Source of the DNA: an uncultured Ignavibacteria bacterium
GTDB lineage: Bacteria > Zixibacteria > MSB-5A5 > UM-FILTER-46-8
Assembly (NCBI GenBank): GCA_964563085.1
Contig: CAZLVS010000011.1
Location: 8,328 to 72,327, forward strand
Reading direction: 5' to 3'
Length of the DNA stretch: 64,000 nucleotides
Numbering within the stretch: position 1 is the stretch's first letter; the number at the start of each line of letters is the position of its first letter. Below the pieces are notes generated by a model. It did no database searches. It was not told where the DNA came from and worked only from the letters and a program-made list of their open reading frames with translations. Positions 1-64,000 of this stretch are shown here, one piece after another. Made by a program: the position numbers and the translations under genes.

Positions 1-26
1 CAGGTGAGTATCTACGAAACGGGATA

Positions 27-1370
27 ATGCAGGAGGCGATCGATGTTTATCTTTCCGGCAGGGAGTTTTCCGATCAGGAAGATCGGTTCGCCATGGAGCT
101 TGCTAATATTTACGAGATCCTGGGCAGATACGATCAAGCCGCCTCCGAACACCTGCTAATGGCGATCAAGCAGCCAACCAGGGTTTCTATGGTTAACAAT
201 CGAATAAAGTCGATTTTCGAGAGCGCCGAAGATCGCAAAGATATTCTAAAAGCGCTGGAGAAAACCGCTGATAGGTATCCCGAGAACGAAATGAAATTCG
301 TTATCCTCGCCAATGCCTATAGATTGGCTGATGAAAACGACAAAGCGCTGGAATCATACATTGAGTATGATAGGATTACCGAGCACAGGGGGAGACAGCT
401 GATCTCTTTTCTGTCGGATTGCCTCGAAGACCAGCAGTACCAGCTGGCTATGCAGGGAGCGGACTATATTATCGGTACCTATGAGAAAAAGTCGCCTTAT
501 TACTGGAGATGCAGGCAGATAATTGCGGAGGCACACGAAGGTAAAGGAAACATAGACAGGGCTAAGACGGTGCATAGAGCTATTATTGATGAAAGTGATG
601 ATAGGCATATAAAGGTGCAATCGCATATTCGGCTCGGAGAATTCGCCTTTAATGAAAACCACTTCGACAATGCGGAATCGCATTTCAATGAAGTCAGACA
701 GCTCGCGCCCGGAAGCAAGCATGAAATCTATGCAAGAATTCGTCTGGGAGATATCCAGTTTCATACCGAGAACATAGACAGCGCGCTGCATAACTATTCG
801 ACCATAGATGCGGCGAATTTCGATGACGCCAAAGAAGAGCTTATGTTTAAGATTACGCAGATGGAGTTCTATCTTGGTAATTTCGATAGGGCTTCTCTGA
901 TAGGCATGCGATACATTTTCGACTATCCCTCCGGGAAGTTCGCAAATGATTGCCTGCTGCTATTGGATTTAATTGAGCAGGTTAGTTTCGATTCGCTCGG
1001 ACTGCTGAATTTCGCCAAAGCGGATTTCAAGAGCAATATCGGGCATTTTAATGAAGCCGAATCTCTTTTCAGCAAATTAAGCGCAGAAACCTCCAACAAT
1101 ATTATCAGAGAAGCATCGTATCTGAAGACGATTGATATAAACGTGGAAAGGGAAGAATATGATAAGGCGGTGCAATTGATGGAGTCGTTTGAGAAAAAGC
1201 ATCCTGACTCCTACTATATTCCCCAGGTGCTTTTTAAACTCGCTGATTTGTATAAGAACCAATTGAATGAAAAAGAAAAGGCTGCCGCAATCTACCAGCA
1301 GATTATCAATAACTTCCCCGAATCGTTAATAATCGATGACGTACGCAGAAACTTAAGAAGCATTTCCTGA
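27..1370 (+). CDS. TPR-repeat protein. The frame stays open upstream to the window edge, so the gene may be 5'-truncated.
   Basis: 447-aa ORF with degenerate 34-residue repeats rich in A/Y/L, typical of TPR proteins. There is no stop codon between position 3 and the first ATG. Confidence 0.55.
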   Translation: MQEAIDVYLSGREFSDQEDRFAMELANIYEILGRYDQAASEHLLMAIKQPTRVSMVNNRIKSIFESAEDRKDILKALEKTADRYPENEMKFVILANAYRLADENDKALESYIEYDRITEHRGRQLISFLSDCLEDQQYQLAMQGADYIIGTYEKKSPYYWRCRQIIAEAHEGKGNIDRAKTVHRAIIDESDDRHIKVQSHIRLGEFAFNENHFDNAESHFNEVRQLAPGSKHEIYARIRLGDIQFHTENIDSALHNYSTIDAANFDDAKEELMFKITQMEFYLGNFDRASLIGMRYIFDYPSGKFANDCLLLLDLIEQVSFDSLGLLNFAKADFKSNIGHFNEAESLFSKLSAETSNNIIREASYLKTIDINVEREEYDKAVQLMESFEKKHPDSYYIPQVLFKLADLYKNQLNEKEKAAAIYQQIINNFPESLIIDDVRRNLRSIS

Positions 1371-1574
1371 GCCTGGCTTCAACCATACTATCCAATATCA
1401 TAAAACACCCCGCTCCCGCCCAAATTTGCGGATCTATCCACTTGAGTTTTTAAAGAGGAACAATAAATCAAATTTATTTATTTCCTAAAAGAGGTTCAAT
1501 AAGTAAATTTGCAGCTGATGATTCATTCAGTATTTCTATTGTCAATTACGGGTTTATAAATTCAAGGAGTAACA

Positions 1575-2459
1575 ATGGATGTAAAACAATATCTTGATCC
1601 TATTGTGGACTGGTTATTAGCGAGCGGGCTGCGAATTGCGTTAATTATTGTACTTACTCTGATCGCTCTTAAGATTGCAAAGATAGTCTCCAACAGGATT
1701 TTCTCGGTATTTCTCAAGCGGGATACCGAAGGTGAGTTCAAAAAAAGAGCGGACACCCTGAGTTCGCTCCTTCGCTATGTTTTTGGAATCTCGATATTTA
1801 TTACCGCCGCAATAATGGTGCTGGGCGAATTCGGTATAGAAGTGGGACCTATACTCGCTGCCGCCGGTGTCGTCGGTGTGGCGCTTGGGTTCGGCTCGCA
1901 GCATCTGGTGCAGGATATCATCAGCGGCTTCTTTATCCTGCTGGAGGATGAAATTCGGGTTGGAGATGTGGTGCAGATCGGCGGTAAAGGCGGCATCGTG
2001 GAAAGCGTGGATTTACGCATGACAGTGTTGCGGGATCTATCCGGAAATGTTCACTACGTGAGGAATGGACTGATTGATGTCGTAACTAACATGACCAAGG
2101 ATTACTCGAGGTTTGTATTCGATATTGGAGTGGCTTATCGAGAAGATGTGGATGAAGTGATTAAAGTAATCAAGGCGGTGGACGAAGATCTTCGCAGCGA
2201 CCCGGATTATAAATCCGACATACTCGAGCCAATTGAAATCCTCGGACTCGATAAATTTGCCGACTCGGCGGTCATAATAAAAGCCCGCACGAAAACCAAA
2301 CCGATCAAACAATGGGGCATAGGGCGGGAATTCAACCGCAGGTTAAAAAGGGCTTTCGATGAGAATAATATAGAGATTCCGTTCCCGCACGTTACCCTGT
2401 ACCCGGGTCAAGATAAGGATGGACAGGCTCCTCCTTTGTATGTAAACATGAAAGAGTAA
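1575..2459 (+). CDS. Small-conductance mechanosensitive channel, MscS family
   Basis: Three N-terminal TM helices followed by 'GVALGFGSQHLVQDIISGFFILLEDEIRVGDVVQIGG' and a beta-domain ('VESVDLRMTVLRDLSGNVHYVRNG'), which is the canonical MscS pore and TM3 signature. AAGGAG RBS lies 5 nt upstream of the ATG. Confidence 0.8.
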   Translation: MDVKQYLDPIVDWLLASGLRIALIIVLTLIALKIAKIVSNRIFSVFLKRDTEGEFKKRADTLSSLLRYVFGISIFITAAIMVLGEFGIEVGPILAAAGVVGVALGFGSQHLVQDIISGFFILLEDEIRVGDVVQIGGKGGIVESVDLRMTVLRDLSGNVHYVRNGLIDVVTNMTKDYSRFVFDIGVAYREDVDEVIKVIKAVDEDLRSDPDYKSDILEPIEILGLDKFADSAVIIKARTKTKPIKQWGIGREFNRRLKRAFDENNIEIPFPHVTLYPGQDKDGQAPPLYVNMKE

Positions 2460-2582
2460 AAGCAGAATTGAGTTTATTCCATAGCTTAAGTCGTGCAGCT
2501 CTGAAAGTCGAACTGATTCCGTAAAGCGTTACACCTACAGCGGGATTAATGGTTTACCAGTATTGATTACATCTCATATAAA

Positions 2583-2602
2583 GCGGGACAAGAATGTCCC
2601 GC
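2583..2602. terminator. Hairpin between the convergent mscS-like and 375-aa genes; possible bidirectional terminator
   Basis: Perfect 8-bp stem gcgggaca/tgtcccgc with a 4-nt loop, in a 168-bp convergent intergenic region. No clean T-run follows. Confidence 0.3.
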
Positions 2603-2627
2603 CCACCAACGAATATAGATGATTTGA

Positions 2628-3755
2628 TTAGTCTTCGAGCAGCTCGACATTCGCTCTGGGGACAATAACCTTGCCTTCCGCCTCAAATTCGACTTCAAGA
2701 ACGCGAGCCTTCGACTCGGACTCCAATTTCTGCAGCGGCGACGGAAGGTCGCTGACCTTTCCGATTTTACCGAAGTAAGGATGGCGAATAACACGTATCG
2801 GAGAACCCACTTCCAATCCATGGCTTGCGACTTTATCCTCCTCGTGCGTGGCGTGGATGTCGCCCTCATAAGGAATTACCACCTCGGGCCTGATAACACC
2901 GGCTCTGATCTGTGTGGCTCCGTTGATGCAAGCCAGTTGGCCCTCCTTAGATTTCAGCAGGCTGTATGTGTGTTCCGCCATAGCTATCTCTCCGAATCCC
3001 TCGGTAACGACCAGAGTAATACCCTTGTCTTCGTTTCCGGTAATGGCGACACCCAGATCGTGTCCAAGAAAATCCCTGAGGTCTTTATCGTTGAATCCGC
3101 CGACTACGATACCTCGCACCCCTACGGTTATCGCTTTCTTCAAGGCTGATGCGGTAACCAGGGAGCCGCCGACAATAATTTTCTCCTTTAGCTCCGGAGT
3201 AATATCCTTCTCATCAAGAATGGTATCGGGATTAGGCGATACGATTTTTAACTCACCATGAGTTTCACCGCCGATACCGAAAATCCCTTGGGCAAATGCT
3301 CCCCAAGTTCTGACCTCAACACCCTCCTCCGGTATGATTTTGTAAACCTCGCCTTTAATATAAGCCTTAACCTCAACCGGTACCGGCGCTCCTCTAAGTA
3401 GAACCTGACCCGTAACCGAAGAGACGTGTTCGAGATCACCTTCAATTTTGGCTTTGCAGGTTGACGTGAATAGCCCAAAAAACGACTTGGATTTTGCGAT
3501 GATCTCGCCCTGTTCCACGTGATCGCCAATCTGTTTGAGCATGCAGTCGTTAACATCCTCAGGCGGAATACCGAGAATATTAGCGACGTTCATCGGTTCC
3601 ACTGTTCCCGGAAGCTCGGTTCTGGCGACCACGGTATCCGGTTCAACCGTATCCCCTTCCTTAACGACAACCTCGCCCTTTAAGGGAAGTATTCGTTTCT
3701 TGGATATCTGAGCCTTTTCCGTTACTTTAAGACCTGGCGTATAAGCATGAGCCAT
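2628..3755 (-). CDS. Uncharacterised protein with an N-terminal lipoyl/biotinyl-like hybrid-barrel motif. It is the last gene of the three-gene operon with 4046..5893.
   Basis: 375-aa ORF. The N-terminus 'LPLKGEVVVKEGDTVEPDTVVA' resembles the hybrid-barrel N-termini of RnfC/NqrA-type proteins. The body is rich in G/V and I did not recognise a family. Its ATG is preceded by a GAGGTG RBS. Confidence 0.55.
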   Translation of the reverse strand: MAHAYTPGLKVTEKAQISKKRILPLKGEVVVKEGDTVEPDTVVARTELPGTVEPMNVANILGIPPEDVNDCMLKQIGDHVEQGEIIAKSKSFFGLFTSTCKAKIEGDLEHVSSVTGQVLLRGAPVPVEVKAYIKGEVYKIIPEEGVEVRTWGAFAQGIFGIGGETHGELKIVSPNPDTILDEKDITPELKEKIIVGGSLVTASALKKAITVGVRGIVVGGFNDKDLRDFLGHDLGVAITGNEDKGITLVVTEGFGEIAMAEHTYSLLKSKEGQLACINGATQIRAGVIRPEVVIPYEGDIHATHEEDKVASHGLEVGSPIRVIRHPYFGKIGKVSDLPSPLQKLESESKARVLEVEFEAEGKVIVPRANVELLED

Positions 3756-4045
3756 ATATTCACCTCATTATATGTAAAAACACTATTTTCTACTTGTTTT
3801 TGCCTTCTTCGATCAGGTTTTCCGCAATCCTCACAGAAATGTTCATATTGTCTGCCCTGAAGAACTTTGCTAAACCAATATTCCTCGGCTCCGGATGTAT
3901 GGACGCTGAGATTGCGAACCGATCCCCATCCACAGATTTTTTCATTCGCAAACCTATCCCATTCCACCTGTTTGAGCGAGTCAATAACAGTGGGGACGAA
4001 CTTCAGGTTATAAGTATAGAGAGTTCGGTAATCTTCTATTTCCAC
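3722..4045 (-). CDS. Small Cys-containing hypothetical protein (107 aa) with a GTG start abutting the stop of the upstream gene
   Basis: The ORF fills the 290-bp gap between the 615-aa and 375-aa genes. Its GTG lies directly after the TAA of 4046..5893. It carries a 'C..HFCEDCGK' Cys/His motif. An alternative 64-aa ORF (3790..3984) is open in another frame. Confidence 0.3.
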   Translation of the reverse strand: MEIEDYRTLYTYNLKFVPTVIDSLKQVEWDRFANEKICGWGSVRNLSVHTSGAEEYWFSKVLQGRQYEHFCEDCGKPDRRRQKQVENSVFTYNEVNIWLMLIRQVLK

Positions 4046-5893
4046 TTAAGCCAGTTCCTCGAGTAAATCCTTGTTATAAATATCCAGGGCATGCATCCAC
4101 TCCTTTAGTTTCGTTACCCGCGTCTTCTCATCCTCAGGCAACCTGAAGGGACGTCCGCGCCCATCGAGTATTATCCCAACGACTCCCCCTGAAACCTCAG
4201 TTTCGATTCTATGACCCTTCCCTTCGCCGATATCAAGAGATTTCGCCGGATCCAGAGAAGCCTTGACCTTAACGGGAAGCGATGAACTCTCGTCAATTCC
4301 AGCTTTTATGAGTTTAATCTCACCGAACGACAGCTTGCCTTCTTCCACCGATCCATCGGGAAGTTTAAATTTATAGGTTAGCACAGTACCGTCGCCCTTG
4401 AACTCACCGGTCGGCGCTATACAGGTTCCCAGATGAATCAGGCAATCTTTGTTGAACACCTCGGTTGCCGCTTGCTCGTGAATTGTGGAAAGCACCCCCA
4501 ACTGGGGCATCATAAAAATCGAATCGACCGCCAGGCGGGTAATTCCTTCCGGAAGGAATGCGTCCATCATCATCAGCGCGGATTGTTGTCTGCGCGGAGC
4601 GTGCGACAACACACCTCCCGATCCGATCAGCATATTCAGCGACATCATGTTAACTAAGGTCTGTCCGCCGACTGTTTGATCGAAGGCGTCCGCGATAGTT
4701 CTCTGTTGCTGAACTCCCTTTAACACGGTGGCGAAACTCTTATGCTGAATAAACGCCAGCCTCAGGGCTTCCCTGGCAATAGCTTGTTCAAAAACCAGTT
4801 CGCTGAGGGACTGCGGTATGGTGGTCGGTCTTATCATTTTGTTCTTAACCCGATTGCGAAGATCGCGTTCGTTCATATCAAACGGCACCCACCTCATTAC
4901 ATTCTCCAAGCCGGATTCGGCGAAGACATTGGATACGGAATAACTCATTCCCAAATTAGCGGAAACCGTCCGATTAAATATTCCCTGAAATACAGAGAAG
5001 ACGTCAGTCGTAGCGCCGCCTATATCCACACCGACAGCGTCAATTTTTTCGATATCCGCAATAGTCTTAATAATCAAACCCACTGCGCCGGGAGTCGGCA
5101 TAATCGGAGCATGCGCCCAGTCCATCAGTTTGGAGTAGCCGGGAGCCTGAGCCATCACATGTTCCATGAACAGATCGTGGATTTTCTCGCGGGCGGGCAG
5201 AAGGTTTTCCCTCTCAAGCACCGGTCGAATGTTTTCGACAATGTCCAGAGCAACCTTCGCCTCAAGCGTTTCCTTAACAGCATCGCGCGCCTTATTATTA
5301 CCAGCGTAAATCACCGGAAGGTTATAACCGGATCCAAGCCTGGGTTTGGGGTCGGCGGCGGATATCAACTCAGCGAGTTCCGCCACATGAGTGGTGGTTC
5401 CGCCATCGATACCGCCTGACAGCAGGATCATATCCGGTCGGAGATGACGTATCCTTTCGATCTGCTGATGAGGCAGACGCTTATCATTGGAGGCTATCAC
5501 GTCCATTACGATAGCGCCGGCGCCCAATGCCGCGCGTTCGGCTGATTCCGCAGTCATCGAACGCACCACCCCCGCCACCATCATCTGCAGTCCCCCTCCC
5601 GCCGATGATGTAGATATGTAGATATCCGCACCGGTCTTATCTTTTGCCGGCGATATTATCCTGTGTTTTTCATCCAATATCTTTCTTCCCGACAATTCTT
5701 CCACCTCGGCGATAGCATTCAGCACGCCCATCGTTACATCCTCGAAAGGCGCTTCAACCGTTGTAGGCGCTTCGCCGCGAACGATCAGACGATATTCCCC
5801 GTCCCGATATTCGATTAAAATCGCCTTGGTTGTAGTGGAGCCGCAATCGGTGGCTAAAATTACTTTAATGTCTTCAGGCTTCTTTTTAGTCAT
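4046..5893 (-). CDS. MutL/GlmL-like ASKHA-fold protein: two actin-like ATPase domains, as in the glutamate mutase accessory protein and hydantoinase-A families
   Basis: N-terminal 'KVILATDCGSTTTKAILI' and central 'VGVDIGGATTDVFSV' phosphate-binding motifs (DxGxT) typical of MutL/GlmL (PF13941-like) and hydantoinase_A proteins. There is an approximately 150-aa C-terminal extension. Confidence 0.6.
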   Translation of the reverse strand: MTKKKPEDIKVILATDCGSTTTKAILIEYRDGEYRLIVRGEAPTTVEAPFEDVTMGVLNAIAEVEELSGRKILDEKHRIISPAKDKTGADIYISTSSAGGGLQMMVAGVVRSMTAESAERAALGAGAIVMDVIASNDKRLPHQQIERIRHLRPDMILLSGGIDGGTTTHVAELAELISAADPKPRLGSGYNLPVIYAGNNKARDAVKETLEAKVALDIVENIRPVLERENLLPAREKIHDLFMEHVMAQAPGYSKLMDWAHAPIMPTPGAVGLIIKTIADIEKIDAVGVDIGGATTDVFSVFQGIFNRTVSANLGMSYSVSNVFAESGLENVMRWVPFDMNERDLRNRVKNKMIRPTTIPQSLSELVFEQAIAREALRLAFIQHKSFATVLKGVQQQRTIADAFDQTVGGQTLVNMMSLNMLIGSGGVLSHAPRRQQSALMMMDAFLPEGITRLAVDSIFMMPQLGVLSTIHEQAATEVFNKDCLIHLGTCIAPTGEFKGDGTVLTYKFKLPDGSVEEGKLSFGEIKLIKAGIDESSSLPVKVKASLDPAKSLDIGEGKGHRIETEVSGGVVGIILDGRGRPFRLPEDEKTRVTKLKEWMHALDIYNKDLLEELA

Positions 5894-5932
5894 AATCTAT
5901 CCCCAAAACAATATTTTATTCTAATTCTTAAT

Positions 5933-6649
5933 CTAATCAGACGAACCGCCTCTTGAATAACTGCCATTGAATCCTCTTGAAAAGACCCAATCCTTAATAC
6001 TCTTCTCTTCATCCTTCTTAGACTGTGGTTTTACCTCCGCATCGGCTTCGGAGGAATCTTGCCGCTCCTCTCCGGTACAGTTCCGATAATCATCATAGCG
6101 GTCGTTGTCTGCACTATAATCACGATGATTACTATGGGTTCTCGAACGGACTTTTTCGAATTCGTTTTTCATGTCTCTCAGGTTTATATAGTTATGTCCT
6201 ACCGCATTGCGCAATTCCAGGGCTGTCATAGTATCTACCGCAACAACAATTACTTTCCGCCCTCGACTACGAAGCAGTTCAACCGCTCTCTCAAAATCCC
6301 CGTCGCCGGAAAAGAGAATTGCGGTTTCATACAAATTAATAGTATTGAACATGTCAATTACAATTTCGATATCCAGATTAGATTTCACTACTTCCCGGTT
6401 GGCTCGTTTATCCCACATACTTTTGATCTTCTTTACTCGAACCGTGAATCCCATCCTCATCAGCGCCTTGAAGAAATCCTCCCGTTCGGAACCGAAATCA
6501 CCATCGTATCCGGTATAATAAAAAGCGTTTACTAATTCTTTCCCATTAGTAAAATACCGAAGTATTTTATTGTACTCAAAGTGCCAGCCTAACTCTCTTT
6601 GCGAATAGAACATGTTTGAACCGTCGACGAACAAAGAGACTTTTTCCAT
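5933..6649 (-). CDS. NYN-domain (LabA-like, DUF88) predicted ribonuclease with a low-complexity acidic/basic C-terminal tail
   Basis: 'LFVDGSNMFYS' and 'ILFSGDGDFERAVELLRSRGRKVIVVA' match the PIN-like NYN catalytic core. Confidence 0.75.
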   Translation of the reverse strand: MEKVSLFVDGSNMFYSQRELGWHFEYNKILRYFTNGKELVNAFYYTGYDGDFGSEREDFFKALMRMGFTVRVKKIKSMWDKRANREVVKSNLDIEIVIDMFNTINLYETAILFSGDGDFERAVELLRSRGRKVIVVAVDTMTALELRNAVGHNYINLRDMKNEFEKVRSRTHSNHRDYSADNDRYDDYRNCTGEERQDSSEADAEVKPQSKKDEEKSIKDWVFSRGFNGSYSRGGSSD

Positions 6650-6749
6650 AATACGAATACCTCATAAAAGAACAAAATTGATAAAATAATGAGCAATCAT
6701 ATAATTCAATGTAACGGAATATAATATCAGGAATTAATCTATGCAAATG

Positions 6750-7184
6750 TTATGCATTTTTATCCTTCTTTCGTTTAAACCTCGCCCAGAAACCTCTCTT
6801 CGCCTTTTTCCTTTCCTTCTTTAACGCCTGTTCTTTTTCGTAAGCATCGGCGTCCAGTTTTTCGATCTTCTGAATGAGAACCTCCACCGACTCGCGTTTC
6901 TCCAGCGTTTTCTGCAAAACATCATAATCCTTGAAGGAGAACATAGCATGCACAAATGGTTCGAAAAAGACCATTGCCTGCGATCCAATCCAGTTAAGCG
7001 GCTTGATCGACTCCAAAAACATTATTGCTGGCACCGCCATTTTCCATTCGATTACTTTGGCGGCGAGTCTATGGAGAGCCTGATGCTCATGTTCGGAGAT
7101 TTTATCATTGGGATCAACCGGAGGTTGTCCGTCCCGGAAGATATCACGAAGAGACATCTTCGTCGCCTCCTTCCTTCGGCTCAT
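6750..7184 (-). CDS. Hypothetical protein with a basic C-terminus
   Basis: 144-aa ORF in an operon-like array with 7144..7626 and 7586..7801. No recognised family. Confidence 0.4.
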   Translation of the reverse strand: MSRRKEATKMSLRDIFRDGQPPVDPNDKISEHEHQALHRLAAKVIEWKMAVPAIMFLESIKPLNWIGSQAMVFFEPFVHAMFSFKDYDVLQKTLEKRESVEVLIQKIEKLDADAYEKEQALKKERKKAKRGFWARFKRKKDKNA

Positions 7185-7626
7185 CCTTTGATATCATCGC
7201 CTGCACAAAGTTTATAACTTCTTCCCTATTATCTGAAAATCTCAAATAAACTCCTCTGAAGTTCTCGAGCCTCGATGGTTTAACGAAAGGAGACAGAAAG
7301 ACGCCGTTGCTATCCGGGCAGCAGCTTCGGAATCTACTCCAATTATACGTTTTGACGCCGGAGAGGCTTCTTATCTCCACACCGTCCTGATTCATAGCAT
7401 ATCTGGTGGGAATATAAAATGAAGACAAAGATCCAACCATGATTATTACTGCCACAACAGTCAGCAAGGGACTATGAGTTGTTAAATATACCGTCACGAA
7501 AATTACTAAGAGAAAGATGCTGACAATCAGAGTCCGCTTCCAGCTTACGGCAGCGGGATGATTCACCCATTCAACGGCATTGTCGTTAGAATTCCGATTG
7601 GTCTCGATATCGTTCTTTCCGGACAT
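7144..7626 (-). CDS. Hypothetical membrane protein: two TM helices plus a possible bacterial PH-like domain
   Basis: Hydrophobic segments 'LIVSIFLLVIFVTVYL' and 'LLTVVAVIIMVGSL' followed by a soluble domain. Confidence 0.5.
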   Translation of the reverse strand: MSGKNDIETNRNSNDNAVEWVNHPAAVSWKRTLIVSIFLLVIFVTVYLTTHSPLLTVVAVIIMVGSLSSFYIPTRYAMNQDGVEIRSLSGVKTYNWSRFRSCCPDSNGVFLSPFVKPSRLENFRGVYLRFSDNREEVINFVQAMISKDEPKEGGDEDVSS

Positions 7627-7801
7627 CCTGCATCTTTTTCAAATACTCTTCGGGATCGATAATACCCTTCTCAATCAGAATCGCAACCAGCGCTTCCGTC
7701 GCCAAATTGTTGGAAAGAGACAGCTCCTCATAGCTAACCTCCTTAACCTGATCGCCGATCTTAATCTTTAATAACGCCTTTTTATCCTTGCCTTTTGCCA
7801 T
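7586..7801 (-). CDS. Small hypothetical protein (71 aa)
   Basis: Begins 17 nt after the stop of 7819..9639 and overlaps the next ORF by 41 nt. Lys/Glu-rich. Confidence 0.3.
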   Translation of the reverse strand: MAKGKDKKALLKIKIGDQVKEVSYEELSLSNNLATEALVAILIEKGIIDPEEYLKKMQDVRKERYRDQSEF

Positions 7802-7818
7802 TTTAATCCCAAAGTCAA

Positions 7819-9639
7819 TTATTCGGATAGGCGCACAACTTCATCGCCTACAATTCTACAATACATAACATCGCTATTCAAGCCGCCCCTTGCTTTGAAG
7901 GTTACATCGCCGCTGACTCCTTTGTAATCCTCGATCTTGTTCAATCCATGGGTGATATTAAAACCGCCGATCTCCCTAACCGTCGTCAATATTATCATCG
8001 CCGCATCGTAGCTTAAGCCGGCAACTCTCTTGGGGCTGATTCCATACTGCTTTCGAAACCGGGCGGAAAAGCGAGCCCATCGGGGCTCTTTGGGAAACGG
8101 ATAGAAATCCGTGGCGAAAACAGCGCCGTCGAGATAACCTTTCGCGCTTTTAAGAACCTCAGGATCGGACCATCCTTCGCTGCCCAACAGCGTGGTTTCC
8201 ATCTGCCCGAATACCACCTGAGGAGCGATCATAGCCACTTCGTCAGCAAATCCCGGAATGAAAAGGCCATCCAGCCGTACAGGCCATTCATACTTGGGCA
8301 GTAGTTCTTCCGGTTGTTTAGGATTGATATACAAGGATGAATCCGCCAATCCTTCCTCCAGCAGCTGCTCGATATCCTCGGTCAGAACTTCTTTGATCTC
8401 TGTCAACGGTCTTCTAAAATCAGTCATACCCCGCTGATAGAAAGCGATTTTGATCACCTCCCCATTCAGCCGTTTCACTTCCTGCACAAACGCGGCAGAT
8501 ACATCTTCCCCATACGCATCATTGGGGGTGATGATGCCAAACTGTTCAAGACCGAGTTTCCTGATTGCATAACTTGCTATTTGCTTGCCTATATATTCCG
8601 AATCGGGGCTTAGTTGAAATATACTCCTTCCTACCGCCGCAATGCCTTTTCCCGAGGCGGCGGGAACCACCAATGGCACATTTTCATACTGGCAAATTAT
8701 CGCTGCAGCGAAGGCGTTCTCACTCTGAAGCGGTCCGATGATAACATCAACACCCGATTGAATCAACTCCCTGGTGCCCTCAACCGTGTTTATCGATGTC
8801 CCCAGATTATCGTACACTTCCAACTCAACTTCCGTGGAGGTATCCGCAGTGTTGAAATCCTCCAGGGCCAGTTTTATTCCCCTGAGCATATTGATGCCGT
8901 ACTCAGAATATCTGCCGGACAATGGGATCAGCATTCCAATCCTGAGGAGCCCGGGATCTTCCTTGGATTTTCCGAACTCCAATTCCTGCGCTCGTAAGGC
9001 GAATTCGCTGTTGGAGTACTTCTCCTTCAATCGGGAAATCGTACTTGCGGCTTTCTCCGGTCTATTCTCCCTTATCTCTCTTTTCGCTTTGAGATAATGC
9101 ATCTCCGCCGATAGCTGATAATTATCAGCCCTGGTAGCGAGGTCGTCCAACCTCGCAAGCGATATATGGTCTTCGATAACATTCCTCAGCGAGATTCTCG
9201 CCTTGTCCTTTAAATCAGAATCATCAAGCCTATCATAAGCCTGGATGTAGTAATACGCTGCGCCGAAGGGATCATCTTGCTGAAAGCGAATATCCCCCAG
9301 CAAAAGCAATGCTCCCCCAATGTATTGCGAGTATGGAAACTCATTTATAAAATCCTCAAACTCCTTTTCCGCAAACTCGAGCATTCCCAGCTTGTGATGC
9401 GAACGCGCCTTCATAAACCAGGAAATTGAAAACCTCGGTTCCATCGGATAATCGGTCAGAAGCTCATCAAAAAGCTCCGCCGCCTGGGAATAATTTTCAT
9501 TCTCGAAGCTGTCAACCGCCTGCTGAAACAGGGCATCAGCGCTATCTTGCGACAATGCCGCTGAACCGATGAAGAGCGAACACATCGCCATCATCGAGAG
9601 AAGATTTCTCAATCTGTTAGGGGGTATATTCTTTTTCAC
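7819..9639 (-). CDS. TPR-repeat plus periplasmic-binding-protein type 1 (LivK-like) domain protein with LpoA-like architecture; predicted lipoprotein or exported
   Basis: Signal peptide 'LSMMAMCSLFIGSAALS'. N-terminal TPRs. The C-terminal half has the PBP1 fold pattern ('LRIGMLIPLSGRYSEYG', 'VDVIIGPLQSENA', 'VPLVVPAASG'). Confidence 0.7.
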   Translation of the reverse strand: MKKNIPPNRLRNLLSMMAMCSLFIGSAALSQDSADALFQQAVDSFENENYSQAAELFDELLTDYPMEPRFSISWFMKARSHHKLGMLEFAEKEFEDFINEFPYSQYIGGALLLLGDIRFQQDDPFGAAYYYIQAYDRLDDSDLKDKARISLRNVIEDHISLARLDDLATRADNYQLSAEMHYLKAKREIRENRPEKAASTISRLKEKYSNSEFALRAQELEFGKSKEDPGLLRIGMLIPLSGRYSEYGINMLRGIKLALEDFNTADTSTEVELEVYDNLGTSINTVEGTRELIQSGVDVIIGPLQSENAFAAAIICQYENVPLVVPAASGKGIAAVGRSIFQLSPDSEYIGKQIASYAIRKLGLEQFGIITPNDAYGEDVSAAFVQEVKRLNGEVIKIAFYQRGMTDFRRPLTEIKEVLTEDIEQLLEEGLADSSLYINPKQPEELLPKYEWPVRLDGLFIPGFADEVAMIAPQVVFGQMETTLLGSEGWSDPEVLKSAKGYLDGAVFATDFYPFPKEPRWARFSARFRKQYGISPKRVAGLSYDAAMIILTTVREIGGFNITHGLNKIEDYKGVSGDVTFKARGGLNSDVMYCRIVGDEVVRLSE

Positions 9640-9657
9640 CTTGTGTCTGCTCCTGGG

Positions 9658-10152
9658 TTAAAGCGAATACTTCCCGAAATCTTCCGGATTAATTCTTCTC
9701 AATCTCTCCTTCAAGGATTCTTCGTTCTTTGGCAATCCTTGTGATTCCCGTTGTTCGGGGGAAAGCGTAAGAAGATCGCTGTTAATAAAAATGGGGGCTT
9801 TCGTTTTCAAAGCCAGCGCTATCGAATCCGAAGGTCGCGCATCGACCTTAATAACCTCATCCCCGTTTTTAGCGATATGAATTTTAGCATAAAAGGTCTG
9901 CTCCTTTAGTTCGGTAATCTCGATTCTATCGACTTTACCGCCGATAGAGGAAATGACCGATGCTAAAAGATCGTGAGTTAGCGGGCGTTTCGATGGTACT
10001 CCGGAGAGTTCCATTCCGATCGCCCATGCCTCGTAATGCCCGATCCATATTGGCAGGATTTTCTGGGAATCCTCGGGGGCTAATATAACCACCGGAGAAT
10101 TCGTGGAAGCGTCCAACGCCAATCCGTTAATCTGCGCTTTTACCATTTCCAT
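9658..10152 (-). CDS. Bifunctional nuclease family protein (BFN/DUF151)
   Basis: 'NSPVVILAPEDSQKILPIWIGHYEAWAIGMEL' and 'PLTHDLL' are the hallmark of the DUF151 nuclease domain. Confidence 0.7.
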   Translation of the reverse strand: MEMVKAQINGLALDASTNSPVVILAPEDSQKILPIWIGHYEAWAIGMELSGVPSKRPLTHDLLASVISSIGGKVDRIEITELKEQTFYAKIHIAKNGDEVIKVDARPSDSIALALKTKAPIFINSDLLTLSPEQRESQGLPKNEESLKERLRRINPEDFGKYSL

Positions 10153-10166
10153 TTGTTTTCCATACC

Positions 10167-11984
10167 TTATTTTTCATTTTCGTAATAAACTCCCCAGGCG
10201 CCCGGACCTGTATGGGATGCTATTACCGGACCTATATCAAATACTAATTCGGGCTTGACTGCGAACTCGGTCTGCAATCTATCAACTAAATCGGTTATAT
10301 CCGCATTGGACATACCGACGGCGAACCGTACCCTTTTATTATCCTCGATATCCGTCTTCAGCAGCGCAATGACCGTATCAACCAGTTTCTCTTTGCCGCG
10401 CGCTTTGGCAACCGGCACTATCTCGCCATCGACAATTTTTAATATCGGTTTAAAATTAAGCAATTCGCCGATAAATCCCCTGGCTTTACCTACCCTCCCG
10501 CCTTTGACCAGGAATTCAAATGTATCTATGGTAAAATAGATGCCGCTTCTGCTTTGTATCTCCGTCAAACGATGTAGAATCTCCTCCTTGCTCTTGCCTA
10601 CCCGAGCTAATCTCGCAGCCTCAATAACCATCATCCCCATACCCAGAGATGCGGTTTTGGAATCGAATACCGATACTCTATCGGGAGACGATAGATTCTT
10701 CCTTCCCTGCAACGCGGAATTGAAGGTACCGGATAATTTGGATGAAAGGTGTATTGAAACTATATCCGTGGTGAAATTACTCTCCAGAAGCCTCTCATAC
10801 TGCTGTTTGAACTCCTCCGAAGCCGGCTGGGATGTTTTCGGGAATATATTATTACTCGAGAGTTTTTCTAAGAAGGAATCCGCGGTCAGGTCCACGCCGT
10901 CAGCATACTCCTCCATTCCGAACAGAACTTTCAGGGGAACTACCGATATATCGTACTCATCGATAACGCTGGGCGACAAATCAGCGGTGGAATCAGTCAC
11001 GATTCGCACCGTTTTGGTCGAAACCGAAGACGACTGACCATGTTTTATCATAGTAATGCTGCGATGCTGTTCAAGCATATCGTCAACCTTGCGATGTGTT
11101 ATACTGCCAAAATCGCCCACAGCCGATTCGATCGCTTTATACTCATCTGTATGTATGTGTACTTTATGAAGATAACCGTTATCGTCCGTTTCGCTGGCGG
11201 CGACGATTAAGGAATTACCCATTTCTCTTAATTTCGCCTTTAGCATATTAGCTTTATCGCTATCGCTTACTAACATAAACTCGCAGCAGAAACGTTTGTC
11301 AGGCCTGGCATGACGCATTGACACTTCGGTCGATTGCGATTCATGGGATACGCTTTTGGGTATTGTTCCGCTTTTAATGTACCCGACCACTGCTTCCAAC
11401 ATATGCACGAATCCCTGACCTCCGGCATCGACGACATTAGCATCCATTAGAGATTCCAACTTGTACTTGGTCTCCGCCAATGAATTTTTTGCCTTCTCAA
11501 GGGACGATTCCATCAGCTCCAGCAGGTCATTGGTTTTGCCGGTCCATTTCTTAAAATGCTCGCCGGTTTCCCGGAAGATCGTGAGTATTGTACCCTCTCG
11601 CGGCGATTCGATAGCCTCGTATGCCGACTTGGTTCCCTCCTGAAATGCGATAGCGAGATCATCTGCATAGACTTTCTTCCGCCCCTTCAGAGCCGCCGCG
11701 AAACCTTTCAGATACTGAGACAGTATAACCCCCGAATTGCCACGGGCGCCGCGCAGGGACGAAGATGCCATGGTATCCGCTACGTCACTGAGGTCTACCC
11801 TGTCCATCTTTTCTACGGCAGAAGCTGTTGTACGAAGAGTAACTGCCATATTCGTGCCGGTATCACCATCGGCAACCGGGAAAACATTTATAGCGTTTAA
11901 ATCTTCAGACTTAGTGGATAACCAATTGCTGCAGGCAAGCAATACATTTCTGAGTCTCTTGCCATCGCAATAAGTGAGAGCCAT
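10167..11984 (-). CDS. DAK2 (DhaL) domain plus DegV/EDD-fold domain protein, YloV/FakA-like fatty-acid kinase homolog
   Basis: N-terminus 'FPVADGDTGTNMAVT' is DhaL-like. The C-terminal half 'IVTDSTADLSPSVIDEYDISVVPLKVLFG' is DegV-like. Confidence 0.75.
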   Translation of the reverse strand: MALTYCDGKRLRNVLLACSNWLSTKSEDLNAINVFPVADGDTGTNMAVTLRTTASAVEKMDRVDLSDVADTMASSSLRGARGNSGVILSQYLKGFAAALKGRKKVYADDLAIAFQEGTKSAYEAIESPREGTILTIFRETGEHFKKWTGKTNDLLELMESSLEKAKNSLAETKYKLESLMDANVVDAGGQGFVHMLEAVVGYIKSGTIPKSVSHESQSTEVSMRHARPDKRFCCEFMLVSDSDKANMLKAKLREMGNSLIVAASETDDNGYLHKVHIHTDEYKAIESAVGDFGSITHRKVDDMLEQHRSITMIKHGQSSSVSTKTVRIVTDSTADLSPSVIDEYDISVVPLKVLFGMEEYADGVDLTADSFLEKLSSNNIFPKTSQPASEEFKQQYERLLESNFTTDIVSIHLSSKLSGTFNSALQGRKNLSSPDRVSVFDSKTASLGMGMMVIEAARLARVGKSKEEILHRLTEIQSRSGIYFTIDTFEFLVKGGRVGKARGFIGELLNFKPILKIVDGEIVPVAKARGKEKLVDTVIALLKTDIEDNKRVRFAVGMSNADITDLVDRLQTEFAVKPELVFDIGPVIASHTGPGAWGVYYENEK

Positions 11985-11989
11985 TCGGT

Positions 11990-12454
11990 TTACTCCTCCT
12001 CTTCAGCGCTCCCCTTTTTAACCACCCATACCTTGAGATTTGCGATGAGGTCCTTTTCAATCTTGATGGGGACAGTATAAACGCCGAGGGCTTTTATCGG
12101 TTCCTCAAGAAGAACGTTGTGTCTGTCGATATCGAATCCCTTTTCCTTCAGCATATCGATAATGTTGTATGTGGTAACGGATCCGAAAACACGATCCTCT
12201 TCTCCCACCAGCACTTCGGCTGTGCAGGATGTCTTCTCGATGGCATCCCTGAGTTTTTCCGCTTCCTTCTTCTTTTTATTATCCCGGATGGTTTTCTGGT
12301 GATGGATTTCATCGATTGATTTTACATTGCTCTTGGTGGCAGGGATAGCCAGGTTGCGCGGAATAAGGAAATTCCTGGCGTAACCATCCTTTACAACCAC
12401 AATCTCTCCAACTTGTCCCAGAGTGTCTATATCGTCTTTTAGAATTACTTTCAT
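11990..12454 (-). CDS. rplI: 50S ribosomal protein L9
   Basis: 'MKVILKDDIDTLGQVGEIVVVKDGYARNFLIPRNLA' is a canonical L9 N-domain. Confidence 0.92.
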   Translation of the reverse strand: MKVILKDDIDTLGQVGEIVVVKDGYARNFLIPRNLAIPATKSNVKSIDEIHHQKTIRDNKKKKEAEKLRDAIEKTSCTAEVLVGEEDRVFGSVTTYNIIDMLKEKGFDIDRHNVLLEEPIKALGVYTVPIKIEKDLIANLKVWVVKKGSAEEEE

Positions 12455-12471
12455 TAACTACTCCTAAAACT

Positions 12472-13416
12472 TTAAACGGTAGTCGCCGAACCTCGGTTTC
12501 GGAAATTGAACCAACAATCAAAAAGCCCGACGCCAGCGAGTACAACTAACGAAAAAAGCTGCGCGAATAATATTCCTATGTAAAAAAGTATCTTAAAAAA
12601 TACGGGCATTTTTGCTTTCATAAAGAAATTTTCAACCACAGCCAATCCGACTACGAAATAAATTATACCGGTAAAAACCAATATGTTCCATCCTACAGCC
12701 CTGGTTCCCCCCATCCCGATTACAGAGATAAGTAGCCCGGCTATGAATAACCAAACCAGATTGTAATTGGGTTTCCAGCTCGTGAAATGCGGTATGGTTG
12801 GAACCTTGTAATCCCGTCTTCTCAGGATTTTGGAAGCAATCAGATAACCGACGAACGAATTAAACAACCCCGAGAGTAATATCAATGAGGGCATAATCAT
12901 AAACATAGTCTTCCCGTATGAATGCAATGTGTCCTGCATCGATTCCGTATCATCGAGAAATCCGGGAAGCGTTGTCATCTGCGCAATACCCTCATCAATC
13001 GCCATAACCAACGCCGCCTCCAATTCCGCTCTGTTTATCAGGAAAAAGAGCATTATCACCAATGCTGGCAGGAAACCTAATATGATAGCCTCCTCCGTGG
13101 TTCGTCCTGATTTAATAGCCCAACCGATCGCAATACCGGGTAATGTCACCGACAACAGCAGCGAGAACATGCCGGTCAGACCGCCGACAATCGAAGCGAC
13201 TATCAGCGTACCCGCAGCCAATACGATGGCCAGGTTTTTGCGTTCGGTAACGAATAAATAAGAGTAACAGGCAACTCCGAGTAAACCTAAGATGTAATTC
13301 ACTACGGGGATGCCGACCAATGCGGAGTTGACCGCTATTATCGCCGCCGCGTAGGAAGTGAGTTCCGGCTTTACCTGATGCCTGTTTACTCCGGCTTCCG
13401 TCGGTATTGAATTCAT
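12472..13416 (-). CDS. Polytopic membrane protein, YybS/DUF2232-like
   Basis: About 8 TM helices. It sits between rpsR and rplI, where yybS sits in Firmicutes. Confidence 0.55.
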   Translation of the reverse strand: MNSIPTEAGVNRHQVKPELTSYAAAIIAVNSALVGIPVVNYILGLLGVACYSYLFVTERKNLAIVLAAGTLIVASIVGGLTGMFSLLLSVTLPGIAIGWAIKSGRTTEEAIILGFLPALVIMLFFLINRAELEAALVMAIDEGIAQMTTLPGFLDDTESMQDTLHSYGKTMFMIMPSLILLSGLFNSFVGYLIASKILRRRDYKVPTIPHFTSWKPNYNLVWLFIAGLLISVIGMGGTRAVGWNILVFTGIIYFVVGLAVVENFFMKAKMPVFFKILFYIGILFAQLFSLVVLAGVGLFDCWFNFRNRGSATTV

Positions 13417-13419
13417 TCT

Positions 13420-13686
13420 CTAATCGAATACTTCCGGGGTATATGCAATCATCCCGAGATGTCTGGCTCGCTTGATCGCCTTTGTTAATTGCCTTTGATG
13501 CTTCGCACAATTTCCCGAGACGCGACGAGGAATTATCTTGCCGCGTTCATTCACGAATCGACGAAGCAACCTGTCTTCTTTATAATCGATAAATTCGGCT
13601 TTATTCTCACAGAATCGACAGATCTTTTTTCTCTGTCCTGTATAGCTGAGTTTGAGCCGCCTCGAATCGGTTCTTTGTATCCTCAT
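13420..13686 (-). CDS. rpsR: 30S ribosomal protein S18
   Basis: '[63 protein letters not shown]'. Confidence 0.92.
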
Positions 13687-13728
13687 TAGTCTCCTTCTTC
13701 AACTAACTCATTACATCTAATATGATAA

Positions 13729-14355
13729 CTATTCCGGCTTCTCCCCTGTTTCGTCATTTATCGAATCGGGCTCGGCTTCTTTTTTAAGATCTTCATCTTC
13801 AGAAGTTACCGCGGATGCCGTTTCCACCTCTTCGCTCTCTCTGTCAGGCTCCGCCTTTTCTTCGGTTTCCGAAGCGGAAGGAGTCACCTCCTCTGCAGGC
13901 GCATCCTCGGTTGCCGCCGCCTGCGGTTCTTCGGCGCTACCCGACGGTTCGGCTTTCGATTTTTCCTCTTCTGTCGGCGGAGAATACCCATCAGCGGATT
14001 TGCGCGAGGCAGCCCCCTTTACACTATCCTCCCTGCGCTCTCTTTCCAGCGCTCCTTCCATTCCGCCTACTTCTTCGCTAACCACGGTAAGATGACGAAG
14101 AACGTGTTCATCAAGTTGGAAATGACGATTCAGTGATCCGGGAAGCTCCCCTGTTCCTTCGAATTTAACATGGAAATAATTACCTTGATGCCGCTTTTTC
14201 AGTTCATAAGCAAAACGCTTTACGCCCCACTTTTCCACCTTTAGAATCTTGCCACCATTTTCGGTGATAATCTTCTCTAAGCTGCCGATTTCGCTATCGA
14301 TTAAGGCGGTGTCGACACCGATATCAAGAACAAACGTAGTTTCGTACTTTTTCAA
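13729..14355 (-). CDS. rpsF: 30S ribosomal protein S6 with a long (approximately 100 aa) acidic E/S/A/P-rich C-terminal tail
   Basis: N-terminal 100 aa 'MKKYETTFVLDIGVD...GNYFHVKFEGTG' is S6. The remainder is low-complexity acidic sequence. GGAGGTG RBS. Confidence 0.85.
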   Translation of the reverse strand: MKKYETTFVLDIGVDTALIDSEIGSLEKIITENGGKILKVEKWGVKRFAYELKKRHQGNYFHVKFEGTGELPGSLNRHFQLDEHVLRHLTVVSEEVGGMEGALERERREDSVKGAASRKSADGYSPPTEEEKSKAEPSGSAEEPQAAATEDAPAEEVTPSASETEEKAEPDRESEEVETASAVTSEDEDLKKEAEPDSINDETGEKPE

Positions 14356-14421
14356 CTTTCACCTCCTTTCGGTCTGTACGGCCTGCCATAACTCGCAGGC
14401 AAGGAGTAATTACTAACTATA

Positions 14422-15042
14422 TTAACTATTTATTATTTCGTCTTTTTTTGCGACGTTATAAGTACCTATCGCAGTATCAATTCCTCTATAGACTATTGAA
14501 TCAAGCAGTTCCACAGCTTTATCCAGCGATTTATTCAGTAATTCCGTCTCCCCTTCTCGAAAATCCTGTAATACAAAATCCTCCAGAAGGATACCCTCAT
14601 CGCTTGGACCAATCCCAATCCTGACCCGAGGAAAATTCTTACTTTCAATCTCTTCGAGCACCGACCCCAATCCTCGATGGCCGCCATCAGAACCGCTCTT
14701 TCGCACCCTGATCTTTCCCAAAGGTAAGTAAACGTCATCTGAAACGAGAAGTATCTCCTCTGGCAAAAGACTGCATTTTTTCTTAATTCGAGCTACAGCT
14801 AATCCGCTGTTATTCATAAAATTGAGCGGTTTTAGCAGCCTAATTTTCCTGCCCTTTAGCGAAATCTCGGCTAACTCGTAATCAGGATTAACCTGCTCTA
14901 TCTCAACGCCATGCTTGGCGGCAAATTTGTCGACAGCCATAAATCCGGCATTATGCCGGGTGAAACTGTATTTGTGTCCGGGATTACCTAATCCGGCAAC
15001 TAATTTTATATCCGGTTGTAAAAGAGCGTCATTCATATTCAT
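14422..15042 (-). CDS. pth: Peptidyl-tRNA hydrolase
   Basis: 'LVAGLGNPGHKYSFTRHNAGFMAVD'. Confidence 0.9.
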   Translation of the reverse strand: MNMNDALLQPDIKLVAGLGNPGHKYSFTRHNAGFMAVDKFAAKHGVEIEQVNPDYELAEISLKGRKIRLLKPLNFMNNSGLAVARIKKKCSLLPEEILLVSDDVYLPLGKIRVRKSGSDGGHRGLGSVLEEIESKNFPRVRIGIGPSDEGILLEDFVLQDFREGETELLNKSLDKAVELLDSIVYRGIDTAIGTYNVAKKDEIINS

Positions 15043-15289
15043 TCTACGATAAACTCTTATTATAGTTTTTGTAATGCAAAAGTCAAGTTAAATATGGATT
15101 GAAAATTATTTCGCAATACTGTGATTTGCATCTACATTTTTAAGTTATTTCCAATCATATTCGTAATCCGGCATATTGTTGTCATTAAAGAGATGATTTC
15201 TACCTTTGATAATATCACGGCGAGGAGGCGTGTTAAACCGAATCCTACGCAAATCTTTGGCGTAAGTCGGATTCTCCCGATAAATCGGG

Positions 15290-15410
15290 GAGCGAGAAAC
15301 CCGACATAGTGGTATTTTATGCGGCGTCAAACGTCCACTCCATAGGCCTGTGGACTCGTTTGAAGCCTTCGGACAGACGAGAACGTCTGACCGCGCCCAA
15401 GACCGCTGTC
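15290..15410 (+). repeat. Copy A of an approximately 100-150 nt tandem-hairpin intergenic element (core hairpins 15323..15393)
   Basis: It shares 'gagcgaGaaac..gacatagYggtatttt.tgcggcgtcaaacg...cgtttgaHgcc-ttcgg-acagac...gtctgaccgc' with the copies at 17885 and 57000. Hairpin 1 is ggcgtcaaacg/cgtttgaagcc with an inserted tccac/gtgga sub-stem. Hairpin 2 is cggacagac/gtctgaccg. Confidence 0.5.
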
Positions 15411-15658
15411 CTCCGTTTAATCGGGGACGGCAAGCGGATTGCTCCGCCGTTCAGCGCTCCAGCGCTGACGTAAGAAAATATATGGTTGGCGAACGTCCCC
15501 GCCAAAGGCGGGCAAGCTCGTTCATCAGCTTAAATCATAAACAAGGCATACGGGGACGTATGCCTTGCAAGATATTGTCACGACATGCATATCCCCGCTC
15601 TTAGCGGGACTAAACATGCCACTTTTACTTCTAACAACTAAAAACTAATAGCTAACAA

Positions 15659-17713
15659 TTATTTCAGAAGCGTCATACGCTTTCTGTACACCTGGTCGTT
15701 GACCGTAAGTTTATACAAATATATACCAGATGCATACTCGGAAGCATCCCAGTTGACCGAATGATATCCGGCGTTCTGCTTGGTGTCGATCAGGGTTTCC
15801 ACTTTCTGGCCTAATAGATTGTAAACATCCAAACTGACCTCAGAACTGGCTGTTAACGAATACGCTATCTCGGTGCTGGCGTTAAAGGGATTCGGATAAT
15901 TCTGCTGCAATGATACTTTGTAAGGAATCGCTCCATCTTCATCCACACTCGCCGCTCCTACGTACATATTAACCGGAATATATACATGCTTTGCATACGG
16001 ATCGTTGCAGTACACTTCGAGCATACCGCGATAGATTCCCGCGGGATGATCTCCGGCATCACACGTTACGCTCACATCCAGAAATCCTCCGAGCGGCACA
16101 ACTCCATCATCGATATCCGTTGATAGCCAATCGAATTCCCCGGGAGGGGTACCCAAAATAAATTTCACTGCCTTGCCGTCAGTAGTGAATGGCTCATGAT
16201 AAGCGACCTCGAGCCCGACCGTCCCGGCGGCATTTTCCATCCCCGTGGAAGCCAGGTCAAGAGGACCATTGGGATCCATAGATTCGTACTGAAGAACAAC
16301 CGTATTGGGTTTAACCAAAACGATCTGGAATGTATATTTGCCATCATGCAATCCATCCGGAATATCCACCCAGGAAATAACAGCCGAATCGGAATTATTG
16401 GTATAGAAATAGATATTCGCATTGGAGTCGGGATTCGGAACGAGGTTCGCCCAGAATGGCGCTATGATATTGTTGGGGTCAGCATCGTTCGGGAAGCGGC
16501 GCGCATAGCTGGAGGAGGAGGTGCTATCGGTAAAAGAAGCCCATCCATTCGAACATACGCAAATACTGTTATAGCTATTTCCATAATAATTGAAATCGAA
16601 ACCCAGCGGAAGATGACCGGAATTACCATAAGAGGGGTTCCCCGAAAACTCTATAATCTGCCCTTCCTGGGTGATATCGACCCAGTCATAAACAGGACCC
16701 CCGGTAGTGTCAGAATGCAGCCAATAATATCCGAATGAATCAACAATCGATGATGGCTCTAAATCGATAGCGAAATAGAGGGCGCGATCGCCGGTGTTGC
16801 CCAGCTGCAGAATATCGGTAGATTGTCCGCCTTCTTCAACATTAACCTCAATATTCTCCAGACTGTAAGTCAGAACCGGATAATTGCTGTTGTAAATCGG
16901 TCTCTGGGTAAACCGCCCCATTCCGCAGGAATAATAGGGTATGTAGAAGTAGCCAGAGTCCCCCCAACTCGCTCCCCAGCTATTTTTGCATATCCAGGCG
17001 CCATCGCCATCGCACATATTATCATCCCAGCCAACGATCACGATTGCATGGTTGGACGGTTCACTACCCGGGCCGTCATAGCAATCCCAATGAAAACCAT
17101 CGAAAACCGTAAATGTCGACGAAACAGGGCCATTAATCAATGAATTTTTGATAGATTCCACGTTGTTGGGAATACTCTCTGCATCGTCAAGGAAAACCAT
17201 GGTGACGCAACTGTCCTGGCCGCAATTCATATCTTGAGCTCTGTACGGATAACATTCTTCTTCAACCGCGCCGGTGTTGAAGAAAAGATTATAAGCATAA
17301 TGAGCCGAACCGCCATTGCAGCTTCCGCCGTATAAGTTACAGTCCACCACCTGCTGTTCGGATAAATCCCATTCCACCGAATCGGCAATGATAATCGCTG
17401 ATTCAAACGCCCCTACACCGGCAAACGCCCAGCAGGATCCGCAATCTCCCTGGTTTTTCACGGGAGTAACGCCGCCGTTTTCGCGCCAATCCCAACGTTC
17501 ATCGTCCAGCAGCAATGGCGGAGGTGGCTGCTTATCTAATTCCTGGAAAAGTTTAATTTCCTCTTCTGAAGGTTCAAAACCAAGGGCGCCGATTCTGTTC
17601 TTCGGATCCTGATTATCTCCCTCAGCCGCATTAAGATAGGTTACGGCGAAGAACAGCTGCAGCAAAAATGCAGCCCTCACTCCCAGAGTTACGCTTACCG
17701 CCAATTTTCTCAT
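15659..17713 (-). CDS. Secreted papain-family (C1) cysteine peptidase with a T9SS type-A C-terminal sorting domain
   Basis: Signal peptide. Active-site 'QGDCGSCWAFAGVGAFE'. C-terminal 'NYPNPFNASTEIAYSL...GIYLYKLTVNDQVYRKRMTLLK' is a Por/T9SS CTD. Confidence 0.8.
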   Translation of the reverse strand: MRKLAVSVTLGVRAAFLLQLFFAVTYLNAAEGDNQDPKNRIGALGFEPSEEEIKLFQELDKQPPPPLLLDDERWDWRENGGVTPVKNQGDCGSCWAFAGVGAFESAIIIADSVEWDLSEQQVVDCNLYGGSCNGGSAHYAYNLFFNTGAVEEECYPYRAQDMNCGQDSCVTMVFLDDAESIPNNVESIKNSLINGPVSSTFTVFDGFHWDCYDGPGSEPSNHAIVIVGWDDNMCDGDGAWICKNSWGASWGDSGYFYIPYYSCGMGRFTQRPIYNSNYPVLTYSLENIEVNVEEGGQSTDILQLGNTGDRALYFAIDLEPSSIVDSFGYYWLHSDTTGGPVYDWVDITQEGQIIEFSGNPSYGNSGHLPLGFDFNYYGNSYNSICVCSNGWASFTDSTSSSSYARRFPNDADPNNIIAPFWANLVPNPDSNANIYFYTNNSDSAVISWVDIPDGLHDGKYTFQIVLVKPNTVVLQYESMDPNGPLDLASTGMENAAGTVGLEVAYHEPFTTDGKAVKFILGTPPGEFDWLSTDIDDGVVPLGGFLDVSVTCDAGDHPAGIYRGMLEVYCNDPYAKHVYIPVNMYVGAASVDEDGAIPYKVSLQQNYPNPFNASTEIAYSLTASSEVSLDVYNLLGQKVETLIDTKQNAGYHSVNWDASEYASGIYLYKLTVNDQVYRKRMTLLK

Positions 17714-17884
17714 GTTTCCTCCGTTTTAGTTGCTATTTTAAAGACTACTATAACCCCATCCCTATAAGTTAAGATACAAAATTAACAATTTTCAAGCTTC
17801 ATCTAATTTCCCTAAGAAGGTATCTATTTACTATATAATACATAATCTCTCACATGCAAGTATAAAACGAAGCCGCTTAAAGTT

Positions 17885-17995
17885 GTTCTCGTGGCGTCAA
17901 ACGTCCTCGTTTGACGCCTTCGGTAAGACGAGTTTACGCGCTTCTGGCGCGGTAGTCTGACCGCACCTGAGAAGGATGCGTTAGTCCAGAGGGTT
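17885..17995 (+). repeat. Copy B of the tandem-hairpin intergenic element (core 17893..17963)
   Basis: Perfect 11-bp hairpin ggcgtcaaacg-tcct-cgtttgacgcc, then ttcgg, then the second hairpin cggtaagac...gtctgaccg with an inserted cgcgc/gcgcg sub-hairpin. Downstream 'gatgcgttagtcca..g.gttgacc' also matches copy C. Confidence 0.5.
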
Positions 17996-18231
17996 GACCG
18001 CCGGAGCATACAGCAGCTTAATTAGTTAAAAACCATAACTTGTCTTTGTAAAAATTCAGTCGACGATATTTGTAGAACCTGGCGGATTAAGCAACTCGAA
18101 TTATTCCGCAAATTTTCGGAACAAAAGGAACGATAATAAAATTTGTATTTGTTTTGAATCAAATAACGAGTTATCTAATCATACAAACAAATGGGGAAAT
18201 CTAATAACTGAGTTTCGAAAGGAGAATTATA

Positions 18232-18543
18232 GTGATTAATATATCGGATAAAGCAAGTAAAGAAATTCAGAAAGTTTTGCAGAGCGATAGAGCTAAAGGC
18301 AAACATCTTATTATCTTCGCTAACGGATTCGGATGAGGCGGACCCAGTATGGGAATGGCTCTGGATGAGTCCAAAGAAGGTATGAAGGAATTAGAGTCGA
18401 ATGGTATAACCGCATACATCGATCCTGTTCTGTATGAGCAGGTTAAGCCGGCTGGCGATATCAGGATTGAATATGTTGACGATCCTTTGCGGGGGAAAGG
18501 ATTTCAGATAAATATCGGCAACAGCGGCGGATGCAGCTGCTAA
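18232..18543 (+). CDS. HesB/IscA-like Fe-S assembly-type protein with an in-frame TGA (18334..18336) at the conserved first Cys; candidate selenoprotein
   Basis: GTG start with a GGAG RBS 7 nt upstream. The translation 'VINISDKASKEIQKVLQSDRAKGKHLIIFANGFG-U-GGPSMGMALDE...FQINIGNSGGCSC' aligns to the IscA/HesB pattern (..GLRLGV..GGCSG......NPNA..CGCG), with TGA exactly where the first conserved Cys lies. The ORF track only reports the post-TGA half (18349..18543). Confidence 0.6.
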
Positions 18544-19050
18544 TTTACTGCAAAGGGGGGCTTCTGCCATATTTACGGCAATATCGTAATCCATATTAAT
18601 ACTACAAATGGGGATTAAACCTCTTGACAACCGCATTTACTTATCTATTTTTACGCTCGGTCTTGAGGAGTAAAGGCGTCGGGTGAGGGTGAAACTGTCT
18701 CAAAACCTCAAAAAGATTACTTCGTCGTCCCGCATTTCGCCCCGATGAAATCCCGCATTCTGCGGGACGCAGTCGGGGCAATGACAGCAGTAGGAGTCAT
18801 TGCGAGCCCGAAGCTTGCTGAGGGCGCGGCAATCTCCTATTCTCACGCAATGCGTTAAATTAGGGATTTGAGATAGCTTCGAGGGCACCCGACGGCACGA
18901 TTCAATGGAGGGACGCGCTTCGTCGCGTCCATTGGTTACTTTTTTAAACGAAGGATTTATTCCCGTCTTGTATTCTATTCACAGAATAAAGAGAAAATCT
19001 CCAATCCCGAACTTATAGATATAATAACAAAAATAGAATGTACAGGAAAA

Positions 19051-19434
19051 GTGATTGATAAAAAGGCAGCTTTCTGGTTTGTAGTTGCACTATCATACGC
19101 AGGATTTATAACGTATATTTCATCGCAACCTCAACTGCCAACTCAGGATTTAGGCATTGATATAGGTGACAAAGCGATGCATGCAGGAGCGTATTTTGTT
19201 TTTGGATTGTTATGGTATAAAGCGTTTGCAGGAATCAGACTGAACATGCGAATTCCGGTTTTGCGGGTGGTGTTCGTATACGGATTTATTTTCGCTGCAA
19301 TCGATGAATTTCATCAGTATTTTGTACCTAACCGTGAAATGGAATTTTGGGATTTTGCCGCCGATGGTCTGGGGATAATTATGGCGATAATTATGGTGAA
19401 ATTATGGAATCTACGATTGCGAAAAGCTCATTGA
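19051..19434 (+). CDS. VanZ-like family membrane protein
   Basis: Four TM segments and 'FAAIDEFHQYFVPNREMEFWDFAADGLG', the VanZ-like motif. Confidence 0.65.
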   Translation: MIDKKAAFWFVVALSYAGFITYISSQPQLPTQDLGIDIGDKAMHAGAYFVFGLLWYKAFAGIRLNMRIPVLRVVFVYGFIFAAIDEFHQYFVPNREMEFWDFAADGLGIIMAIIMVKLWNLRLRKAH

Positions 19435-19478
19435 ATTTCTCCCGAATATTGTTGACATGAATTAAAACGCCCGATAAT

Positions 19479-20780
19479 TTGAAAATTATGGAATCGATTA
19501 AAAGGATAAAAGGAACCGACGATATACTTCCACCGGAAATATACCTCTGGCAGTTCATGGAAACGAAAATCCGGGAAATCATGCAAAGGTATAACTATCA
19601 GGAGATGCGCATCCCGATTTTTGAGCATACCGAGCTTTTTGCCAGGAGTATAGGTGAGGCGACCGATATTGTATCCAAGGAGATGTACACTTTTAACGAT
19701 CTGGGCGGAAGGAGCTTAACCCTCAGACCGGAGGGAACAGCAGGTGTGGTGAGGGCGTACATAGAGCATTCTTTGGGCGCTAAAGAACCTGTGGTTAAAT
19801 GTTACTATATATGCCCTATTTTCCGGCAGGAAAAGCCCCAGAAGGGTCGAAGGCGTCAGTTCAATCAGTTCGGAATCGAAGTTCTCGGTACCGATTCGGC
19901 ATACGCCGATGTGGAGGGGATACTTTTAAATCTTGGGATTTTGAAGGGTCTGGGTATCGATGATTGTCAGCTCAGGATTAACTCAATCGGCGATCCGGAT
20001 TGTAGAGTTAGGTATCGAGTTGCATTGAAGGAATACTTAAAGCCGCGGTTGGATGAACTATGCGAGGATTGCCGAATTCGTTTCGAGAAAAATCCTCTGA
20101 GAATTCTGGATTGTAAAAGGGAAAGCTGTCAGGCTGAACTTAAAGAAGCTCCTGTGGTTTTGGATCATCTTGGCGAGGAAAGCAAAGAGCATTTTGAGCA
20201 AGTGCGCAGCGGTCTGGACAAACTTAATACTGACTATTCGATTGATAAAAGATTAGTAAGGGGTTTGGATTATTATACCCGCACTGTTTTTGAAATAATA
20301 TCACAATCCCTGGGCGCACAGGATTCATTGTCCGGCGGCGGACGGTATGATCTCCTTGTAGAGCAATTAGGCGGTAAGCCGACACCCGCATTCGGTTTTG
20401 CGGCTGGAATGGAACGTCTGATATTGGTGATGCAGGAATCCGAAAGATTAGAAATGCCGGTTCGGAGTATAGACTGTTTTATTGCTGCTCCTAAGGGAGA
20501 AAATCTGGATGAAGCGTTGATTTTAGCCGAAAAGGTAAGAGACAGAAACCTGAGCGCGGAAATCGATCTTCTAAGCAGGTCTTTAAAGGCGGAATTGAAA
20601 ACGGCAAACAAACTTAATGCGAATTTCGTGGTGATTTTGGGTGATAATGAACTAAAACGTGGGGTAGGCTCGGTAAGGGATATGAAGTCCTCGGAGCAAT
20701 GGGAGGAACCTCTGGATAAACTACCGACACGATTGGCTGAATTAGTATCAACACGGCGAGGAAAACGTGAAGGATTTTAA
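19479..20780 (+). CDS. hisS: Histidine--tRNA ligase
   Basis: 'GTDDILPPE', 'RSLTLRPEGTAGVVRAY', 'GGGRYD' class-II aaRS/HisRS motifs. Confidence 0.92.
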   Translation: MKIMESIKRIKGTDDILPPEIYLWQFMETKIREIMQRYNYQEMRIPIFEHTELFARSIGEATDIVSKEMYTFNDLGGRSLTLRPEGTAGVVRAYIEHSLGAKEPVVKCYYICPIFRQEKPQKGRRRQFNQFGIEVLGTDSAYADVEGILLNLGILKGLGIDDCQLRINSIGDPDCRVRYRVALKEYLKPRLDELCEDCRIRFEKNPLRILDCKRESCQAELKEAPVVLDHLGEESKEHFEQVRSGLDKLNTDYSIDKRLVRGLDYYTRTVFEIISQSLGAQDSLSGGGRYDLLVEQLGGKPTPAFGFAAGMERLILVMQESERLEMPVRSIDCFIAAPKGENLDEALILAEKVRDRNLSAEIDLLSRSLKAELKTANKLNANFVVILGDNELKRGVGSVRDMKSSEQWEEPLDKLPTRLAELVSTRRGKREGF

Positions 20781-22584
20781 GCATTTAAAGAGAACTCACA
20801 CCTGCGGTGAGTTGAGAGCATCGGATGAAGGAAAAAGGGTTACGCTGAACGGTTGGGTAAACTCCTGGCGGGATCACGGAGGACTTGAGTTTATCGACCT
20901 GCGTGACAGATATGGACTTACGCAGGCGGTGTTCAATCCGGAAAAGCTATCCGAAGAGGACATGGCGAGAGCCGGAAAAATCCGATTCGAATATGTGGTT
21001 TCGGTTACCGGAGTGGTGGGGAAAAGACCCGAGGGTCAAACTAACGCAGATATGCCAACGGGGGAGATAGAGGTTGTTGCGGAGTCGTTTGAAGTTCTGA
21101 ACAGTTCATTGACGCCTCCGTTTTTAGTCGAGAATGAGGTAAATGCCGAAGAAGAACTTCGATTAAAGTACCGCTTCCTCGACCTGCGCAGGCCTGTGCT
21201 GCGGGATAAGATGGTCATGCGCCACAAAGTAACAATGGCGGCGCGTGAGTATTTGGATTCGAAAGATTTCCTTGAGATCGAAACCCCGATGTTAATAAGA
21301 TCTACCCCGGAGGGGGCTCGGGATTATGTAGTGCCGTCGCGGGTATTCAGAGGCAAATTCTATGCGCTGCCGCAATCGCCGCAGTTGTTCAAGCAGATAT
21401 TGATGGTTTCGGGATTCGATAAATACTTCCAGCTTGCGCGTTGTTTACGAGATGAGGATTTGCGCAGCGATCGCCAACCGGAACACACTCAGATCGATAT
21501 CGAGATGTCTTTTGCTACCGATGAGGATGTGTGGGAAGTAGTTGAGGGTATGTTGAGTCATGTATTTATGAAGGTGCTTGGCGATGAAATCGAAACACCG
21601 TTCCTGCGATTATCCTATCAGGAGGTTATGGAGAAATACGGGAGCGATAAGCCGGATATACGTTACGGATTTGAGATAGAAGATATTAGTGATCTTCTTG
21701 CCGAGACCGAGTTTAAGGTTTTCGCCAATGTATTGAAATCCGGCGGTAAGGTGCGCGGAATCAAGCTGCCGGGAGGGGCTGGTATGTCCCGCAAGGAGAT
21801 AACCGACCTTGAGACTGTCGCTAAAAAAGCGGGAGCAAAAGGATTGGCGTATATCGGCGTTACCGAGGACGGTTTCAAATCATCGGTGGCGAAATATCTA
21901 ACCGAAGCGGAACTTAAAGGTATATGTGACCGGTTTAAATTGGAAGTCGGCGATATCAGTTTTATCGCCGCGGGAGATTATTTGGACACCTGTGCAGTTC
22001 TGGATAGCGTGAGAAGAGAGTTAATTCGTAAATCGAATATCGAGCCGGAATCCAGGTGGGCGTTCCTATGGGTTCATTCGTTCCCATTGTTCGAGTTTAA
22101 CCGGGAACAGAATCGGTACGATGCTATGCATAATATCGTAACTTCGCCATTTGCGGAGGATATGGATTTACTGAAGGAGGGATTCGATACGGAATTGCCC
22201 CCGGGCGATCCGGAGCATCCCTGGACTAAGATAAGGGCTTACCAATATGATCTGGTTCTAAACGGTATGGAAATAGCATCGGGAGGGATTAGAAATCATC
22301 GGCGTGATGTCCAGGAGTTAATCCTGAATATTCTCGGTATCGCTTCCGAGCGAGCCGAGAAAATGTTTGGTTTTTTATTAAAAGCTTTGGAATACGGCGC
22401 GCCTCCGCACGCCGGAATCGCACCGGGGCTCGATAGAATAGTAGCGCTTATGACCGGCTCCGATTCCATCAGAGATGTTATCGCTTTTCCTAAAACAACG
22501 GCTGCGCAGTCACTGATGGATGAATCGCCGTCGGAGATCGACTCTCAGCAGTTGAAGGAATTGGGACTGCGCATAGTCGAATAA
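20767..22584 (+). CDS. aspS: Aspartate--tRNA ligase
   Basis: OB-fold N-terminus, 'FLDLRRP', 'QSPQLFKQILMVSGFDKYFQLARCLRDEDLRSDRQPEHTQIDIEMSF', and a GAD insertion domain. Confidence 0.92.
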   Translation: MKDFKHLKRTHTCGELRASDEGKRVTLNGWVNSWRDHGGLEFIDLRDRYGLTQAVFNPEKLSEEDMARAGKIRFEYVVSVTGVVGKRPEGQTNADMPTGEIEVVAESFEVLNSSLTPPFLVENEVNAEEELRLKYRFLDLRRPVLRDKMVMRHKVTMAAREYLDSKDFLEIETPMLIRSTPEGARDYVVPSRVFRGKFYALPQSPQLFKQILMVSGFDKYFQLARCLRDEDLRSDRQPEHTQIDIEMSFATDEDVWEVVEGMLSHVFMKVLGDEIETPFLRLSYQEVMEKYGSDKPDIRYGFEIEDISDLLAETEFKVFANVLKSGGKVRGIKLPGGAGMSRKEITDLETVAKKAGAKGLAYIGVTEDGFKSSVAKYLTEAELKGICDRFKLEVGDISFIAAGDYLDTCAVLDSVRRELIRKSNIEPESRWAFLWVHSFPLFEFNREQNRYDAMHNIVTSPFAEDMDLLKEGFDTELPPGDPEHPWTKIRAYQYDLVLNGMEIASGGIRNHRRDVQELILNILGIASERAEKMFGFLLKALEYGAPPHAGIAPGLDRIVALMTGSDSIRDVIAFPKTTAAQSLMDESPSEIDSQQLKELGLRIVE

Positions 22585-22599
22585 AACTGGAGGCATTGT

Positions 22600-23592
22600 A
22601 TCAGCAGCGAAGAGATTGTTACCGTTAACGTCAAGGTTGGTAATACCGACCTGCGGTCTCTTGTCGGTCTTAATCACTCCTTTATCGGAATTATCGAACA
22701 AGAGTTTGATGTGAAAATCATATCCAGGGGCGATCTGATACAGATTGCAGGTCCCCGCTCAAGCGTGGATAAAGGTCGTGCAGTGATCGAGGATCTGTGT
22801 CGGTATATCGATGACAATGGGGAACTTAACGAGAGATATGTTTATTATTCAATAGCGTCGGTTAAAGAGGGCGAAAGAGCTCCTTATGAGAAAATCGGGA
22901 ACGATAGCCTGATTACCAGCGTAGCTACCAAAGAAGAGATAAAACCCAAGACGGTCGGTCAGAAGAATTATACCGAGTCCATCGATAAGCATGATGTGGT
23001 ATTCTCAATAGGGCCTGCCGGGACAGGGAAAACCTATTTGGCGGTAGCTAAGGCGGTTAGTTTTTTTAAGCGGAAATTGGTGAATCGTATCGTATTGGTA
23101 AGGCCCGCAGTGGAGGCGGGGGAATCGCTCGGTTTTCTGCCGGGAGACATTCGAGCCAAAGTCGATCCGTATCTGCGTCCCCTTTACGACGCCCTGCATG
23201 ATATGCTGGTTGCCGACAAGATAAAGAAGTTGATGGAAAACGGGCTTATTGAGATAGCCCCGTTGGCGTTTATGCGAGGCAGGACTTTAAACAGCGCTTT
23301 TGTTATAATGGATGAAGCACAGAACAGCACCGCTCCGCAGATGAAGATGTTCCTAACGCGATTGGGAGAGAATTCCAAGGCGATAATAACCGGAGATATT
23401 ACTCAGATCGATCTGGTTAATAGAGCTTCTTCCGGTTTATTGCATGCGCGCAAAGTACTGAAAGGTATTAATGGGATTAAGTTCGTCTATCTCACGGAAA
23501 AGGATGTTGTGCGGCATCAGTTGGTGCAGAAGATAATCAATGCCTACGAGAAGCACGAAGCTATGAAGGTGCAGAAGAAGGCGAGAAAGTAA
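22600..23592 (+). CDS. phoH: PhoH-like ATPase (YbeZ family). The 5' end is uncertain: the first canonical start is GTG at 22711, but the conserved N-terminal domain is encoded upstream of it.
   Basis: Walker A 'GPAGTGKTYLAVAKAV' and 'VIMDEAQNST'. The frame is open from 22585. 'IVTVNVKVGNTDLRSLVGLNHSFIGIIEQEF' resembles the PhoH N-domain. The only plausible initiator upstream is ATC at 22600, 6 nt after a GGAGG. Confidence 0.75.
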   Translation: MSSEEIVTVNVKVGNTDLRSLVGLNHSFIGIIEQEFDVKIISRGDLIQIAGPRSSVDKGRAVIEDLCRYIDDNGELNERYVYYSIASVKEGERAPYEKIGNDSLITSVATKEEIKPKTVGQKNYTESIDKHDVVFSIGPAGTGKTYLAVAKAVSFFKRKLVNRIVLVRPAVEAGESLGFLPGDIRAKVDPYLRPLYDALHDMLVADKIKKLMENGLIEIAPLAFMRGRTLNSAFVIMDEAQNSTAPQMKMFLTRLGENSKAIITGDITQIDLVNRASSGLLHARKVLKGINGIKFVYLTEKDVVRHQLVQKIINAYEKHEAMKVQKKARK

Positions 23593-23593
23593 C

Positions 23594-25831
23594 ATGGTCA
23601 GGAACCTGTTGAAAAATAACGATGGGCGTTATTACCGGAAAGCGGCGAACGGTTCTAAGTCGGTTGAACGCGGCAAATCCAATATCATAGAACTCCTCAA
23701 TAATGAGCTTTTTAAGATAGCTCTCTGGTTGGTTCTAACAGCGGTTCTCACATTGATGTTTCCGATAGAATCGCTGTATATGCCTCTGGAAGCTCCCAAA
23801 TTGGGATCGATTGCAACCGAAGATATAGTAGCGCCCTTCGATTATTATATCAATAAAAGCACAGAGGAGATCGAGCAGGAGCGGAGCGGGATCGTTCGTA
23901 ATTTACCCGCTTATATGGTGTATAACGAAGAGATTGCCGCGGGTGTGAAGGAATCGTTCAGGGAGTTTTTCGAGGATATCGGCGGTCTGCGCCCAAAGAT
24001 TAAGAATCCCAAAGATATGGAAAGTTTTTTGGCAATATATTCAGGGCTTGATTCGTCGCATGTCACTGTTTTGGCTAACGAGCGGATTATGGGGAGATAT
24101 CGGGACTTGATACTGGAAGTTGTTGATTCGCTCTATGGCTACGGAATAAACGATAACATGAGCAATGTTCCGCTTGCTGAAAATCGGCTGGTGGTTATAG
24201 TGAAAAACAACCAGAGGATAACGGTTCCGAGAAGTCAGGTGCACGATCTCGCCAGCGCAATCAAATACACCGAAAGCACAATCTCCAAGAACACGGCAAA
24301 TGAGAAGCTGATTGAGGCATTGCTGGCGCTGTTCGAATTCCTGATTAAGCCTAACCTTAAGTTTAATCTGGAGTTAACGGAGAACGCCCGGCGGAAGGCA
24401 ATGGACAATATTAGTCCTTACAAGGGGATGGTTTTAAAAGGAGAAACCATCATTCGGAAGCATGAAAGGGTAACGCAGGCGCATCTCGAGAAGTTGAATT
24501 CATTAGCCGCTTTGAGAGGCGGAGGTTCGGATGATGAGTCTATGTCGGTCGGATGGTTACCCCTGATAGCCAGGTTCATATTCATCGGTTTTCTCATGGC
24601 TTTTATAGGAGCCTTTTTGAAGTATTTTAAAAGGGAGATTTATAATTCACCTCGCAGGATGATCCTTATCTTCATAATTCCGATTTTGGTTGCGATTCTG
24701 ATTTATTTCATAGATTTTCAATGGCAGCTATCCCCGTATTTGATACCGGTCACATTAGCCGCTATGCTTCTGGCGGTATTGTTTGAAGTTGAAGTCGGCT
24801 TACTGATGGCGGTTGTAATTTCCCTGCTGGTGGGGATTATCAGGAATTTCGATTTCTCTTTGGCGTTCGTGTCGATAGTGGCGGGTACCGTATCGGCATA
24901 CAGCGTTAGAAATGTGCGACACAGGCATGATTTTTACAGGCCTATTATCTACATCGTAATTACCTATATTATTACGATCTACTGTATCGAGTCGCTTAAA
25001 TTCACCGAAACCAAGGATATTCTCAAGGCGTGTGCTTTCGGCGCATTTAACGGTTTGATTTCTCCGCTTCTGGTGATAGCATTGCTGCCGCTGTTTGAGA
25101 CTACTTTCAAGATCACTACCGATATTACATTGCTGGAGTTGTCGGATTTAAATCATCCGCTTCTAAAAAGGCTGTCGCTGGAGGCTCCGGGCACCTATCA
25201 CCATTCAATAATTATGGGCACATTGGCTGAAGAAGCCTCCAAGGCTATCGGGGCGAATTCGCTTCTTGCCCGCGTGGGCGCATATTACCATGATATCGGC
25301 AAATCGCTGAAGGCGGAGTATTTCGTCGAAAACCAGATGGGCGCCAAAAACAAACATGAGAAGTTGACGCCATCGATGAGCGCGCTTATTCTGGAGTCGC
25401 ATGTCAAGGAGGGACGCGAGATGGCGAAACTTGCCGGATTGCCCAAGATTATCATCGATTTTATTGAGCAGCATCATGGCGATTCAGTGATGAGTTTCTT
25501 CTATCAAAAGGCGATTGAAAAGGGCGCCAGTTCCGATGAAGCCTCCGCTCTGCGCTATCCGGGACCAAAACCGCAGTTCAAGGAATCGGGAATCGTAGCG
25601 ATCGCGGATTCGGTTGAAGCGGCATCTCGGACCCTTGACGATCCGAAACCATCCCGCATTCGAAACCTGGTCAGGAAGTTAATCTATGATAAATTCACAT
25701 CAGGTCAACTGGATGATTCCGATCTCACTATTGCGGATATACATAAAATCGAGGATGCATTCGTGTTCGTATTGACCGCTATATTCCACAACCGGATCGA
25801 GTATCCGGATAAAGAGAGAGTTGCCTCTTGA
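23594..25831 (+). CDS. pgpH: 7TM receptor with intracellular HD hydrolase (PgpH/YqfF-like; candidate c-di-AMP phosphodiesterase)
   Basis: Extracellular domain, 7 TM helices, and C-terminal HD domain 'HHSIIMGTLAEEASKAIGANSLLARVGAYYHDIGK'. Conserved phoH-pgpH-ybeY order. Confidence 0.8.
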   Translation: MVRNLLKNNDGRYYRKAANGSKSVERGKSNIIELLNNELFKIALWLVLTAVLTLMFPIESLYMPLEAPKLGSIATEDIVAPFDYYINKSTEEIEQERSGIVRNLPAYMVYNEEIAAGVKESFREFFEDIGGLRPKIKNPKDMESFLAIYSGLDSSHVTVLANERIMGRYRDLILEVVDSLYGYGINDNMSNVPLAENRLVVIVKNNQRITVPRSQVHDLASAIKYTESTISKNTANEKLIEALLALFEFLIKPNLKFNLELTENARRKAMDNISPYKGMVLKGETIIRKHERVTQAHLEKLNSLAALRGGGSDDESMSVGWLPLIARFIFIGFLMAFIGAFLKYFKREIYNSPRRMILIFIIPILVAILIYFIDFQWQLSPYLIPVTLAAMLLAVLFEVEVGLLMAVVISLLVGIIRNFDFSLAFVSIVAGTVSAYSVRNVRHRHDFYRPIIYIVITYIITIYCIESLKFTETKDILKACAFGAFNGLISPLLVIALLPLFETTFKITTDITLLELSDLNHPLLKRLSLEAPGTYHHSIIMGTLAEEASKAIGANSLLARVGAYYHDIGKSLKAEYFVENQMGAKNKHEKLTPSMSALILESHVKEGREMAKLAGLPKIIIDFIEQHHGDSVMSFFYQKAIEKGASSDEASALRYPGPKPQFKESGIVAIADSVEAASRTLDDPKPSRIRNLVRKLIYDKFTSGQLDDSDLTIADIHKIEDAFVFVLTAIFHNRIEYPDKERVAS

Positions 25832-26250
25832 GTGAGAACGATGAAAACCTCGTCGATGTGATTTTCGACGATAGAAGCTATAGAATCGGCAAGCAGGAAG
25901 TGATCGATACACTGAGAGCTGTTCTATCCCGCGAAAACAAGTATGGCGTGACGATAAACGTTATTTTTACCGATGATAAATATATGCGGGGATTGAACAA
26001 CAACTATCTGGGCGAGGATAGAACGACGGATGTAATGTCTTTCAACATCGACGAGGAGATGCTTGGGGAAATATACATAAGCCTGCCTGAGGCGCGTCGT
26101 CAAGCGCAGGAACGGGGAATACCGATCAAAGTGGAGATTAAAAGGCTATTGATACATGGATTGCTGCATCTTCTGGGTTACGATCATGTCACTGGAGACG
26201 AAAGGCCATTGATGTTCACCAAACAAGAGCGCTATCTATCGGAGGTTTAA
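25828..26250 (+). CDS. ybeY: Endoribonuclease YbeY
   Basis: 'HGLLHLLGYDH' zinc-binding motif. Confidence 0.9.
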   Translation: MSENDENLVDVIFDDRSYRIGKQEVIDTLRAVLSRENKYGVTINVIFTDDKYMRGLNNNYLGEDRTTDVMSFNIDEEMLGEIYISLPEARRQAQERGIPIKVEIKRLLIHGLLHLLGYDHVTGDERPLMFTKQERYLSEV

Positions 26251-26254
26251 TTTA

Positions 26255-27142
26255 GTGAGTTGGAGTATGAGAAAGCTGCTTTCGTATTTGAGAGATAAAG
26301 TGAGAGGGGGAGAGTCGGAATCGGATTCACCCCGGCAGAATATCGAAGAGGAAATGCTGGAGACATTGGAAAGAGCTTCCACAGACGGAAGTATCGATTT
26401 AGAAGAAGACGAACGAGAGATGATCTCCTCGATTTTTGAGCTCGGAGATACGGAGGTGCGCGAGGTTATGGTTCCTCGTATCGATACTAAATATTTAACC
26501 GATTCGCAGACACTGGATGAAATACGTGATTTCGTGGCGGAGACCGGACATTCACGCTTTCCGCTTATCGGTGAAGATATCGATAACATCTTGGGGATTG
26601 TTTATGTCAAAGATATTTATCTTAATTCTGCGGGGCTTCGTGAAGGGAATATCTCGTTGAGGAGTTTAGCTCGGAAACCGCTTATTGTCCCGGAGCGGAA
26701 GAAATTGGATGAGCTCTTAAGGGACATGAAGCTGTCTAAAAACCACTTCGCGGTTGTAATCGACGAGTATGGCGGTACCGCCGGCATAGTAACCATGGAG
26801 GATGTATTGGAGGAGATAGTTGGGGAGATAGAGGATGAATATGATTTCGAGGTTCCGCCGATAACCAAGGTAAAAGAAGGTCATTATATCGTGGATGCCA
26901 ATCTGAGCATAGAGGAATTGAATGAGGAGATCGATACCGGGATTCCCGACGGGGAATTCGAGACTGTAGGCGGTTTCATCTATGACCAGGTCGGTAGTCT
27001 ACCGAACGACGGCCAGATGGTTAAAAGCGGTGACACAAAGTTTATTGTGGATAAGATGTCCGGGCAGAGGATTATTTCCGTAAGAGTGATCCGGGACGCC
27101 GAATCCGAAATGGAGGGTGAATTAGATGCCGAAGATAAATGA
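26255..27142 (+). CDS. corC: CBS-pair plus CorC/HlyC C-terminal domain protein (YbeX/CorC-like)
   Basis: Tandem CBS domains ('VMVPRIDT', 'HFAVVIDEYGGTAGIVTMEDVLEEIVGEIEDE') and the CorC_HlyC tail. Follows ybeY as in the ybeZYX arrangement. Confidence 0.8.
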   Translation: MSWSMRKLLSYLRDKVRGGESESDSPRQNIEEEMLETLERASTDGSIDLEEDEREMISSIFELGDTEVREVMVPRIDTKYLTDSQTLDEIRDFVAETGHSRFPLIGEDIDNILGIVYVKDIYLNSAGLREGNISLRSLARKPLIVPERKKLDELLRDMKLSKNHFAVVIDEYGGTAGIVTMEDVLEEIVGEIEDEYDFEVPPITKVKEGHYIVDANLSIEELNEEIDTGIPDGEFETVGGFIYDQVGSLPNDGQMVKSGDTKFIVDKMSGQRIISVRVIRDAESEMEGELDAEDK

Positions 27143-28229
27143 TAGAATTTCCGAAGACAAATTTCAGTTAATTTTAAGGGTTGGTCAGGCATTTAATTCG
27201 GTAATCGAGATCGACCGCTTATTCGAATTGATTGCCAGCACAACATCGAGACTATTGGAGGCGGAGCGCTGCTCCATTTATGTGGTGGATACCGAGCAGA
27301 ATACACTCTGGACGAGAGCTGCCGAAGGTGAGAACCGGATTGCGATTCCGATCGGAGTGGGGATAGCCGGAGCAGTTGCCGAGAGCGGCGAGTATATAAC
27401 GGTAGATGATGCTTATGAAGATCCCAGGTTCAACCACGAAATCGACAGGGAAACCGGCTACAGAACAAAGAGCCTGATTGCAGGACCTTTAATCAATAAT
27501 ACCGGTGAGATAATCGGTGTAATACAGGTTCTTAATGTCAAAAAGGGAAACTTCAGTATAGGGGATGAGCAACTGTTGAGGTCGCTTTCGGGATTTGCGG
27601 GGAACGCACTGGAGAATGCGCTGCTTTATGATGAACTTAAGACGACGTTTCATTCCGTATTGCAGGTATTGGCGGCGACTATCGACGCTAAACACCATTA
27701 TACTGCGGGTCACACCGCCAGGGTTGCCGATTATTCCTGCGGAATCGGCCGGGAAATGAGTCTAAGCGAGGATGAGTTAGAAATCCTGCGAGTAGCGGCT
27801 TTTTTACATGATTATGGCAAGATAGCTATCAGGGACAACGTGCTAACCAAGCCGGGCAAGCTAAGCGACGAAGAGTATGAGGAGATGAAATCTCACGCGA
27901 TGAAAACAAGCGAGATACTCTCAAAGATGCATTTTTCAGCGGGATACAAGGAAGTCCCATTGATTGCCGGGGCGCACCACGAGAAGTATGATGGTTCAGG
28001 TTATCCGGCAAAGCTCTCTAATGATGACATCCCTCTGGGGGCGCGGATTATGGCTGTGGCTGATGTTTTCGATGCATTGACATCGGACAGGGATTATCGA
28101 AAGGCGATGAAACCGCATGAGGCTCTGGAGTTGATTCGAAAGGAGGTGGGAACTTCTTTCGATCCGAAGGTTTTCGCCGCCTTTGAGAGCTATTTTAACC
28201 GACGATATGGACCGCTCGGCGATTCTTAA
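27126..28229 (+). CDS. GAF-domain plus HD-GYP-domain phosphodiesterase
   Basis: N-terminal GAF ('ERCSIYVVDTEQNTLW'). HD-GYP motifs 'HHYTAGHTARV', 'FLHDYGKIAI', 'HHEKYDGSGYP'. Confidence 0.8.
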   Translation: MPKINDRISEDKFQLILRVGQAFNSVIEIDRLFELIASTTSRLLEAERCSIYVVDTEQNTLWTRAAEGENRIAIPIGVGIAGAVAESGEYITVDDAYEDPRFNHEIDRETGYRTKSLIAGPLINNTGEIIGVIQVLNVKKGNFSIGDEQLLRSLSGFAGNALENALLYDELKTTFHSVLQVLAATIDAKHHYTAGHTARVADYSCGIGREMSLSEDELEILRVAAFLHDYGKIAIRDNVLTKPGKLSDEEYEEMKSHAMKTSEILSKMHFSAGYKEVPLIAGAHHEKYDGSGYPAKLSNDDIPLGARIMAVADVFDALTSDRDYRKAMKPHEALELIRKEVGTSFDPKVFAAFESYFNRRYGPLGDS

Positions 28230-28249
28230 CTAAAGAGGACTGTGGATAT

Positions 28250-29644
28250 TTGGATAAGTTCTCAGATGAGATACACCAGTTTATATCCGACAACGAGCTT
28301 ATTTCCTCCGGGGATTCGATACTGATAGCATGTTCGGGAGGCGCCGATTCGGTAGCGTTATTAAGGATTCTATACGGATTAAGCGATGATTTGGAGTTCG
28401 AGTTGGCAGTTGCTCATCTCAATCACCAGATTCGACCGGAAGCCGAGGAAGACCATGAATTAGTGCGAATACTAACCGGGGAACTGAGCTTAAAATTTCA
28501 TTCTCGGTCGATTGATGTTCCCGCTTATGCCGAAAGCAATGGTATGACATTGGAGGAAGCTGCTCGAGAGGTGCGCTACGATTTTCTCTCGGAGGTTGCC
28601 GATGAATATGGTTATGATAAAATAGCGGTTGGACACAATTTCGACGATAAAATTGAAACCGTGTTGTTTAACTTTATAAGAGGAACCGGATTGACGGGGC
28701 TTTCAGGAATACCGCCCAAAAGAGACCGGATAATCAGACCATTGCTTCCGGTAACTAAAAGGACTATTAGAGAGTGGTTAAAGTATAGAGGTCATGTTTA
28801 CATGGAAGATACTTCTAATCGGGATATCAGGTATACGCGCAACAGGATCAGAAACAGACTTTTGCCGTATCTGAAAAAATATTTCAATCCGCAGATCGAG
28901 CAATCTATTGATAGATTGTCAAATATAGTCGCTGAAATGGACGATTATATTAATGAGGAAGTTCAGAATGCGTTGCCTGAATTGATCGTAGAAGGGAAAG
29001 GTCATAAAATAGTTCTTGATTTTAGGGGATTTAACAGATATCATTTAAGTTTAAAACAAAATATCGTACGCAGAATTGTAAGAGACATCACGGTTTCGCA
29101 TTACGCGCCGGACTATAAATCGATTGAGGACTTCATAAAGTTTTGTGAACTGAAATCCAAAGGTCAATTTCATTTCAAAGGCGGTGTCATTGCGGAACTT
29201 ATCGATGACAGAATCGTATTCGGTATTCTAAACCAGTATGAGTTCGAAGACGAAGTCGACTTTCCGGGAATCTGGCAAAAGCGCGGCTCGGGATCGAGGA
29301 TAAAAGGTGAGTTGTTAGAGAACGTTTGCCCGACGGAATCGTACAAAACTCAGCGCAGAGATATCGCCTTCTTCGATTACGAAAAACTGGGGCGGAAAAC
29401 GGTTGTTCGTAATGTCAGAGCTGGCGATGAACTCAAACCTCTGGGGATGTCCGGAAATAAAAAAGTAATGGATATACTTGCCGAACATAGCGTTCCCATT
29501 TTCCTGAGACGTTCGCATCTGGTTTTGATTTCGAATTCGAAGATTGCCTGGTTAGTCGGATTCCGTACATCGGATGATTTTAAGATAGATAACAGGACAA
29601 GAAGGGTTTTAAAGCTAACCTATGAAGAGCGAAGTTTTAATTGA
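28250..29644 (+). CDS. tilS: tRNA(Ile)-lysidine synthetase
   Basis: PP-loop 'ILIACSGGADSVALL'. tilS-hpt-ftsH synteny. Confidence 0.85.
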   Translation: MDKFSDEIHQFISDNELISSGDSILIACSGGADSVALLRILYGLSDDLEFELAVAHLNHQIRPEAEEDHELVRILTGELSLKFHSRSIDVPAYAESNGMTLEEAAREVRYDFLSEVADEYGYDKIAVGHNFDDKIETVLFNFIRGTGLTGLSGIPPKRDRIIRPLLPVTKRTIREWLKYRGHVYMEDTSNRDIRYTRNRIRNRLLPYLKKYFNPQIEQSIDRLSNIVAEMDDYINEEVQNALPELIVEGKGHKIVLDFRGFNRYHLSLKQNIVRRIVRDITVSHYAPDYKSIEDFIKFCELKSKGQFHFKGGVIAELIDDRIVFGILNQYEFEDEVDFPGIWQKRGSGSRIKGELLENVCPTESYKTQRRDIAFFDYEKLGRKTVVRNVRAGDELKPLGMSGNKKVMDILAEHSVPIFLRRSHLVLISNSKIAWLVGFRTSDDFKIDNRTRRVLKLTYEERSFN

Positions 29645-30131
29645 AGAGGAAAAGATACGCAAGCGGGTAGAAGAACTCGCTGCGCAGTTAGATAAAGATT
29701 ACGACGGCAAATCACCGGTGCTGGTAGGCGTCCTCAAGGGCAGCTTTATTTTTCTGGCTGACCTGGTCAGGAAGATGAAAACGCCGCATCAGGTGGATTT
29801 CTTAACGGTTGCCAGTTATGACGGTGGAGTGAAAAGCACCGGCGTGGTGAGATTGGTTTCCGATTTGAGTATCAACATAGAGGGACGACACGTGCTGGTA
29901 GTGGAGGACATAGTGGATACAGGTTTAACCACAGACTATATTTTGAAAAACCTGGGAACCAGAAACCCGGCGTCGCTGGAATTCGTCACATTGCTGGACA
30001 AACGAATATGCAGAAAGGCGGAGGTGCCGATCAAGTATGCGGGATTCGAAATACCGGATCAATTCGTGATCGGTTACGGACTGGATTACAATCAATACTA
30101 TCGTAATCTTCCTCACGTTGCGAGGTTATAA
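29622..30131 (+). CDS. hpt: Hypoxanthine phosphoribosyltransferase
   Basis: PRPP-binding 'VLVVEDIVDTGLT'. Confidence 0.85.
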   Translation: MKSEVLIEEEKIRKRVEELAAQLDKDYDGKSPVLVGVLKGSFIFLADLVRKMKTPHQVDFLTVASYDGGVKSTGVVRLVSDLSINIEGRHVLVVEDIVDTGLTTDYILKNLGTRNPASLEFVTLLDKRICRKAEVPIKYAGFEIPDQFVIGYGLDYNQYYRNLPHVARL

Positions 30132-30133
30132 AT

Positions 30134-32122
30134 ATGAACGAAGAGAGAAAAGAGAATAAAAAAGGCAATAATGACGATAAGCAGCCGCCACGTTTGAATC
30201 TAAAACGTAAAGGCGATTCCGGCGGCTCCGGTCCCAATAAAAAACCTGAAGTACCCTGGAAGAAAACCAGCCGAACATTGGCGTTCTGGATTGCGCTCAT
30301 CCTGCTGTCTGTGCTCTTTGTTCAACTTTATTATGGCGGCCGCGAGGAATTGGTTAAGATAGATTATACCGATTTTATAAATCAGGTTGAAGACGGCAAT
30401 GTTAAAAGGGTGCAGTTCATCGAAAGGGATATTGAGGGTGAATTCAATCAACCCTATACTAAATTAGTTGACGGCAGGAGAGGCACATACACGAAATTTA
30501 AAAGCTACCTTCCGTTTGATGATCCCGATCTGGTGAAAAAGCTAAATGAGGCGGGCGTGACAGTCAGCGCCGAGCCGGTCAATTTTAACTGGGCATCGGT
30601 TCTGCTATCAACCTTACCGTGGTTACTCCTGATTGTTTTCTGGCTGTTCATGTTAAGACAGATGCAGGGAGGCGGCGGAACCAAAGGGATATTTTCTTTC
30701 GGCAAATCCCGGGCGCGTTTGTTGACCGGTGATAAACCCAAAGTCACTTTCCATGATGTTGCCGGAGCGGACGAAGCCAAGCAGGAGCTTCAGGAGGTAA
30801 TTGAATTCCTGAAGGATCCGGGTAAATTCCAAAAGCTGGGAGGTAAGATTCCCAAAGGCGCCCTGCTTTTAGGTCCTCCGGGTACCGGCAAAACCCTGTT
30901 GGGGAGAGCGGTTGCGGGGGAAGCTGGCGTTCCGTTTTTCAGCATGTCCGGTTCGGATTTTGTTGAGATGTTCGTTGGAGTGGGCGCCTCGCGCGTAAGA
31001 GATCTTTTCGATCAGGGGAAGAAAAACGCTCCTTGTATTATATTTATCGACGAGATAGATGCGGTGGGTCGTCATCGCGGAGCCGGTCTGGGCGGCGGTC
31101 ACGATGAACGAGAGCAGACATTGAATCAGCTTCTGGTGGAGATGGACGGTTTCGAGTCCAACGAGGGGGTTATCCTGTTGGCGGCGACTAACAGACCCGA
31201 TGTGCTCGATCCGGCACTGCTTAGACCCGGGAGATTCGACAGGCAGATCGTTGTCGACAGCCCCGATGTAAAAGGACGCGAAGGGATATTCAAGGTTCAC
31301 ACCAAGAATATCCGGATGTCCGAGGATATCGACTTATCGGTCTTAGCCAGAGGTACCCCGGGGGTATCGGGAGCGGATATAGCCAATATCGTTAATGAAG
31401 CGGCTCTGTTGGCGGCTCGAAGAAATCGCAGCGAAGTTGCCATGGAGGACTTTGAGGATGCCAAGGACAAAGTGATGATGGGGATCGAACGGCGCAGTAT
31501 GGTTATTTCCGATGAAGAAAAGAAAACTACCGCATATCATGAAGCCGGGCATGCGCTGACTGCGAAACTTATACCGGGGTCGGATCCGGTGCACAAAGTA
31601 ACAATTGTACCCAGAGGATTAGCGCTGGGATTGACCCATTATCTTCCTATCGATGAAAAGCACACATATTCCAAGGACTATCTGGAAGCGAAGCTGGTTC
31701 ATGCTTTGGGCGGAAGGGTCGCCGAGAAACTGGTTTTTGACCACTTCACCACCGGAGCCGGCGATGATCTGAAGAGAGCGACGGATTTGGCGAGAAAGAT
31801 GGTTTGCGAATGGGGTATGTCCGAGAAGCTGGGACCGGTAACTTTCGGTAAACGTGATGAGCAGATATTTCTGGGCAGAGAGATAAGCCAGAAGCAGGAT
31901 TATTCCGAGAAAACCGCTCAGGAGATCGATGCGGAAGTGCAGGGGATTTTAAGAAGCGCTCAGGATAAAGCGAAAAAGCTTCTTTCCGATCATATCGACA
32001 TTCTGCATAAGTTAGCGAGAGCGTTGATTGAAAGGGAGATTTTGGACGGAGAGCAGATTGATAAAATTATGAAGGGGGAATCTTTGGAAACCGTGAAAGT
32101 AAGCGACGAAAGCAATGATTGA
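30134..32122 (+). CDS. ftsH: ATP-dependent zinc metalloprotease FtsH
   Basis: Two TM helices, AAA '[23 protein letters not shown]', SRH, and 'HEAGHAL' zinc site. Confidence 0.95.
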
Positions 32123-32684
32123 TCGGGATAGGATTTATAAAGGGGTTCAGGAGATAGTCGCCGGTTTGGGCGACGGTATCGATGGGTCCCGTATGGATGA
32201 AACCGCAAAGAGGGTTGCCGATTTTTACCGGGATTACTTCGCAAATATCTATCAGGATCCGCGCCAATACTTAAAAGTTTATATAGCGGATAATCGCGAG
32301 GAGATGATTATAGCTCGCGGTATTTCATTTTATTCCATGTGCGAACACCATCTGCTTCCGTTTTTCGGAGAAGCGCATTTAGCGTATATACCCAAAGGAA
32401 ACCGGGTTACCGGCTTTTCTTCGCTGGTCCGTGTTGTTGATTGCCTTGCGAGAAGGCCTCAGATTCAGGAAAAACTCACCGGTGAAATTGCTGATGTTAT
32501 CATGGAGGTTATCAAACCGATGGGGGTTTTCGTTATAACGGAAACCGAGCAATTATGCTTGACCATGCGTAAACTGCACCAACCGGGACTGAAGACTATT
32601 GCATCCGCAATCCGGGGAGCTTTCAGGCGAGATGCCACTCGCGAAGAAGCTCTGTTTCTGATAAATAACAACCGTAATGCTTGA
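32115..32684 (+). CDS. folE: GTP cyclohydrolase I
   Basis: 'FYSMCEHHLLPFFGEAHLAYIP'. Confidence 0.9.
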   Translation: MIDRDRIYKGVQEIVAGLGDGIDGSRMDETAKRVADFYRDYFANIYQDPRQYLKVYIADNREEMIIARGISFYSMCEHHLLPFFGEAHLAYIPKGNRVTGFSSLVRVVDCLARRPQIQEKLTGEIADVIMEVIKPMGVFVITETEQLCLTMRKLHQPGLKTIASAIRGAFRRDATREEALFLINNNRNA

Positions 32685-32690
32685 TAAAGG

Positions 32691-33554
32691 GTGAGCCCGA
32701 TGCCGATTCCAATCCAAAGCGACTCCAACATTCTATTGAAACTGCAGCTACGGAGCAATAAACCTTTTTTGATGGGCGTAGTTAATGTAACCCCGGATTC
32801 CTTCTATGACGGAGGGAGATATTTCGACTCCGATAAGGCGGTCGATCGCGCCTTTCAGTTAATAGAGGACGGAGCGGATATACTGGATGTTGGTGGTGAA
32901 TCCACTCGCCCCGGGTCAGATCCGGTATCACCCCGGGAGCAAATCAACCGTGTCTGTCCGGTTATCAGCGAAATTAGAAAACAGTTCGATATACCGATAT
33001 CAATCGATACCACATCCTCGATTGTCGCAATGGAGGCGATAAACGCCGGGGCGAATATCGTCAACGATGTATCAGCGTTGCTTTTCGACGAGAAGATGAT
33101 TGAAGTGATACGAGATAATAGCGTGCCGGTTATATTGATGCACATGAAGGACACCCCGAAAACCATGCAGAAAGCTCCTTTAGATACCGGCGTCATCGAT
33201 GAGATACGGGGATTTCTATCTCAAAGACTCCAATTTTGCGAGGAGAACGGGATACCGTCATCCGATATAATTATCGACCCCGGAATCGGCTTCGGTAAAA
33301 CAGCAGCGGGAAATTTGGAGATTATAAGAAATATTGGCAGCTTTCGCGGGCTTGGTAAACCAGTGCTAATTGGCGCCTCAAGAAAATCGTTTATTGGCAC
33401 CATAACCGGCGCCGAAACGGATGACCGTCTGGCGGGCTCTTTGGCGATAGCCTGTTACTGCGCATTAAAAGATGTTGACATACTGCGGATTCATGATGTA
33501 AAAGAGACCAAGAATGCAATTGAAATAATATCTTCAATAATTAGCGATGATTGA
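32691..33554 (+). CDS. folP: Dihydropteroate synthase
   Basis: 'MGVVNVTPDSFYDGG', 'DILDVGGESTRPG'. Confidence 0.9.
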   Translation: MSPMPIPIQSDSNILLKLQLRSNKPFLMGVVNVTPDSFYDGGRYFDSDKAVDRAFQLIEDGADILDVGGESTRPGSDPVSPREQINRVCPVISEIRKQFDIPISIDTTSSIVAMEAINAGANIVNDVSALLFDEKMIEVIRDNSVPVILMHMKDTPKTMQKAPLDTGVIDEIRGFLSQRLQFCEENGIPSSDIIIDPGIGFGKTAAGNLEIIRNIGSFRGLGKPVLIGASRKSFIGTITGAETDDRLAGSLAIACYCALKDVDILRIHDVKETKNAIEIISSIISDD

Positions 33555-34326
33555 TCTTTTCCACATAGCGTTTCTTAAGTTCACATTGATTGACTTAATT
33601 GATATCGTTATCGTAAGTTTCTTTTTTTACAAGCTGTTAACTTTAATGAGGGGAACCAAATCCCTGCATATATTCCTGGGATTGCTTTTTCTCTCGCTAA
33701 TGGCTTTTATCGCCTTCTGGTTTCAGTTCGAAGTGCTGAAATGGCTCATTACCAATATCGCCACAGTAGGTATTATCGTTATTGTTATTGTTTTCCAACC
33801 GGAAATCCGTCGGGCATTGATGCAGATGGGTCAATACAGGATTTTCAAGGGTTTGTTCAAGAGCGAGAGCAAGAATATACTGGAAGAGATATGCAAAGCT
33901 ACCGAGCAGCTTTCGGCAAGGAAATGGGGCGCATTGATATGCTTTGAACGCGATGTGGGACTGGACCATATAATCGAGACCGGAAAGAAATTGGGTGCGG
34001 AGGTATCTTCGGAAGCGTTGGTTACGATTTTTGCTCCTAACACGCCGCTTCATGATGGCGCCGTCGTTATTCAGAACGATTTTATAACCGCCGCCGGCTG
34101 CACCCTTCCGCTGACCCAGAATCCGGTGTTTCATCAATCCTACGGTACTCGACATAAAGCGGCGGTCGGGATGAGCGAGGAGAGCGATTCGGTAGTATTA
34201 GTTATCTCTGAGGAAACCGGCCGGATATCGGTCGCCTATGACGGGATACTCAACAGAGGGATCGAGAAGGATATGCTTTCATCCACATTAAAGAAATTGC
34301 TTGGCGCACCCACCAAAACCAAGTAG
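33547..34326 (+). CDS. cdaA: Diadenylate cyclase CdaA (DacA): three TM helices plus a DAC domain
   Basis: 'ALVTIFAPNTPLHDGAVVIQ', 'GTRHKAAVGMSEESDSVVLVISEETGRISVA'. Confidence 0.85.
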   Translation: MIDLFHIAFLKFTLIDLIDIVIVSFFFYKLLTLMRGTKSLHIFLGLLFLSLMAFIAFWFQFEVLKWLITNIATVGIIVIVIVFQPEIRRALMQMGQYRIFKGLFKSESKNILEEICKATEQLSARKWGALICFERDVGLDHIIETGKKLGAEVSSEALVTIFAPNTPLHDGAVVIQNDFITAAGCTLPLTQNPVFHQSYGTRHKAAVGMSEESDSVVLVISEETGRISVAYDGILNRGIEKDMLSSTLKKLLGAPTKTK

Positions 34327-34332
34327 TTATAA

Positions 34333-36430
<2,098 letters not shown>

Positions 36431-36526
36431 AGTTTATCGGGAAAACTATTGATTTTTATAAAAAATCCCCTATCTTAAAAGTTTTGATGAAATCTGCCGT
36501 ATTTAGGGAACCTGAATTCGACATTT

Positions 36527-36811
36527 TTGGATATTGAAAACTGTTTGCGAGAAAAAAAGATACAGATACTTAACAAGATGGGTTTGCATGCCCGTCCGGC
36601 AGCGATGCTGGTTTCCGCAGCCTCCAAATTCAAATCCGATATCTTTGCAATAAAGGATGGCGCCGAAGTAAATTGCAAATCGATCATGGGAGTAATGATG
36701 TTAGCTGCGGAAACCGGGAGCTGGATAATACTACGTGCGGAAGGACCCGATGAGAAAGAAGCGATCGACAGCTTATCTAAACTATTCCAGGAAAAATTCG
36801 GTGAGCAGTAA
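36527..36811 (+). CDS. ptsH: Phosphocarrier protein HPr
   Basis: 'GLHARPAAMLV' around the His15 site. TTG start(s) at 36527 or 36545. Confidence 0.8.
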   Translation: MDIENCLREKKIQILNKMGLHARPAAMLVSAASKFKSDIFAIKDGAEVNCKSIMGVMMLAAETGSWIILRAEGPDEKEAIDSLSKLFQEKFGEQ

Positions 36812-38588
36812 GCGAAAAAAGGAATATGAAAAAGAGATAACGATACTCGGGATCCCCGGATCCCCCGGTATTGTAACGGGTAAACTATTTTTAGTACACA
36901 CGGATAAGATTTCAACCGCTAAAGAGACTATTCCCGAAAGTGAAATCGAGTATGAAATCGCCCGGTTCAGGGAGGCGGTATCCGAAGCCGCCAACGATAT
37001 AATTAAGATCAAGAGGAATATAAGCGAAAAGCTGGAGGGGGAGGCAGCAGGAATTCTGGACGCTCAGATTATGTTTATCAATGATCCTGAGTTGAATAGG
37101 CAGGTAGCCTCGATAATAAGGGAGCAGTCTGTAAATGCTGAGCATGTATATAATGATCTGATTTCCAAAGTGATTAAATCGCTTCAGAAATCCAGCAGCG
37201 AGTATTTAAAACAGCGAGTTTATGATATAAAGGGGATTCGTGCCAGAGTTCTTTCACGGCTTCGAGGCATAAAGCAGAGGCACCTGGTGGAGATGAACGA
37301 ACCTTATATAATTGCAGCCAAGTCACTGGGAGCCGGGGAGTTTGCTCAAATGAGCGGTAGTGACGTAATTGGACTGGTCACCGCGATTGGAGGGGCGACA
37401 TCGCACACCGCGCTTCTGGCTAAATCCTTAAATATACCCGCAGTGCTGGGGATTGAGGATAATTTCAACCTGCTTCAAAACGGTTCTAAGATCATTCTGG
37501 ATGGGAATCAGGGCAAAATTATCGTTAATCCCACATCTTCCAGCAGGGAGCTTTATAAAGATCGTGAAATGAAATATGTTCGCGAGCGTGAGCAGTTGCT
37601 GATAACCAAGGATGAACCGACGGTTACGACCGACGGTCGAAAAGTCGGTCTGTTGGCGAATATTGAATTATTATCCGAAGTTGACAAAGCTATCGAGGCG
37701 GGGGCTGATGGTATCGGACTATACAGAAGCGAATTCCTGTATTTCACTCATGGCGGATTACCCTCCGAAGAACAGCAATTCCGCGCATATTCCCGTATCG
37801 TCAGAAAGATGCATCCTAAGCCGGTGACTATACGCACCTTTGACCTTGGGGGCGATAAATTCATTGATGAAACCCACAGACCGTACGAACGAAATCCATT
37901 TTTGGGCTGGAGAGCGATAAGAATCAGTCTATCGTTACCGGAATACTTTAAGTGCCAATTGCGTGCGATCTTACGAACGTCCGCCTTTGGGAATGTATCG
38001 ATGATGGTTCCTATGGTTAGTGATATTTCGGAGATCAAGAAATCGAAAGCGATGTTCATGGAGGTGAAGGAGGAATTAAAGGCGAAAGGAACTGAATTTG
38101 ATGAGAATCTTAAATTCGGTATTATGATCGAGGTGCCTTCAGCGGCGCTAAACGCTGATTCACTTGCTAAGCATGTAGATTTCTTCTCTATAGGAACCAA
38201 TGATCTCACTCAATATACGCTTGCTGTTGACCGAAGTAATGAGGTTTTAAGCGAACTTTTCCAGAGCTTTCATCCATCAGTGCTAAAGCTGACCGCAATG
38301 GCTATCAAGGAAGCCAAAAGCGCCGGTATTCCTGTCAGTATATGCGGGGAATTGGCTGGTGATCCTCTGGCGGCGGCATTGCTGGTCGGGCTCGGGGCGG
38401 ATTCACTTTCCGCGCCATATACGATGCTGCCATTGATCAATGAGATAATCAGGAACATAAGTTCAGAGGACGCAGGCAAGCTGGCGCAAAAAGCCCTTAA
38501 ACTTGAGAACACGGCGGAGATTAAGAACTTATTGGCAAACTACTTGACCGATATTTTCGAAGGTATGAGTTCTCCTATACATAAATGA
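36801..38588 (+). CDS. ptsI: Phosphoenolpyruvate-protein phosphotransferase (PTS Enzyme I). The start is placed at GTG 36801 rather than the ORF-track start 36735 inside ptsH.
   Basis: 'ILGIPGSPGIVTGK', phospho-His region 'GGATSHTALLAKSLNIPAV', and PEP-utilising TIM barrel 'DFFSIGTNDLTQYTLAVDR'. Confidence 0.85.
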   Translation: MSSKRKKEYEKEITILGIPGSPGIVTGKLFLVHTDKISTAKETIPESEIEYEIARFREAVSEAANDIIKIKRNISEKLEGEAAGILDAQIMFINDPELNRQVASIIREQSVNAEHVYNDLISKVIKSLQKSSSEYLKQRVYDIKGIRARVLSRLRGIKQRHLVEMNEPYIIAAKSLGAGEFAQMSGSDVIGLVTAIGGATSHTALLAKSLNIPAVLGIEDNFNLLQNGSKIILDGNQGKIIVNPTSSSRELYKDREMKYVREREQLLITKDEPTVTTDGRKVGLLANIELLSEVDKAIEAGADGIGLYRSEFLYFTHGGLPSEEQQFRAYSRIVRKMHPKPVTIRTFDLGGDKFIDETHRPYERNPFLGWRAIRISLSLPEYFKCQLRAILRTSAFGNVSMMVPMVSDISEIKKSKAMFMEVKEELKAKGTEFDENLKFGIMIEVPSAALNADSLAKHVDFFSIGTNDLTQYTLAVDRSNEVLSELFQSFHPSVLKLTAMAIKEAKSAGIPVSICGELAGDPLAAALLVGLGADSLSAPYTMLPLINEIIRNISSEDAGKLAQKALKLENTAEIKNLLANYLTDIFEGMSSPIHK

Positions 38589-38597
38589 GATATTCAA

Positions 38598-39665
38598 ATG
38601 GCGGATTGTAATGATATAACGGCGATTAAACGGTTGGATAAATCGGATATGTACTCCAAACTTACCGGTTTTCCAAACCAGGTGCGCGACGCATATAATA
38701 ATTTATCGGATATTAGATTACCTTCTCTGAAAAACGATAAGTACGGAAGCATCGTAATCGCCGGGATGGGCGGTTCGGCAATCGGCGGCGATTTTGTCAG
38801 GGCTCTCCTTCTGGACGAGTCAACTATCCCTCTACTCGTAGTCAGGAATTATTCATTGCCCCGGTTTGTCGGCAAGAATTCCCTGGTTATCGCTGTCAGC
38901 TATTCCGGCAATACTGAGGAAGTGATTGCGGTTTACCAGGAGGCTCGGAGGATGGGATCGACCTGTGTAGTGGTTAGTTCCGGGGGTAAACTGTCCTCAG
39001 CAGCACGTAATGATAAAGTACCGTTGATAACGGTTAAGGATGGTTACCATCCGCGAGAAGCGGTAGGGTATCTTCTGTTATCGATTTACCATATCCTGGG
39101 TGAAACCCGGCTGTTTTCAATCAGGCTGGAAGATATTGAGATGTTGAGTTCCTTTTTGGAACAAAGCGGGTCGAAACTGGTTTCTGAAGTATCGGAAAGT
39201 GAGAATTCTGCGAAATTTATGGCTGGCAGGTGTTTCGGCAAACTGCCAATCATTTTCTGCGATGGCGGCGTATATGAGGTAGCGGCGAAACGTTTGAAAA
39301 ACCAACTGGCGGAAAACTCCAAGGTATTGTCGTTCGTTAGCGTGTTGCCGGAAAGCAATCACAATGAGATCGTAGGTTTCGAAAATCTGACTATACCCGG
39401 CGAAAAATTGATTGCGATTATGATATACGATGAACTATCGCATCCGCGGATCAAAGCCGGAATGAAAGCGGTTTCACGAATTCTCGGTGATCGAGGGATA
39501 GAGATAATGGAGATCAAACCGGCAGGCACAAGCTGCCTGGAAAGAATATTTTCCTTGATTCAGAGAGCGGATTTCAGTAGTTTCTATCTTGCGATCCTGA
39601 ATGATCAGGATCCGTCTCCAATTAAATCGATAGATGACTTGAAGAGGGAATTGGCAGGACAATAA
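38598..39665 (+). CDS. Bifunctional phosphoglucose/phosphomannose isomerase (double-SIS, archaeal-type PGI/PMI family)
   Basis: 'GSIVIAGMGGSAIGGDFV' and a second SIS domain. Confidence 0.75.
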   Translation: MADCNDITAIKRLDKSDMYSKLTGFPNQVRDAYNNLSDIRLPSLKNDKYGSIVIAGMGGSAIGGDFVRALLLDESTIPLLVVRNYSLPRFVGKNSLVIAVSYSGNTEEVIAVYQEARRMGSTCVVVSSGGKLSSAARNDKVPLITVKDGYHPREAVGYLLLSIYHILGETRLFSIRLEDIEMLSSFLEQSGSKLVSEVSESENSAKFMAGRCFGKLPIIFCDGGVYEVAAKRLKNQLAENSKVLSFVSVLPESNHNEIVGFENLTIPGEKLIAIMIYDELSHPRIKAGMKAVSRILGDRGIEIMEIKPAGTSCLERIFSLIQRADFSSFYLAILNDQDPSPIKSIDDLKRELAGQ

Positions 39666-39705
39666 GTAGAGCAAAAGATAATTTTAAAATTCAGGAATAA
39701 TAAAA

Positions 39706-40680
39706 GTGAAAGTAGTTATACCGGCAGCGGGAATAGGAACCAGGTTGCGTCCGCATACGCATACACTTCCGAAATCATTACTGCATGTAGCAGGTAAACC
39801 GATTTTGGGTCATATTCTGGATGAGGTCAAGTTACTCGATGTTTCCGAGGTAGTATTCGTGGTAGGTTTTTTCGGGAATATGATTAAAAGATATGTTCAG
39901 GAGAACTACGATTTCAAATGCAGGTTTATTGAGCAAGAGGAATTGAAGGGATTAGGATCCGCAATTAATTTAGTTGCGCCATATTTCGATAAGGAACCGG
40001 TTTTGATAGTACTCGGGGATACTATTTATCGGGCGGATCTAAGCGATGTAATAGCCCGAGGGGAAAATGCTATTGGAACGCATTATGTGGAGAATCCGCA
40101 AAGATTCGGTATAGCGGAAGCTAAAGATGGTTACATTACCAGACTGATAGAAAAACCGGAGGAACCGACATCCAATTTAGCGGTTGTGGGACTATATTAC
40201 ATCAAGGATGTTGACGCTTTATCGGAAGCTCTCGATGAGATTGTGGAGAAGGGAATCAAAACCCGAGGTGAGTATCAGCTTACCGACGCCCTTCAGATAA
40301 TGATAGAAAGGGGAGTTAGAACCACAGTATTTAATGTGGAAGGATGGTATGATTGCGGCAAGCCGGAAACGCTTTTGAGTACGAATAGATTTCTTTTAAG
40401 TCAGTTCAAGGAAACCCCGTCTATCAAAGGTTCGGTGGTTATACCTCCTGTTTTTATATCGCCAAGCGCGAATATCACCAACTCGATAATCGGCCCCGAT
40501 GTTTCCATAGCAGAAGGGGCGGTCATAGTTAATTCGATAATTCAGGATTCAATAATAGGTCAAAAAGCACAGCTATATGATTGCCTGATGGAATCCTCCC
40601 TGATAGGCGACTATGCGCGGGCGCGGATGACGTTTCGCAAGTTCAATGTCGGGGACTCATCTGAAATAGGTTATATTTAA
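39706..40680 (+). CDS. Sugar-1-phosphate nucleotidylyltransferase (NTP_transferase domain plus C-terminal left-handed beta-helix); likely mannose- or glucose-1-P NDP-sugar pyrophosphorylase
   Basis: 'MKVVIPAAGIGTRLRP....PKSLLHVAGKPIL' and C-terminal hexapeptide repeats. Sits beside the PGI/PMI gene. Confidence 0.7.
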   Translation: MKVVIPAAGIGTRLRPHTHTLPKSLLHVAGKPILGHILDEVKLLDVSEVVFVVGFFGNMIKRYVQENYDFKCRFIEQEELKGLGSAINLVAPYFDKEPVLIVLGDTIYRADLSDVIARGENAIGTHYVENPQRFGIAEAKDGYITRLIEKPEEPTSNLAVVGLYYIKDVDALSEALDEIVEKGIKTRGEYQLTDALQIMIERGVRTTVFNVEGWYDCGKPETLLSTNRFLLSQFKETPSIKGSVVIPPVFISPSANITNSIIGPDVSIAEGAVIVNSIIQDSIIGQKAQLYDCLMESSLIGDYARARMTFRKFNVGDSSEIGYI

Positions 40681-40701
40681 TCATGATACAAAGGAGTAAG
40701 T

Positions 40702-41868
40702 TTGTTTAGAAACACCAACTTTATTTTTAGTTCAGAGTCGGTAACAGAAGGGCATCCGGACAAAGTCTGCGACCAGATATCGGATGCCGTATTGGATGAA
40801 ATGCTCGAACATGACATTAAATCAAGAGTTGCCTGCGAGACATTTATCACTGTCGGGCTGGTAATAGTTGGCGGTGAGATCACCACCAGTGGTTATGCGG
40901 ATGTCGCGGGGATAGCGCGGCAGGTTGTAAAGGATATCGGCTATACGGATTCGAAATACGGATTCAATTACGAAACCTGCGCGGTGCTAAATGCTATCGG
41001 CGAGCAGTCGCTGGATATCTCCCGCGGTGTCGACATCGGCGGCGCCGGCGACCAGGGGATAATGTTCGGACATGCCTGTAATGACACCGAGGAATTGATG
41101 CCGGTTCCGATAACGCTGGCGCACAAATTGACCATGAACCTATCCAGGTGCAGAAAGAGCGAAGAAATCCCCTTCCTCGGTCCAGATGGCAAGTCTCAAG
41201 TCAGCGTTGTTTATAGAGATGGCAAAGCCTGCCATATCGAGTCCGTCGTGCTCTCTACTCAACACACCGATGAAGTGCTGAATGGCGATAAGACAAAGAT
41301 ACGAGACGATGCCAAGGAGGAGATAGTCGAAAAGGTTATCAAACCGATTTTACCGCCGGATCTCGTTAACGAGAAAACCATGTACTATATCAATCCGACG
41401 GGAATATTCTTGATAGGCGGACCCCAGTCGGATACCGGGATGACCGGACGTAAGATAATTGTAGATACTTATGGCGGCTGGGCGCCCCATGGCGGCGGAG
41501 CTTTTTCAGGAAAGGACCCGACGAAGGTTGACAGGTCAGCCAGTTACATGGCTCGTCATATCGCCAAGAACATAGTTGCGGCGGGATTGGCGGAGACCTG
41601 CACCATCCAGTTAGCTTACGCAATCGGCGTGGAGCAGCCGGTTTCTATCGCTATCGATACCGAAGACTCCGGACAGCTTGATGACCATCGCCTGGAGGAG
41701 TTGGTGAGGCTGAATTTCGATCTCACTCCGCGCGGAATTATAAACACGCTGGATTTACTCAGACCGATTTATCAAAAAACCGCTGCTTACGGGCATTTTG
41801 GCCGCAATGAACCTGAGTTCACCTGGGAGAAGACCGATCGAGCTGATGAGATGAAGTCCTGGTCGTAG
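40702..41868 (+). CDS. metK: S-adenosylmethionine synthetase
   Basis: 'GHPDK.CDQISDA', '[17 protein letters not shown]'. Confidence 0.95.
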
Positions 41869-41903
41869 ATTATTAGAATTTTTCATATTAAAGGAGTTAG
41901 TAG

Positions 41904-43163
<1,260 letters not shown>

Positions 43164-43184
43164 GCGATTTGTACTTGGAATTCA

Positions 43185-43215
43185 CCCGATCACGAATGCG
43201 TGGTCGGGTTTTCTA
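43185..43215 (+). terminator. Intrinsic terminator after ahcY
   Basis: Stem cacccgatcac/gtggtcgggt (one mismatch), 6-nt loop, then 'ttttctattt'. Confidence 0.5.
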
Positions 43216-43459
43216 TTTGGCTTGTATTATTCATAAATCCTATCAACGGTAGCGGAAGCCTTGCGCTTCCGGCGTTTCTTTGAGATACTTTATTTCAATC
43301 TGCAAATGACCTGCTCCTATTGAACTCCCGAAGGACAGGCTTTCGGCTGCGTATTAATGGGTTTCATGAATTATCCGGGTTAGGCGTCAAATCGATTTAC
43401 CGATTAGAGAGATAAAAATATTCTTGCTATCTGAAATGATCGATTATTATAATATTATC

Positions 43460-43548
43460 GGAGAGATGTCCGAGTTGGTCTAAGGAGCGCGCCTGGAGAG
43501 CGCGTAGGGGCCACAAGCTCCTCCTGGGTTCGAATCCCAGTCTCTCCG
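43460..43548 (+). tRNA. tRNA-Ser (anticodon GGA), class II with long variable arm; CCA not encoded
   Basis: GGAGAGA acceptor paired with TCTCTCC, D-arm GTCCGAGTTGGTCTAAGGAG, anticodon stem CGCGC/GCGCG with loop CTGGAGA, long variable arm, and T-arm GGGTTCGAATCCCAG. Confidence 0.9.
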
Positions 43549-43715
43549 TTTTCAATCTTGCCGTAACCTGCGTACTGCACTCGATTTACGGTTGAACAAA
43601 GTTTAATATAGATACGTTTAATTTATGTTATGGTTATCGGAGGTACAGCTAAGGATGCTGTGCATCTTATTTGGGCTCAAAAAAACGATTGAGTCGAGAA
43701 TGAAGGATAGAAAAT

Positions 43716-45554
43716 ATGGCTAAAGAATCTACACTCGATTTTGTTTTACGGGAATTTACGGTAGTTCCAACGAAATCGTCCTATAATGTTGAAACGCTAA
43801 GGGCAATCGCTGATAAATTTCTTGACAGGATGCGTTCGGCGGGAGGACTGTCTGCCGCTCGCGAAAGGCTGTACAGACTTATAAGTATCCATCAATTTGA
43901 TACGTTTGCCGGCAGCGAGGAGCTCCAGGAACACCAAACCTTCAGAATGCGCGATTGCGCTACTGCTTTGAAATTTATGCTGAAAGAGAGTTCCGATAGA
44001 TTCGCCGGTTTCAGCGTGGCTAAAGCGCTCTATGATATCGCTCGAGACGTCCCGCGTCCGGACCTGCAGCCCGGATTCTACGCCGAGATGATTCATTTAT
44101 TCTTGGGATTGCAGGGCGTTGTTTCCGATATGGTCTTCGAGAATACCTACTTCGACACAAACCTGGAGGGGCGCAAGGCGGCTATCGCTCGTTCCGAACT
44201 CCTGGATAGATACTGGGAGGAAAAGATCGAAGTCCAGATCCACAAGTACCGGCATGGTTTGCAAGAAGATATTATTAAACTGCGGAGTGTCAACCGTGCA
44301 AGGATACTCTCGGCATTGGGAGGAAGCGAAGAGGATTGGTATGATTGGAGGTGGCAGTTAAGAAATATAGTACGGGATGCGGATAGCCTCGCTAAATTGG
44401 TCAATATCACAGAGGATGACTACGAAGCCATTACTCAAGCAAAGAAGAACAGGATACCGTTCGGTATAACCCCGTATTATGTCTCGCTGATGGATGAAAC
44501 TCCCGGTAGAAACGATACCGCGGTACGCGCCCAGGTTATACCATCTCCTGATTATGTGAAGGTTATGTCGGAAGCCAAAGGCAAGAGTATATGTTCCTTC
44601 GATTTCATGTTAGAAAAGGATACGTCGCCTATAGATTTAATAACCCGACGATATCCGTCTATCGTTATCCTCAAACCATATAACACCTGTCCTCAGATAT
44701 GCGTTTATTGTCAGAGAAATTGGGAGATAGAGGATGTACTGGCTAAAGGCGCCATGGCAGCTAAAGAATCTATTGAGGCTGCAATAGAATGGATAAAAGA
44801 TCATCCAGCTATCCATGATGTATTAGTGACCGGCGGTGATCCGCTTGCTCTCAATGAAAATGTGCTGAAACGGATACTGGATAAACTCTCAGAAGTTTCG
44901 AGCATCGAACGGATACGAATAGGTTCGCGCACGCCGGTAACTATGCCGATGCGGATTACTCCCGAGCTGGTGAATTTGCTTGCTTCCTATCGGATTCCGA
45001 TGAAGAGAGAAATTACAGTAGTCACTCATGTTGAACACCCCTATGAGATTACCGAAGATATGTTCAATGCTGTCGAACTCTTAAGAAAGAATGCCATCAG
45101 CGTCTATAATCAGAATGTTTATACTTTTTATGTTTCTCGGAGGTTTGAAGGCGTTTTACTTAGAAGGCTGCTCAAAAGAGTTGGCATCGAACCATATTAC
45201 ACGTTTAATGCCAAAGGCAAGGAAGAAACCGCGGATTTTCGCGTGCCGATTGCCAGATTGCTGCAGGAACAGAAAGAAGAAGCCAGATTGCTGCCCGGAC
45301 TGAGCCGCACCGACGAAGCCGTATATAATGTGCCCGGTCTTGGTAAGAATTACCTGAGGGCATTTCAACATAGGGACATCCTGTCCATTTTACCTGACGG
45401 TTCGAGAGTTTACAACTTCCATCCGTGGGAAAAGAACATCAGCATCCAAAAGACCTATGTCGGAACCGATGTGCCGATTCTGGAATACCTCAATCGGTTG
45501 GAATCAATCGGCGAGGATATTGCAGATTATGAAACTATCTGGTATTATTTCTAA
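43716..45554 (+). CDS. KamA-family radical SAM aminomutase homolog (lysine 2,3-aminomutase-like) with an approximately 200-aa N-terminal extension
   Basis: 'DWYDWRWQLRN', 'ITPYYVSLMD', CxxxCxxC 'CPQICVYCQR', 'VLVTGGDPL', 'IRIGSRTPVTMPMRITPELV' all match KamA. There is no C-terminal Cys cluster. Confidence 0.8.
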   Translation: MAKESTLDFVLREFTVVPTKSSYNVETLRAIADKFLDRMRSAGGLSAARERLYRLISIHQFDTFAGSEELQEHQTFRMRDCATALKFMLKESSDRFAGFSVAKALYDIARDVPRPDLQPGFYAEMIHLFLGLQGVVSDMVFENTYFDTNLEGRKAAIARSELLDRYWEEKIEVQIHKYRHGLQEDIIKLRSVNRARILSALGGSEEDWYDWRWQLRNIVRDADSLAKLVNITEDDYEAITQAKKNRIPFGITPYYVSLMDETPGRNDTAVRAQVIPSPDYVKVMSEAKGKSICSFDFMLEKDTSPIDLITRRYPSIVILKPYNTCPQICVYCQRNWEIEDVLAKGAMAAKESIEAAIEWIKDHPAIHDVLVTGGDPLALNENVLKRILDKLSEVSSIERIRIGSRTPVTMPMRITPELVNLLASYRIPMKREITVVTHVEHPYEITEDMFNAVELLRKNAISVYNQNVYTFYVSRRFEGVLLRRLLKRVGIEPYYTFNAKGKEETADFRVPIARLLQEQKEEARLLPGLSRTDEAVYNVPGLGKNYLRAFQHRDILSILPDGSRVYNFHPWEKNISIQKTYVGTDVPILEYLNRLESIGEDIADYETIWYYF

Positions 45555-45599
45555 TAACACGATATTATCAACCGAAGAGGCTGCTGCCCGGCGTATGGA

Positions 45600-46526
45600 A
45601 TGAGAAAGTACCTGCTTAAGATAGCCATTTGTATTCTAATTACTCTACTGATTTCGGAGTACACGATCGCTGGAGATGTTGCAGGGGATAAACTCACGAT
45701 TAACATCCGCGAATATAGATTCATGCTGAAGCCATCCAAATTTGAGAACCGCAGGAGAGCTGCGCGGGAACTCTGGCAGATGGTCAAAGGCTACGCGGCA
45801 ATCAACAATGTTGCGGTTGTCCAAAAGGATCGGATGTTGTTTGAGACACAACAGGAACTGGTTTTCCTGGACACGCAGAAGGGCGATATTTATCGAAACG
45901 GCTATCTGCTTTACAGAGTTACGGAAGCAGCGCGGGGGAGGAAGAAAAACCGATATGATTTAGTTCTGGAACGCCGTTATGCAGATTTACAAACGGTAAA
46001 GAACACTGACCTCGGAGATGGCCTAAGTATGAGTGCGCGGATAATCCTTAAAGAAGAACTTCATCCTGATTCCGTATACACAAACGCCTTCCGACCGGTT
46101 TATTCATTAAAGATTATTGCCGAGGATTTGATGACAAGCATAGGGAAGAACGTTGGAGATTATGCCGAAATCTTTCCAATTCTCTCCGAGTTGAACGTCC
46201 CTGCGGATAGTGAACTCAAGCCTGTTAATGATATGGTATATATGGAATTGGGATATTCGCCGGGAGTCTTTAATTTCGGCGATGGGATAGAATCCGAAAT
46301 AAATATCAGCGTCATGTATGAATGGGATAAAAGGGGAGCGATTGTTGGCGAGCTCTTCTTCCGGCACGAAATTGTTGACTACGAAAATCTGCCTCCCGGA
46401 GCGCAGAAATGTACTGAATTTTTCAAGGGGCTTGCCGGCGAGCGGCAGGATTGGATACTGTATGATTTTTCGAAGGCGGGATTTACTTACGAGCATTCCT
46501 CCCGCAATAACAATGGTGATAAATAA
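45600..46526 (+). CDS. Hypothetical secreted protein (signal peptide; no recognised domain)
   Basis: 'MRKYLLKIAICILITLLISEYTIAG' signal. 308 aa. Confidence 0.5.
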   Translation: MRKYLLKIAICILITLLISEYTIAGDVAGDKLTINIREYRFMLKPSKFENRRRAARELWQMVKGYAAINNVAVVQKDRMLFETQQELVFLDTQKGDIYRNGYLLYRVTEAARGRKKNRYDLVLERRYADLQTVKNTDLGDGLSMSARIILKEELHPDSVYTNAFRPVYSLKIIAEDLMTSIGKNVGDYAEIFPILSELNVPADSELKPVNDMVYMELGYSPGVFNFGDGIESEINISVMYEWDKRGAIVGELFFRHEIVDYENLPPGAQKCTEFFKGLAGERQDWILYDFSKAGFTYEHSSRNNNGDK

Positions 46527-46567
46527 CTTATTATCAACCAATCAGCAAAGCCGCCGGACATAGATTA

Positions 46568-47479
46568 TCAAATAGCAACTTCTATACAGCGGTAGGAAAG
46601 TTCATTGAGGGGTAGTTCGCCCAGCAGAAGAACCGTATCGCCGCCTCCGGCGCCGGTAGGTTTAGCATAACCGCCGTTGTCCAATGCCCATCGCTTGAGC
46701 TCATCATGCACGGGGATACGATAGCTTATCCCTGCACTTGAACAGCATTTCGTAACTAAAGACGTGAACTCATCCAGGATGTCATAAAGGTCGGGCGGAG
46801 GTATCCTAAACCATTTCTCAGCCAATTCATCGCTTTTGTCAATCAGGCTTTTAAGACTTTTATTTTTCCTCCCGGTGTTTTTTATCCATTGGTTGAATTT
46901 CGTAACGAACTCACGGGTATCCGCTGACTTCCCGGTCCAAACCAGATTAATCGGTATCTTATAATCCGGATTGGGAGTATGCAATTGGTCCATGAAGAAA
47001 CCGTCCCGGTTACGCTTGAATACAATCGGTTTACCATAGGCGCAGACCGCGACATCGGCCCCGCTCCCCCGACCGCCTTGGGCGATTGTATGTGCATCGA
47101 TGGCGTATATCGCTGCCGAATACCTGTTCATCTCCCACGGTAAACCGGCGCGCTCAAATCGGAGTGCAATAACGCCGGCTGCTTCAGCGGCGGAGGAACC
47201 GATCCCCAGCTTAACCGCAGCGCCGCTGCCATCGCGAAAGTAAAAATCCGATCTGTCAATATCAACGCCCTGCAGGGGATGAGTGTGCTCGTAACCATCC
47301 AGTTCGGGAACAGGATATTGTATGGCGTTTTTCACAACCGGATTGGTGTTCTCCGCAGTTGGCGCATTCGATTCAGTGATTTTAAGGAAGCGAGGGACGG
47401 GGAAGAGAACAGCGCTTCCACCATAGAGAACAGCGTATTCCCCCGACAACATTACTTTTCCTGGCATGGTTACAGTCAT
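46568..47479 (-). CDS. GHMP-family kinase, most likely phosphomevalonate kinase (short form) of the mevalonate operon
   Basis: 'GKVMLSGEYAVLYGG', 'KLGIGSSAAEAAGV', 'GAGGGDTVLLLG'. Operon context with mvaD/HMGR-MVK/idi-2. Confidence 0.65.
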   Translation of the reverse strand: MTVTMPGKVMLSGEYAVLYGGSAVLFPVPRFLKITESNAPTAENTNPVVKNAIQYPVPELDGYEHTHPLQGVDIDRSDFYFRDGSGAAVKLGIGSSAAEAAGVIALRFERAGLPWEMNRYSAAIYAIDAHTIAQGGRGSGADVAVCAYGKPIVFKRNRDGFFMDQLHTPNPDYKIPINLVWTGKSADTREFVTKFNQWIKNTGRKNKSLKSLIDKSDELAEKWFRIPPPDLYDILDEFTSLVTKCCSSAGISYRIPVHDELKRWALDNGGYAKPTGAGGGDTVLLLGELPLNELSYRCIEVAI

Positions 47480-48456
47480 TTTTCTATTGAAATTATCTCG
47501 GCGCCTCCAGCCGGTTTACAGGAAATAAAGTGTGATTCACCGAGGTGATGCAGTATATTCTTAGTAATCTTTTCAGAATCACTCTGCCTGCATAAGACAA
47601 TAACGTTAGAACCGGCATCAACCGTGAAGTAGGCTTGTATACCGCTCTTTTCGCGAATGGAGCGAATTCCCCTAATAATTCTAAAGGTTGAATCATTCCA
47701 GTACAAAAGCGGTGGGCGTGATGCCATCATACAGCAATGCATGGCAAGCGCGTTTTCTTCCATTATACTGCCGATTGCTGCGAAATCATCCACTTCGATT
47801 GCAGACAGCATTTTCCGGTAATCCTCTCGGGCTTGCTTCACCCAACTGGAGTAATAGGGCGAAGTCTCCGCGCAGCGACGCATACCGAGCGATGAGGGCG
47901 TATCCTTTTGCTCGGAATGAGCGAGTAATACTATCATGCTCCATGGAACATCTTGCGGCTCTTTCAGTAATCTTGCGGACGGATCATCGTTGAGTGGAAA
48001 GGCTGATAATCCCCCGGTAATAGAACGCGCTGCCGAACCGCTTCCCTGGCGCGCTAATTTAGATAATTCCCTGTCGGAAAGCTTTCTTTCTGAGAATCCG
48101 CTCAAAGCTTTTGCTAATGCCGCGAATCCCGACGCGCTCGATGCCAGACCGGAAGATGTTGGGAAGCTGTTTTTCGATTCCAACAAAAAACTGCCCGCGA
48201 TTAGCCCTTTGTCCCGCCAGAGATCAAGATATTTCACGAGACGATGGTTTACTTCACCGGAAGTTTCCGCACCATTAAGGATGAATATATCGTTAGATTC
48301 TTCGGTTCGCGTTATGGTTGTTTCGGTAGTAAGTTTATCCAGAGCGAGCGAAATAGAGGGAGTGGCGGGAATATTCCCCGCTGTATCTTCCCGTTTTCCC
48401 CAATATTTTATCAAAGCGATATTCGAATATGCCCGGGCGATCACCCGCCGTATCAC
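47476..48456 (-). CDS. mvaD: Diphosphomevalonate decarboxylase
   Basis: 'AYSNIALIKYWGKRED', 'SSGLASSASGFAALA'. Confidence 0.85.
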   Translation of the reverse strand: MIRRVIARAYSNIALIKYWGKREDTAGNIPATPSISLALDKLTTETTITRTEESNDIFILNGAETSGEVNHRLVKYLDLWRDKGLIAGSFLLESKNSFPTSSGLASSASGFAALAKALSGFSERKLSDRELSKLARQGSGSAARSITGGLSAFPLNDDPSARLLKEPQDVPWSMIVLLAHSEQKDTPSSLGMRRCAETSPYYSSWVKQAREDYRKMLSAIEVDDFAAIGSIMEENALAMHCCMMASRPPLLYWNDSTFRIIRGIRSIREKSGIQAYFTVDAGSNVIVLCRQSDSEKITKNILHHLGESHFISCKPAGGAEIISIEK

Positions 48457-50759
48457 CGCAGCGCTCCCAACGTAAATGGAAACACCATCGGGAAATCATG
48501 GGATAGAGATTCCATCCAATCGAACTGGCTCCCGGGTTCGACCAAACCGATGACCGCGCCGCCGCCTCCGCTGCCGGTTAGTTTAGCGCCAATTGCGCCG
48601 TTTTCCAGCAAAAGCTCCACAGCCCTATCCAGCGCCGGAGTAGATACGCCCAGTTTTGCCAGAAGCTCATGATTCCGGAACATCAGTTTTCCGATTTCGT
48701 AGGTGTCACCGGTTCCCAATGCTATTCCGGCATCGACAGTCAGATTCCCGATATCTTCCAGGATACTGTTAACGTACTCCGGTTTTTGGTCGCGGAACCT
48801 CGCCACTTTCTTAACCAGCTCTATCGTTCTGGCGCCCGGTTCCACCAGGCATATTACGCCGCTTACCGGAGAGGGAACCTGGATCGGTAAGAACTCCCGC
48901 GGAGGTCCTTTACGGAACCAGAGCACCCCCTCAGAGAGAACGGTAGCCGCATCCATCCCGCTGGGATGGCCATGGAAAATCGCCTCCAGGTTCTGAACTT
49001 CATCAAAGAAATCGCTGTCCCATCTTTTTGACCGCCTCAGATGCTTATATTGCCGTAAAGCTGAGCACAGAGCGATTGAAAATGCTGCCGACGAACCTAA
49101 ACCCATGCCGGGAACCAGTTCGGATTCGATCTGGATGGCGATAGGTTCATTTCTTAGATCATATATTTCTAAGGCTACATCCACCGCATTTGAAAACAAT
49201 TGGATATCCTGGTCCGATTTGGGAACGGAAAACACCTTTTTAAAATGTGGATGAAGAAACCGGGGACCGTCAGGGTCCCTGGTAACTTTTAGCTTAATGC
49301 CGATATTGATGGCAGCGGCAATCCCGGGATAGTTGTAAACGGTAGCGTGTTCGCCAAACAGTACGATTTTACCGGGTGCGAATGTTTCTACTGGCAATTC
49401 ATCCTCTTCCTCTGTTCGTTTGGGCTGCTTCTGCAGCTTACGATATATATCCTCCGCAACCGTAATTTTAACCTCGCCCCGCCTTATCATCTCCTGCGCG
49501 ACTTCTTCCACGGCATTAGGAGGTACGCCAACGCTAACCGCAACACTGCGAGCATGCAGCGCCATGTGCCCCTTCTGAATGCCAACTGTGCTTAACGCCA
49601 ACAGGGCGGCGAAATTCTGCCCCAAGCCTACTGCGCTCAGCAATCCGGCTAATTGGCTGGCGTTTTCCACGCCGCTTATTGCGCGTAGAATTTGCACTCC
49701 GGGATGAGCTTTGACCGCGCCGCCCACGCTGCCGGTTTGCAGCGGCAGTTCGATTTCACCATGCAGACATCCGTTGGAAATCTTGTAGGTGGTAAGACCT
49801 CGGTAGATTCCATCTCGAGCGGCATATGCATGCCCGCCGGCTTCGATTGCTCGCCAGTCCTGACCCAATGCCAGGGCAGCGGCGCACAGTCCGTTAAATA
49901 TACCTTTGTTATGTGTCGCAGCCCGATAGGGATCCACATGCGCCAACCTATCAGCCTCAACCAAACGATGCGCCACCTCCTCGCCGGTGAATTCCTTCGT
50001 GGTTAGGTGTTCGAACGGCAATGTGAATTCGGCCCGAGCGATTCGCTTATCAGCGAGATTGGAAAGGATGCGAAGGTGCACACGGCCTCCGGTCACCATT
50101 TCAATCAGTGAGCCGACCGCTTCGCATGCGTAGTTGACCGCATTTGCTCCCATCGCCTCACAGACGTTAAAAAGCAGATGAACCACCAGCATCTCGCCGA
50201 CGCCTTCCCCACCATCCAAAATCCTGGTCTCGATATCAAAAACGCCGCCGCCTCTCTGCACCATTCGGGGATTTACCAGGTTCGCTTGAGCTATAATTTC
50301 ATCTTTATAATTCCCAATCTGTCTGACAGCTTCCTGCGGGTCTTTCAGGTCGAGTACCTGCACCTGCCCGATCATCACCGGATCGTTGATTCGGGTACGA
50401 AATCCTCCGCCCTTGCGAATTATCAGCGCCGCTTTTGATGCTGCGGCTATTATTGATGCTTCCTCGATCGCCATGGGAACCAGATACTCCCTGCCATCGA
50501 CCAGAAAATTCAATCCCAATCCGAGGGGTAAGCCGAAGACTCCCACGGCATTCTCCACCATGTTAACTGCATGCTTCATTCTCAGAGCGTTACCATTGCG
50601 GAGTTGCGAAACTTGTTCATCGTTTAGATTAAAACTCCGCGCCAGAAATGCGAGCCGTTGTTCAACCGACAATCGGTAAAATCCCGGTATCCGCGAAGTT
50701 CTGAATTCGGTTCCTCCGATAGGAGGTTTCTTAATGAATCGAAATCTATCCATTATCAA
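48453..50759 (-). CDS. Fusion protein: class II HMG-CoA reductase (N-terminal, about 430 aa) plus mevalonate kinase (C-terminal, about 330 aa)
   Basis: HMGR-II motifs 'ENAVGVFGLPLG', 'EAMGANAVN', 'GSVGG'. After the linker 'KRTEEEDELPVE' come MVK motifs 'APGKIVLFGEHATVYNYPGIAAAI', 'GMGLGSSAAF', 'KLTGSGGGGAVIGL'. There is no internal stop or start. Confidence 0.8.
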   Translation of the reverse strand: MIMDRFRFIKKPPIGGTEFRTSRIPGFYRLSVEQRLAFLARSFNLNDEQVSQLRNGNALRMKHAVNMVENAVGVFGLPLGLGLNFLVDGREYLVPMAIEEASIIAAASKAALIIRKGGGFRTRINDPVMIGQVQVLDLKDPQEAVRQIGNYKDEIIAQANLVNPRMVQRGGGVFDIETRILDGGEGVGEMLVVHLLFNVCEAMGANAVNYACEAVGSLIEMVTGGRVHLRILSNLADKRIARAEFTLPFEHLTTKEFTGEEVAHRLVEADRLAHVDPYRAATHNKGIFNGLCAAALALGQDWRAIEAGGHAYAARDGIYRGLTTYKISNGCLHGEIELPLQTGSVGGAVKAHPGVQILRAISGVENASQLAGLLSAVGLGQNFAALLALSTVGIQKGHMALHARSVAVSVGVPPNAVEEVAQEMIRRGEVKITVAEDIYRKLQKQPKRTEEEDELPVETFAPGKIVLFGEHATVYNYPGIAAAINIGIKLKVTRDPDGPRFLHPHFKKVFSVPKSDQDIQLFSNAVDVALEIYDLRNEPIAIQIESELVPGMGLGSSAAFSIALCSALRQYKHLRRSKRWDSDFFDEVQNLEAIFHGHPSGMDAATVLSEGVLWFRKGPPREFLPIQVPSPVSGVICLVEPGARTIELVKKVARFRDQKPEYVNSILEDIGNLTVDAGIALGTGDTYEIGKLMFRNHELLAKLGVSTPALDRAVELLLENGAIGAKLTGSGGGGAVIGLVEPGSQFDWMESLSHDFPMVFPFTLGALR

Positions 50760-51841
50760 ATTCCTTGTTTATCGAGCCATCCAAAGTTCAAAAGCCATTC
50801 TCTCAATTCACCGGTGAATATCCTGGGAATCCTCTTTAGTTCGGTTAAGTCGGCGGCGCCGGTCAAAAGCATAGCTGTCTTCAGCTCATGTATCATTTGC
50901 TCCATAAATTCGGCAGCTCCGTCTTTGCCATTATCAAGAAAACTAAGTAATATAGGGCGGGCAAATCCGGCGATATCCGCTCCCACAGCGATCGCTCGCG
51001 CAGCATCCAGGCCGTTTTCAATTCCGCCTGATGCCATTATGCAAGCCTTCTCATTTCGGATCCTGCGCGCCGCAATAAGACTGAATGCGGTCGGTATCCC
51101 CCAATCGGAGAATGTTTTGCCAGTTTGTTTGAGGAGTTTATCCGCCGCCCGATACATCTCCACTTTGGTCCAAGAAGTCCCCCCGGCTCCGGATACATCC
51201 AGATATTTAATCCCGATTTTCGATAGTTTCTTCAAACTCTCAGGGTCTATCCCGGCTCCCGTCTCTTTAACCATGACTTTGCCGTCTATCTTATCATTCA
51301 ATGCAGCCAAAGCATCGAGTAAACCGCGAAAATCCCGATGACCCTCATCCTGAATTAGTTCCTGTGCCGCATTCAGATGGACGCAGATTCCATCAGCTTC
51401 GATATCATCCATCAGACCAACTACGGCATCCAGGGGATACTCCCGTAACTCTCCAGCGCCGATATTACCCAGCAGGACGCCATCCGGTATCCATTTACGA
51501 ACCGCGAAATCATCTTTCATCTCCGGGTGGCGAAATATCACTCGCTGACTGCCCACACCGAATGCGATTCCGAACTCCGATGCGGTTTCTGCCAGGCCGC
51601 GATTCATCTCCCCGGCGAATTCGGCGCCTCCGGTCATGCCGGTAATCATCAGCGGATATTTCAGTTTTTTCCCGAAGAATTCAACTTCGGTCCGGATATC
51701 CCTTAAATCCAACTCCGGAAGGGCGCAATGCAGCAGGATTATATCACCCAGCATGGTGTTCCGACGGTGTTTCACTTCTTCCTCGGCAACAATCCGTAAA
51801 TGCTCCGATTTCCGCCTGGATATGGTCACATCATTTTCCAT
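50756..51841 (-). CDS. fni: Isopentenyl-diphosphate delta-isomerase, type 2 (FMN-dependent)
   Basis: TIM-barrel IDI-2 pattern 'PLMITGMTGG', 'FGVGSQR', 'VKETGAGI', 'LDVSGAGGTSW'. Confidence 0.85.
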   Translation of the reverse strand: MENDVTISRRKSEHLRIVAEEEVKHRRNTMLGDIILLHCALPELDLRDIRTEVEFFGKKLKYPLMITGMTGGAEFAGEMNRGLAETASEFGIAFGVGSQRVIFRHPEMKDDFAVRKWIPDGVLLGNIGAGELREYPLDAVVGLMDDIEADGICVHLNAAQELIQDEGHRDFRGLLDALAALNDKIDGKVMVKETGAGIDPESLKKLSKIGIKYLDVSGAGGTSWTKVEMYRAADKLLKQTGKTFSDWGIPTAFSLIAARRIRNEKACIMASGGIENGLDAARAIAVGADIAGFARPILLSFLDNGKDGAAEFMEQMIHELKTAMLLTGAADLTELKRIPRIFTGELREWLLNFGWLDKQGI

Positions 51842-52117
51842 TATTTGATTTATGGGTTACCCTCCGATTATTGAACTGGTAACTGGGAATCAGATTAAAT
51901 CACCTTTCTTTGAAACTAACCTTTAACGGACTAACAGTTAAAATTATTACACGTTCCAAATATTTCTATTTCATTCGGAAACTCAAATCAAATATTAACC
52001 GACAATATTAATCGTAAAAACTGCTCAAAGTCAATAAATTTTATAAAAAAACAGCCCCTGATAGTATTAGAAAAAGCAGTTTCTTTACCAGCTTTTTCGT
52101 CCTGACTTTGTATGGAG

Positions 52118-53098
52118 CTATCTGTACAATGTTCCCTTCTCCTTACGTTCCCGGAGATGTTCCAGCATATCCTTAGTCATGGCATCCAAATCCCATTTCG
52201 GCTCCCATCCCCATTCTTCCCTTGCCGGAGTGTCATCTATGGAATTAGGCCAGGAATCAGCTATCTCCTGGCGGTAATCCGGCTCATATGTAACTTCGAA
52301 ATCCGGGATATATTTCTTAATGGAAGCTGCTAATTCCCCCACAGTAAAGCTCATTGCTGCATGGTTGAAGTCGCTGTGGTGTTTTAGCTTGGAGAAATCG
52401 GCTTCGGCTAACTGGATCGTACCCTCGATAGCGTCAGGCATATACATCATTGGCAGCTTAGTGTCCTCTCTGACGAAGCATGTATACTTCCCTTTATCGA
52501 CAGCTTCGTAATAAATCGCCACCGCATAATCGGTGGTTCCGCCGCCTGGCAAGGTTTCATAAGAGATGATTCCGGGATAACGGAGCCCGCGGATATCGAG
52601 CCCGAACCGCTTTACATAATAATCGCACAGAAGCTCGCCGCATACTTTGGTTACGCCATACATAGTGGTTGGCTTGAGTACAGTTTCCTGAGGAGTATTA
52701 TCAAGCGGAATACCGGATCCGAATACGGCTATGGAACTGGGGATTATTATCCTTGCCATTTCGTATTTCAGCCCCAGTTCGAGGATGTTTATAGTTCCGT
52801 TCATGTTGACATCCCAGCAGAGCTGAGGATTCTTTTCACCAACTGCCGAAAGTATGGCAGCCATGTGATAGACCGTATCTATGTCATACTTTTCTATCAT
52901 TTCCTCGACGGTCTCAATCTTGTTGACATCGATAAAATGAAACGGTCCCGAATTCCTGAGTTCCTCGGAGGGCTGTGTCTTTCTCCCTGTAGCAACAACA
53001 TTTTCCGCGCCATATCTTTTGCGCAGCTCCATTGTTAATTCTGAACCGATCTGCCCAACAGCGCCGGTGACCAGTATCTTCTTCATCTCTTTTTTCAT
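52118..53098 (-). CDS. tdh: L-threonine 3-dehydrogenase, NAD-dependent epimerase/dehydratase (extended SDR) type
   Basis: 'KILVTGAVGQIGSELTMELRKRYG', 'SGPFHFIDV', 'YHMAAILSAVGEKNP' resemble UDP-Gal-epimerase-like TDHs. Confidence 0.75.
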   Translation of the reverse strand: MKKEMKKILVTGAVGQIGSELTMELRKRYGAENVVATGRKTQPSEELRNSGPFHFIDVNKIETVEEMIEKYDIDTVYHMAAILSAVGEKNPQLCWDVNMNGTINILELGLKYEMARIIIPSSIAVFGSGIPLDNTPQETVLKPTTMYGVTKVCGELLCDYYVKRFGLDIRGLRYPGIISYETLPGGGTTDYAVAIYYEAVDKGKYTCFVREDTKLPMMYMPDAIEGTIQLAEADFSKLKHHSDFNHAAMSFTVGELAASIKKYIPDFEVTYEPDYRQEIADSWPNSIDDTPAREEWGWEPKWDLDAMTKDMLEHLRERKEKGTLYR

Positions 53099-53432
53099 AG
53101 TTTCTCTCTTTTAATTTTAAACATTTCATTTTCAAGTTACAAAATTCACAATTAATGTTTTCACGTCAATAATGCAAGTAAATTAGCTCATCTCGCAATT
53201 TGGATTTAATAGTTTCCGATAACCCGAGGTCGTTCGCAACTAACCCTGATAGATATTGATTGTAGATGACATTTAATAGTTGACATGTTTAAGCATATAT
53301 TATACATTAATCAGGTTCAGGTAGTGGACTATGTCCGTTCCAAAACTGTAATAAGAATTATCTTCTAATGAGATTTAAACCTCTCTAAACGTTTAATAAA
53401 GAACATAACCCTCACACTCAAGGAGTAGTAGT

Positions 53433-56400
53433 ATGAAACGTTATCCAGCGCCTGCAATTTTGATTTTGTTGGCAATCCTCTTGCTGAGTCTGAATTCGAC
53501 AGGATTCGCGATGCAAGCAGACACAAAAGGGGAAGCGCTTTACGAGCTGAAAGTCAATTACCCCGGAGTTTCTACTTATCAATCCGGTAAACGAATTACC
53601 AGCTTATGGGGCATAACTTTCGGCTACGGCGCCAATCCGCAGGCAACCGCAGAGAACTTCCGGATGAATTATTCCGAAATCTTCGGTGTGGCACCGGCAG
53701 ATTTGAAACCCCACAGTCTCCTTCCCGACCAACGTCATACTCAACCCGTGATGTACAATCGGGAGAATGATTCTTATAAATTCACCCTGGTTTATTACAG
53801 CCAGTATAAAGAGGATATTCCGGTATTCCGTTCCGAACTCAGATTGCTGGTTCGCAACGAAGCCAATTATCCTTTGACGCTGGCGCGTTCGGCTTTGAAA
53901 GACTTAAAGGACTTCCGGGTTCCCTCCGGAGCAACCTTAAACAAAGGCTTAGCCGAAACAGCCGCGAAATCTTTCAATCCCAATCTGGATTACTTCGAAG
54001 AACCTCGTTTGGTTATCTGGGCTGGCGCCAACGAGGAAGCTGCTGAACCGAGATTAGCAATGGAAATTATCGGCGACAACAATAGGCCTGCTACTGACGA
54101 TTATGAAAAGTGGTTACTATTGGTCGATGCTTTAACCGGTGAGATACTGTATTCCGAAGATATGATTCTTAACGTTGATGTCGATGGCAACGTTAGCGGC
54201 AGAGCCACAGACAATTTCGCCGCAGAGATCTGCGACGATGAGGTCTCCTTCGGCATGCCTTATTCCCGTGTTTACATTCAGGGCGGAAATACTTCTTATG
54301 CCGATGAGTTCGGTGATTTCACCATACCGTTCGGTGGATCAGCGCCGGTGGATGTTTACTCCCATTTGCGCGGCTCCTGGTTCCGTGTGTATAACGAAGC
54401 CGGCGCCGAAGCGGAACTGGACACCACCGTAACCCCTCCGGGTCCGGCGAATTTCCTGCACAATTCATCCAATAGCAATGAATATGTGAGGGCGCAGGTT
54501 AACGGATACCTGCACGCCAACGTCGTTAGGGATTTTACACTGACTTATAATCCCTCCTACCCGGGTTTACAGCAAACCGAGTTTCCGGTAAATGTCAACA
54601 TCAACAGCAGTTGTAACGCTTATTACGATTATCAATCCATCAACTTCTACCGCTCCGGCGGCGGATGCCCGAATACAGCGTTTGGAACCGTGGTTCACCA
54701 CGAATACGGTCACCATTTGGTTGCCATGGCTGGAAGCGGCCAGGGGCAGTACGGCGAGGGTATGAGCGATTGCATGGGTGTAATGATTACCGATGATCCC
54801 GGTCTCGCTTACGGTTTCCTCGGAAACTGTAATGAACCGCTAAGGAACGCCGACAACAATAAGCAATATCCCTGCAGCGGCGGAATACATGACTGCGGAC
54901 AGCTCCTTTCCGGATGCGTTTGGGATACGCGCAACGCCTTAATGGCAAACTATCCCAACACCTACATGGATATTCTGGCTAATTTGGCGGTTAACGCTGT
55001 CTTACTGCACACAGGGGATCTGATCACTCCACAGATTACTATAGATTACCTGACCCTGGATGATGATAACGGTAATATCTATGACGGAACTCCTCATTAT
55101 AATGAGATCTGTTCCGGCTTCGGCGCTCATAATATGGATTGCCCCGATCTGCAATTGATCGCCTTCGATTATCCCAACGGTCTGCCGGAACTGTTTGATC
55201 CGGATGGCGGAACCACGATTCGCGTGGAAGTTTCAGGCATTACCGGTTCACCGGAGCCCGGCACCGGAATCATGTATTACAATGATGGCGGCGGATGGGA
55301 ACAGCAGCCGATGGATGTTGTATCTCCGAATGTTTACGACGCTGTCTTCCCGCCGTTTGAGTGCGGGCTGGTGATCGAATATTACTTCAGCGCAGAAACC
55401 ACCGACGGTTTCGTAGCTTATGATCCCTCGGGCGCTCCCGGAACCACTTACTCGGGTGTAGCCGCTCATGGTATGATCACGGTGTTCGAAGACGATTTCT
55501 CGACTGACCAGGGCTGGACAGGTTTGGGTGGTCAGGGCGAATGGACAATTGGACCTTGTATGGGCGGTAATGGCGACGACTATTACGGCGGTCCCGATCC
55601 TTCCGAAGACCATTCACCGACTTCGGATAACAGGGCGCTCGGTAACGACATGACAGCCGGCGATGGTGATTATGAAAACTACCTCGGAACCACTTACTGG
55701 GTAACCTCTCCCAATATCGATTGCTCCGGCGTCTATGCATTGCAGTTGAGCTTCTGGCGGTGGCTCGGAGTAGAACGGGATTGGTACGATGAAGCCTACT
55801 TCCAGGCATACAACGGTTCTTCCTGGATCACTCTTTGGGAAAATGGCAGCGAGACTATCGACGAAGCTTCATGGAGCGAGCAGAATTACGACCTCACAGG
55901 AATCGCCGACGACAATCCCAACTTCAAGATCAGATTCGGAATAGGGCCCACTGATGGTTCCTGGCAGTACTGCGGGTGGAATATCGATGATGTGCAAATC
56001 GTGGCTTATACCTGCGAACCGTCTGCAGATATCACTGTGGATATGATACCGGATAATCCTCCGATCGAAGTTCAGCCGGGCGGATATTTCACCTATACCG
56101 GAATACTGACCAATAACACTGCTCAACCTCAGAGCTCCGATGTTTGGGTGATGTTGGATGTGCCGGGTTATGGCAGTTACGGACCGGTTCAGCAGTTCAA
56201 CAATGTGCCTCTGGGGCCGAACCAAACCTTAAGTTATGAAGGCGCGCGGCAGAATATACCGGGATTCGCACCGTTGGGCGAGTATGATTATATCGCTTAC
56301 TGCGGCGACTATCCCAATTCGCCGGTCGATTCGGCATCCTTCACATTCACCGTTGTTCAGGGCATCGGCGGAGACGCTGACGGATGGATTTTGAACGGCT

Positions 56401-56693
56401 GGTTCAATGATGATATCGAAACTCTGCCTTCAAGGACCGAACTATTGGGCAACTTCCCGAATCCGTTTAATCCGACCACAACCTTCAGCTATGCCTTAGC
56501 TGATGAATCCAATGTGTCTCTGGAAGTCTACAATCTGATGGGACGTAAGGTAGCGACGGTATTTGAAGGTCATCAGGAAGCCGGTTACAGGACAGTTCAG
56601 TGGAATGCAGGAGATTATTCCTCAGGCGTCTACTTCTACAAGCTGACCGTTGATGACCAGGTATTTACCAAGCGTATGACCTTGTTGAAGTAA
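53433..56693 (+). CDS. Secreted thermolysin/fungalysin-like (M4/M36-type gluzincin) zinc metalloprotease, 1086 aa, with a T9SS C-terminal sorting domain
   Basis: Signal peptide. 'VVHHEYGHH' HExxH plus downstream 'GEGMSDCMG' (the E..SD third-ligand motif of M4/M36). Pre-CTD domain shared with 60199..61848 and 63103..64000. CTD 'NFPNPFNPTTTFSYAL...GVYFYKLTVDDQVFTKRMTLLK'. Confidence 0.8.
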   Translation: MKRYPAPAILILLAILLLSLNSTGFAMQADTKGEALYELKVNYPGVSTYQSGKRITSLWGITFGYGANPQATAENFRMNYSEIFGVAPADLKPHSLLPDQRHTQPVMYNRENDSYKFTLVYYSQYKEDIPVFRSELRLLVRNEANYPLTLARSALKDLKDFRVPSGATLNKGLAETAAKSFNPNLDYFEEPRLVIWAGANEEAAEPRLAMEIIGDNNRPATDDYEKWLLLVDALTGEILYSEDMILNVDVDGNVSGRATDNFAAEICDDEVSFGMPYSRVYIQGGNTSYADEFGDFTIPFGGSAPVDVYSHLRGSWFRVYNEAGAEAELDTTVTPPGPANFLHNSSNSNEYVRAQVNGYLHANVVRDFTLTYNPSYPGLQQTEFPVNVNINSSCNAYYDYQSINFYRSGGGCPNTAFGTVVHHEYGHHLVAMAGSGQGQYGEGMSDCMGVMITDDPGLAYGFLGNCNEPLRNADNNKQYPCSGGIHDCGQLLSGCVWDTRNALMANYPNTYMDILANLAVNAVLLHTGDLITPQITIDYLTLDDDNGNIYDGTPHYNEICSGFGAHNMDCPDLQLIAFDYPNGLPELFDPDGGTTIRVEVSGITGSPEPGTGIMYYNDGGGWEQQPMDVVSPNVYDAVFPPFECGLVIEYYFSAETTDGFVAYDPSGAPGTTYSGVAAHGMITVFEDDFSTDQGWTGLGGQGEWTIGPCMGGNGDDYYGGPDPSEDHSPTSDNRALGNDMTAGDGDYENYLGTTYWVTSPNIDCSGVYALQLSFWRWLGVERDWYDEAYFQAYNGSSWITLWENGSETIDEASWSEQNYDLTGIADDNPNFKIRFGIGPTDGSWQYCGWNIDDVQIVAYTCEPSADITVDMIPDNPPIEVQPGGYFTYTGILTNNTAQPQSSDVWVMLDVPGYGSYGPVQQFNNVPLGPNQTLSYEGARQNIPGFAPLGEYDYIAYCGDYPNSPVDSASFTFTVVQGIGGDADGWILNGWFNDDIETLPSRTELLGNFPNPFNPTTTFSYALADESNVSLEVYNLMGRKVATVFEGHQEAGYRTVQWNAGDYSSGVYFYKLTVDDQVFTKRMTLLK

Positions 56694-56728
56694 AAAGTAG
56701 CCATTCAACCGGAGTATTAACCTTTGCA

Positions 56729-56760
56729 GGGGCGAGTTTTGCACTCGCCCCTTTTTTTTA
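56729..56760 (+). terminator. Intrinsic terminator of the metalloprotease gene
   Basis: 9-bp stem ggggcgagt/actcgcccc, loop tttgc, followed by T8. Confidence 0.75.
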
Positions 56761-56999
56761 TGGTCTAATCCGGATAATTGATAAAGACCATTAATCCGTA
56801 GTCAAAGGTTTGTCCATCTCATGGAGGTTTCAACGCCTCCGGCGTGGACAAAAGTCTTGCACAAATATTACCGAACAGGAATGTCCGGTCTACCGGTGGT
56901 TGTAATCATTGTTCCGCCATCGGGTGTCCTCATCCAACACCCATGTCTCGATTGCATCGGGACAAAACGAGCCGCAGGTCGGGTTCTGAGCGAGCGTAG

Positions 57000-57135
57000 C
57001 GAGCGAAAAACTGACATAGCGGTATTTTTGTGCGGCGTCAAACGTCTTCGTTTAACGCCTTCGGTCAGACAAGGAAGTCTGACCGCACGCAAATGAGATG
57101 CATCAATCCATGAGTCAACCGTCAGGGCGCATGAT
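57000..57135 (+). repeat. Copy C of the tandem-hairpin intergenic element (core 57034..57085). It is followed at 57195..57234 by hairpin aaggctg/cagcctt plus T6 on the + strand.
   Basis: 'gagcgaaaaactgacatagcggtatttttgtgcggcgtcaaacg-tctt-cgtttaacgcc-ttcgg-tcagac-aaggaa-gtctgaccgcac'. The second hairpin is a perfect 9 bp. Confidence 0.5.
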
Positions 57136-57254
57136 AATTCAGTTAGCCTGGAGCCATAAATCCGGGGAGTTTGATGTCAAAATCCACCAATCAATCAAAA
57201 GGCTGCCCGAGATTGGACAGCCTTTTTTCTAATAGTTATTAATTATCGTAGGAA

Positions 57255-58898
<1,644 letters not shown>

Positions 58899-58915
58899 TT
58901 ATCTCCTCCCCAAAA

Positions 58916-59203
58916 CTATTCTATGATTGCTAAAATGTCAGATTCGCGCATTATCAGGTATTCGGTATCATCAACTGTCACTTCAGTACCGGAATACTTA
59001 CCATATAACACCTTGTTACCGGATTTCACCTGCATTTCCACTAATTTACCATCGTCGGAAACCCGACCAGGACCTACCGCCACGATTTCACCTTCCTGAG
59101 GTCTTTCTTTGGCGGTGTCGGGAATGATAATTGATCCCTTTTTAGTTTCTTTTTCCTCCAAAGGTCTGATTAATACCCTATCAGCAAGAGGTTTTACGTT
59201 CAT
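58916..59203 (-). CDS. groS: Co-chaperonin GroES. The start is taken at the ATG preceded by AGGAGGA rather than the longer ORF-track start.
   Basis: '[33 protein letters not shown]...'. Confidence 0.9.
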
Positions 59204-59271
59204 ACCTTCCTCCTTATTTGGTTTATATGTATTTGTTAAGTTACTATTAATCAATAGATTATCAAATCCTG

Positions 59272-59298
59272 TTAGCACTCGCCCGGGTGGAGTGCTAA
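59272..59298. promoter_or_regulatory. CIRCE operator (HrcA binding site) upstream of groES
   Basis: Perfect TTAGCACTC-N9-GAGTGCTAA inverted repeat, 69 nt upstream of the groES start. Confidence 0.88.
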
Positions 59299-59399
59299 CA
59301 TTTGAACGCAGAAATTAATCGCGAGTTCCACTTTTGTCAAGAAATTTTTTGATTTTTTGCATTTTAAAGCGTTTAATAGATATCAAACGGAGGAAGCTT

Positions 59400-59912
59400 A
59401 TGAAATACGGACAGACAGTATTATATATTGGCATATTGATAGCGGTTTGTATGCTTGCCAGTTCATGTTGTATATTGGGCGGCGTATGTAAAACATCGAA
59501 AACTGACATTAGCGGCTTCGATACGGGATCAGAGATTCTCCGAGCTTTGGATGTACGAATATTAAGCCGTTCAATGGGTTATGCGCTGGGATCGCCGTTT
59601 GACATGAAGATGCGCGTTACTAACAAGTCCGATGATGAGATCATTTTGGAATTTCCCGAAGGTTATGTTTTCGATTTCTACATTTTTCAAAAAAATGAGT
59701 TAGTGTATCGCTATTCGGAGGATGAGCGGTATCCCACCGGCTTGAGGGAATTTAAGCTTGCGCCGGGTGAATCCAAGGACTTCGGAGGAATCTGGCTCTG
59801 CAAAGACAACAACGGCGTCTGGGTACGGGGAGGACGCTATGAGATGATAGGGATCATTAACACCGACCCACCGGTTTTGTCTAATATCCTGCAATTCGGA
59901 TTGACAGATTAA
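59400..59912 (+). CDS. Lipoprotein with a BsuPI-like (intracellular proteinase inhibitor, Ig-like) domain
   Basis: Lipobox-like 'CMLASSCC'. 'LEFPEGYVFDFYIFQKNELVYRYSEDERYPTGLREFKLAPGESKDFGGIW' matches the BsuPI pattern (beta-sandwich with a conserved W). GGAGG RBS. Adjacent to a secreted metzincin. Confidence 0.5.
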   Translation: MKYGQTVLYIGILIAVCMLASSCCILGGVCKTSKTDISGFDTGSEILRALDVRILSRSMGYALGSPFDMKMRVTNKSDDEIILEFPEGYVFDFYIFQKNELVYRYSEDERYPTGLREFKLAPGESKDFGGIWLCKDNNGVWVRGGRYEMIGIINTDPPVLSNILQFGLTD

Positions 59913-60198
59913 GAAATATATCAAGCCTAAACGAGCATGACTCCCTTCCCGGGAGGTTCTTCGGGTTTTTCGCTTACTGCATTCGCTCAGAACCGACTTA
60001 CGTGCGGTTGTCGGGTAATTGCGCCTGACGGTGCTTTCACGCGGCAGACAAGTTTTTCTGCTTCGGGCGGTTTTACGCGCCTGCGACGTGGACATATATC
60101 TTTTTTCGGATGCAAGGGCAGCCTGGCCAAGGCTGCGCCTTGACCATGCTGCCCTCGTAAATTCACTCGTCTAACGATTGAAGACGATCGACCAGGGA

Positions 60199-61848
60199 CT
60201 ATTTTAGTAAATGCATCCTCTTAGCCATAATCTGGTCGCCAGCCTGGAGCCGGTAGAAATAGACGCCGCTGGAGTGGTGAGAAGCATCCCAGGAAACAGT
60301 ATGCTGTCCTGCCGCAAGCCCGCCATTCACCAGAGTCGCGACCTTCTGCCCTAACAGGTTATGAATCTCAAGCTTTACGTTTTTGGCTTCGGACAGATTG
60401 AAAGTGATATTCGTTTGGGCGTTAAACGGATTGGGATAATTGCCCAAAAGTTCGAATTCCGCAGGGTTGCCCTTAACCGAATTCCATCCGCCTTCCACAT
60501 TCCACAAGTTACCGGAACTCTCTGACCTGTCACGTCCGGCAGCAACTGTAAATTGGAAGGAATCGGCAACATATATATTATCGGGGTAGTCACCGGCATT
60601 TGAGATATAATCGTAGGCTCCGGTTGGCGCAAAATTAGGCACGCTTTGATTAAGGTGCGCATTTATGCTCTGCCCCGAGTTAAGATATATATCCTGAAAA
60701 GTCCGCAACGGTCCATATTCGCCGTAGCCGGGAACATTCAGCATTAGCCAAACATCGGTCGTGACCGGATCGACTCCGGCATTGGTAAGGAATCCGGTTA
60801 ATCCGAATTGACCTCCCGGCGGTACTTCGATCGGATAATCATCAGGGATCATCGATATTTCAATATCCGGTGAAGATTCCTCGAACCAGCTCGATAAAAC
60901 CTCATAAGTCCAGCACTGTATACGCCCCCATTGCTGCGGTGTTAAGTCAGTCCAGCACGGACTTCCACCCAGAGTGCCGTAACTCATGTAGTTTTCGGGA
61001 GAAGTGTCACCCCAGGGGACTCCGCAGCAAGGATCGGTCCCGCCCGGATCGTAGCAGTAGTAATTGATAGGCGTTGGCGGCGTATCCGAACAGAGGTCGC
61101 CGGTGATGTCGGCATCCTGACCGTCCGCCTGCTCCCAGCACTCCCCGCACTGCGGTACTTCGCTTACACCATGGTGAGTATGCCACAAGCCTATCGTATG
61201 CCCGATTTCATGGACCAAAACATTGTCATGGAAAGGAGTGGGATAAACATGCCCTTCGCTCAGTACAACACCGCCCTGGTCGGAAAGAGGAAGACGGTAA
61301 TCATCCCATGGGAACGTACCGAAAGATCCGCCAGTAGTTCCGGTAATGTATATATTCATTTGCGATTCGGGATTGAGGGCATAAACTCGCTTCATCGCTT
61401 CCGCATCCGCATAATAACGGAATCGGGTAGAATTCACGAATCTGTAATCATAGACGAATTGAATTCTAACCTGTAGGTATTCCTCGTTAAGATGGTTTAC
61501 CATATCTTCCAGCGTAGCTTCATCGGTAGCGCAATTGCTTCCGTTGTCCTCGCAGAAGATGTGAAAATAAAGGCGAATATAAGCAATCGGATCATCGGGA
61601 TCAGGTATTGCCGCATCGCGATTCTCCGGCTCGTCACACGGTCCGTTGTAGCAATCATGATATAGCATACCATATTTCTCTATTTGTCCCTTTTTGTAGA
61701 TTTCCCAGGTTTCACAGAAACCATCCACATCCGCCAATGCGGTTGAAGAAGCGAGGGATATAGCGAAAAGCAGGAACGCTGCGAATGATATCCTCACTGC
61801 ATTAGTTGAGATTGTAGTCATCTCTTTTGGGTTGCGCTTCATGTTCAT
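60199..61848 (-). CDS. Secreted metzincin (M43/pappalysin-ulilysin-like) zinc metalloprotease with a T9SS C-terminal sorting domain
   Basis: Signal peptide. 'HEIGHTIGLWHTHH' (HExxHxxGxxH). Cys-rich region. Shared pre-CTD domain. CTD 'NYPNPFNAQTNITFNL...GVYFYRLQAGDQIMAKRMHLLK'. Confidence 0.8.
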   Translation of the reverse strand: MNMKRNPKEMTTISTNAVRISFAAFLLFAISLASSTALADVDGFCETWEIYKKGQIEKYGMLYHDCYNGPCDEPENRDAAIPDPDDPIAYIRLYFHIFCEDNGSNCATDEATLEDMVNHLNEEYLQVRIQFVYDYRFVNSTRFRYYADAEAMKRVYALNPESQMNIYITGTTGGSFGTFPWDDYRLPLSDQGGVVLSEGHVYPTPFHDNVLVHEIGHTIGLWHTHHGVSEVPQCGECWEQADGQDADITGDLCSDTPPTPINYYCYDPGGTDPCCGVPWGDTSPENYMSYGTLGGSPCWTDLTPQQWGRIQCWTYEVLSSWFEESSPDIEISMIPDDYPIEVPPGGQFGLTGFLTNAGVDPVTTDVWLMLNVPGYGEYGPLRTFQDIYLNSGQSINAHLNQSVPNFAPTGAYDYISNAGDYPDNIYVADSFQFTVAAGRDRSESSGNLWNVEGGWNSVKGNPAEFELLGNYPNPFNAQTNITFNLSEAKNVKLEIHNLLGQKVATLVNGGLAAGQHTVSWDASHHSSGVYFYRLQAGDQIMAKRMHLLK

Positions 61849-62679
61849 TCCTCCGGAATTGGGTTTAATTCAGGCTGTTATAAAATTTCCTTGTTAGTAG
61901 ATTTTGAGATGCCTTTTTCTATTTCACCTGGAAGCATAGCTGATATTTATGAACTTCCCATAATCCCGGGTGTACTGCGATAGCGATATGAGAGTTCACC
62001 AAGTGTTCGTTTTAATGTTAACTTAAACCGTAGGGCATAAACTACGGTTCCATCTTTCAACTTAGAAAGCTGATATCCAAGGACGATGCCCGGGAGCATT
62101 GGAAACGATACTCTGGTTCATTAAAACACTAAAATACAATATAATTAAAAAGGGCAAAAATCCAACTAATTTAATGATCAATCTTATTGAATCAAATACC
62201 GAAGGGATTAGAACTACCTCTTATTCCGAACTTAAAGATCGCATGCTCTGCAGCGTTGTATCAGCCTCAGAAGCTAAGATACTGCGGGACTATATCTTGA
62301 ATTTGATGCTCACTTACCGGAGTAGCGGCTAAGCAATCCTTCCGATGCTGTTATACGGTCTGTTTATCTTTACAATAAATTAGGGTCATTTATCGATTAA
62401 CTGTAGGGGATAACGCGCTAAGTATTAACAGATTACAAGAATATTACAGCTAATCTCTTTGCGTAGAATTATATACGCATTCAATAGTTTTTTTACTCGT
62501 ATTGACAAAACTTAACTCTATCGTATATACGCTTATCAAATTGACAGAAATCACCGACTGAGTAATCATAATAATCTGTTAGATGTCAGGTGTAAATGTC
62601 ACTATTTGATAAAAACTCAGACCCTGTTTGAATTGAAAAGAAAAGATTGAAGTGATGAAATTAGCTGTGGAGGATTAAA

Positions 62680-62982
62680 ATGAACTCAAAAAACAAAAAA
62701 ATAACCGGTTCGGTTTTGAAAGTCGGGGTAATCGCATTGTTTGTGGCTATAATTGCCTGGTTTGGACTATCTATTGGACACCGGGACAGATCGCACACGG
62801 ACCGGACGCAAAACCCGGTAGTGATACTAACCCTGGAAGATGATCCCAATTGTCCCTACGACTATGAACCATGCCGTTATTTCAGCGGCGATGAATACTT
62901 GAGCGTGGAAGTTGGAGATACAATCTACAGCCCGCAGGGATATGCTCACGTCGTCATGGAAAAGACCGTGCTCTATGAATAG
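62680..62982 (+). CDS. Small hypothetical membrane-anchored protein (100 aa)
   Basis: GGAGG RBS, N-terminal TM 'VGVIALFVAIIAWFGL', followed by a terminator. Confidence 0.45.
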   Translation: MNSKNKKITGSVLKVGVIALFVAIIAWFGLSIGHRDRSHTDRTQNPVVILTLEDDPNCPYDYEPCRYFSGDEYLSVEVGDTIYSPQGYAHVVMEKTVLYE

Positions 62983-63050
62983 TTCGTAACTCGCATCTGA
63001 TGAGCGCTTTGGGGATTATCAGCATTTCTTTACAGACTGCCTTTAAATGA

Positions 63051-63083
63051 AACTGCCGGAGATTAAACCCCGGCAGTTTTTTT
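63051..63083. terminator. Bidirectional intrinsic terminator between 62680..62982 and the T9SS gene
   Basis: 9-bp stem aactgccgg/ccggcagtt followed by T7 on the + strand. On the - strand it is preceded by an A-run. Confidence 0.65.
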
Positions 63084-63102
63084 CTATCCCGAACTGCTAA
63101 TA

Positions 63103-64000
63103 CTATTTCAGCAATGTCATCCGTTTAGTGAGAGCTTCGTCTCCTGCGGTTAATTTGTAGAAGTAGATACCGGATGACTGACTTGAAGCATCCCAAATTA
63201 CACTATGCAGACCGGCATCCATGTAACCCTCAACCAATGTTGCCACTTTCTGTCCCATGATGTTATAAACTTCAATGGCAACGTCACCGGCTTTCGGCAA
63301 CTCGTAGGTTATGGTTGTGGTGGCGTTAAACGGATTAGGGAAGCTGCCAATTAAAGCATATTTGCTGGGAATCTCAGCGGAATCAAATCCGCCCTCAAGA
63401 ATCCATCCATCAGCGCCATCAGCGGTTCGAGCGCCGCTAACAGTGAACGGGAAGCAGAAGGAATCATCCTTCACGCTCGGGCGATCACCGCAATAGCAGC
63501 AGTACTGATACTCTCCCTGAGGAGCGTAACCGGGCACATTTTGCCGCATATGTGCGCTTATGTGCTGTCCCGGATTAAGGGGACGATTGGGAAAACTAAA
63601 CTGCTGATAGAAATTTCCGAATCCCCATACGCCGCCCCAGATATCGGTAACAATGGTCTCGTTACACGGATTTTCGATATGTCCGGTTACGCCGAATCTA
63701 CCGCCAGGCGGCACAATAACCGGGTCCTCGTCAGGAACCATCCAGATATTGCAAACGCATTCGCCGGCATCGGCGTATAACCGGAATTCATGGTATGCAT
63801 CCGATTCCGTATCGAAAACGAAGTAATTAAAGAACTCCTGTTCGACCATATACTGGATTGAGAACCGCATATCATACTCGGTAAAAGCCTCGATTCCAGG
63901 ACCGGTGGAATACCACCTTACACCGCCAAGAGGGCGAGGATTACCGCGAGGATCATAATAGACGAATTCAGAATACCACGGTCCCGTTCCCGTGGGAGCG
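63103..64000 (-). CDS. T9SS-CTD secreted protein, 5'-truncated at the window edge. The frame is open to position 64000; the ORF-track M at 63870 is internal.
   Basis: Shares the approximately 100-aa pre-CTD domain ('MVPDEDPVIVPPGGRFGVTG...CFPFTV') with the two metalloproteases. CTD 'SFPNPFNATTTITYEL...GIYFYKLTAGDEALTKRMTLLK'. Confidence 0.7.
   Translation of the reverse strand, partial: APTGTGPWYSEFVYYDPRGNPRPLGGVRWYSTGPGIEAFTEYDMRFSIQYMVEQEFFNYFVFDTESDAYHEFRLYADAGECVCNIWMVPDEDPVIVPPGGRFGVTGHIENPCNETIVTDIWGGVWGFGNFYQQFSFPNRPLNPGQHISAHMRQNVPGYAPQGEYQYCCYCGDRPSVKDDSFCFPFTVSGARTADGADGWILEGGFDSAEIPSKYALIGSFPNPFNATTTITYELPKAGDVAIEVYNIMGQKVATLVEGYMDAGLHSVIWDASSQSSGIYFYKLTAGDEALTKRMTLLK

Follow-up and report, generated by a model that had tools for sequence, protein, structure and literature searches.

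A long-form MutL-family ATPase (615 aa; MutL-long) and its 375-aa partner (p375), encoded on a Zixibacteria contig, probably make up the core that binds and hydrolyses ATP in a membrane-associated module, one that is uncharacterised yet widely conserved; we give this reading a probability of roughly 55%. The window, a 64-kb stretch of this contig, carries both genes on the minus strand together with a 107-aa ORF between them, at coordinates unchanged from the first-pass annotation (Table 1). The hairpin that follows p375, a consensus match of a kind no commoner in this region than in shuffled sequence, is probably where the transcription unit ends. The NYN-domain gene is confined at this position to the Zixibacteria loci closest to the window (L003, L004, L005 and L009) and is a lineage-specific passenger outside the core. 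The small ORF h71 is conserved in seven loci, all of Zixibacteria type, and its Pfam matches are SHOCT-like and weak.

Table 1. Features of the MutL-p375 locus in the window.
Feature	Coordinates	Strand	Remarks
h71, small ORF	7586..7801	-	head of the gene string, upstream of h160
h160 gene	7144..7626	-	frequent member of the wider module
h144 gene	6750..7184	-	recurrent member of the wider module
NYN-domain gene	5933..6649	-	between h144 and MutL; PF01936, E=2.8e-29
615-aa MutL-family gene	4046..5893	-	ORF
107-aa ORF	3722..4045	-	GTG start immediately past the TAA stop of the 615-aa gene
p375 gene (375 aa)	2628..3755	-	good GAGGTG ribosome-binding site ahead of ATG
Terminator-like hairpin	2586..2604	-	from pattern scan; directly after the p375 stop codon

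The 615-aa protein had been called MutL/GlmL-like with two DxGxT-type phosphate motifs, and both calls hold: it matches PF13941 along the whole profile (431.5 bits against a gathering score of 27, E=4.8e-129; residues 12-484, profile positions 1-450 of 450), and D16-C-G-S-T and D290-I-G-G-A-T are invariant among its relatives. Across 13 long-form MutL sequences, the phosphate-1 (D16xGSTTTK), phosphate-2 (D290IGGATTD) and adenosine (S425GGVxSHAP) motifs do not vary; the invariant long-form motifs can be written DxGSTTTKA, TSSAGGGLQM, DIGGATTD and SGGVxSHAP. Because these ASKHA phosphate and adenosine motifs are invariant, MutL-long looks competent as an ATPase. Its ATPase core (residues ~12-484) is followed by a beta-rich C-terminal extension of about 130 aa (~485-615) that lies beyond the 450-position Pfam model, and a sequence search of the PDB returned no relative. 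Judged by sequence, the 615-aa protein represents a long, divergent form within Pfam MutL whose ASKHA ATP-binding motifs are intact. Identity to relatives across phyla is 46-80% (62-65% between Zixibacteria and Planctomycetota), and dN/dS is ~0.04 for both MutL and p375. By our own comparison, conservation of the two proteins is about that usual for core cellular machinery.

The partner protein p375 has no Pfam or NCBIfam match, but belongs to a large family, with more than 8000 homologues (2539 representatives at 50% identity), and at least 572 pattern-matched stretches in a species-level genome collection encode a relative. Identity across phyla is 53-59%. A beta-rich hybrid-barrel region (~10-175), an alpha/beta domain (~180-300) and a KOW/SH3-like domain (~315-375) are predicted, and the AlphaFold2 model has a mean pLDDT of 82. 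Fold matches in the PDB cover single domains only, namely the KOW of Spt5, domain 2 of T. maritima NusG and PA-like domains. Over its last ~60 residues the protein folds like a KOW/SH3 barrel (Spt5 KOW5, target TM 0.82), and 14 of 47 family members give weak KOW matches. Neither Pfam nor the PDB fold search found an NGN domain, only these C-terminal KOW-like matches, and some relatives bear the label 'NusG' at JGI as an artefact at the domain level. The motifs QGIFGxGGE, TEGFG and NGATQIRAGxxRPE are conserved, as is, to a high degree, an N-terminal AYTPGL. Invariant polar residues (R21, Q156, E252, T281, Q282, R284, R289, N369 and E371) sit in Gly-rich loops.

The hybrid-barrel N-terminus claimed in the first-pass annotation survives at the level of the family and not for the window protein itself, whose matches to RnfC_N (13.4 bits) and Biotin_lipoyl (11.4 bits) are both sub-threshold. 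Among 47 relatives, sub-threshold matches recur to RnfC_N (36/47), Biotin_lipoyl (32/47) and NQRA_N (17/47), and one relative weakly matches TIGR01945 rnfC. We rejected a role as lipoyl or biotinyl carrier: the PF00364 score is 11.4 bits against a gathering score of 22.1, and the hairpin (...DTVVARTELPG...) has no lysine at its tip. The protein shares the fold type of the lipoyl/biotinyl domain but is no carrier. Nor is p375 an RnfC or NqrA, as the hhalign comparison with E. coli RsxC covered 57 columns of a single barrel hairpin at a probability of 26%. In true RnfC and NqrA proteins, encoded alongside the Rnf or Nqr membrane subunits, Rossmann-like, SLBB and (for RnfC) Fe-S domains come after the N-terminal barrel. 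Profile comparison with MacA found nothing.

Of 72 evaluable species-level loci found from p375, 54 have MutL as the gene immediately upstream, in the same orientation; the other 18, mainly from Poribacteria with some from WOR-3 and Stahlbacteria, had no MutL within ~8 kb. Searching metagenomes from MutL placed p375 directly downstream in 55 of 59 evaluable loci, mostly across gaps of -1 to ~150 nt, leaving four without it. The adjacency is seen in many phyla and persists among p375 relatives of only 32-37% identity, often with overlapping stop and start codons. Moreover, a single fused gene encodes both proteins (989-1022 aa) in 43 or more clusters at 90% identity, each represented on several contigs, from Marinimicrobia, Planctomycetota and Ozemobacteraceae; even within fusions the AYTPGL motif is retained. 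Two loci (L131 and L155) each contain two tandem MutL-p375 pairs, the pair having been duplicated together. Adjacency, fusion and joint duplication bear out the earlier suggestion that the 615-aa and 375-aa proteins work together. The two did not resolve into unrelated families with unconserved adjacency, and the core idea stands. Gene order, fusions, family assignments and intact ATP motifs are established here. MutL-long and p375 most likely form an obligate cytoplasmic complex.

As a full unit, the originally proposed trio leaves out conserved partners: h144 and h160, encoded upstream in the window, together with the membrane proteins DUF6754, m215, m289 and m216, for which the 64-kb window has no genes. 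Directly upstream of MutL in many phyla, and present in 53 of 80 metagenome loci, h144 has a conserved hydrophobic core (VPAIxFLESxKPLNxIGSQ) and no Pfam match; its profile HMM identifies the first gene of distant seven-gene operons (E=3e-8 and 1.5e-14). h160 combines a hydrophobic N-terminal segment with a conserved C-terminal domain (motif GVLLSPFxKPSRLExFRG) and has no Pfam or PDB relative. The order h160-h144-MutL is kept in Zixibacteria, Eisenbacteria, Fermentibacteria, Coatesbacteria and one planctomycete. Membrane topology throughout is that given by a 19-residue hydropathy scan, in which one segment of h160 passes (residues 32-50). The scan predicts a hydrophobic segment at each terminus of the DUF6754 protein around a conserved ~250-aa domain, one such segment at each end of m289 with a conserved domain in the middle, and multiple membrane passes in m215 and m216 (about 215-340 aa).

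Profile HMMs place h144, DUF6754, m215, m289 and m216 beside the pair in four gene orders across phyla. Among 44 metagenome loci flanked on one side by 6 kb or more, 26 contain DUF6754; one locus (L083) has the pair and no DUF6754 set nearby. Five loci (L006, L008, L017, L106 and L109) have two to three tandem membrane gene sets with a single MutL-p375 pair. No PADLOC anti-phage defence model matched MutL, p375, h144, h160 or DUF6754, and the inserted NYN gene alone matched an NYN model. PDB searches found no solved structure for module members, and our literature search found no paper on any of the ~8 associated proteins.

We regard the complex and the module as well supported, and infer their function as follows. 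MutL-long and p375 would form a cytoplasmic complex, in a module that also includes h144, h160, DUF6754, m215, m216 and m289. By binding and hydrolysing ATP in its ASKHA cleft, MutL-long would do conformational work on p375, and this work would pass via p375 and the DUF6754 domain to the membrane subunits, much as a cytoplasmic ATPase powers transport or mechanical signalling across a membrane. Inferred parts of this scheme are that the two proteins physically form a complex, that this complex couples to the membrane, and that energy flows in this direction. The several tandem membrane gene sets per single pair in some genomes suit a shared energising unit. In a bolder form, which we put forward tentatively and consider somewhat doubtful, MutL-long and p375 might be the motor of an undescribed ~8-protein membrane machine (h160, h144, MutL, p375, DUF6754, m215, m289 and m216), widespread among the candidate phyla encountered here (Zixibacteria and allies, Planctomycetota, Marinimicrobia and others), with one motor serving several paralogous membrane units. 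This would be the first ASKHA-powered system for membrane transport or mechanical coupling, as against those powered by ABC, P-type, AAA+ or rotary ATPases.

An AlphaFold2 model of one MutL::p375 fusion (pTM 0.75) has its best PDB fold matches among HyuA-type ATPase subunits (5l9w_B, 9h03_A, 5svc_B, 5m45_B and 6yra_A; E 1e-9 to 3e-6). As a counterpoint to a transporter-like reading, the folds closest to the ATPase are thus those of soluble enzyme subunits and not of transporter ATPases. The pair could instead be a soluble two-subunit enzyme in the style of HyuA/HyuB, modelled on acetone or acetophenone carboxylase, N-methylhydantoinase or caprolactamase, in which MutL phosphorylates a small substrate with ATP, p375 carries out a second chemical step, and the membrane genes supply or remove the substrate or are mere neighbours. 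MutL-long also weakly matches Hydantoinase_A (PF01968; 22.2 bits over 40 residues, below the gathering score of 22.9), and the invariant polar residues of p375 resemble an active or binding site. However, no similarity to HyuB is detectable in p375, which matches hybrid-barrel and KOW domains only; TM-scores of the fusion model to HyuA subunits are low (0.26-0.30 of target); and five membrane or small hydrophobic proteins stay linked to the pair through four gene orders, which exceeds what is expected of casual neighbours. We consider such an enzyme unlikely.

The fusion model also matches PilM and FtsA (TM 0.40-0.45 of target), which are among its better per-target fold matches, and the two small genes immediately upstream of MutL, h160 and h144, recall the PilM-PilN-PilO arrangement. 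MutL could accordingly be pictured as a scaffold whose nucleotide is mainly a structural switch, anchoring the cytoplasmic tails of h144 and h160 with p375 as adaptor, for which the strong conservation of AYTPGL, even in fusions, might also speak. We find this improbable: the sequence of MutL-long belongs to the MutL family PF13941, with weak hydantoinase matches only, and not to the PilM or FtsA families, its catalytic-type phosphate motifs are all invariant, and the likeness to PilM and FtsA is that of the generic ASKHA fold.

A chaperone or reactivase of the GlmL type for a B12-dependent mutase is a very improbable role for MutL-long, for all its membership of Pfam MutL, its weak resemblance to the GlmL and Or-4 models of NCBIfam and the public annotation of relatives as 'glutamate mutase L' or 'methylaspartate mutase'. 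Scores fall far under both equivalog cut-offs, at 232.5 bits against 475 for GlmL (NF040745) and 223.1 against 600 for Or-4 (the GlmL-related ornithine degradation protein, NF040744), and also under that of glmL_fam (167 against 204); the C-terminal domain of ~130 aa is additional. We rejected the assignment to the GlmL equivalog on its score, and neither an S (B12-binding) nor an E subunit of glutamate mutase adjoins the gene. The earlier remark that no mutase is nearby was confirmed and extended to 1.98 Mb: among 12,048 ORFs from the window and ~170 related loci, single-sequence phmmer searches of moderate sensitivity with E. coli ScpA and its B12-binding domain found no B12-binding domain or methylmalonyl-CoA mutase ORF, and the annotated neighbourhoods contain no mutase Pfam family. 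What is conserved beside the gene is p375 and membrane proteins, not a mutase, and gene context gives no support to the framing in terms of B12 mutases or carboxylases.

The 107-aa ORF, described in the first-pass annotation as a small Cys/His protein, has no Pfam or NCBIfam match. Its only homologue among the relatives is in the closest one (L003). There an intact gene encodes a 156-aa member of the DinB family (PF05163, E=6.6e-16), and homology covers residues 1-72 of the ORF alone, at 79% identity. Aligning the window with L003 at the DNA level revealed ~590 nt absent from the window; the tail of the ORF is junction sequence and shares 34 nt with the start of p375. Of the C..HxCxxC motif, H..C..C falls in sequence past the junction, and the motif was created by the deletion. 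DinB proteins are expected to form a four-helix bundle of ~150-165 aa, and the ORF, with ~70 homologous residues, fails as a member; its dN/dS is 0.15 versus 0.04 in the flanking genes. The ORF is the 5' remnant of a truncated DinB-family gene with no role in the unit, and the alternative 64-aa frame is likewise unconserved in relatives. Elsewhere the slot between MutL and p375 holds unrelated genes (GT2, HEPN, HD-domain or secreted membrane-anchored proteins) and is a hotspot for insertion. The tight packing noted earlier holds for relatives, most of whose loci have -6 to ~150 nt between MutL and p375; in the window the gap is 290 nt because the DinB remnant sits in between. A true three-gene operon with the ORF as a functional metal-binding partner is barely credible, even with the ORF intact, starting directly at the MutL stop codon and identical on other contigs from the same population, given that its Cys/His cluster falls after the junction, that it matches no family and that all relatives other than L003 lack it.

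The pair is very widespread, and public annotation mislabels parts of the module as "glutamate mutase L", "methylaspartate mutase" or "NusG". Should the membrane-machine reading be right, ATP would be coupled to the membrane in a new way, in environmental phyla that are major and mostly uncultured. Even if that reading is wrong, an obligate pair with no link to B12 mutases and an insertion-hotspot slot is useful for annotation.

Compared with known systems, MutL-long shares with GlmL/MutL and Or-4 (PF13941) the Pfam family, the two-lobe ASKHA core and the phosphate and adenosine motifs, but scores less than half of the equivalog cut-offs, extends past the Pfam model, pairs with p375 and has no B12 mutase beside it in ~170 loci. 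To our knowledge, no biochemical activity has been demonstrated for GlmL itself. The p375 family resembles the barrel-sandwich-hybrid domains of RnfC, NqrA and membrane-fusion proteins in its sub-threshold hybrid-motif matches, but has no Fe-S or flavin domains and no modifiable lysine in its hairpin; m215 and m216 are unrelated to RsxA and RsxE (profile comparison, probability <1%). Its C-terminal barrel is of the type found in NusG and Spt5, whereas its context is one of ATPase and membrane-protein genes. Hydantoinase, oxoprolinase, acetone and acetophenone carboxylase and caprolactamase likewise have two components, an ASKHA ATPase and a second protein, yet the known HyuA-type enzymes are soluble and, unlike MutL-p375, have no conserved set of membrane-protein genes. 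PilM-PilN-PilO and FtsA-FtsN belong to other sequence families, and the MutL-p375 loci have no pilus or division genes nearby and include p375 as an extra, obligatory partner; what they have in common is an ASKHA gene beside genes for small proteins with hydrophobic segments.

The 615-aa gene, which encodes an ASKHA-type ATPase of the Pfam MutL family (MutL below), and the 375-aa gene (p375) show across genomes the pattern of a genuine pair. Of 72 evaluable species-level loci, from many phyla, that were reached from p375, 54 have MutL as the immediate upstream neighbour on the same strand; of 59 evaluable loci reached from MutL in a separate metagenome collection, 55 have p375 immediately downstream, with gaps mostly between -1 and 150 nt. 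The adjacency is kept in relatives down to 32-37% identity, with stop and start codons often overlapping. Fusions of MutL to p375, about 1000 aa long, make up no fewer than 43 clusters (90% identity) and occur in Marinimicrobia, Planctomycetota and Ozemobacteraceae, each on several contigs; the model of one such fusion has a pTM of 0.75. The pair is also duplicated as a unit: two loci carry two tandem pairs (L131, 2496-9979; L155, 2662-9959) in the order h160-MutL-p375-h144-MutL-p375, where h160 and h144 are small ORFs found upstream of MutL in the window. Compared with the closest related locus (L003), both genes have a dN/dS of ~0.04, indicating strong purifying selection. MutL was absent within ~8 kb of p375 in 18 of the 72 loci, most of them from Poribacteria and others from WOR-3 and Stahlbacteria, and p375 was absent downstream of MutL in 4 of the 59. 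The first-pass annotation had proposed a three-gene operon comprising the 615-aa protein, a 107-aa Cys/His protein and the 375-aa protein; all three ORFs exist, and its first and last members hold up as a real pair of unknown function on the strength of conserved adjacency, fusion and joint duplication.

In the window, the minus-strand genes of this region run in the same direction from h71, another small upstream ORF, through p375 to a terminator-like hairpin. Their nearest relatives are in Zixibacteria assemblies, and the L003 proteins are 93-96% identical to those of the window. A gene for an NYN-domain (LabA-like) nuclease separates h144 from MutL only in the closest Zixibacteria; the window copy matches the PADLOC NYN model at E=1e-15. 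Further upstream, Dak2, FakA-like_M and DegV domains occur together in one 605-aa protein, which we take to be a single-polypeptide fusion of FakA and FakB, the subunits of fatty-acid kinase.

Features of the window around the MutL-p375 pair
Feature	Position	Strand
605-aa Dak2/FakA-like_M/DegV gene	10167-11984	minus
h71	7586-7801	minus
h160	7144-7626	minus
h144	6750-7184	minus
NYN-domain gene	5933-6649	minus
615-aa gene (MutL)	4046-5893	minus
107-aa ORF	3722-4045	minus
375-aa gene (p375)	2628-3755	minus
Terminator-like hairpin	2604-2586	minus

Residues 12-484 of the 615-aa protein match Pfam MutL (PF13941) end to end (E=4.8e-129). Its scores stay well below the NCBIfam cut-offs for true GlmL (232 vs 475 bits) and Or-4 (223 vs 600 bits) and below that of the glmL_fam subfamily (167 vs 204 bits); by these profile comparisons the ATPase counts as divergent within a known Pfam family, for which, to our knowledge, no activity has so far been demonstrated. 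Some 130 additional C-terminal residues, including a GxGxG...LDxR motif, are kept in all long-form relatives. Among relatives 46-80% identical to the 615-aa protein, the actin-like nucleotide motifs DxGSTTTK, TSSAGGGLQM, DIGGATTD and SGGVxSHAP are invariant, and Zixibacteria and Planctomycetota sequences share 62-65% identity.

Its partner has no match in Pfam or NCBIfam, and yet belongs to a large family: one search returned more than 8000 p375 homologues, with 2539 representatives at 50% identity. The AlphaFold2 model (mean pLDDT 82) predicts two hybrid-motif hairpins within a beta-rich N-terminal region, then a middle alpha/beta domain and a C-terminal KOW/SH3-like barrel, and PDB fold matches are limited to single domains. 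When we scanned 47 diverse members against Pfam, RnfC_N, Biotin_lipoyl, NQRA_N and KOW recurred below threshold, and the middle domain matched nothing. The hybrid-barrel N-terminus that had been proposed for this protein is thus upheld as a fold, but the lack of a lysine in the hairpin rules p375 out as a lipoyl or biotinyl carrier. Invariant polar residues sit in conserved Gly-rich loops (QGIFGxGGE, TEGFG and NGATQIRAGxxRPE), and R21, N369 and E371 are likewise invariant; the conserved loops span residues 156-167, 251-255 and 278-291. In L131 and L155 the first p375 copy is longer (~445 aa), resembling a 450-aa form (P0265) that carries one more hybrid-barrel domain at its N-terminus. A TMEM260-like membrane glycosyltransferase of 931-952 aa with TPR repeats (PF11028), present in two WOR-3-type genomes (L039, 5204-7999; L041, 5140-7998), stops 1-2 nt ahead of the p375 start, the usual position of MutL.

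The supposed third member of the operon fared differently. Among 80 species-level loci, sequence similar to the 107-aa ORF occurred in L003 only, and there only for the first 72 residues; the L003 homologue is an intact 156-aa DinB-family gene (PF05163, E=6.6e-16), and DNA alignment shows that ~590 nt are missing from the window. The H..CxxC cluster lies in the second half of the ORF, in junction sequence that overlaps the ribosome-binding site and the beginning of p375. Neither the 107-aa frame nor the alternative 64-aa frame is conserved in relatives, and the alignment identifies the small Cys/His protein as a remnant of a DinB-family gene outside the system. Between the L003 DinB gene and p375, ~420 nt (7580-8000) yield partial translations that, as we read them, resemble nucleotidyltransferase fragments (...GDVNEFLDLDLIIIK...) and may be a second decayed gene, wholly lost from the window. 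Other genomes have either nothing or unrelated genes in the slot between MutL and p375: the DinB gene in L003, a GT2 glycosyltransferase in L004, L005 and L009, a Cthe_2314-like HEPN protein in L013, an HD-domain protein plus one more gene in L019 and, in about 15 loci, sp265, a conserved protein of ~260 aa that matches no family and whose terminal hydrophobic segments we read as a putative signal peptide and C-terminal membrane anchor. This variety (window 3756-4045; L003-L036) therefore marks the slot as an insertion hotspot. An Rfam scan of the 290-nt gap in the window found no known RNA family; a second contig of the same population (L093) has a 51-aa gene call there, in DNA essentially identical to that of the window.

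To define the wider module, we grouped adjacent ORFs into clusters and derived profile HMMs from these. The recurring set consists of h160 and h144, both in the window, together with a DUF6754 protein (PF20539, with an N-terminal FN3 domain in some lineages), the multi-pass membrane proteins m215 and m216, and m289, which has a hydrophobic segment at either end; the window has none of these last four genes. They occur as h160-h144-MutL-p375-DUF6754-m215-m289-m216, as MutL-p375-h144-DUF6754-m215-m289-m216, as h144-DUF6754-m215-m289-m216-MutL-p375, or with the membrane set pointing away from MutL-sp265-p375, and an association that persists through four gene orders points to a functional link. 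The full cluster is found, for example, in the planctomycete locus L091 and the marine locus L090. Some Zixibacteria and related genomes (L006, for example at 9100-17100, L008, L017, L106 and L109) have two to three tandem copies of the DUF6754-m215-m289-m216 set beside a single MutL-p375 pair, which suggests paralogous membrane units sharing one cytoplasmic module. No DUF6754 set lies near the L083 pair, in a neighbourhood that we take to be Firmicutes-like.

Other neighbours recur as well. Glycine-cleavage genes lie immediately upstream of h160 in several phyla (L040, L043, L045, L055 and L072; GDC-P subunits by Pfam), accompanied by putative gcvT and gcvH that we identified by eye; in a planctomycete (L091, 4853-7836) the GDC-P genes point away from the module. 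This proximity could reflect inherited gene order or be a functional hint. In Ignavibacteria-like and some Zixibacteria genomes, the pair is closely flanked, downstream or upstream, by a Tol/Ton-like gene set and, behind it, a conserved 439-aa protein (presumably TolQ/TolR/TonB-like, from our reading of the sequences, in L007, L015, L021, L022, L027-L029, L033 and L036).

The best PDB folds for the fusion-protein model are HyuA-type ATPase subunits (acetophenone and acetone carboxylase, N-methylhydantoinase, caprolactamase), followed by PilM, DnaK, FtsA and sugar kinases. In these folds the ASKHA cleft binds ATP to drive substrate phosphorylation or a conformational cycle on a partner. The main rival reading is a soluble HyuA/HyuB-style enzyme with p375 as the catalytic partner. 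We favour a different reading, to which four observations point: MutL has an obligatory partner, its motifs are intact, conservation is very strong, and the link to five membrane or hydrophobic-segment proteins persists. In this reading MutL-p375 would be the core, cytoplasmic and driven by ATP, of an uncharacterised membrane-associated complex, and may be shared by paralogous membrane units. Genome comparison shows the pairing, the fusions, the module and the motifs; physical contacts, membrane coupling and any transport or mechanical role are inferred.

Other identities were rejected. An Rnf/Nqr-like complex was suggested by the RnfC_N and NQRA_N matches and a weak TIGR01945 match, but hhalign pairs just one barrel hairpin with RsxC, the sole feature that p375 has in common with it, and finds m215 and m216 unrelated to each other, to RsxA and to RsxE. 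The B12/carboxylase framing of the first-pass annotation was wrong: against a B12-mutase reactivase, MutL falls below the equivalog cut-offs, none of 12,048 ORFs from the window and ~170 loci is B12-binding-domain or methylmalonyl-CoA-mutase-like, and the annotated neighbourhoods hold no mutase family. Faint BSH_YknX and BSH_RND matches hinted at a membrane-fusion protein, but hhalign against MacA gave nothing; a NusG-like transcription factor would share with p375 the KOW-like barrel only; and PADLOC matched no defence system, only the inserted NYN gene.

PDB searches with sequence profiles (for MutL-long, the 615-aa form, with plain sequence too) found no solved homologue of p375, MutL-long, DUF6754, m289 or h160, except for the N-terminal FN3 domain of some DUF6754 proteins, and the searchable literature (PF13941, DUF6754, TIGR01319 and GlmL included) yielded no paper on any module component. 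On this wholly comparative evidence the ATPase has a known family behind it, and no described system corresponds to the full assembly.

What the first reader, a model, noticed from the sequence alone, without database searches (positions are those of the whole stretch)
15270..15420. Three-copy tandem-hairpin intergenic element; copy A lies downstream of the T9SS C1-peptidase gene
A conserved element of at least 90 nt recurs at 15290-15410, 17885-17995 and 57000-57135, all in + orientation. Shared sequence: gagcga.aaac..gacatag.ggtatttt.tgcggcgtcaaacg-[loop]-cgttt.a.gcc-ttcgg-.cagac-[loop]-gtctgaccgc(ac). It folds as two adjacent hairpins. Hairpin 1 is ggcgtcaaacg/cgtttgacgcc, perfect in copy B. 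Hairpin 2 is cggtcagac/gtctgaccg, perfect in copy C. The copies differ by insertions of extra sub-hairpins (tccac/gtgga in A; cgcgc/gcgcg in B), so stem geometry is kept rather than primary sequence. Copies A and B bracket the 15659..17713 T9SS C1-peptidase gene. Copy C follows the 53433..56693 T9SS metalloprotease and is itself followed by hairpin aaggctg/cagcctt plus T6 (57195-57234), which suggests a roughly 230-nt + strand transcript ending there. I do not recognise this as any named RNA family or REP consensus.
Basis: seen in the sequence. Interest (0 to 1): 0.8.

Follow-up and report, generated by a model that had tools for sequence, protein, structure and literature searches.

The report
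Species-specific intergenic double-hairpin DNA repeat
Three copies of a roughly 100-150-base double-hairpin repeat lie between genes of an uncultured Zixibacteria genome, and all three are missing from the same sites in its closest sequenced relative, so it looks like a small inserted REP/MITE-type repeat and not a conserved regulatory RNA.

Summary
No other copy is in the window. The RNA reading is not supported. There is no Rfam match, no consistent promoter or terminator, and no compensatory change in either hairpin; all four stem substitutions break pairs. The 'terminator' after copy C belongs to groEL and is conserved in a relative that lacks the element. In the closest relative (Zixibacteria MAG GCA_014730175.1; GroEL 96% aa, about 87% nt), all three orthologous intergenic regions align on both flanks. 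Each copy lies inside a window-specific segment (15291-15536, 17869-18039, 56815-57150). The covariance model finds nothing in 46 kb of that relative, in about 75 kb of more distant Zixibacteria, or in phage, plasmid and E. coli collections. Pattern scans of GTDB genomes and JGI metagenomes gave only chance hits. The core is an inverted doublet of a roughly 30-nt palindromic unit. Other hairpin modules nearby also differ in presence between the two genomes. Best reading: a lineage-restricted, dispersed extragenic palindromic repeat (REP/BIME- or MITE-like). The mobilising enzyme and genome-wide copy number are unknown. Modest interest.

The parts
15286..15402 (+). Copy A core: 5' hairpin module P0, hairpin 1 with extra TCCAC/GTGGA sub-hairpin, TT linker, hairpin 2
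   Evidence: Sequence; R1 match 92.9 bits; A-C blastn 15261-15400
15291..15536 (.). Window-specific segment holding copy A. The closest relative has 16 nt here, between conserved flanks
   Evidence: blastn and MAFFT against L050
17858..17972 (+). Copy B core: no P0 module, perfect hairpin 1, hairpin 2 with extra CGCGC/GCGCG sub-hairpin. Firm homology runs 17893-17991
   Evidence: Sequence; R1 match 92.2 bits; pairwise alignment
17869..18039 (.). Window-specific segment holding copy B. The relative has 22 nt here
56997..57094 (+). Copy C core, the shortest form: P0, hairpin 1, TT, perfect hairpin 2. Homology to B continues to 57114 and homology to A starts at 56973
   Evidence: Sequence; R1 match 113.7 bits
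56815..57150 (.). Window-specific segment holding copy C. The relative has 115 unrelated nt here
57197..57232 (.). Bidirectional intrinsic terminator at the 3' end of groEL (57255-58895, - strand). It is not part of the element and is conserved in the relative that lacks the element
56728..56760 (+). Terminator of the T9SS protease gene (53433-56693). Copy C lies downstream of it
56757..56893 (-). Copy of a second, unrelated intergenic repeat ('family 2'), also at 43223-43385 (+) and in the relative's groEL intergenic region. It flanks the segment that holds copy C

Best explanation
The element is a lineage-restricted, non-coding, dispersed extragenic palindromic repeat. Its closest analogues are REP doublets/BIMEs and small non-autonomous (MITE-like) elements.

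Shown:
- The core is an inverted doublet of a roughly 30-nt palindromic unit (arms GTCAAAC/GTTTGAC and GTCAGAC/GTCTGAC, with flanks ATTT..GTGCGG / CCGCAC..AAAT).
- Optional hairpin modules surround the core.
- At all three sites, DNA has been gained or lost since this species split from its nearest sequenced relative.
- The copies sit among other hairpin modules that also differ in presence and position between the two genomes.

Inferred:
- The hairpins matter as single-stranded DNA or cruciform structures recognised by an enzyme encoded elsewhere in the genome. A HUH/Y1 (RAYT- or IS200/IS605-type) transposase would fit hairpin ends without terminal inverted repeats and the shared strand.
- Any effect on neighbouring transcripts (stability, termination) would be a side effect.
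For: 1. In all three loci the closest relative (GCA_014730175.1; GroEL 96% aa, HisRS 87% aa, about 86-89% nt) aligns on both flanks. The copy lies in a window-specific segment: 15291-15536, 17869-18039 and 56815-57150.
2. Model R1 finds no copy in 46 kb of that relative (L027, L031, L050). It finds none in about 75 kb of more distant Zixibacteria (L026, L044, L045, L047). Pattern scans of GTDB species genomes, JGI metagenomes and IMG/VR gave only chance hits. Phage, plasmid and E. coli searches found nothing.
3. There is no covariation in hp1 or hp2. All 4 stem substitutions are disruptive.
4. Every reading frame carries stops in some copy, and a search of 1.8 billion proteins found no spurious-ORF relatives.
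5. The gene context differs at each copy: tandem, divergent and convergent.
6. Dyad symmetry: R1 matches the reverse strand of its own copies at 33 and 26 bits. Half 1 against the reverse complement of half 2 scores above 98.5% of shuffles.
7. Other intergenic modules behave the same way. Family 2 sits at 43223-43385, at 56757-56893 and in the relative. A hairpin module at 15432-15470 sits at a different locus in the relative. An unrelated window-specific hairpin insert lies at 18728-18916.
8. REPIN spacers are reported to vary in sequence yet always keep a hairpin (PMC3337134). The loop insertions seen here follow the same pattern.
Against: - Only three copies are known, and the genome-wide count could not be obtained.
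- No transposase, RAYT or integrase is encoded in the window (Pfam; annotations).
- There are no convincing terminal inverted repeats or target-site duplications. B has only an imperfect 7-9-nt duplication, A has none, and C cannot be resolved.
- Copy boundaries are ragged. A-C homology includes sequence that is native at site A in the relative (GTCGGATTC...CGAG). Insertion therefore cannot be told from deletion, and a simple cut-and-paste unit is not defined.
- The copies differ by 10-30%, so this is not a recent burst.
- All five indels between copies are self-complementary. A possible closing helix around both hairpins has two both-sided changes in copy B. These features would also fit a structured RNA.
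Confidence: 0.6

Rival explanations
1. A young family of paralogous small or structured RNA genes read from the + strand. The double hairpin, enclosed by a closing helix, would be the functional fold, and the variable hairpin modules would be expansion segments.
For: - All three copies are on the same strand.
- All indels are self-contained hairpins.
- The P0 hairpin of A and C keeps pairing through G-U only on the + strand (folds).
- A candidate closing helix shows 2 pairs changed on both sides in copy B, with 89% of cells paired. It appears in the ssDNA folds of B and C.
- Folds are more stable than shuffles.
Against: - There is no Rfam match, even at E up to 10.
- No + strand promoter-like site lies upstream of any copy, and A and B have no + strand terminator.
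- The terminator after C is the groEL terminator, conserved without the element.
- The element is absent from all three orthologous sites in a relative with 96% identical GroEL.
- Both strands fold equally well.
- hp1 and hp2 show no covariation.
- The closing-helix signal is reached by 124 of 500 shuffles and was found post hoc.
Confidence: 0.2
2. A cis-acting element tied to T9SS protease genes, such as a UTR structure or insulator controlling the C1 peptidase and the metalloprotease.
For: A and B bracket the C1 peptidase gene, and C follows the T9SS protease gene.
Against: - Position and orientation relative to the genes are inconsistent. A lies after the peptidase terminator, B lies upstream on the opposite strand, and C lies after the protease terminator.
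- The relative keeps both orthologous protease genes (683 aa and 1086 aa) without the element.
- Two other T9SS cargo genes in the window (60199-61848, 63103-63870) have no copy.
Confidence: 0.05
3. Double-stranded DNA binding sites: four GTCARAC half-sites forming two operators for a dimeric regulator or nucleoid protein.
For: There are four related 7-nt half-sites in alternating orientation, and the primary sequence of the arms is strongly conserved.
Against: - 19-nt insertions between the half-sites of hp1 (A) and hp2 (B) would destroy the spacing needed by a dimer. The same insertions are harmless at a hairpin apex.
- Copies are absent from the orthologous promoters and intergenic regions of the relative.
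Confidence: 0.07
4. Not mobile as a unit. The copies would arise from segmental copying or gene conversion between hairpin-rich intergenic regions, with palindromes growing by template switching, and no dedicated enzyme would be involved.
For: - Boundaries are ragged and mosaic.
- C carries a copy of sequence that is native flank at site A.
- B and C share a 3' flank that exists without the core in the relative.
- Several unrelated hairpin modules are shuffled between loci.
Against: - The three copies lie up to 41.7 kb apart, with no other shared flanking DNA.
- All three sites are empty in the relative.
- All copies share one strand.
Confidence: 0.08

Closest known systems
REP sequences, BIMEs and REPINs (REP doublets mobilised by RAYT transposases; Bertels and Rainey, PMC3116915, PMC3337134)
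   Same: - Extragenic location.
- Short imperfect palindromes of about 25-30 nt.
- Two related units in inverted orientation forming a larger hairpin-capable doublet.
- Sequence between the conserved arms varies but stays self-complementary.
- Species-specific sequence.
- Embedded in mosaics with other short motifs.
   Different: - The two units are only 2 nt apart, and each folds on itself rather than onto its partner.
- No invariant GTAG-type head is present.
- Copy number is unknown: 3 in 64 kb.
- No RAYT gene was seen.
- The phylum (Zixibacteria) is far from the Proteobacteria where REPINs are described.
Bacterial MITEs such as Correia/NEMIS, ERIC and RUP
   Same: - Size of 100-250 nt, non-coding and intergenic.
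- Several diverged copies.
- Presence/absence differences between close relatives.
- Strong predicted secondary structure.
   Different: - No terminal inverted repeats.
- No clean target-site duplication.
- No parent insertion sequence identified.
PATEs and other IS200/IS605-derived miniature elements (ssDNA transposition by HUH/Y1 TnpA)
   Same: - Two similar subterminal hairpins on one strand.
- No terminal inverted repeats and no target duplication.
- Strand-specific orientation (3 of 3 on one strand).
   Different: - The hairpins are adjacent rather than at the two ends.
- No conserved 4-5-nt target at a defined left junction.
- No TnpA or TnpB in the window.
Integron attC sites and VCR-type repeats
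   Same: Direct repeats of about 120 nt that fold as hairpins and bracket a gene (A and B around the peptidase gene).
   Different: - The arms do not fit the RYYYAAC / GTTRRRY core sites.
- The neighbours are housekeeping genes (pth, hisS, groEL).
- There is no integrase and no cassette array.

Membership tests
REP / REPIN-RAYT | Extragenic location | tested here: met
   All three copies lie between ORFs. Every frame is interrupted by stops in at least one copy.
REP / REPIN-RAYT | Unit is a short imperfect palindrome; two units in inverted orientation form the element | tested here: met
   hp1 is 26 nt and hp2 is 24 nt in copy C. R1 matches the reverse strand of its own copies (33 and 26 bits). 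Half 1 against the reverse complement of half 2: 29 of 2000 shuffles reach the score; the direct orientation scores 1.0 against 8.5.
REP / REPIN-RAYT | Tens to hundreds of copies per genome | not testable with these tools
   Only 64 kb of an 87.6-kb contig is available. Attempts to extend it failed. The source genome gave no match in the genome-contig scan.
REP / REPIN-RAYT | A single-copy RAYT (Y1/HUH) gene flanked by copies | tested here: inconclusive
   No Y1_Tnp or other transposase domain occurs among the window ORFs (annotations). The rest of the genome was not seen.
REP / REPIN-RAYT | Conserved GTAG/GTGG-type tetranucleotide at the foot of the palindrome (from my own knowledge of the REP literature) | tested here: not met
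   The feet read ATGC, TCGT and GTGC before hp1. The reverse complement after hp2 reads GGCG, GGTG and CGTG. There is only a loose GTGCGG motif and no invariant GTAG.
MITE | Terminal inverted repeats | tested here: not met
   The inverted-repeat search of the three regions finds only internal hairpins and weak long-range pairs with 71-86% complementarity.
MITE | Target-site duplication at filled versus empty sites | tested here: inconclusive
   B: CTTAAAG / GTTAAAAAC against a single GTTCAAAC in the relative. A: the insert lies between CGAG and TTAAA with no duplication. C: not resolvable.
MITE | Presence/absence polymorphism between close relatives | tested here: met
   All 3 sites are empty in GCA_014730175.1. 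The polarity (insertion or deletion) is not established.
Any Rfam RNA family | Match to a curated covariance model | tested here: not met
   No match at gathering thresholds over the whole window. At E up to 10 there were only unrelated weak hits.
Independent sRNA gene | Own promoter and terminator; conservation at syntenic sites in relatives | tested here: not met
   No + strand promoter-like site lies upstream of any copy. The only terminator nearby is the groEL terminator. The element is absent from syntenic sites. Transcription itself cannot be tested here.
Integron attC | R''/R' core sites (RYYYAAC / GTTRRRY), cassette array, integrase nearby | tested here: not met
   The arms GTCAAAC/GTTTGAC do not fit the core consensus. 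The neighbours are housekeeping genes and no integrase is present.

The most novel reading that the evidence does not exclude
The element is the non-autonomous partner of an undescribed hairpin-recognising (HUH/RAYT-like) mobilisation system in Zixibacteria, or a mobile structured RNA gene whose fold is the double hairpin closed by a third helix. Its loop insertions would then reflect hairpin-targeted insertion of still smaller palindromic modules.
Probability: 0.15. Interest if true: 0.5.

Novelty: new member of a known kind. Interest (0 to 1): 0.25.

Why it matters
- If the reading is right, this is a first sequence-level description of a REP/MITE-like dispersed palindromic repeat in the candidate phylum Zixibacteria.
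- It gives an example of how intergenic DNA in these genomes turns over by gain and loss of hairpin modules.
- Such repeats break metagenomic assemblies and can be mistaken for regulatory RNAs, so recognising them helps annotation.
- It opens no long-standing question. Its value would rise only if a new mobilising enzyme or a real transcript were found.

Tried and rejected
1. Rfam. Nothing at gathering thresholds on the whole window, and nothing relevant at E up to 10 on the three regions.
2. Pattern scans of genome contigs and metagenome contigs. The 13 and 11 hits were all unrelated GC-rich chance matches of about the expected number. Two viral scans also gave only chance hits.
3. Phage, plasmid and E. 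coli BLAST. Nothing apart from one E=0.4 hit. I recalled from memory a resemblance to the E. coli REP consensus (TGCGGCGT.AACGCC). It gave no BLAST match and I do not rely on it.
4. Searching for other copies through spurious ORFs. I sent the open - strand frame across copy C against 1.8 billion proteins. Only unrelated repeat proteins came back.
5. Extending the contig with end proteins and GroEL. Three look-ups returned 'not on record'.
6. Distant relatives (P0002, P0247, P0250, P0123). The element is absent. Synteny is only partly kept, so they do not show whether the window gained the element or the relative lost it.
7. Strain variation across three Logan samples. There are 12 SNPs in 21 kb and only one at the edge of copy A, which is uninformative.
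8. GC skew as a guide to replication direction. It follows gene orientation and is uninformative.
9. TSD and TIR hunting. The 15-19-nt direct repeat around copy A (CCCGATAAATCGGGGA / CCGTTTAATCGGGGA) looked like a target duplication. Its left copy is native sequence in the relative, and a similar motif is native next to copy C, so I do not claim it as a TSD.
10. A closing helix with two compensatory pairs. I recorded it, but it is not significant with three sequences.

Full report
**Observation**

The three regions were read directly. A conserved element is present on the + strand at A 15286-15402, B 17858-17972 and C 56997-57094.

- Hairpin 1 (GGCGTCAAACG / CGTTTGACGCC) is perfect in B.
- Hairpin 2 (CGGTCAGAC / GTCTGACCG) is perfect in C.
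- The two hairpins are joined by TT.

The arm motifs are far more frequent than in shuffles. blastn of the window against itself recovers A-C (E=1e-8) and B-C (E=1e-5) as the only non-coding repeats apart from one other family. A covariance model built from the three copies and run with filters off finds no further copy in the 64 kb. Every reading frame has stops in at least one copy, so the repeat is non-coding.

**Anatomy**

The copies are mosaics.

- A and C share a 45-nt 5' hairpin module (P0) that B lacks.
- B and C share about 30 nt after hairpin 2 that A lacks.
- A has two further small palindromes (CCCGATAAATCGGG and CCGTTTAATCGG).
- All five length differences are self-complementary.

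The core has dyad symmetry. The model matches the reverse strand of its own copies (33 and 26 bits). Half 1 aligns to the reverse complement of half 2, including the flanks ATTT..GTGCGG / CCGCAC..AAAT, better than 98.5% of shuffles, and it does not align in direct orientation. The core is therefore an inverted doublet of a roughly 30-nt palindromic unit.

Folding is much more stable than shuffles, as RNA and as DNA, and equally so on both strands.

**Is it a known RNA, or an RNA at all?**

Rfam gives nothing at gathering thresholds and nothing relevant at E up to 10.

In hairpins 1 and 2, 16 of 20 pairs never vary. The 4 substitutions all break pairing, one of which would be G-U on the - strand. 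There is no compensatory change.

A closing helix around both hairpins can be drawn, and it has two both-sided changes in copy B. However, 124 of 500 shuffles reach that signal, and I found it post hoc.

No sigma-70-like site lies upstream of any copy on the + strand, and A and B have no + strand terminator. The hairpin plus T-run after C (57197-57232) is the bidirectional terminator of groEL.

**Organism and relatives**

The neighbouring proteins place the window in Zixibacteria. The same organism occurs in three Logan samples with 12 SNPs per 21 kb, and A and B are present in all of them.

The nearest other genome is MAG GCA_014730175.1 (GroEL 96%, HisRS 87% aa). Three of its contigs were fetched (L027, L031, L050). 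They are collinear with window 5428-30762 and 47133-64000 at 84-89% nt identity.

**The key result**

All three orthologous intergenic regions align well on both flanks. Each copy lies inside a window-specific segment.

| Copy | Window-specific segment | Relative has here |
|---|---|---|
| A | 15291-15536 | 16 nt |
| B | 17869-18039 | 22 nt |
| C | 56815-57150 | 115 unrelated nt |

The relative keeps the C1 peptidase, the 1086-aa T9SS protease, pth, the HesB-like gene and the groEL terminator, all without the element.

The model finds nothing in the 46 kb of this relative; the best hit, 14.8 bits, is the peptidase terminator. It finds nothing in about 75 kb of more distant Zixibacteria. Exact-pattern scans of GTDB species genomes, JGI metagenomes and IMG/VR returned only chance hits. 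Phage, plasmid and E. coli collections gave nothing.

**Surroundings**

Other hairpin modules behave the same way.

- A roughly 160-nt 'family 2' occurs at 43223-43385, at 56757-56893 and in the relative's groEL intergenic region.
- The hairpin module at 15432-15470 is found at a different locus in the relative, with one stem pair changed on both sides.
- 18728-18916 is another window-specific hairpin-rich insert.
- A more distant relative has an integrase-bearing element directly downstream of groEL.

Intergenic DNA in this lineage turns over by gain and loss of palindromic modules.

**Interpretation**

The best-supported reading is a lineage-restricted dispersed extragenic palindromic repeat, closest in kind to REP doublets/BIMEs/REPINs and to MITEs. 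In REPINs the spacer varies in sequence yet always keeps a hairpin (PMC3337134), which matches the loop insertions here.

What is shown:
- repetition;
- a non-coding nature;
- a dyad-symmetric palindromic architecture;
- restriction to one species;
- presence/absence at all three sites.

What is inferred:
- mobility as a unit;
- a trans-acting hairpin-recognising enzyme, with the HUH/RAYT type as the best fit;
- the polarity of the events, meaning insertion here versus deletion in the relative.

Points against the reading:
- only three copies are known;
- the window has no transposase;
- there are no terminal inverted repeats and no clean target duplication;
- the boundaries are ragged, and some sequence shared by A and C is native flank at site A in the relative.

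A young sRNA family remains possible (about 0.2), because all copies share a strand and all indels preserve hairpins.

**Verdict**

The element is a new sequence family of a known general kind. Interest is modest (0.25).

Noticed in passing
window 18232-18543 (+): A HesB/IscA-like ORF with an in-frame TGA at codon 35 (GFG-TGA-GGP). Its best NCBIfam matches are the selenoprotein subfamilies IscA_HesB_Se and HesB_rel_seleno, both below cutoff. The same TGA is conserved in the close relative and in a distant Zixibacteria genome. It is probably a selenoprotein that gene callers truncate to a 64-aa ORF.
   Followed up: partly
window 43223-43385 (+), 56757-56893 (-); L031 11759-11913: A second, unrelated intergenic repeat of about 160 nt ('family 2'). 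Unlike the element studied, it is shared with the closest relative.
   Followed up: partly
window 15432-15470 and 15584-15622; L031 8587-8625 and 8836-8874: Two short hairpin modules are about 90% identical to modules at a non-orthologous intergenic region of the relative. That region has about 290 nt more than window 59923-60142. In the first module one stem pair is A-T in the window and G-C in the relative.
   Followed up: partly
window 18728-18916: A window-specific, hairpin-rich insert of about 190 nt. It lies between the HesB-like gene and a conserved terminator, is absent from the relative, and is unrelated to the three-copy element.
   Followed up: no
L044 5519-6811: In a Zixibacteria MAG with 86% identical GroEL, a tyrosine integrase and an HTH_17 protein lie directly downstream of groEL. 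In that genome an integrated element sits at the position where copy C lies in the window.
   Followed up: no
window 15278 (end of Logan contig SRR7048218_11545): One short-read assembly of the same organism ends 8 nt before copy A, as repeats often cause. Two other samples assemble through it, so this is only anecdotal.
   Followed up: partly
window 15659-17713, 53433-56693, 60199-61848, 63103-63870: Four genes with T9SS C-terminal sorting domains lie within 64 kb. Their C-terminal domains are the main coding repeats of the window.
   Followed up: no

Follow-up and report, generated by a model that had tools for sequence, protein, structure and literature searches.

The window analysed here, a stretch of 64,000 nucleotides from an uncultured Ignavibacteria bacterium, contains a frame of 103 codons that resembles a gene of the HesB/IscA family and that carries a TGA triplet at codon 35. 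The question raised by this locus is how that triplet is to be read: as the stop of a short peptide, as the trace of a mutation or of a sequencing error, as a codon decoded by an ordinary tRNA, or as a selenocysteine (Sec) codon. The first-pass annotation of the window, made from its letters alone, had proposed the last of these. Judged from the sequences compared in this work, positions 18232-18543 very probably (with a probability of about 0.9) constitute a functional gene, encoding a 103-residue HesB/IscA-like selenoprotein with the fold of the A-type Fe-S carriers.

The reading frame and its TGA column

The frame starts with GTG (18232-18234) and ends with TAA (18541-18543), and in translation the TGA at 18334-18336 is its sole interruption, with no other disruption of the frame. 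Reading through this triplet gives MINISDKASKEIQKVLQSDRAKGKHLIIFANGFG-U-GGPSMGMALDES...NIGNSGGCSC. The 103-codon frame, its GTG start, its ribosome-binding site and its single TGA had all been described in the first-pass annotation, and every one of these coordinates holds, the ribosome-binding site being represented by the AGGAG listed in Table 1. In the nearest relative, L001, the start codon is ATG, at the same position as the GTG of the window. It had also been claimed that the ORF track missed the gene because it splits at the TGA; indeed, the mechanical ORF list contains only a 64-aa piece of it, at 18349-18543.

Table 1. Elements of the locus at codon and RNA level, with their positions in the window.
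Feature	Positions	Strand	Description and basis
HesB/IscA-like gene, predicted selenoprotein	18232..18543	+	103 codons plus stop; GTG start, TAA stop; translation, homologs
Shine-Dalgarno-like AGGAG	18220..18224	+	7 nt upstream of the start codon; kept in the nearest relative L001
UGA codon 35, predicted Sec, U of the UGGP motif	18334..18336	+	TGA in 29/29 Sec-form genes
Proximal small hairpin CCCA-GUA-UGGG	18343..18353	+	RNAalifold consensus; between the UGA and the SECIS
Predicted SECIS core hairpin, stem GGCUC/GAGUC, apical loop UGGAU	18357..18371	+	five core pairs in 29/29 Sec forms
C-terminal Cys-Ser-Cys, codons 101-103	18532..18540	+	C101 and C103 invariant in the 25-sequence family alignment

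A scan of the genome collection returned 28 loci, 26 of which have full-length homologs; L026, in which Ns mask the initial third of the gene together with the TGA column, and L028, which is spurious, were left out. TGA occupies the same column in 25 of the 26 full-length loci, whose hosts belong to Zixibacteria, to Ignavibacteria, to one Fibrobacteraceae MAG and to MAGs of Syntrophaceae/Desulfatiglandaceae type, and the remaining one, L010, has a Cys codon (TGT). Further Sec forms are present on L029, L030 and L031, giving 29 Sec-form genes when the window is counted (alignment A4). Tandem pairs of a Cys and a Sec paralog are found on L029 and L030.

The proposal of a Cys/Sec substitution at this position came with the suggestion that the codon be checked in orthologs, and this comparison bears it out. 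TGT or TGC stands at the column in three Cys forms (L010, P0002 and P0003), full-length Cys forms being provided by P0002, P0003, P0004, P0006 and others, and the column is never TAA or TAG among the homologs. A TGA column with conservation on both of its flanks in 29 homologous genes is far beyond what chance would give.

The same column leaves its mark on protein collections. An exhaustive HMMER search with the Cys homolog P0002 retrieved about 25 cluster representatives, 56-74 residues long, that start just past the Sec column, together with one N-terminal piece of 34 residues whose end falls exactly on that column, and such pieces are the footprint of gene callers stopping at UGA. Several protein representatives have W at the Sec column; in the case of P0005 the codon is TGA on L031, and its W is due to a genetic-code-4 gene call of TGA, as verified on that locus. 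Three read sets assembled independently of one another (SRR7048218, SRR7048219 and SRR7048228) contain the window ORF letter for letter, with its TGA, which excludes an error of sequencing or assembly. Moreover, of the 44 window genes that have Pfam support 13 stop at TGA, which means that UGA has not been reassigned in the source genome.

The closest relative is WJIR01000314.1, from a Zixiibacteriota MAG (L001), with 94% protein and 90% nucleotide identity in the ORF. The two ORFs differ at 31 nucleotides, 23 of them at third codon positions, and the dN/dS between them (Nei-Gojobori) is 0.055 for codons 2-34, 0.025 for codons 36-103 and 0.037 overall. These low values before and after the TGA indicate that both halves are translated in one frame and that purifying selection acts on each of them in this lineage, which rules out a pseudogene and also argues against the 64-aa ORF being the sole functional part.

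Family membership and ligand residues

The assignment of the ORF to a HesB/IscA-like family, made in the first-pass annotation, is backed by profile searches. Homology of the window protein to HesB/IscA is detected with E values of 1e-10 to 1e-14, at scores under the cut-offs of PF01521, TIGR01911 and NF038090. With Pfam PF01521 (Fe-S_biosyn) it reaches 23 bits, just under the gathering threshold of 26.3. The best NCBIfam model is NF038090 (IscA_HesB_Se), with 54.3 bits against a cut-off of 85 and an alignment that runs end to end, from residues 1-103 of the window protein to 1-101 of the model; the second is TIGR01911 (HesB_rel_seleno), with 42 bits, below its cut-off of 66.35, and generic IscA/ErpA models come next. 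The family profile, in turn, matches the IscA-like structures in PDB, with E values of 3e-14 for 1NWB, 7e-13 for 2APN, about 1e-6 for E. coli IscA (1S98 and 1R94) and 4e-3 for 1X0G.

Scores under the NF038090 cut-off of 85 are common to all the tested members from Zixibacteria, Ignavibacteria and Fibrobacteraceae (51-63 bits), whereas the Syntrophaceae-type homologs L021, L022, L023 and L027 pass it with 110-134 bits. The latter have the same TGA column and a SECIS sequence nearly identical to that of the window gene; compared with them, the window clade has a 3-residue insertion and an N-terminal strand KxLIIF instead of IRIxL. This difference in scores places the window gene in a sister clade of the curated subfamily, and a clade that stays below the curated cut-offs is missed by automatic annotation.

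In the structural comparison, U is aligned to the conserved "GCSG" cysteine of IscA-like structures, the first conserved Cys of 1NWB and 2APN, as had been anticipated for the TGA. The C-terminal Cys-x-Cys, also said to be retained, proves invariant in the family alignment of 25 sequences, in which the invariant columns are U/C35, G37, P38, G41, L44, G90, C101 and C103, and Met42 is nearly invariant. The window has U-G-G-P at the place of the UxGP motif, G37 and P38 being the invariant residues within it. As in the A-type carriers IscA, SufA and ErpA, the PF01521 domain is combined with a three-ligand pattern (Cys ... Cys-x-Cys) at 35 ... 101-x-103, made up here of U35, C101 and C103, which we take to correspond to Cys35/Cys99/Cys101 of E. 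coli IscA. Unlike in those carriers, the first ligand would be Sec, not Cys, the motif after it is GP where the usual carriers have SG(F/M), and there is no isc/suf/nif operon context around the window gene. In known IscA structures the C-terminal cluster-binding tail is disordered.

A HesB-like selenoprotein family reportedly figures in work by Kryukov and Gladyshev from 2004. The family is tabulated with the motif UxGP and the model TIGR01911 (PMC13188914, Table 1), it accounted for 11 selenoproteins in a 2006 census, mostly from Deltaproteobacteria and Clostridia (PMC1794560), and a HesB-like selenoprotein has been confirmed in Methanococcus maripaludis by mutagenesis and 75Se labelling (PMC11097638). 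The window protein resembles this family in being an IscA/HesB homolog of about 100 aa with a predicted Sec in UxGP at the first conserved Cys, and in having Cys homologs, among them Sec-to-Cys conversions with a fossil SECIS, represented by L010 here and by the HesB-like gene of Desulfitobacterium hafniense there (PMC1794560, Fig. 4). It differs in its hosts, which are here Zixibacteria, Ignavibacteria and Fibrobacteraceae, and in its TIGR01911 score, which is under the cut-off. Since the UxGP motif and the Sec/Cys pairing are present but the curated cut-offs are failed, the window gene is classed here as a divergent member of the already known HesB-like selenoprotein family. The earlier judgement that such a protein is plausible rather than new was correct, because the HesB-like family with the UxGP motif already appears in published selenoprotein tables. 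In the limited collection of literature searched, no report of selenoproteins in Zixibacteria or Ignavibacteria was found.

The hairpin downstream of the TGA

A hairpin, ggctc-tggat-gagtc, had been pointed out about 21 nt past the TGA as a weak candidate for a SECIS element. It was found at this distance, starting 21 nt after the TGA, and comparative analysis of the Sec forms makes of it a conserved hairpin and very probably the SECIS of the gene. Folding of the homologs with RNAalifold recovered two hairpins, the distal one pairing GGCUC (18357-18361) with GAGUC (18367-18371) around the loop UGGAU. This SECIS hairpin spans 21-35 nt downstream of the UGA, and its apical loop begins 25 nt after the UGA (18337-18361).

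Its five core pairs are formed in all 29 Sec forms. Within these, pair 31:43 is GU in 18, GC in 6 and AU in 5, and pair 33:41 undergoes a compensatory change from U:A to C:G in L015, L029 and L030, a switch that consists of a synonymous Ala change (GCU to GCC) coupled with a Glu-to-Gly replacement. The two hairpins taken together have 94.5% of their cells paired, versus 21-52% when the partners are slid by 1-3 columns. Their covariation score was reached by none of 500 shuffles, most of the covariation cells coming from a few related sequences.

The strongest SECIS signal is the freezing of synonymous sites at conserved residues. Leu44 is encoded by CTG in 27/27 sequences, Glu46 by GAG in 26/26, Ala43 by GCT in 20 of 21 and Ser47 by TCA in 19 of 21; at the comparison sites in the same gene, 5-6 codons occur at other conserved Leu columns, and Glu52 shows a 12 to 9 split. 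Codons 38-49 are without a single substitution in the comparison of the window with L001, against a dS of about 0.5-0.7 elsewhere. The predicted SECIS shares its nucleotides with the codons of a conserved peptide motif, MALDES.

Presence of the hairpin goes with Sec: it is found in the Sec forms and has been lost in the neighbouring Cys paralogs. The Cys paralogs on L029 and L030 (GGCTCTCGACGGCAA and GGCGCTGGATTCCAG) are without it, and the Sec paralogs, located about 80-180 nt downstream of them on the same contigs, keep it, so that adjacent Cys paralogs lacking the hairpin serve as a matched negative control. In L010, a very recent Sec-to-Cys convert, the hairpin is kept as a fossil.

The limits of the bacterial SECIS consensus (the Zhang and Gladyshev model) are summarised in PMC13188914, Fig. 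2A. The apical loop of 5 nt and the stem, which has 5 bp in the window and usually 6 bp in the homologs, lie within the limits of 3-9 nt and 4-16 bp, and the spacing of 25 nt between the UGA and the loop is inside the bSECIS range of 16-37 nt. Loop position 2 is G in 29/29 and position 3 is G (26) or U (3), in agreement with the loop-G rule of the model, which asks for G at the first or second position of the apical loop, mostly with G or U next to it. How the structure stands against the energy limit of the model (at or below -7.5 kcal/mol) varies with the stretch taken: the limit is reached with the proximal hairpin counted and not by the core alone, the MFE being -4.9 kcal/mol for the core hairpin, -9.1 kcal/mol for both hairpins (UGA to 18371) and -13.4 kcal/mol for a 48-nt stretch. 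As in bacterial SECIS elements of the E. coli fdhF type, the stem-loop lies within the coding sequence just past the UGA and has a small loop with G at position 2; unlike them, it has a very short stem (5-6 bp; -4.9 kcal/mol when taken by itself), and a second small hairpin stands between the UGA and the SECIS core. The fdhF SECIS has a bulged U, and that of the window is without one.

In the proximal hairpin 89.7% of cells are paired, and its closing pair, which joins two Gly wobble positions, shows covariation (GC 10, UA 9, CG 1, unpaired 8); in the window this pair is A/A and unformed. The proximal hairpin is probably an accessory element that may serve as a spacer or belong to the SECIS as its lower part.

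Folding of the single sequence 18334-18400 was no better than that of shuffles (z = -0.27) and gave a partly different pairing; the MFE fold of the window sequence itself departs slightly from the pairing of the SECIS core. The single-sequence fold is unconvincing, and it was comparative analysis alone that identified the hairpin. No SECIS or other credible RNA family was returned by Rfam, either at the gathering threshold over the whole window or in permissive scans of 18300-18440 and 17714-19060.

Decoding of the UGA, alternative readings and annotation

Following the established bacterial Sec pathway, SelB loaded with Sec-tRNA(Sec) would bind the apical stem-loop GGCUC-UGGAU-GAGUC in the mRNA, selenocysteine would be delivered to the UGA in the ribosomal A site and the ribosome would then continue to the TAA at 18541. 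By homology, Sec35 would stand where IscA/SufA/ErpA-type carriers have the first of their three cysteine ligands and, together with Cys101 and Cys103, could form a transient iron/Fe-S site or carry out a selenol/thiol redox step. A low-pKa selenolate might allow ligand exchange or redox turnover quicker than a thiolate.

Genes for selA, selB, selD or tRNA-Sec were not found in the 64-kb window, where the sole tRNA is Ser-GGA, and the flanks of related loci contain neither sel genes nor tRNA-Sec. This search was carried out with ARAGORN (window and 27 loci), with Pfam on about 49 window ORFs and with regular expressions for SelD, SelA and SelB (window and all loci). When ORFs joined across a TGA were sought in the window and the loci, no further credible selenoprotein gene emerged. 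The HesB/IscA-like gene is on its own, flanked by a divergently transcribed gene for a secreted C1 peptidase and by a VanZ-hisS-aspS cluster, and scans of the + strand for promoters and terminators gave nothing upstream or downstream of it. All-against-all clustering of ORFs across the loci revealed no conserved synteny, so that the surroundings of the gene offer no clue to its function. The evolutionary signature of the gene itself leads us to infer that the source organism would possess the Sec-decoding trait.

The readings that do without selenocysteine differ in what they make of the TGA. A single base change turns TGC or TGT into TGA, and it could be argued that a former Cys codon was converted in this way, by mutation or by a sequencing error, and that the gene is dead, with which the Sec machinery not being seen in the 64-kb window would agree. 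However, this TGA is shared by 29 genes of four lineages and recurs in an identical sequence from three independent assemblies, and the low dN/dS upstream and downstream of it is accompanied by no other disruption of the frame; the probability of this explanation is practically nil, and the comparative data effectively refute it. It could also be supposed that two genes are present, a 34-residue peptide ending at the TGA and a second protein starting at the ATG at 18349 or 18355, as the near invariance of Met42 and the 64-65-aa piece annotated by gene callers in many assemblies might suggest. Taking into account that TGA ends 30% of the window genes, its presence in 29/29 cases would be unexpected for an ordinary stop. 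Moreover, contiguous homologs carry Cys exactly at the TGA column, which is that of the first ligand Cys of the fold, the 64-aa piece would be without half of the domain, no Shine-Dalgarno motif precedes the ATG at 18349, and the conservation at RNA level past the TGA is tied to the Sec forms and lost in the Cys forms, all of which makes an arrangement of two genes very improbable.

Another explanation accepts the full-length protein and dispenses with selenocysteine: the UGA would be read through by a near-cognate tRNA-Trp or tRNA-Cys, with stimulation by the hairpin, or would be a sense codon in this lineage. The Sec machinery not being seen in the 64-kb window is compatible with it, and some pipelines do translate the codon as Trp. 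The W forms, however, are code-4 calls of TGA, as verified on L031, and Trp is no substitute at a position where the homologs have Cys as a metal or redox ligand; a sense codon is at odds with the 13 of 44 ordinary window genes that end in UGA. Against read-through without Sec, the hairpin fits the SelB-type bSECIS model, with G in a small apical loop and a spacing of 25 nt, and the same family is a verified selenoprotein elsewhere. Decoding without Sec is therefore very improbable.

With the locus read as a HesB/IscA-like selenoprotein gene, a broader proposal can be made, tentative and rather doubtful in its full extent. The lineages of Fibrobacteres-Chlorobi-Bacteroidetes (FCB) type represented in this sample (Zixibacteria, Ignavibacteria and Fibrobacteraceae) might harbour a distinct clade of Sec-containing A-type carriers, systematically missed by the curated models and by GenBank annotation, in which the selenolate would directly ligate iron or Fe-S and some members of which would form tandem Cys/Sec pairs. 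If this were true, such pairs would allow selenium-dependent isoform switching in bacteria, a phenomenon known for methanogen selenoproteins.

The significance of the selenoprotein reading lies at the level of annotation and is not conceptual, in that a known selenoprotein family is extended to a clade and to phyla missed by the curated models. The account of Sec decoding is unchanged, and the function of HesB-like selenoproteins is not revealed by the gene. Once recognised, it marks these uncultured lineages as probable selenium users. The selenoprotein clade of Zixibacteria, Ignavibacteria and Fibrobacteraceae is invisible to automatic annotation, both curated models scoring below threshold, and the gene is mis-annotated in public records, in which other pipelines split it or translate the UGA as Trp. 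Its GenBank relative GF315_14320, for instance, is annotated as a 64-aa "hypothetical protein".

Cysteine and selenocysteine forms of the HesB-like family

In two homologous loci (L029 and L030, both on short contigs), a paralog carrying TGA at the position of selenocysteine (Sec) lies 80-180 nt 3' of a Cys-form HesB-like gene, which encodes P0002 or P0003. The SECIS hairpin is retained in the Sec copy and has disappeared from the Cys copy, and it may be that the two genes of each locus constitute a selenium-dependent pair of isoforms.

A third residue, Trp, occupies the Sec position in seven HesB-like proteins from public collections (P0005, P0007, P0008, P0011, P0018, P0024 and P0028). Taking into account that the codon behind this Trp in P0005 is TGA (locus L031, 232-234), the Trp-form proteins are products of gene calling in which genetic code 4 was applied to ordinary bacteria.

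The C-terminal cysteine motif also varies across the family (alignment A2, columns 101-125). The proteins from the window and from L001, the nearest relative locus (WJIR01000314.1), possess only CxC (GGCSC); most relatives contain a third Cys 3-5 residues upstream of the motif, and in several members CxC is replaced by CxxC (GCEGC, GCDGC).

Surroundings of the selenoprotein gene

Located approximately 70-100 nt 5' of the start codon of the selenoprotein gene, a 30-nt block, ATAAAATTTGTATTTGTTTTGAATCAAAT (window 18135-18164), is perfectly identical between the window and L001, the intergenic DNA around it being about 88% identical. This block may be a promoter or an operator; a search of the + strand ahead of the gene gave no sigma-70 consensus. 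Directly 3' of the gene lies one (18544-19050) of two intergenic stretches of 500-600 nt in which neither a convincing ORF nor Rfam matches at the gathering threshold were found, and no intrinsic terminator is recognisable in this 3' stretch.

Four Zixibacteria loci carry a tRNA-His about 140-200 nt beyond the 3' end of the HesB-like gene, and in the window the histidyl-tRNA synthetase gene (19479-20780) is found two genes downstream of it. This proximity may be a coincidence or a leftover of a common local gene order.

Coordinates of features in the window and in homologous loci
Feature	Locus	Position	Strand
Cys-form HesB-like gene	L029	162-497
Sec-form (TGA) paralog	L029	679-918
Cys-form HesB-like gene	L030	259-603
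Sec-form (TGA) paralog	L030	686-1018
Intergenic stretch	window	18544-19050
Intergenic stretch	window	15043-15658
tRNA-His	L005	5503-5578
tRNA-His	L014	5468-5543
tRNA-His	L015	1532-1606
tRNA-His	L017	5488-5563
Intergenic hairpin element	window	17893-17988
Intergenic hairpin element	window	57034-57110
Intergenic hairpin element	window	15342-15440
Mevalonate-pathway cluster	window	47476-51841	-

Repeated element and mevalonate genes

An element approximately 100 nt long occurs in three intergenic copies. Its two hairpins, GGCGUCAAACG...CGUUUGACGCC and CGGUCAGAC...GUCUGACCG, are long and conserved, and their tips are the exact sites of inserts of variable length. The element matches no Rfam family, and its appearance is that of either a structured RNA or a repeat of the REP/MITE type; its two strands fold equally well. 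The genes flanked by its copies encode secreted proteins with a Por_Secre_tail sorting domain.

The mevalonate-pathway cluster encodes a diphosphomevalonate decarboxylase-like protein, an HMG-CoA reductase fused to a GHMP kinase (768 aa) and a member of the FMN-dependent dehydrogenase family, possibly a type 2 IPP isomerase.

Follow-up and report, generated by a model that had tools for sequence, protein, structure and literature searches.

The window analysed here, a 64,000-nucleotide stretch of DNA, carries the gene for a long KamA-family radical SAM protein, one uninterrupted open reading frame with an ATG start (Table 1). Upstream of it lies a tRNA-Ser(GGA) gene on the forward strand (43459-43549), with a terminator-like hairpin at 43643-43663 between the two. 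The adjacency of the tRNA was considered as a functional link, and nothing was found to suggest that it is relevant. The other upstream genes encode PTS enzyme I, a PGI/SIS protein, an NTP-transferase, MetK and AhcY, and downstream follow a 308-aa protein with no family match and then a mevalonate operon on the opposite strand. MetK and AhcY were likewise weighed as a SAM-related link and set aside, this neighbourhood being absent from the recurrent clusters in other loci. The initial annotation had described the gene as standing alone; indeed, no kamDE, kdd, kce, kal or ablB gene occurs in the annotated flanks within the window, nor is efp or epmA among its annotated genes. A search for a riboswitch or leader upstream of the gene with Rfam gave the tRNA only.

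Table 1. Coordinates of the long KamA-family gene and of the parts and residues of its product
Feature	Position in window	Strand	Basis and remarks
Long KamA-family radical SAM protein ORF	43716..45554	+	Complete, 612 aa plus stop; ORF list and translation
AAGGA, Shine-Dalgarno-like (RBS-like) motif	43703..43707	+	8 nt 5' of the ATG; read from the sequence, putative function
Family-specific all-helical N-terminal domain, residues ~20-150	43773..44165	+	Conservation, dN/dS, AF2
Two long helices, residues 151-200	44166..44315	+	Also present N-terminally in glutamate-aminomutase-type proteins
KamA/LAM-type radical SAM core, residues 201-515	44316..45260	+	TIGR00238, 348 bits; 2A5H, E=4.5e-49; Foldseek
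CPQICVYC, CxxxCxxC [4Fe-4S]/SAM motif (C325, C329, C332)	44688..44711	+	Invariant, 25/25; aligns with LAM C125/C129/C132
R334, LAM Arg134 equivalent	44715..44717	+	Alignments; invariant in homologues
TGGDPL, equivalent of the SGGDAL SAM-binding motif of LAM	44829..44846	+	Alignment; T372, G373, G374, D375 and P376 invariant
K500, aligned with LAM Asp293, the distal substrate-binding residue	45213..45215	+	YYxFNxKGK motif; invariant
C-terminal region, residues 516-612	45261..45551	+	Beta-meander and two helices (AF2); no Cys
N538, invariant Asn at or beside the LAM Asp330 position	45327..45329	+	Alignment-dependent
K544, putative PLP lysine in the PGLGK loop (LAM Lys337 equivalent)	45345..45347	+	MAFFT and hhalign; invariant

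The open reading frame encodes a genuine and probably functional KamA-family protein. Such enzymes require a [4Fe-4S] cluster, SAM and PLP, and shift an amino acid's amino group from C2 to C3. All the motifs that the initial annotation had read from the translation are present, namely DWRWQ (residues 210-214), ITPYYVSL (251-258), CPQICVYC (325-332), TGGDPL (372-377), IGSRTPV (402-408) and RITPELV (413-419). The HMM comparison proposed at that time bears out the family assignment, in that the protein passes only the generic KamA subfamily model, TIGR00238 (cutoff 199.2 bits, match over residues 198-540), and fails every function-specific one; TIGR00238 is also matched by 25 of 25 aligned homologues at E<=1e-20. 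Homology to lysine 2,3-aminomutase (LAM) does begin near residue 205, as had been claimed, with residues 204-515 aligning to chain residues 13-308 of PDB 2A5H. A full-length AF2 model (pLDDT 83.8, pTM 0.83) has a LAM-like fold when compared with 2A5H by Foldseek (E=5e-23, TM 0.73 target-normalised, 424 columns), and this LAM structure is the best match among solved structures.

The long protein is not a one-off and is part of a large, widespread, conserved and so far uncharacterised family. An identical protein is found on 4 public contigs, and comparison with a 91% identical orthologue in the Zixibacteria MAG WJIR01000223.1 (L012) gives an overall dN/dS of 0.076. Homologues of about 600 aa, with the N-terminal extension conserved, occur at 50-66% identity in at least 10 bacterial phyla; members were seen in Zixibacteria, Latescibacterota, Ignavibacteria, Omnitrophota, Acidobacteriota, Myxococcota, Planctomycetota and Desulfobulbia. 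In databases they go under no more specific label than "KamA family radical SAM protein", or else under "lysine 2,3-aminomutase", the latter name being carried by many members through JGI annotation. It had been foreseen that the extension might turn out to be a known domain of a well-characterised subfamily, such as a clade of glutamate aminomutases, and nothing of the kind was found: neither the family libraries nor the full-text literature searched contain a characterised subfamily of this architecture, and the literature searches found no published study of it and no biochemical data.

The extension had been described as a novel domain of about 200 aa. An unannotated extension is indeed real, but residues ~150-200 align with the N-termini of glutamate-aminomutase-like (Eam-like) proteins, an hhalign comparison of the two family alignments beginning at residue 150 of the long protein and residue 14 of the Eam-like proteins; the unmatched part is therefore only about residues 20-150. 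This part is conserved in 25 of 25 aligned homologues, with R49, R79-D80, F99-S100, F121 and a P-R-P-D-L-x-P-G-F-Y-A-E motif invariant, has a dN/dS of 0.053 against the Zixibacteria orthologue, and forms helices at pLDDT ~90 in the full-length AF2 model. The first ~20 residues of the protein are variable and of low AF2 confidence. The domain is without a match in Pfam, NCBIfam or PDB sequences, and a Foldseek search of the PDB reached at best E 0.34, with generic 4-helix bundles. A profile search of 1.84 billion representatives gave 218 matches, and among the matches listed, those of ~600 aa or more carry the domain at the position it has in the long family. Matches of ~190 aa were candidates for stand-alone versions; all stop at the start of the core (DWxDW), and the seven short matches that were read are contig-end fragments. 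The domain was always seen fused to the core and never as a separate protein. This constrained module probably lies against the barrel, either covering it as a lid or serving in oligomerisation, and in doing so probably takes the role that the Zn-linked C-terminal domain has in LAM.

At the other end of the protein, the C-terminal region finishes in a near-invariant DYETIWYYF tail, has no match to the Pfam domain LAM_C, and shows the lowest dN/dS of the whole protein (0.020). The distance from the Cys motif to the end is 280-281 residues in 11 of 11 long-family proteins examined. There are five cysteines in all (81, 293, 325, 329 and 332), with a single CxxxCxxC and none beyond residue 332. 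The C-terminal Zn-Cys cluster is thus missing, as the initial annotation had it, but its absence is not distinctive, since Eam-like proteins, BlsG, EpmB and other KamA proteins also do without; among the proteins compared, the cluster is a trait of LAM/AblA.

Placement within the family was addressed with equivalog models and a simple tree. The equivalog models returned 246, 204, 188, 143 and 138 bits, with the glutamate 2,3-aminomutase model at the top, yet the protein falls below the cutoffs of TIGR04368 (glutamate, 245.8 vs 650 bits, the match beginning at residue 153), TIGR03820 (lysine, 204 vs 525), TIGR04468 (the arginine 2,3-aminomutase BlsG, 188 vs 600) and TIGR03821 (EpmB, 138 vs 369). 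Core identity is ~30% to every subfamily compared. In a neighbor-joining tree, a simple method applied here to 309 gap-free core columns with 100 bootstraps, the long family was monophyletic in 100 of 100 replicates and grouped with the Eam-like references in 2 of 100, these references themselves lying just below the TIGR04368 cutoff (595 vs 650 bits). In this simple tree of core sequences, the long family is its own deep clade and not a subgroup of the glutamate aminomutases.

The cofactor motifs CxxxCxxC, GGDP, IGxRT, PYY, NQ and THxxHP are invariant in the long family. So is R334, whose LAM counterpart, Arg134, we take to bind the substrate alpha-carboxylate. The putative PLP lysine K544 aligns with LAM K337 and Eam-like K388 in both MAFFT and hhalign, at a place where AF2 confidence is only ~55-60. 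As regards substrate binding, phmmer, BLASTP, hhalign and MAFFT alike place K500 opposite LAM Asp293 and the Eam-like Lys. The YYxFNxK motif around it is common to the long family and the Eam-like proteins only, among those compared, and Asp occupies the position in 8 of 8 reference proteins of Lys/Arg type or unassigned. A published signature of glutamate 2,3-aminomutase consists of Lys for LAM Asp293 and Asn for Asp330 (PMC3965090). The equivalent of Asp330 is N538 if the alignment is anchored on the Pro (YNVPGLGK vs VDAPGGGGK) and Y537 by gapless MAFFT/hhalign, and neither candidate is Asp. Two further changes set the long protein apart: LAM R116 and R130, which are Arg in all other KamA proteins compared, including the Eam-like ones, are I316 and V330 here, a swap that hints at altered cofactor or substrate contacts. 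Additional invariant charged residues (K502, E504, R531, D533 and E534) surround the pocket.

Taken as a whole, the active site looks, as judged from its residues, most likely suited to an acidic amino acid such as glutamate and not to lysine, so that the different substrate or role suggested in the initial annotation finds support in the replacement of the lysine-binding Asp293 by Lys. We tentatively propose that the long protein is a SAM- and PLP-dependent amino-acid 2,3-aminomutase of a distinct deep clade that would act on glutamate, a reading to which we would give a probability of roughly 0.45. Membership of the family, the conserved motifs and residues, the fold, purifying selection and the phyletic spread are shown by the data, whereas the use of PLP, the aminomutase reaction, an acidic substrate and the part played by the N-terminal domain are inferred. 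The mechanism can be modelled on that of lysine 2,3-aminomutase. The cluster bound by C325, C329 and C332 would cleave SAM reductively to yield a 5'-deoxyadenosyl radical. A free alpha-amino acid, its carboxylate held by R334, would replace K544 on PLP as an external aldimine; the radical would then take a hydrogen from C3 and the PLP-bound nitrogen would migrate from C2 to C3. The invariant K500 in place of LAM Asp293, together with K502 and N538 close by, makes recognition of an anionic side chain most likely, and the leading candidate reaction would be L-glutamate to beta-glutamate. Several observations run against this reading. They include the score on TIGR04368 (246 of 650 bits) and the place in the tree, where the long family and the Eam-like proteins do not come out as sisters, so that the shared Lys may be convergent. 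The Y537/N538 ambiguity, I316 and V330, the low AF2 confidence at K544 and the lack of a conserved neighbour also belong here.

Among the nearest known systems is the glutamate 2,3-aminomutase Eam (TIGR04368, SFLD PLP-dependent radical SAM subgroup), known from the Clostridioides difficile enzyme (Ruzicka and Frey 2007, as cited in PMC11284099 and PMC3965090). Like Eam, the long protein has a radical SAM and PLP core, a Lys at the Asp293 position within YYxFNxK, and a helix pair ahead of the DWxDWxWQ motif, and it likewise lacks a C-terminal Zn-Cys cluster; the Asn of the Eam signature may have a counterpart in the invariant Asn at or beside the Asp330 position. Unlike Eam, to which its core is ~32% identical, it has an additional helical domain of ~130 aa and a different C-terminal stretch of ~95 aa ending in DYETIWYYF; its PLP loop is one residue shorter, and it is without equivalents of LAM R116 and R130. 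With LAM itself (KamA/AblA) it has in common the fold, CxxxCxxC, GGD, the Arg that binds the carboxylate, the PLP Lys and the general succession of secondary structure elements, whereas the lysine-binding Asp pair, the Zn-binding Cys268/375/377/380 and the ablB or lysine-fermentation partners are missing and 200 residues are added at the N-terminus. EpmB (YjeK) and BlsG belong to the same superfamily and also do without the C-terminal Cys cluster; unlike the long protein, the two have retained Asp at the Asp293 position, are no longer than 342 and 388 aa, and lie beside efp or blasticidin-type biosynthetic genes.

Gene neighbourhood offers limited further guidance. Open reading frames within ±7 kb were clustered for 67 non-redundant loci, with family annotation for part of the neighbours, and no conserved operon partner emerged: the most frequent cluster, a response regulator, is present in 10 of 67 loci, largely of Ignavibacteria and Zixibacteria, and probably reflects lineage synteny. 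The earlier remark that known pathway partners are missing can be set beside the related loci, where none of the neighbour families exceeds 10 of the 67. The gene immediately upstream encodes a co-directional aminotransferase in 5 of 67 loci, of class I/II in L004, L006, L072 and L075, where start and stop overlap or are a few bases apart, and of class III in L029. A gene of the dicarboxylate/amino-acid:cation symporter family is located divergently upstream in 4 loci (Pfam SDF, as shown for L008). Such neighbours hint at free amino-acid metabolism. An apparent 1307-aa fusion at L072 was rejected as an ORF-extension artefact, the upstream gene being a class I/II aminotransferase in another frame.

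The same radical SAM/PLP aminomutase chemistry might instead be directed at a free amino acid other than Glu, Lys or Arg. The substrate would then be a different amino acid, acidic or polar, or else a metabolite with an alpha-amino acid moiety, in a new pocket shaped by the N-terminal domain and the family-specific residues, and the enzyme activity would be a new one. The deep clade with its full bootstrap support and no grouping with Eam-like proteins, the failure of all equivalog models, the loss of both LAM arginines uniquely here among the subfamilies compared, and the extra invariant charged residues of the pocket are all consistent with such a substrate, and 50-66% identity across phyla suggests a tightly constrained, specific role. 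Moreover, in one Latescibacterota genome (L011) an Eam-like gene lies directly beside the long gene, and the coexistence of the two paralogues argues against simple functional redundancy. These observations do not point to any particular alternative substrate; K500, possibly together with N538, is the published glutamate signature, and the aspartate-aminotransferase-like and symporter neighbours fit glutamate equally well. We regard this alternative as possible, though it is less favoured than glutamate. It is somewhat doubtful that the family carries out a radical SAM/PLP reaction still undescribed, be it an amino-group shift or radical chemistry of a related kind, with a substrate that is none of Glu, Lys and Arg. 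Were that so, the N-terminal domain would supply substrate- or partner-binding residues in place of LAM R116/R130, and the 50-66% identity kept by anaerobic sediment bacteria of at least 10 phyla would be the sign of a metabolic step that has gone unrecognised and is under strong constraint.

It seems improbable that the protein is no amino-acid aminomutase at all and that the KamA scaffold acts on a macromolecule or peptide, or has a role in regulation or structure, recognition being left to the N-terminal domain. The stand-alone gene without a conserved partner in 67 loci, the very high conservation across phyla, as is usual for enzymes whose cellular targets are conserved, and the Arg-rich conserved motifs of surface type in the N-terminal domain would all suit a role of this kind. 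Degenerate relatives (P0213 and P0229), in which the scaffold, the N-terminal domain and the C-terminal tail persist but the Cys motif and PLP Lys are gone, show in addition that the fold can be retained without catalysis. However, R334 and K544, expected to hold a free alpha-carboxylate and to form the PLP aldimine, are invariant, and the N-terminal domain is unlike any known RNA-, DNA- or peptide-binding fold. No KamA-type enzyme except EpmB is known to be linked to a macromolecular pathway, and even EpmB has free lysine as its substrate, which further weakens the case.

An ordinary lysine 2,3-aminomutase (KamA/AblA) is highly unlikely. That name has been given automatically to many of the homologues, and LAM is the best match of solved structure, but the protein reaches less than half the TIGR03820 cutoff, has Lys for Asp293 and no Asp at either candidate for Asp330, and has no ablB, kamDE, kdd, kce or kal near it in the window, and none of the neighbour families is present in more than 10 of the 67 loci. 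The notion that the extension is an artefact, from a mis-called start, a two-gene fusion or a decaying gene, draws on the variable, low-confidence first ~20 residues and is already refuted by the conservation data, residues 20-200 aligning, many of them without variation, in homologues of at least 10 phyla, in a single uninterrupted frame with an RBS-like site, a dN/dS of 0.05 and an N-terminal domain packed confidently by AF2 in the full-length model.

Few KamA-type aminomutase activities are known to us, those on Lys, Glu and Arg and that of the EF-P-related EpmB. The long clade is large and strongly conserved across many poorly studied anaerobic phyla, under labels that are generic or wrongly specify lysine 2,3-aminomutase, and definition of its substrate would correct many of these labels in public databases. 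It could also reveal widespread production of beta-glutamate or another beta-amino acid in sediments, whether for use as an osmolyte or as a metabolic intermediate, and would show how a classic radical enzyme is modified by a new helical domain and by changes to its active-site arginines. The long family is represented in cultured Desulfurivibrio strains (L066 and L069), so the question is open to experiment.

The comparison with family models proposed in the initial annotation placed the long KamA protein within the KamA subfamily (TIGR00238, NCBIfam; 348 bits, cutoff 199) and far outside every function-specific family: glutamate 2,3-aminomutase (Eam; TIGR04368, 246 bits, cutoff 650), AblA lysine 2,3-aminomutase (204, cutoff 525), arginine 2,3-aminomutase (188, cutoff 600), AblA-like-2 (143, cutoff 396) and EpmB (138, cutoff 369). 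Pfam recognizes the generic Radical_SAM domain alone (residues 320-432), with nothing in residues 1-200 and no match to LAM_C. The motifs listed at that stage, DWRWQ through RITPELV, all lie where they had been placed (see the table). The sole related solved structure is lysine 2,3-aminomutase (LAM) of Clostridium subterminale, PDB 2A5H (E=4.5e-49, query residues 204-515). An AlphaFold2 model of the protein, with 25 homologues in the alignment (pLDDT 83.8, pTM 0.83), matched 2A5H in Foldseek over 424 columns (E=5e-23, target-normalised TM 0.73), so the LAM-type fold is predicted to take in the region past residue 515, which sequence methods do not align to 2A5H.

Features of the window (nucleotide positions) and motifs of the long KamA protein (residues)
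Feature	Position	Strand	Remarks
375-aa protein	2628-3755		neighbour of GlmL/MutL-like gene; no match
GlmL/MutL-like protein	4046-5893	-	615 aa
NYN-domain protein	5933-6649		neighbour of GlmL/MutL-like gene
Por_Secre_tail protein	15659-17713	-	
tRNA-Ser(GGA)	43459-43549	+	same strand as long KamA gene; ARAGORN
Terminator-like hairpin	43643-43663		between tRNA-Ser and long KamA gene
AAGGA motif	8 nt upstream of long KamA ATG	+	sequence inspection
Long KamA ORF	43716-45554	+	612 codons uninterrupted; ATG start
308-aa ORF	45600-46526	+	starts 45 nt downstream of long KamA gene
Mevalonate-pathway operon	46568-51841	-	beyond 308-aa ORF; opposite strand to long KamA gene
Por_Secre_tail protein	53433-56693	+	
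Por_Secre_tail protein	60199-61848	-	
Por_Secre_tail protein	63103-63870	-	
DWRWQ	residues 210-214		
ITPYYVSL	residues 251-258		
CPQICVYC	residues 325-332		
TGGDPL	residues 372-377		
IGSRTPV	residues 402-408		
RITPELV	residues 413-419		

The long family (the protein and its homologues of about 600 aa) was compared with five Eam-like proteins, an annotated AblA, BlsG, AblA-like-2, three unassigned KamA-family proteins, E. coli EpmB and LAM. For LAM, residues 13-308 came from the alignment with 2A5H, and in the full sequence used every published residue number lands on the expected residue. Kept throughout the long family are the three cluster cysteines, the GGD motif, IGSRTP, PYY, NQ and THxxHP, along with R334, which lies two residues past the third cysteine and corresponds to LAM Arg134. 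An invariant K544, in the loop PGLGK, falls opposite Eam-like K388 and the PLP-binding Lys337 of LAM (MAFFT and hhalign agree). The protein is probably a functional [4Fe-4S]/SAM/PLP amino-acid 2,3-aminomutase, a class assignment that is not in itself surprising. On the model of LAM, SAM would be cleaved at a cluster held by C325, C329 and C332, R334 would bind the substrate carboxylate, and PLP released from K544 would form an external aldimine with the substrate; hydrogen abstraction at C3 would then be followed by migration of nitrogen from C2 to C3.

The residues of the distal pocket suggest an acidic substrate. At the LAM Asp293 position, all eight Lys/Arg-type or unassigned references have Asp, the Eam-like proteins have Lys, and the long family has an invariant K500; both lysines lie within a common YYxFNxK motif, and the likeness may reflect common ancestry or convergence. 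Lys in place of Asp293 and Asn in place of Asp330 are a published signature of glutamate 2,3-aminomutases (PMC3965090). The Asp330 position is ambiguous in the long family: anchoring on the conserved proline (YNVPGLGK vs VDAPGGGGK) gives an invariant N538 and a Gly loop one residue shorter, whereas gapless alignments give Y537; BlsG and a Bradyrhizobium protein show comparable variation in loop length. Having K500 where LAM has Asp, with K502 and N538 close by, the distal pocket would be expected to receive an anionic side chain. We put the probability of the full reading, an aminomutase with an acidic, glutamate-like substrate, at about 0.45; the leading candidate reaction is L-glutamate to beta-glutamate.

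The main alternative, which we hold to be less likely, keeps this chemistry but applies it to another, so far undescribed substrate; several features of the family speak for it. LAM Arg116 and Arg130, kept in every other protein compared, Eam-like included, are lost, their places taken by invariant I316 and V330. The family also branches deeply: in a neighbour-joining tree of 309 gap-free core columns (100 bootstraps; a simple method with thin reference sampling) it was monophyletic in 100/100 replicates, on a long branch, and grouped with the Eam-like clade in 2/100, and its mean identity to each other subfamily is 25-32%. Given this tree and the failed equivalog scores, labelling the protein a glutamate 2,3-aminomutase would not be warranted. 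Further, a Latescibacterota contig (WVZY01000064.1) carries, divergent from its long gene, a gene for a 427-aa Eam-like KamA protein (6206-7489, minus strand) that scores 595 bits with TIGR04368, just below the cutoff, and whose specificity positions hold Lys and Thr. With both genes side by side, neither protein is simply a substitute for the other. That Eam-like gene adjoins an M20 peptidase and an ATP-grasp/M20 fusion, and the group may form a beta-amino-acid peptide pathway. The new N-terminal domain likewise favours a different substrate.

This extension is real and defines the family. It had been described as novel over about 200 residues, which holds for residues ~20-150, unmatched elsewhere, and fails for its last two helices: profile-profile alignment with Eam-like proteins starts at residue 150 and the TIGR04368 match at 153, so these helices are common to Eam-type proteins. 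Structure prediction, suggested at the same time, gave an all-helical domain (eight predicted helices, residues 25-201), confidently packed in the full-length model and unmatched in Pfam, PDB sequences and Foldseek against PDB structures, where the top match was a generic four-helix bundle (E=0.34). The protein has five cysteines (81, 293, 325, 329, 332) and none past the radical SAM motif; the C-terminal Zn-Cys cluster is indeed missing, but this is not distinctive, since among the KamA proteins compared only LAM and AblA have it.

The best 120 matches in a database of 5.8 billion proteins are nearly all 590-617 aa long (query coverage 94-100%, identity 54-66%), three shorter ones being probably truncated, and where named are called 'KamA family radical SAM protein' or 'lysine 2,3-aminomutase'; long-family sequences are already public under generic or wrong names. 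A pattern scan for the N-terminal domain, one genome per species, found 66 loci in Zixibacteria, Ignavibacteria, Latescibacterota, Omnitrophota, Acidobacteriota, Myxococcota, Planctomycetota, Fibrobacteraceae, Anaerolineales and Desulfobulbia (including Desulfurivibrio alkaliphilus and the isolate Desulfurivibrio sp. D14AmB), and domain and core form a single ORF in every locus long enough to judge. A profile search of 1.84 billion cluster representatives returned only 218 proteins, the short matches inspected being contig-end fragments that end at a DWxDW motif. Measured against the closest relative, from a Zixibacteria MAG (L012, 91% identical), dN/dS comes to 0.053 in residues 1-150, 0.074 in the core and 0.020 in the last 97 residues. 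The domain, which is under constraint, always fused to the core and packed with confidence in the model, could plausibly serve as a lid, in oligomerisation or in binding a partner. Family libraries yielded no characterised member and nothing curated more finely than the KamA subfamily, and a literature search found no paper on this architecture; the initial annotation had named a known domain in a characterised subfamily as the finding that would undo its proposal, and a search for one came up empty. The clade, its N-terminal domain and the altered arginines are worth an experiment by a radical SAM specialist.

The profile search also returned two metagenomic proteins, P0213 (926 aa) and P0229 (899 aa), that keep the N-terminal domain, core scaffold and C-terminal NIWFYY/NIWFHY tail, lack CxxxCxxC (TSQSILYC, TSPQSMVYP) and the PLP lysine (R or T instead), and carry an extra acidic, low-complexity N-terminus of ~320 aa. 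By sequence these degenerate relatives look like pseudo-enzymes; the genomic surroundings of P0213 were uninformative. In P0137 (822 aa), a fusion or mis-call, a TetR_N DNA-binding domain precedes a complete long KamA protein.

The surroundings of the long KamA gene are of a housekeeping kind, with genes for PTS enzyme I, a PGI/SIS protein, a nucleotidyltransferase, MetK and AhcY on its upstream side. As first described, the gene stands alone near a tRNA-Ser, with no ablB, kamDE, kdd, kce or kal among the window genes. Rfam gave no riboswitch upstream of it. The neighbourhood comparison proposed earlier, over 67 non-redundant loci, found no broadly conserved partner, the commonest cluster being a response regulator (10/67). 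A co-directional aminotransferase lies directly upstream in five of the 67: in L004, L006, L072 and L075 it is of class I/II, with start/stop overlap or a gap of a few bases, while L029 has a class III enzyme. Four loci have, upstream and divergent, a gene of the dicarboxylate/amino-acid:cation symporter family (in L008 with a Pfam SDF match), and one has an MscS channel upstream; these neighbours hint at amino-acid or osmotic metabolism. The stand-alone context and the catalytically dead relatives lend some support to a role other than that of an aminomutase, which is disfavoured by the invariance of the carboxylate-binding arginine and PLP lysine. An ordinary lysine 2,3-aminomutase is effectively excluded, in keeping with the different substrate or role first suggested, as is an extension arising from annotation error.

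The product of the 308-aa ORF has no Pfam or NCBIfam match and a hydrophobic, signal-like N-terminus, and its pairing with the long gene recurs only in L012. The mevalonate operon encodes a single 768-aa protein that joins HMG-CoA reductase with a mevalonate-type GHMP kinase. Its other products are a diphosphomevalonate decarboxylase, a type-2 IPP isomerase-like protein (FMN_dh) and a protein of 303 aa that lacks a Pfam match and looks GHMP-kinase-like by eye. Run over all 64 kb of the window at gathering thresholds, Rfam gave zero matches, not even the tRNA-Ser, a filter-sensitivity effect; with 700 nt scanned the tRNA scored 52.6 bits (gathering score 29).

GlmL assists two B12-dependent systems, glutamate mutase and ornithine aminomutase, as their accessory protein. 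The GlmL/MutL-like protein of the window matches Pfam PF13941 (431 bits), falls under the NCBIfam GlmL cutoffs and has no recognisable mutase subunit gene adjoining. The four proteins with a Por_Secre_tail (type-IX-secretion C-terminal sorting) domain, one of them a papain-family protease, fit an FCB-group (Zixibacteria-like) source.

Follow-up and report, generated by a model that had tools for sequence, protein, structure and literature searches.

Does one gene of a bacterial mevalonate operon encode two enzymes of the pathway in a single polypeptide, and would such a protein work in biosynthesis? The question is raised by a minus-strand open reading frame (ORF) in a stretch of 64,000 nucleotides from a Zixibacteria-like bacterium (hereafter the window). 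A sequence-only reading had described in it a class II HMG-CoA reductase (HMGR) followed by mevalonate kinase (MVK), without interruption and joined by an acidic linker. This description was borne out: a complete class II HMGR, a short charged linker and a complete GHMP-type MVK lie in one frame, and the linker (KQPKRTEEEDE, then LPVETFAPGK) was found as quoted. According to the ORF list, no internal stop codon occurs in the minus-strand ORF from 48453 to 50759, which encodes 768 aa from a TTG. The coordinates of the gene, its parts and its neighbours are collected in Table 1.

Table 1. Features of the HMGR-MVK locus, in positions of the window.
Feature	Coordinates	Strand	Remarks
fni, type 2 isopentenyl-diphosphate isomerase (IDI-2)	50756..51841	(-)	Upstream; TIGR02151 375.6 bits (cut-off 281)
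Fused HMGR-MVK gene	48453..50753	(-)	766 aa from ATG at 50753; 768 aa if TTG at 50759; stop codon 48453-48455
Class II HMG-CoA reductase domain	49425..50702	(-)	Residues ~20-445 (768-aa numbering); includes C-terminal three-helix flap with catalytic His398
Inter-domain linker	49398..49424	(-)	Residues ~446-454, PKRTEEEDE; charged, variable in sequence, low model confidence
Mevalonate kinase (GHMP) domain	48456..49397	(-)	Residues 455-768, from conserved LPVE..APGK N-terminus
Diphosphomevalonate decarboxylase (MVD)	47476..48456	(-)	Downstream; TIGR01240 267.4 bits (cut-off 171); Pfam MVD-like_N and MDD_C
Divergent 303-aa GHMP kinase	46568..47479	(-)	Last operon gene; 4-nt overlap with MVD gene; Pfam GHMP_kinases_N and GHMP_kinases_C

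The ATG, in the context TGATAATG, is a likelier start than the TTG, since 766 aa is the length given by gene callers for an identical protein. This identical protein is also present in the protein collection searched.

A false fusion would arise if an assembly or sequencing error dropped a base or a stop codon and so merged neighbouring hmgr and mvk genes. The window is probably derived from a metagenome assembly, and Myxococcus and Archangium do have separate, closely adjacent genes, so that a single error could mimic the arrangement seen here. However, four runs (SRR7048218, SRR7048219, SRR7048225 and SRR7048228), each separately assembled, yielded an identical 766-aa protein within an identical fni / HMGR-MVK / MVD / kinase operon. 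No frameshift was found at about 49470-49500, where the sequence-only reading had placed the risk, and the frame is continuous in more than 110 diverged protein clusters, and at 71 of 80 genome loci, among them those of isolate genomes of at least five Cryobacterium species. The probability of an artefact is negligible on this evidence: the HMGR-MVK fusion is a real single gene and no assembly error.

It had further been stated that neither a stop codon nor a start codon or ribosome-binding site separates the domains. The stop codon is indeed lacking, but Leu455 is encoded by an in-frame TTG that is preceded by the purine run GAGGAAGAGG. The possibility that MVK is translated on its own from a conserved start at this codon was considered and rejected: its equivalents in relatives are TTA, ATT/CTG or codons for other residues, and the purine run is not kept. 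As neither element is conserved, the TTG and the run are taken for a coincidence of Glu and Asp codons.

The N-terminal half was assigned to the class II reductases by several lines of comparison. Pfam HMG-CoA_red (PF00368) matched residues 32-403 (E 3.6e-100, 336 bits), and the score for TIGR00532, the class II model, was 374.8 bits with an NCBIfam equivalog cut-off of 259.95. The best PDB match was the HMGR of Pseudomonas mevalonii (1qax; residues 22-435, 1e-107), the structural prototype of the class. Its catalytic residues Glu83, Lys267, Asp283 and His381 align to E100, K285, D301 and H398, all four being invariant in both alignments used (A1 and A2; 19 and 81 sequences). The alignment extends to residue 418 of the 428 in 1qax and the AlphaFold2 (AF2) model has helices at 392-442, from which it follows that the C-terminal helical flap is present as well. 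Just ~20 unconserved residues stand ahead of the HMGR domain, as in a soluble enzyme and not in a membrane-anchored one of class I.

The P. mevalonii enzyme is a standalone protein of 428 aa, NADH-specific and catabolic, and an oxidative role could be supposed for the reductase half here too, given this best match, the word 'degradative' in the title of TIGR00532 and the reversibility of class II HMGRs. The expected neighbour of a catabolic HMGR gene is HMG-CoA lyase, whereas the genes at this locus are those of MVD, a kinase and IDI-2. Moreover, a mevalonate-consuming kinase is fused to the reductase itself, and the Asp of the NADH motif is replaced (P. mevalonii D146 and L148 correspond to N163 and R165). 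A catabolic role was rejected on gene context and cofactor motif, and is highly improbable.

The cofactor-helix positions, aligned to 1qax, read N163-P-R-M-V-Q-R169. The motifs given in PMC13488460 are Dx(V/L)xxxL for NADH and (H/Y)xSxxxR for NADPH. The Asp of the former is missing; the Arg that the latter has at position 7 is present and invariant. The reductase would thus probably use NADPH, or NADPH and NADH both, a weak call because the helix fits neither canonical pattern fully.

The C-terminal half scored 205.5 bits against the mevalonate kinase model TIGR00549 (residues 461-739; cut-off 163.05). Pfam GHMP_kinases_N and GHMP_kinases_C were located at residues 526-609 and 680-742, and the mevalonate kinases 2x7i, 2hfs and 1kkh in the PDB matched the domain at ~1e-24. 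The GHMP motifs GK..GEH (K464, E470/H471), GLGSSA (G553-A558, S557), E592, SG.D (D603) and KLTGSGGGG (K726-G734) are invariant in both alignments and align with those of the solved enzymes; the catalytic roles of these residues are known from the rat and human kinases. Standalone MVKs (Staphylococcus aureus 2x7i, Methanocaldococcus jannaschii 1kkh and the metagenomic P0136) have the fold motifs and the length in common with this domain but are separate polypeptides. P0136, of 321 aa, is 49% identical across the whole MVK domain, and its gene directly follows fni, with no HMGR gene between.

The genes of the operon are tightly packed. The fni stop codon lies 2 nt ahead of the HMGR-MVK ATG, and the GTG start of the MVD gene overlaps the HMGR-MVK stop codon (GTGA), the two genes having 4 nt in common. 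The 303-aa kinase stays under every NCBIfam cut-off (82.7 bits for TIGR00549, cut-off 163; 51.6 bits for the archaeal-type phosphomevalonate kinase, cut-off 500). By elimination it may be the phosphomevalonate kinase (PMK), and because it fails all family cut-offs the completeness of the pathway is likewise presumed. With this assignment, fni, HMGR-MVK, MVD and the presumed PMK would form a translationally coupled operon that takes HMG-CoA all the way to IPP and DMAPP. Neither HMG-CoA synthase nor thiolase was found among the ORFs scanned in the window, which comprised the majority of ORFs with 180 aa or more. Predicted promoters and terminators were no more frequent in the operon than in shuffled sequence.

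The best match of the downstream kinase, although below threshold, is the mevalonate kinase model, and the MVK domains of group A carry an unusual GEHATVYNYPG motif. It could be argued from this that one half of the fusion is a pseudo-enzyme, degenerate or regulatory in nature, and that the activity comes from another gene, for example the 303-aa kinase as the true MVK. Such an arrangement is very unlikely. It is the fused domain that exceeds the equivalog cut-off and the downstream kinase that does not, neither half shows any variation in its catalytic and nucleotide-binding motifs over 81 sequences, and the 11-kb locus recovered round the fni-MVK pair of P0136 contains no other kinase.

Judged by its sequence, the fused protein is very probably a genuine bifunctional biosynthetic enzyme of the bacterial mevalonate pathway, leading from HMG-CoA to mevalonate-5-phosphate. 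The N-terminal class II HMGR would reduce HMG-CoA to mevalonate, and the C-terminal MVK would convert this with ATP to mevalonate-5-phosphate.

The distribution of the architecture was assessed in protein and genome collections. More than 110 protein clusters with the HMGR-MVK architecture were found, at 43-95% identity and 92-100% coverage. Every full-length match among the best 120 homologue clusters has the order PF00368, PF00288, PF08544 in one polypeptide of ~745-795 aa, alignable end to end; the closest (95% identical) belongs to a Zixibacteria metagenome-assembled genome. In a scan of species-representative genomes the fusion was encoded at 71 of the 80 best loci, and the labels on the fused loci cover at least six phyla (Gammaproteobacteria, Acidobacteriota, Calditrichota, Ignavibacteria, Planctomycetota and Actinomycetota). 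Among its carriers are several cultured species of Cryobacterium, with WP_105036172.1 as one orthologue. A query with the junction (residues 405-520) against a library of 1.84 billion representatives gave 82 matches, a weak lower bound and no census, and about 20 of them beyond those of group A span the junction; through the clustering of this library at 50% identity, group A was collapsed to one representative (P0045).

Hundreds of environmental bacteria and some cultured ones have the fusion, and the rarity implied by the sequence-only reading did not hold, given the full-length matches and genome loci counted above. That reading had also named, as grounds for dismissing its proposal, a fusion both common and already annotated. 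Common it is, but annotation mostly stops at the reductase: the NCBI name for these proteins is only "HMG-CoA reductase, degradative", and a single record, of Cryobacterium flavum, reads "reductase /mevalonate kinase". Under the former name, pathway reconstructions based on names would score these genomes as being without mevalonate kinase.

The earlier remark that no described HMGR-MVK fusion came to mind agrees with the literature searched. No description of a natural one was found in full-text searches or in keyword searches of PMC6107057, PMC13001223, PMC13488460 and PMC13412983; subscription journals may mention it. On fused partner sequences, Hoshino and Gaucher (2018) state only that these were trimmed. 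The PDB holds no chain with both HMGR and MVK domains. The HMGR-MVK fusion is real, widespread and under-annotated.

In trees of the MVK domain the fused proteins do not make up a single clade, and standalone versions occur inside the same clades as fused ones. Taken with gene order, these trees point to two or more independent fusions. Relatives that lack the fusion have hmgr and mvk side by side, and at three loci (labelled Archangium, Myxococcaceae and Oscillatoriaceae) the two share a frame and are parted by a single stop codon. Most plausibly, the fusion would have originated by loss of the stop codon between such neighbours. Myxococcus and Archangium share the gene order fni-hmgr-mvk with the locus studied here, their HMGR being 50-52% and their MVK 31-33% identical to the fused domains, but a stop codon separates the genes, in Myxococcus with an additional frame shift and a 32-nt overlap. 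This arrangement looks like a state before fusion, or one after fission.

The connection between the halves was assessed on an AF2 model of the 766-aa protein. Two confident domains were obtained (mean pLDDT 83.4), with a pTM of 0.56 and pLDDT below 50 at 444-450; the model is a monomer and HMGR an obligate dimer, so that an assembly of dimers of the two enzymes is outside its reach. The model indicates a tether with no fixed interface. The MVK would be flexibly tethered, by a linker of ~10 residues, to the last helix of the mobile C-terminal flap of the reductase. The benefit of the fusion would lie in a fixed 1:1 stoichiometry and in proximity, and ATP-driven removal of mevalonate may pull the reversible reductase towards synthesis. 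It is plausible that the fusion would couple HMG-CoA reduction to mevalonate phosphorylation, linking the reduction step with the first ATP-consuming step.

The connection could also be more than a tether, with mevalonate being channelled between the active sites, or with ATP binding by the kinase, or its feedback inhibition by downstream isoprenoid phosphates, being relayed to the flap that carries the catalytic His. The MVK is joined directly to the flap domain, and A433 and G461 are 27 residues apart in the group A sequences sampled, except two (29 and 32), despite variation in sequence; in P0101 the distance is 26. The two or more origins of the fusion suggest selection for physical linkage. 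On the other hand, the AF2 model offers no confident arrangement of the domains, the linkers of group B range from 30 to 39 residues, standalone versions lie within the same clades, and mevalonate is a small soluble molecule. Channelling or relay is unlikely, though by no means negligible. That the linkage was selected independently at least twice because of flap-mediated coupling, be it channelling or relayed feedback inhibition of the kinase, seems distinctly doubtful; if true, the bacterial mevalonate pathway would have a control point not recognised before, and pathway engineering a ready-made module.

Where pathway enzymes are fused in nature, this is used as a sign that they are functionally linked, and such proteins find use as components in metabolic engineering. 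In practical terms the HMGR-MVK fusion yields a corrected annotation and a candidate for a compact two-step module; conceptually, the gain would be modest unless the coupling proved to be a real kinetic one. To our knowledge, MvaE (thiolase-HMGR) is a mevalonate-pathway fusion that has been studied. The enzyme of Enterococcus faecalis is likewise a natural bifunctional protein with a class II HMGR, and its HMGR part (PDB 7m1z, 7m3h) matches residues 26-434 at 1e-81. In MvaE, an acetoacetyl-CoA thiolase is placed N-terminal to HMGR and the two steps are non-consecutive, whereas here a GHMP kinase is placed C-terminal and the steps are consecutive. No thiolase domain was detected in the fused protein with Pfam and NCBIfam scans, which sets it apart from the MvaE type. 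Two enzymes of isoprenoid-precursor synthesis are also joined in IspDF, another widespread natural fusion (cited in PMC13001223), which resembles HMGR-MVK in this respect but belongs to the MEP pathway, has other folds and joins non-consecutive steps.

In the sequence-only reading, HMG-CoA reductase (HMGR) and mevalonate kinase (MVK) were claimed to share one uninterrupted reading frame. This frame was confirmed, with Pfam and NCBIfam recognising both enzymes, and the inter-domain linker quoted in that reading was found in the protein. Because of the junction with the upstream gene (...GGA ATT TGA TA ATG GAT...), the ATG at 50753 is the likelier start; it gives 766 aa, the length assigned by gene callers to the identical protein. 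Residues are numbered here in the 768-aa frame. The possibility of a frameshift was checked: contigs from four separately assembled runs (SRR7048218, SRR7048219, SRR7048225 and SRR7048228) all encode an identical 766-aa protein, and its neighbours are the same on each of them. These assemblies, together with the frame kept in homologues, rule out an assembly artefact, and the fusion is real.

Features of the window and of the loci compared
Feature	Position	Strand	Evidence or remark
HMGR-MVK ORF	48453-50759	-	768 aa counted from TTG
HMG-CoA_red	residues 32-403		Pfam, E 3.6e-100
GHMP_kinases_N	residues 526-609		Pfam
GHMP_kinases_C	residues 680-742		Pfam
Class II HMG-CoA reductase	residues 20-403		NCBIfam TIGR00532, 374.8 bits (cut-off 260)
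Mevalonate kinase	residues 461-739		NCBIfam TIGR00549, 205.5 bits (cut-off 163)
Type 2 IPP isomerase (fni)	operon gene before HMGR-MVK		TIGR02151, 375.6 bits
Diphosphomevalonate decarboxylase (MVD)	GTG start overlaps HMGR-MVK stop (GTGA)		TIGR01240, 267.4 bits
Divergent GHMP kinase, 303 aa	46568-47479	-	last operon gene, ATGA overlap
Radical SAM protein (612 aa), then 308-aa ORF	43716-46526	+	308-aa ORF without Pfam match
tRNA-Ser (GGA)	43459-43549	+	ARAGORN; no Rfam match at gathering threshold
Region between divergently oriented gene blocks	17714-19050		about 1.3 kb
81-aa ORF	18391-18636		only ORF of at least 70 aa in that region
Por_Secre_tail protein	15659-17713	-	C-terminal sorting domain
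Por_Secre_tail protein	53433-56693	+	C-terminal sorting domain
Por_Secre_tail protein	60199-61848	-	C-terminal sorting domain
375-aa ORF	2628-3755	-	no Pfam match at E <= 1e-5
HMGR-MVK-NUDIX protein P0216, 936 aa	L078:5983-8859	+	NUDIX at residues 805-934, E 3e-19
Woeseia NUDIX gene	L047:8180-8836		separate, downstream of HMGR-MVK
Standalone MVK P0136, 321 aa	L085:3918-5966		directly after fni, no HMGR gene between

The fusion also appears functional, as both halves look catalytically competent. Upon alignment with Pseudomonas mevalonii HMGR (1qax, E 1e-107), Glu83, Lys267, Asp283 and His381, whose catalytic roles are established, correspond to E100, K285, D301 and H398, invariant in alignments of 19 and of 81 fused proteins. 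Since the alignment covers the 428-residue chain up to position 418, the C-terminal flap with the catalytic His is complete. The kinase half matched solved mevalonate kinases at about 1e-24, and its motifs GK..GEH (K464), GLGSSA (S557), E592, SG.D (D603) and KLTGSGGGG are invariant in the same two alignments. A sequence search of the PDB returned no chain with both domains.

HMGR-MVK lies within a tightly packed operon, and its gene context is biosynthetic; the NCBIfam label "degradative" goes back to the enzyme of P. mevalonii. The 303-aa GHMP kinase fell under every NCBIfam cut-off, scoring best as mevalonate kinase (82.7 bits, cut-off 163) and archaeal-type phosphomevalonate kinase (PMK; 51.6 bits, cut-off 500), and is presumably, by elimination only, a divergent PMK. 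A single bifunctional biosynthetic enzyme that would convert HMG-CoA to mevalonate-5-phosphate is the best-supported reading. PMC13488460, citing Miller and Kung (2018), gives the cofactor-helix motif as Dx(V/L)xxxL in NADH enzymes and (H/Y)xSxxxR in NADPH enzymes. The window protein has N163-P-R-M-V-Q-R169 at these positions, with no Asp and with an Arg at position 7 that is invariant across the fused proteins, which hints, at low certainty, at NADPH or dual use. The radical SAM gene and its 308-aa partner converge on the operon end, a position kept in independently assembled contigs.

A homology search with the window protein gave 120 clusters among the matches listed. Every full-length cluster among them (745-795 aa; 43-95% identity, 92-100% coverage) had the three-Pfam architecture, the closest (95%) coming from a Zixibacteria metagenome-assembled genome. 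When GTDB species were scanned with one genome each, 71 of the best 80 loci carried, by an ORF check, HMGR and MVK in a single frame without intervening stop. By record label, carriers include Gammaproteobacteria (Woeseiaceae, Rhodanobacteraceae, Wenzhouxiangellaceae, Nevskia, Salinisphaera, Dokdonella), Rhodospirillaceae, Acidobacteriota, Calditrichota, Ignavibacteria, Balneolaceae, Planctomycetota and Actinomycetota (Nakamurella and the isolate Cryobacterium aureum Hh31); near-identical fused proteins occur in five or more Cryobacterium species or strains in culture. A three-part ORF, P0216, was met on one contig only (1.57 Mb, from a Pseudomonadota metagenome-assembled genome), so a lost stop codon is possible there; its NUDIX portion probably represents a type 1 IPP isomerase.

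The architecture is thus visible in databases, already catalogued and poorly named: for nearly all members the NCBI name goes no further than "hydroxymethylglutaryl-CoA reductase, degradative", and most IMG names stop at "hydroxymethylglutaryl-CoA reductase". The fusion is widespread, against its supposed rarity. Its supposed lack of a published description fits the full-text searches, in which no description or characterisation of a natural HMGR-MVK fusion was found; as these covered few subscription journals, the absence is likely rather than proven. Keywords did not retrieve the fusion from an evolutionary study of 2018 or from three papers of 2026, namely a review of isoprenoid pathways in bacteria, a survey of HMGR diversity in bacteria and a mevalonate-pathway review; on fused partners the 2018 study states only that they were trimmed ahead of tree building. 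Fused isoprenoid-pathway enzymes are a known class, and HMGR-MVK is an uncharacterised domain combination within it. It is of use in annotation and may be so in engineering, but would not surprise a specialist very much.

Two fused clades were distinguished. Group A, containing the window protein (48-95% identity to it), is labelled Zixibacteria, Ignavibacteria and some Calditrichota, with operon order fni / HMGR-MVK / MVD / PMK. Group B (labelled Gammaproteobacteria, Acidobacteriota, Calditrichota, Actinomycetota, Planctomycetota) shares 42-51% identity with the window protein in the HMGR half and only 27-35% in the MVK half, and both loci examined (Woeseia, Cryobacterium) have the order MVD / PMK / HMGR-MVK. 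The separate NUDIX gene of Woeseia is probably a type 1 isomerase. The wide taxonomic scatter of group B suggests horizontal transfer within it.

Merging adjacent genes whose products act in consecutive steps is logical, and the fusion probably arose by loss of the stop codon between neighbouring hmgr and mvk genes. In the unfused relative Myxococcus the two genes are adjacent and separate. At three loci (L004, L005 and L067, labelled Archangium, Myxococcaceae and Oscillatoriaceae) they are adjacent in the same frame, with one stop codon and a few codons between them, which makes them either a state one mutation short of the fusion or a remnant of it. Neighbour-joining trees of each domain set groups A and B apart by unfused lineages, and the main group B subclades were found in both. 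When standalone MVKs were included in a neighbour-joining tree of the kinase domain, bootstrap support was 100/100 for group A together with two standalone MVKs, 100/100 for group B alone, and 0/100 for all fused proteins as a single clade. This points to two or more independent fusions, or to a single fusion and several later fissions, a count that is provisional because the trees are distance-based and without outgroup rooting. The standalone P0136 nests inside group A in this tree, and its locus suggests fission or deletion of the HMGR half.

P0136, a metagenomic protein 49% identical across the entire window kinase domain, begins about nine residues ahead of the conserved LPxE..APGK, which is therefore assigned to the kinase; the linker proper spans only some 10 residues (KQPKRTEEEDE). 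An AF2 model from 81 sequences (mean pLDDT 83.4, linker <50, pTM only 0.56) means two well-folded domains, their mutual orientation being predicted without confidence. An in-frame TTG (Leu455) with GAGGAAGAGG just upstream would in principle allow an internal start; neither is kept in the relatives compared.

Fusion would likely be of benefit in that both activities would be co-translated 1:1, their active sites would lie close together, and ATP-driven mevalonate removal would in practice make the class II reduction, which is reversible, irreversible. A stronger version, in which mevalonate is channelled or the domains communicate allosterically via the HMGR flap, is suggested by the attachment of MVK at that flap, by the recurrent origin of the fusion and by the constant spacing in group A, where 27 residues separate the last flap helix from the GK motif in all sequences sampled except two (29 and 32; 26 in the compared protein P0101) while the junction sequence itself varies. 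The linker is predicted to be flexible, however, group B linkers are variable (spacing of 30-39 residues), and standalone relatives occur within the same clades.

Elsewhere in the window, the cumulative GC skew minimum coincides with the region at 17714-19050, which gave no Rfam family at gathering score; the gathering-threshold scan of the whole window gave no match at all, tRNA family included. One of the three large Por_Secre_tail (type IX secretion) proteins is a papain-family protease, and these proteins are consistent with an FCB-superphylum or Zixibacteria origin of the window.
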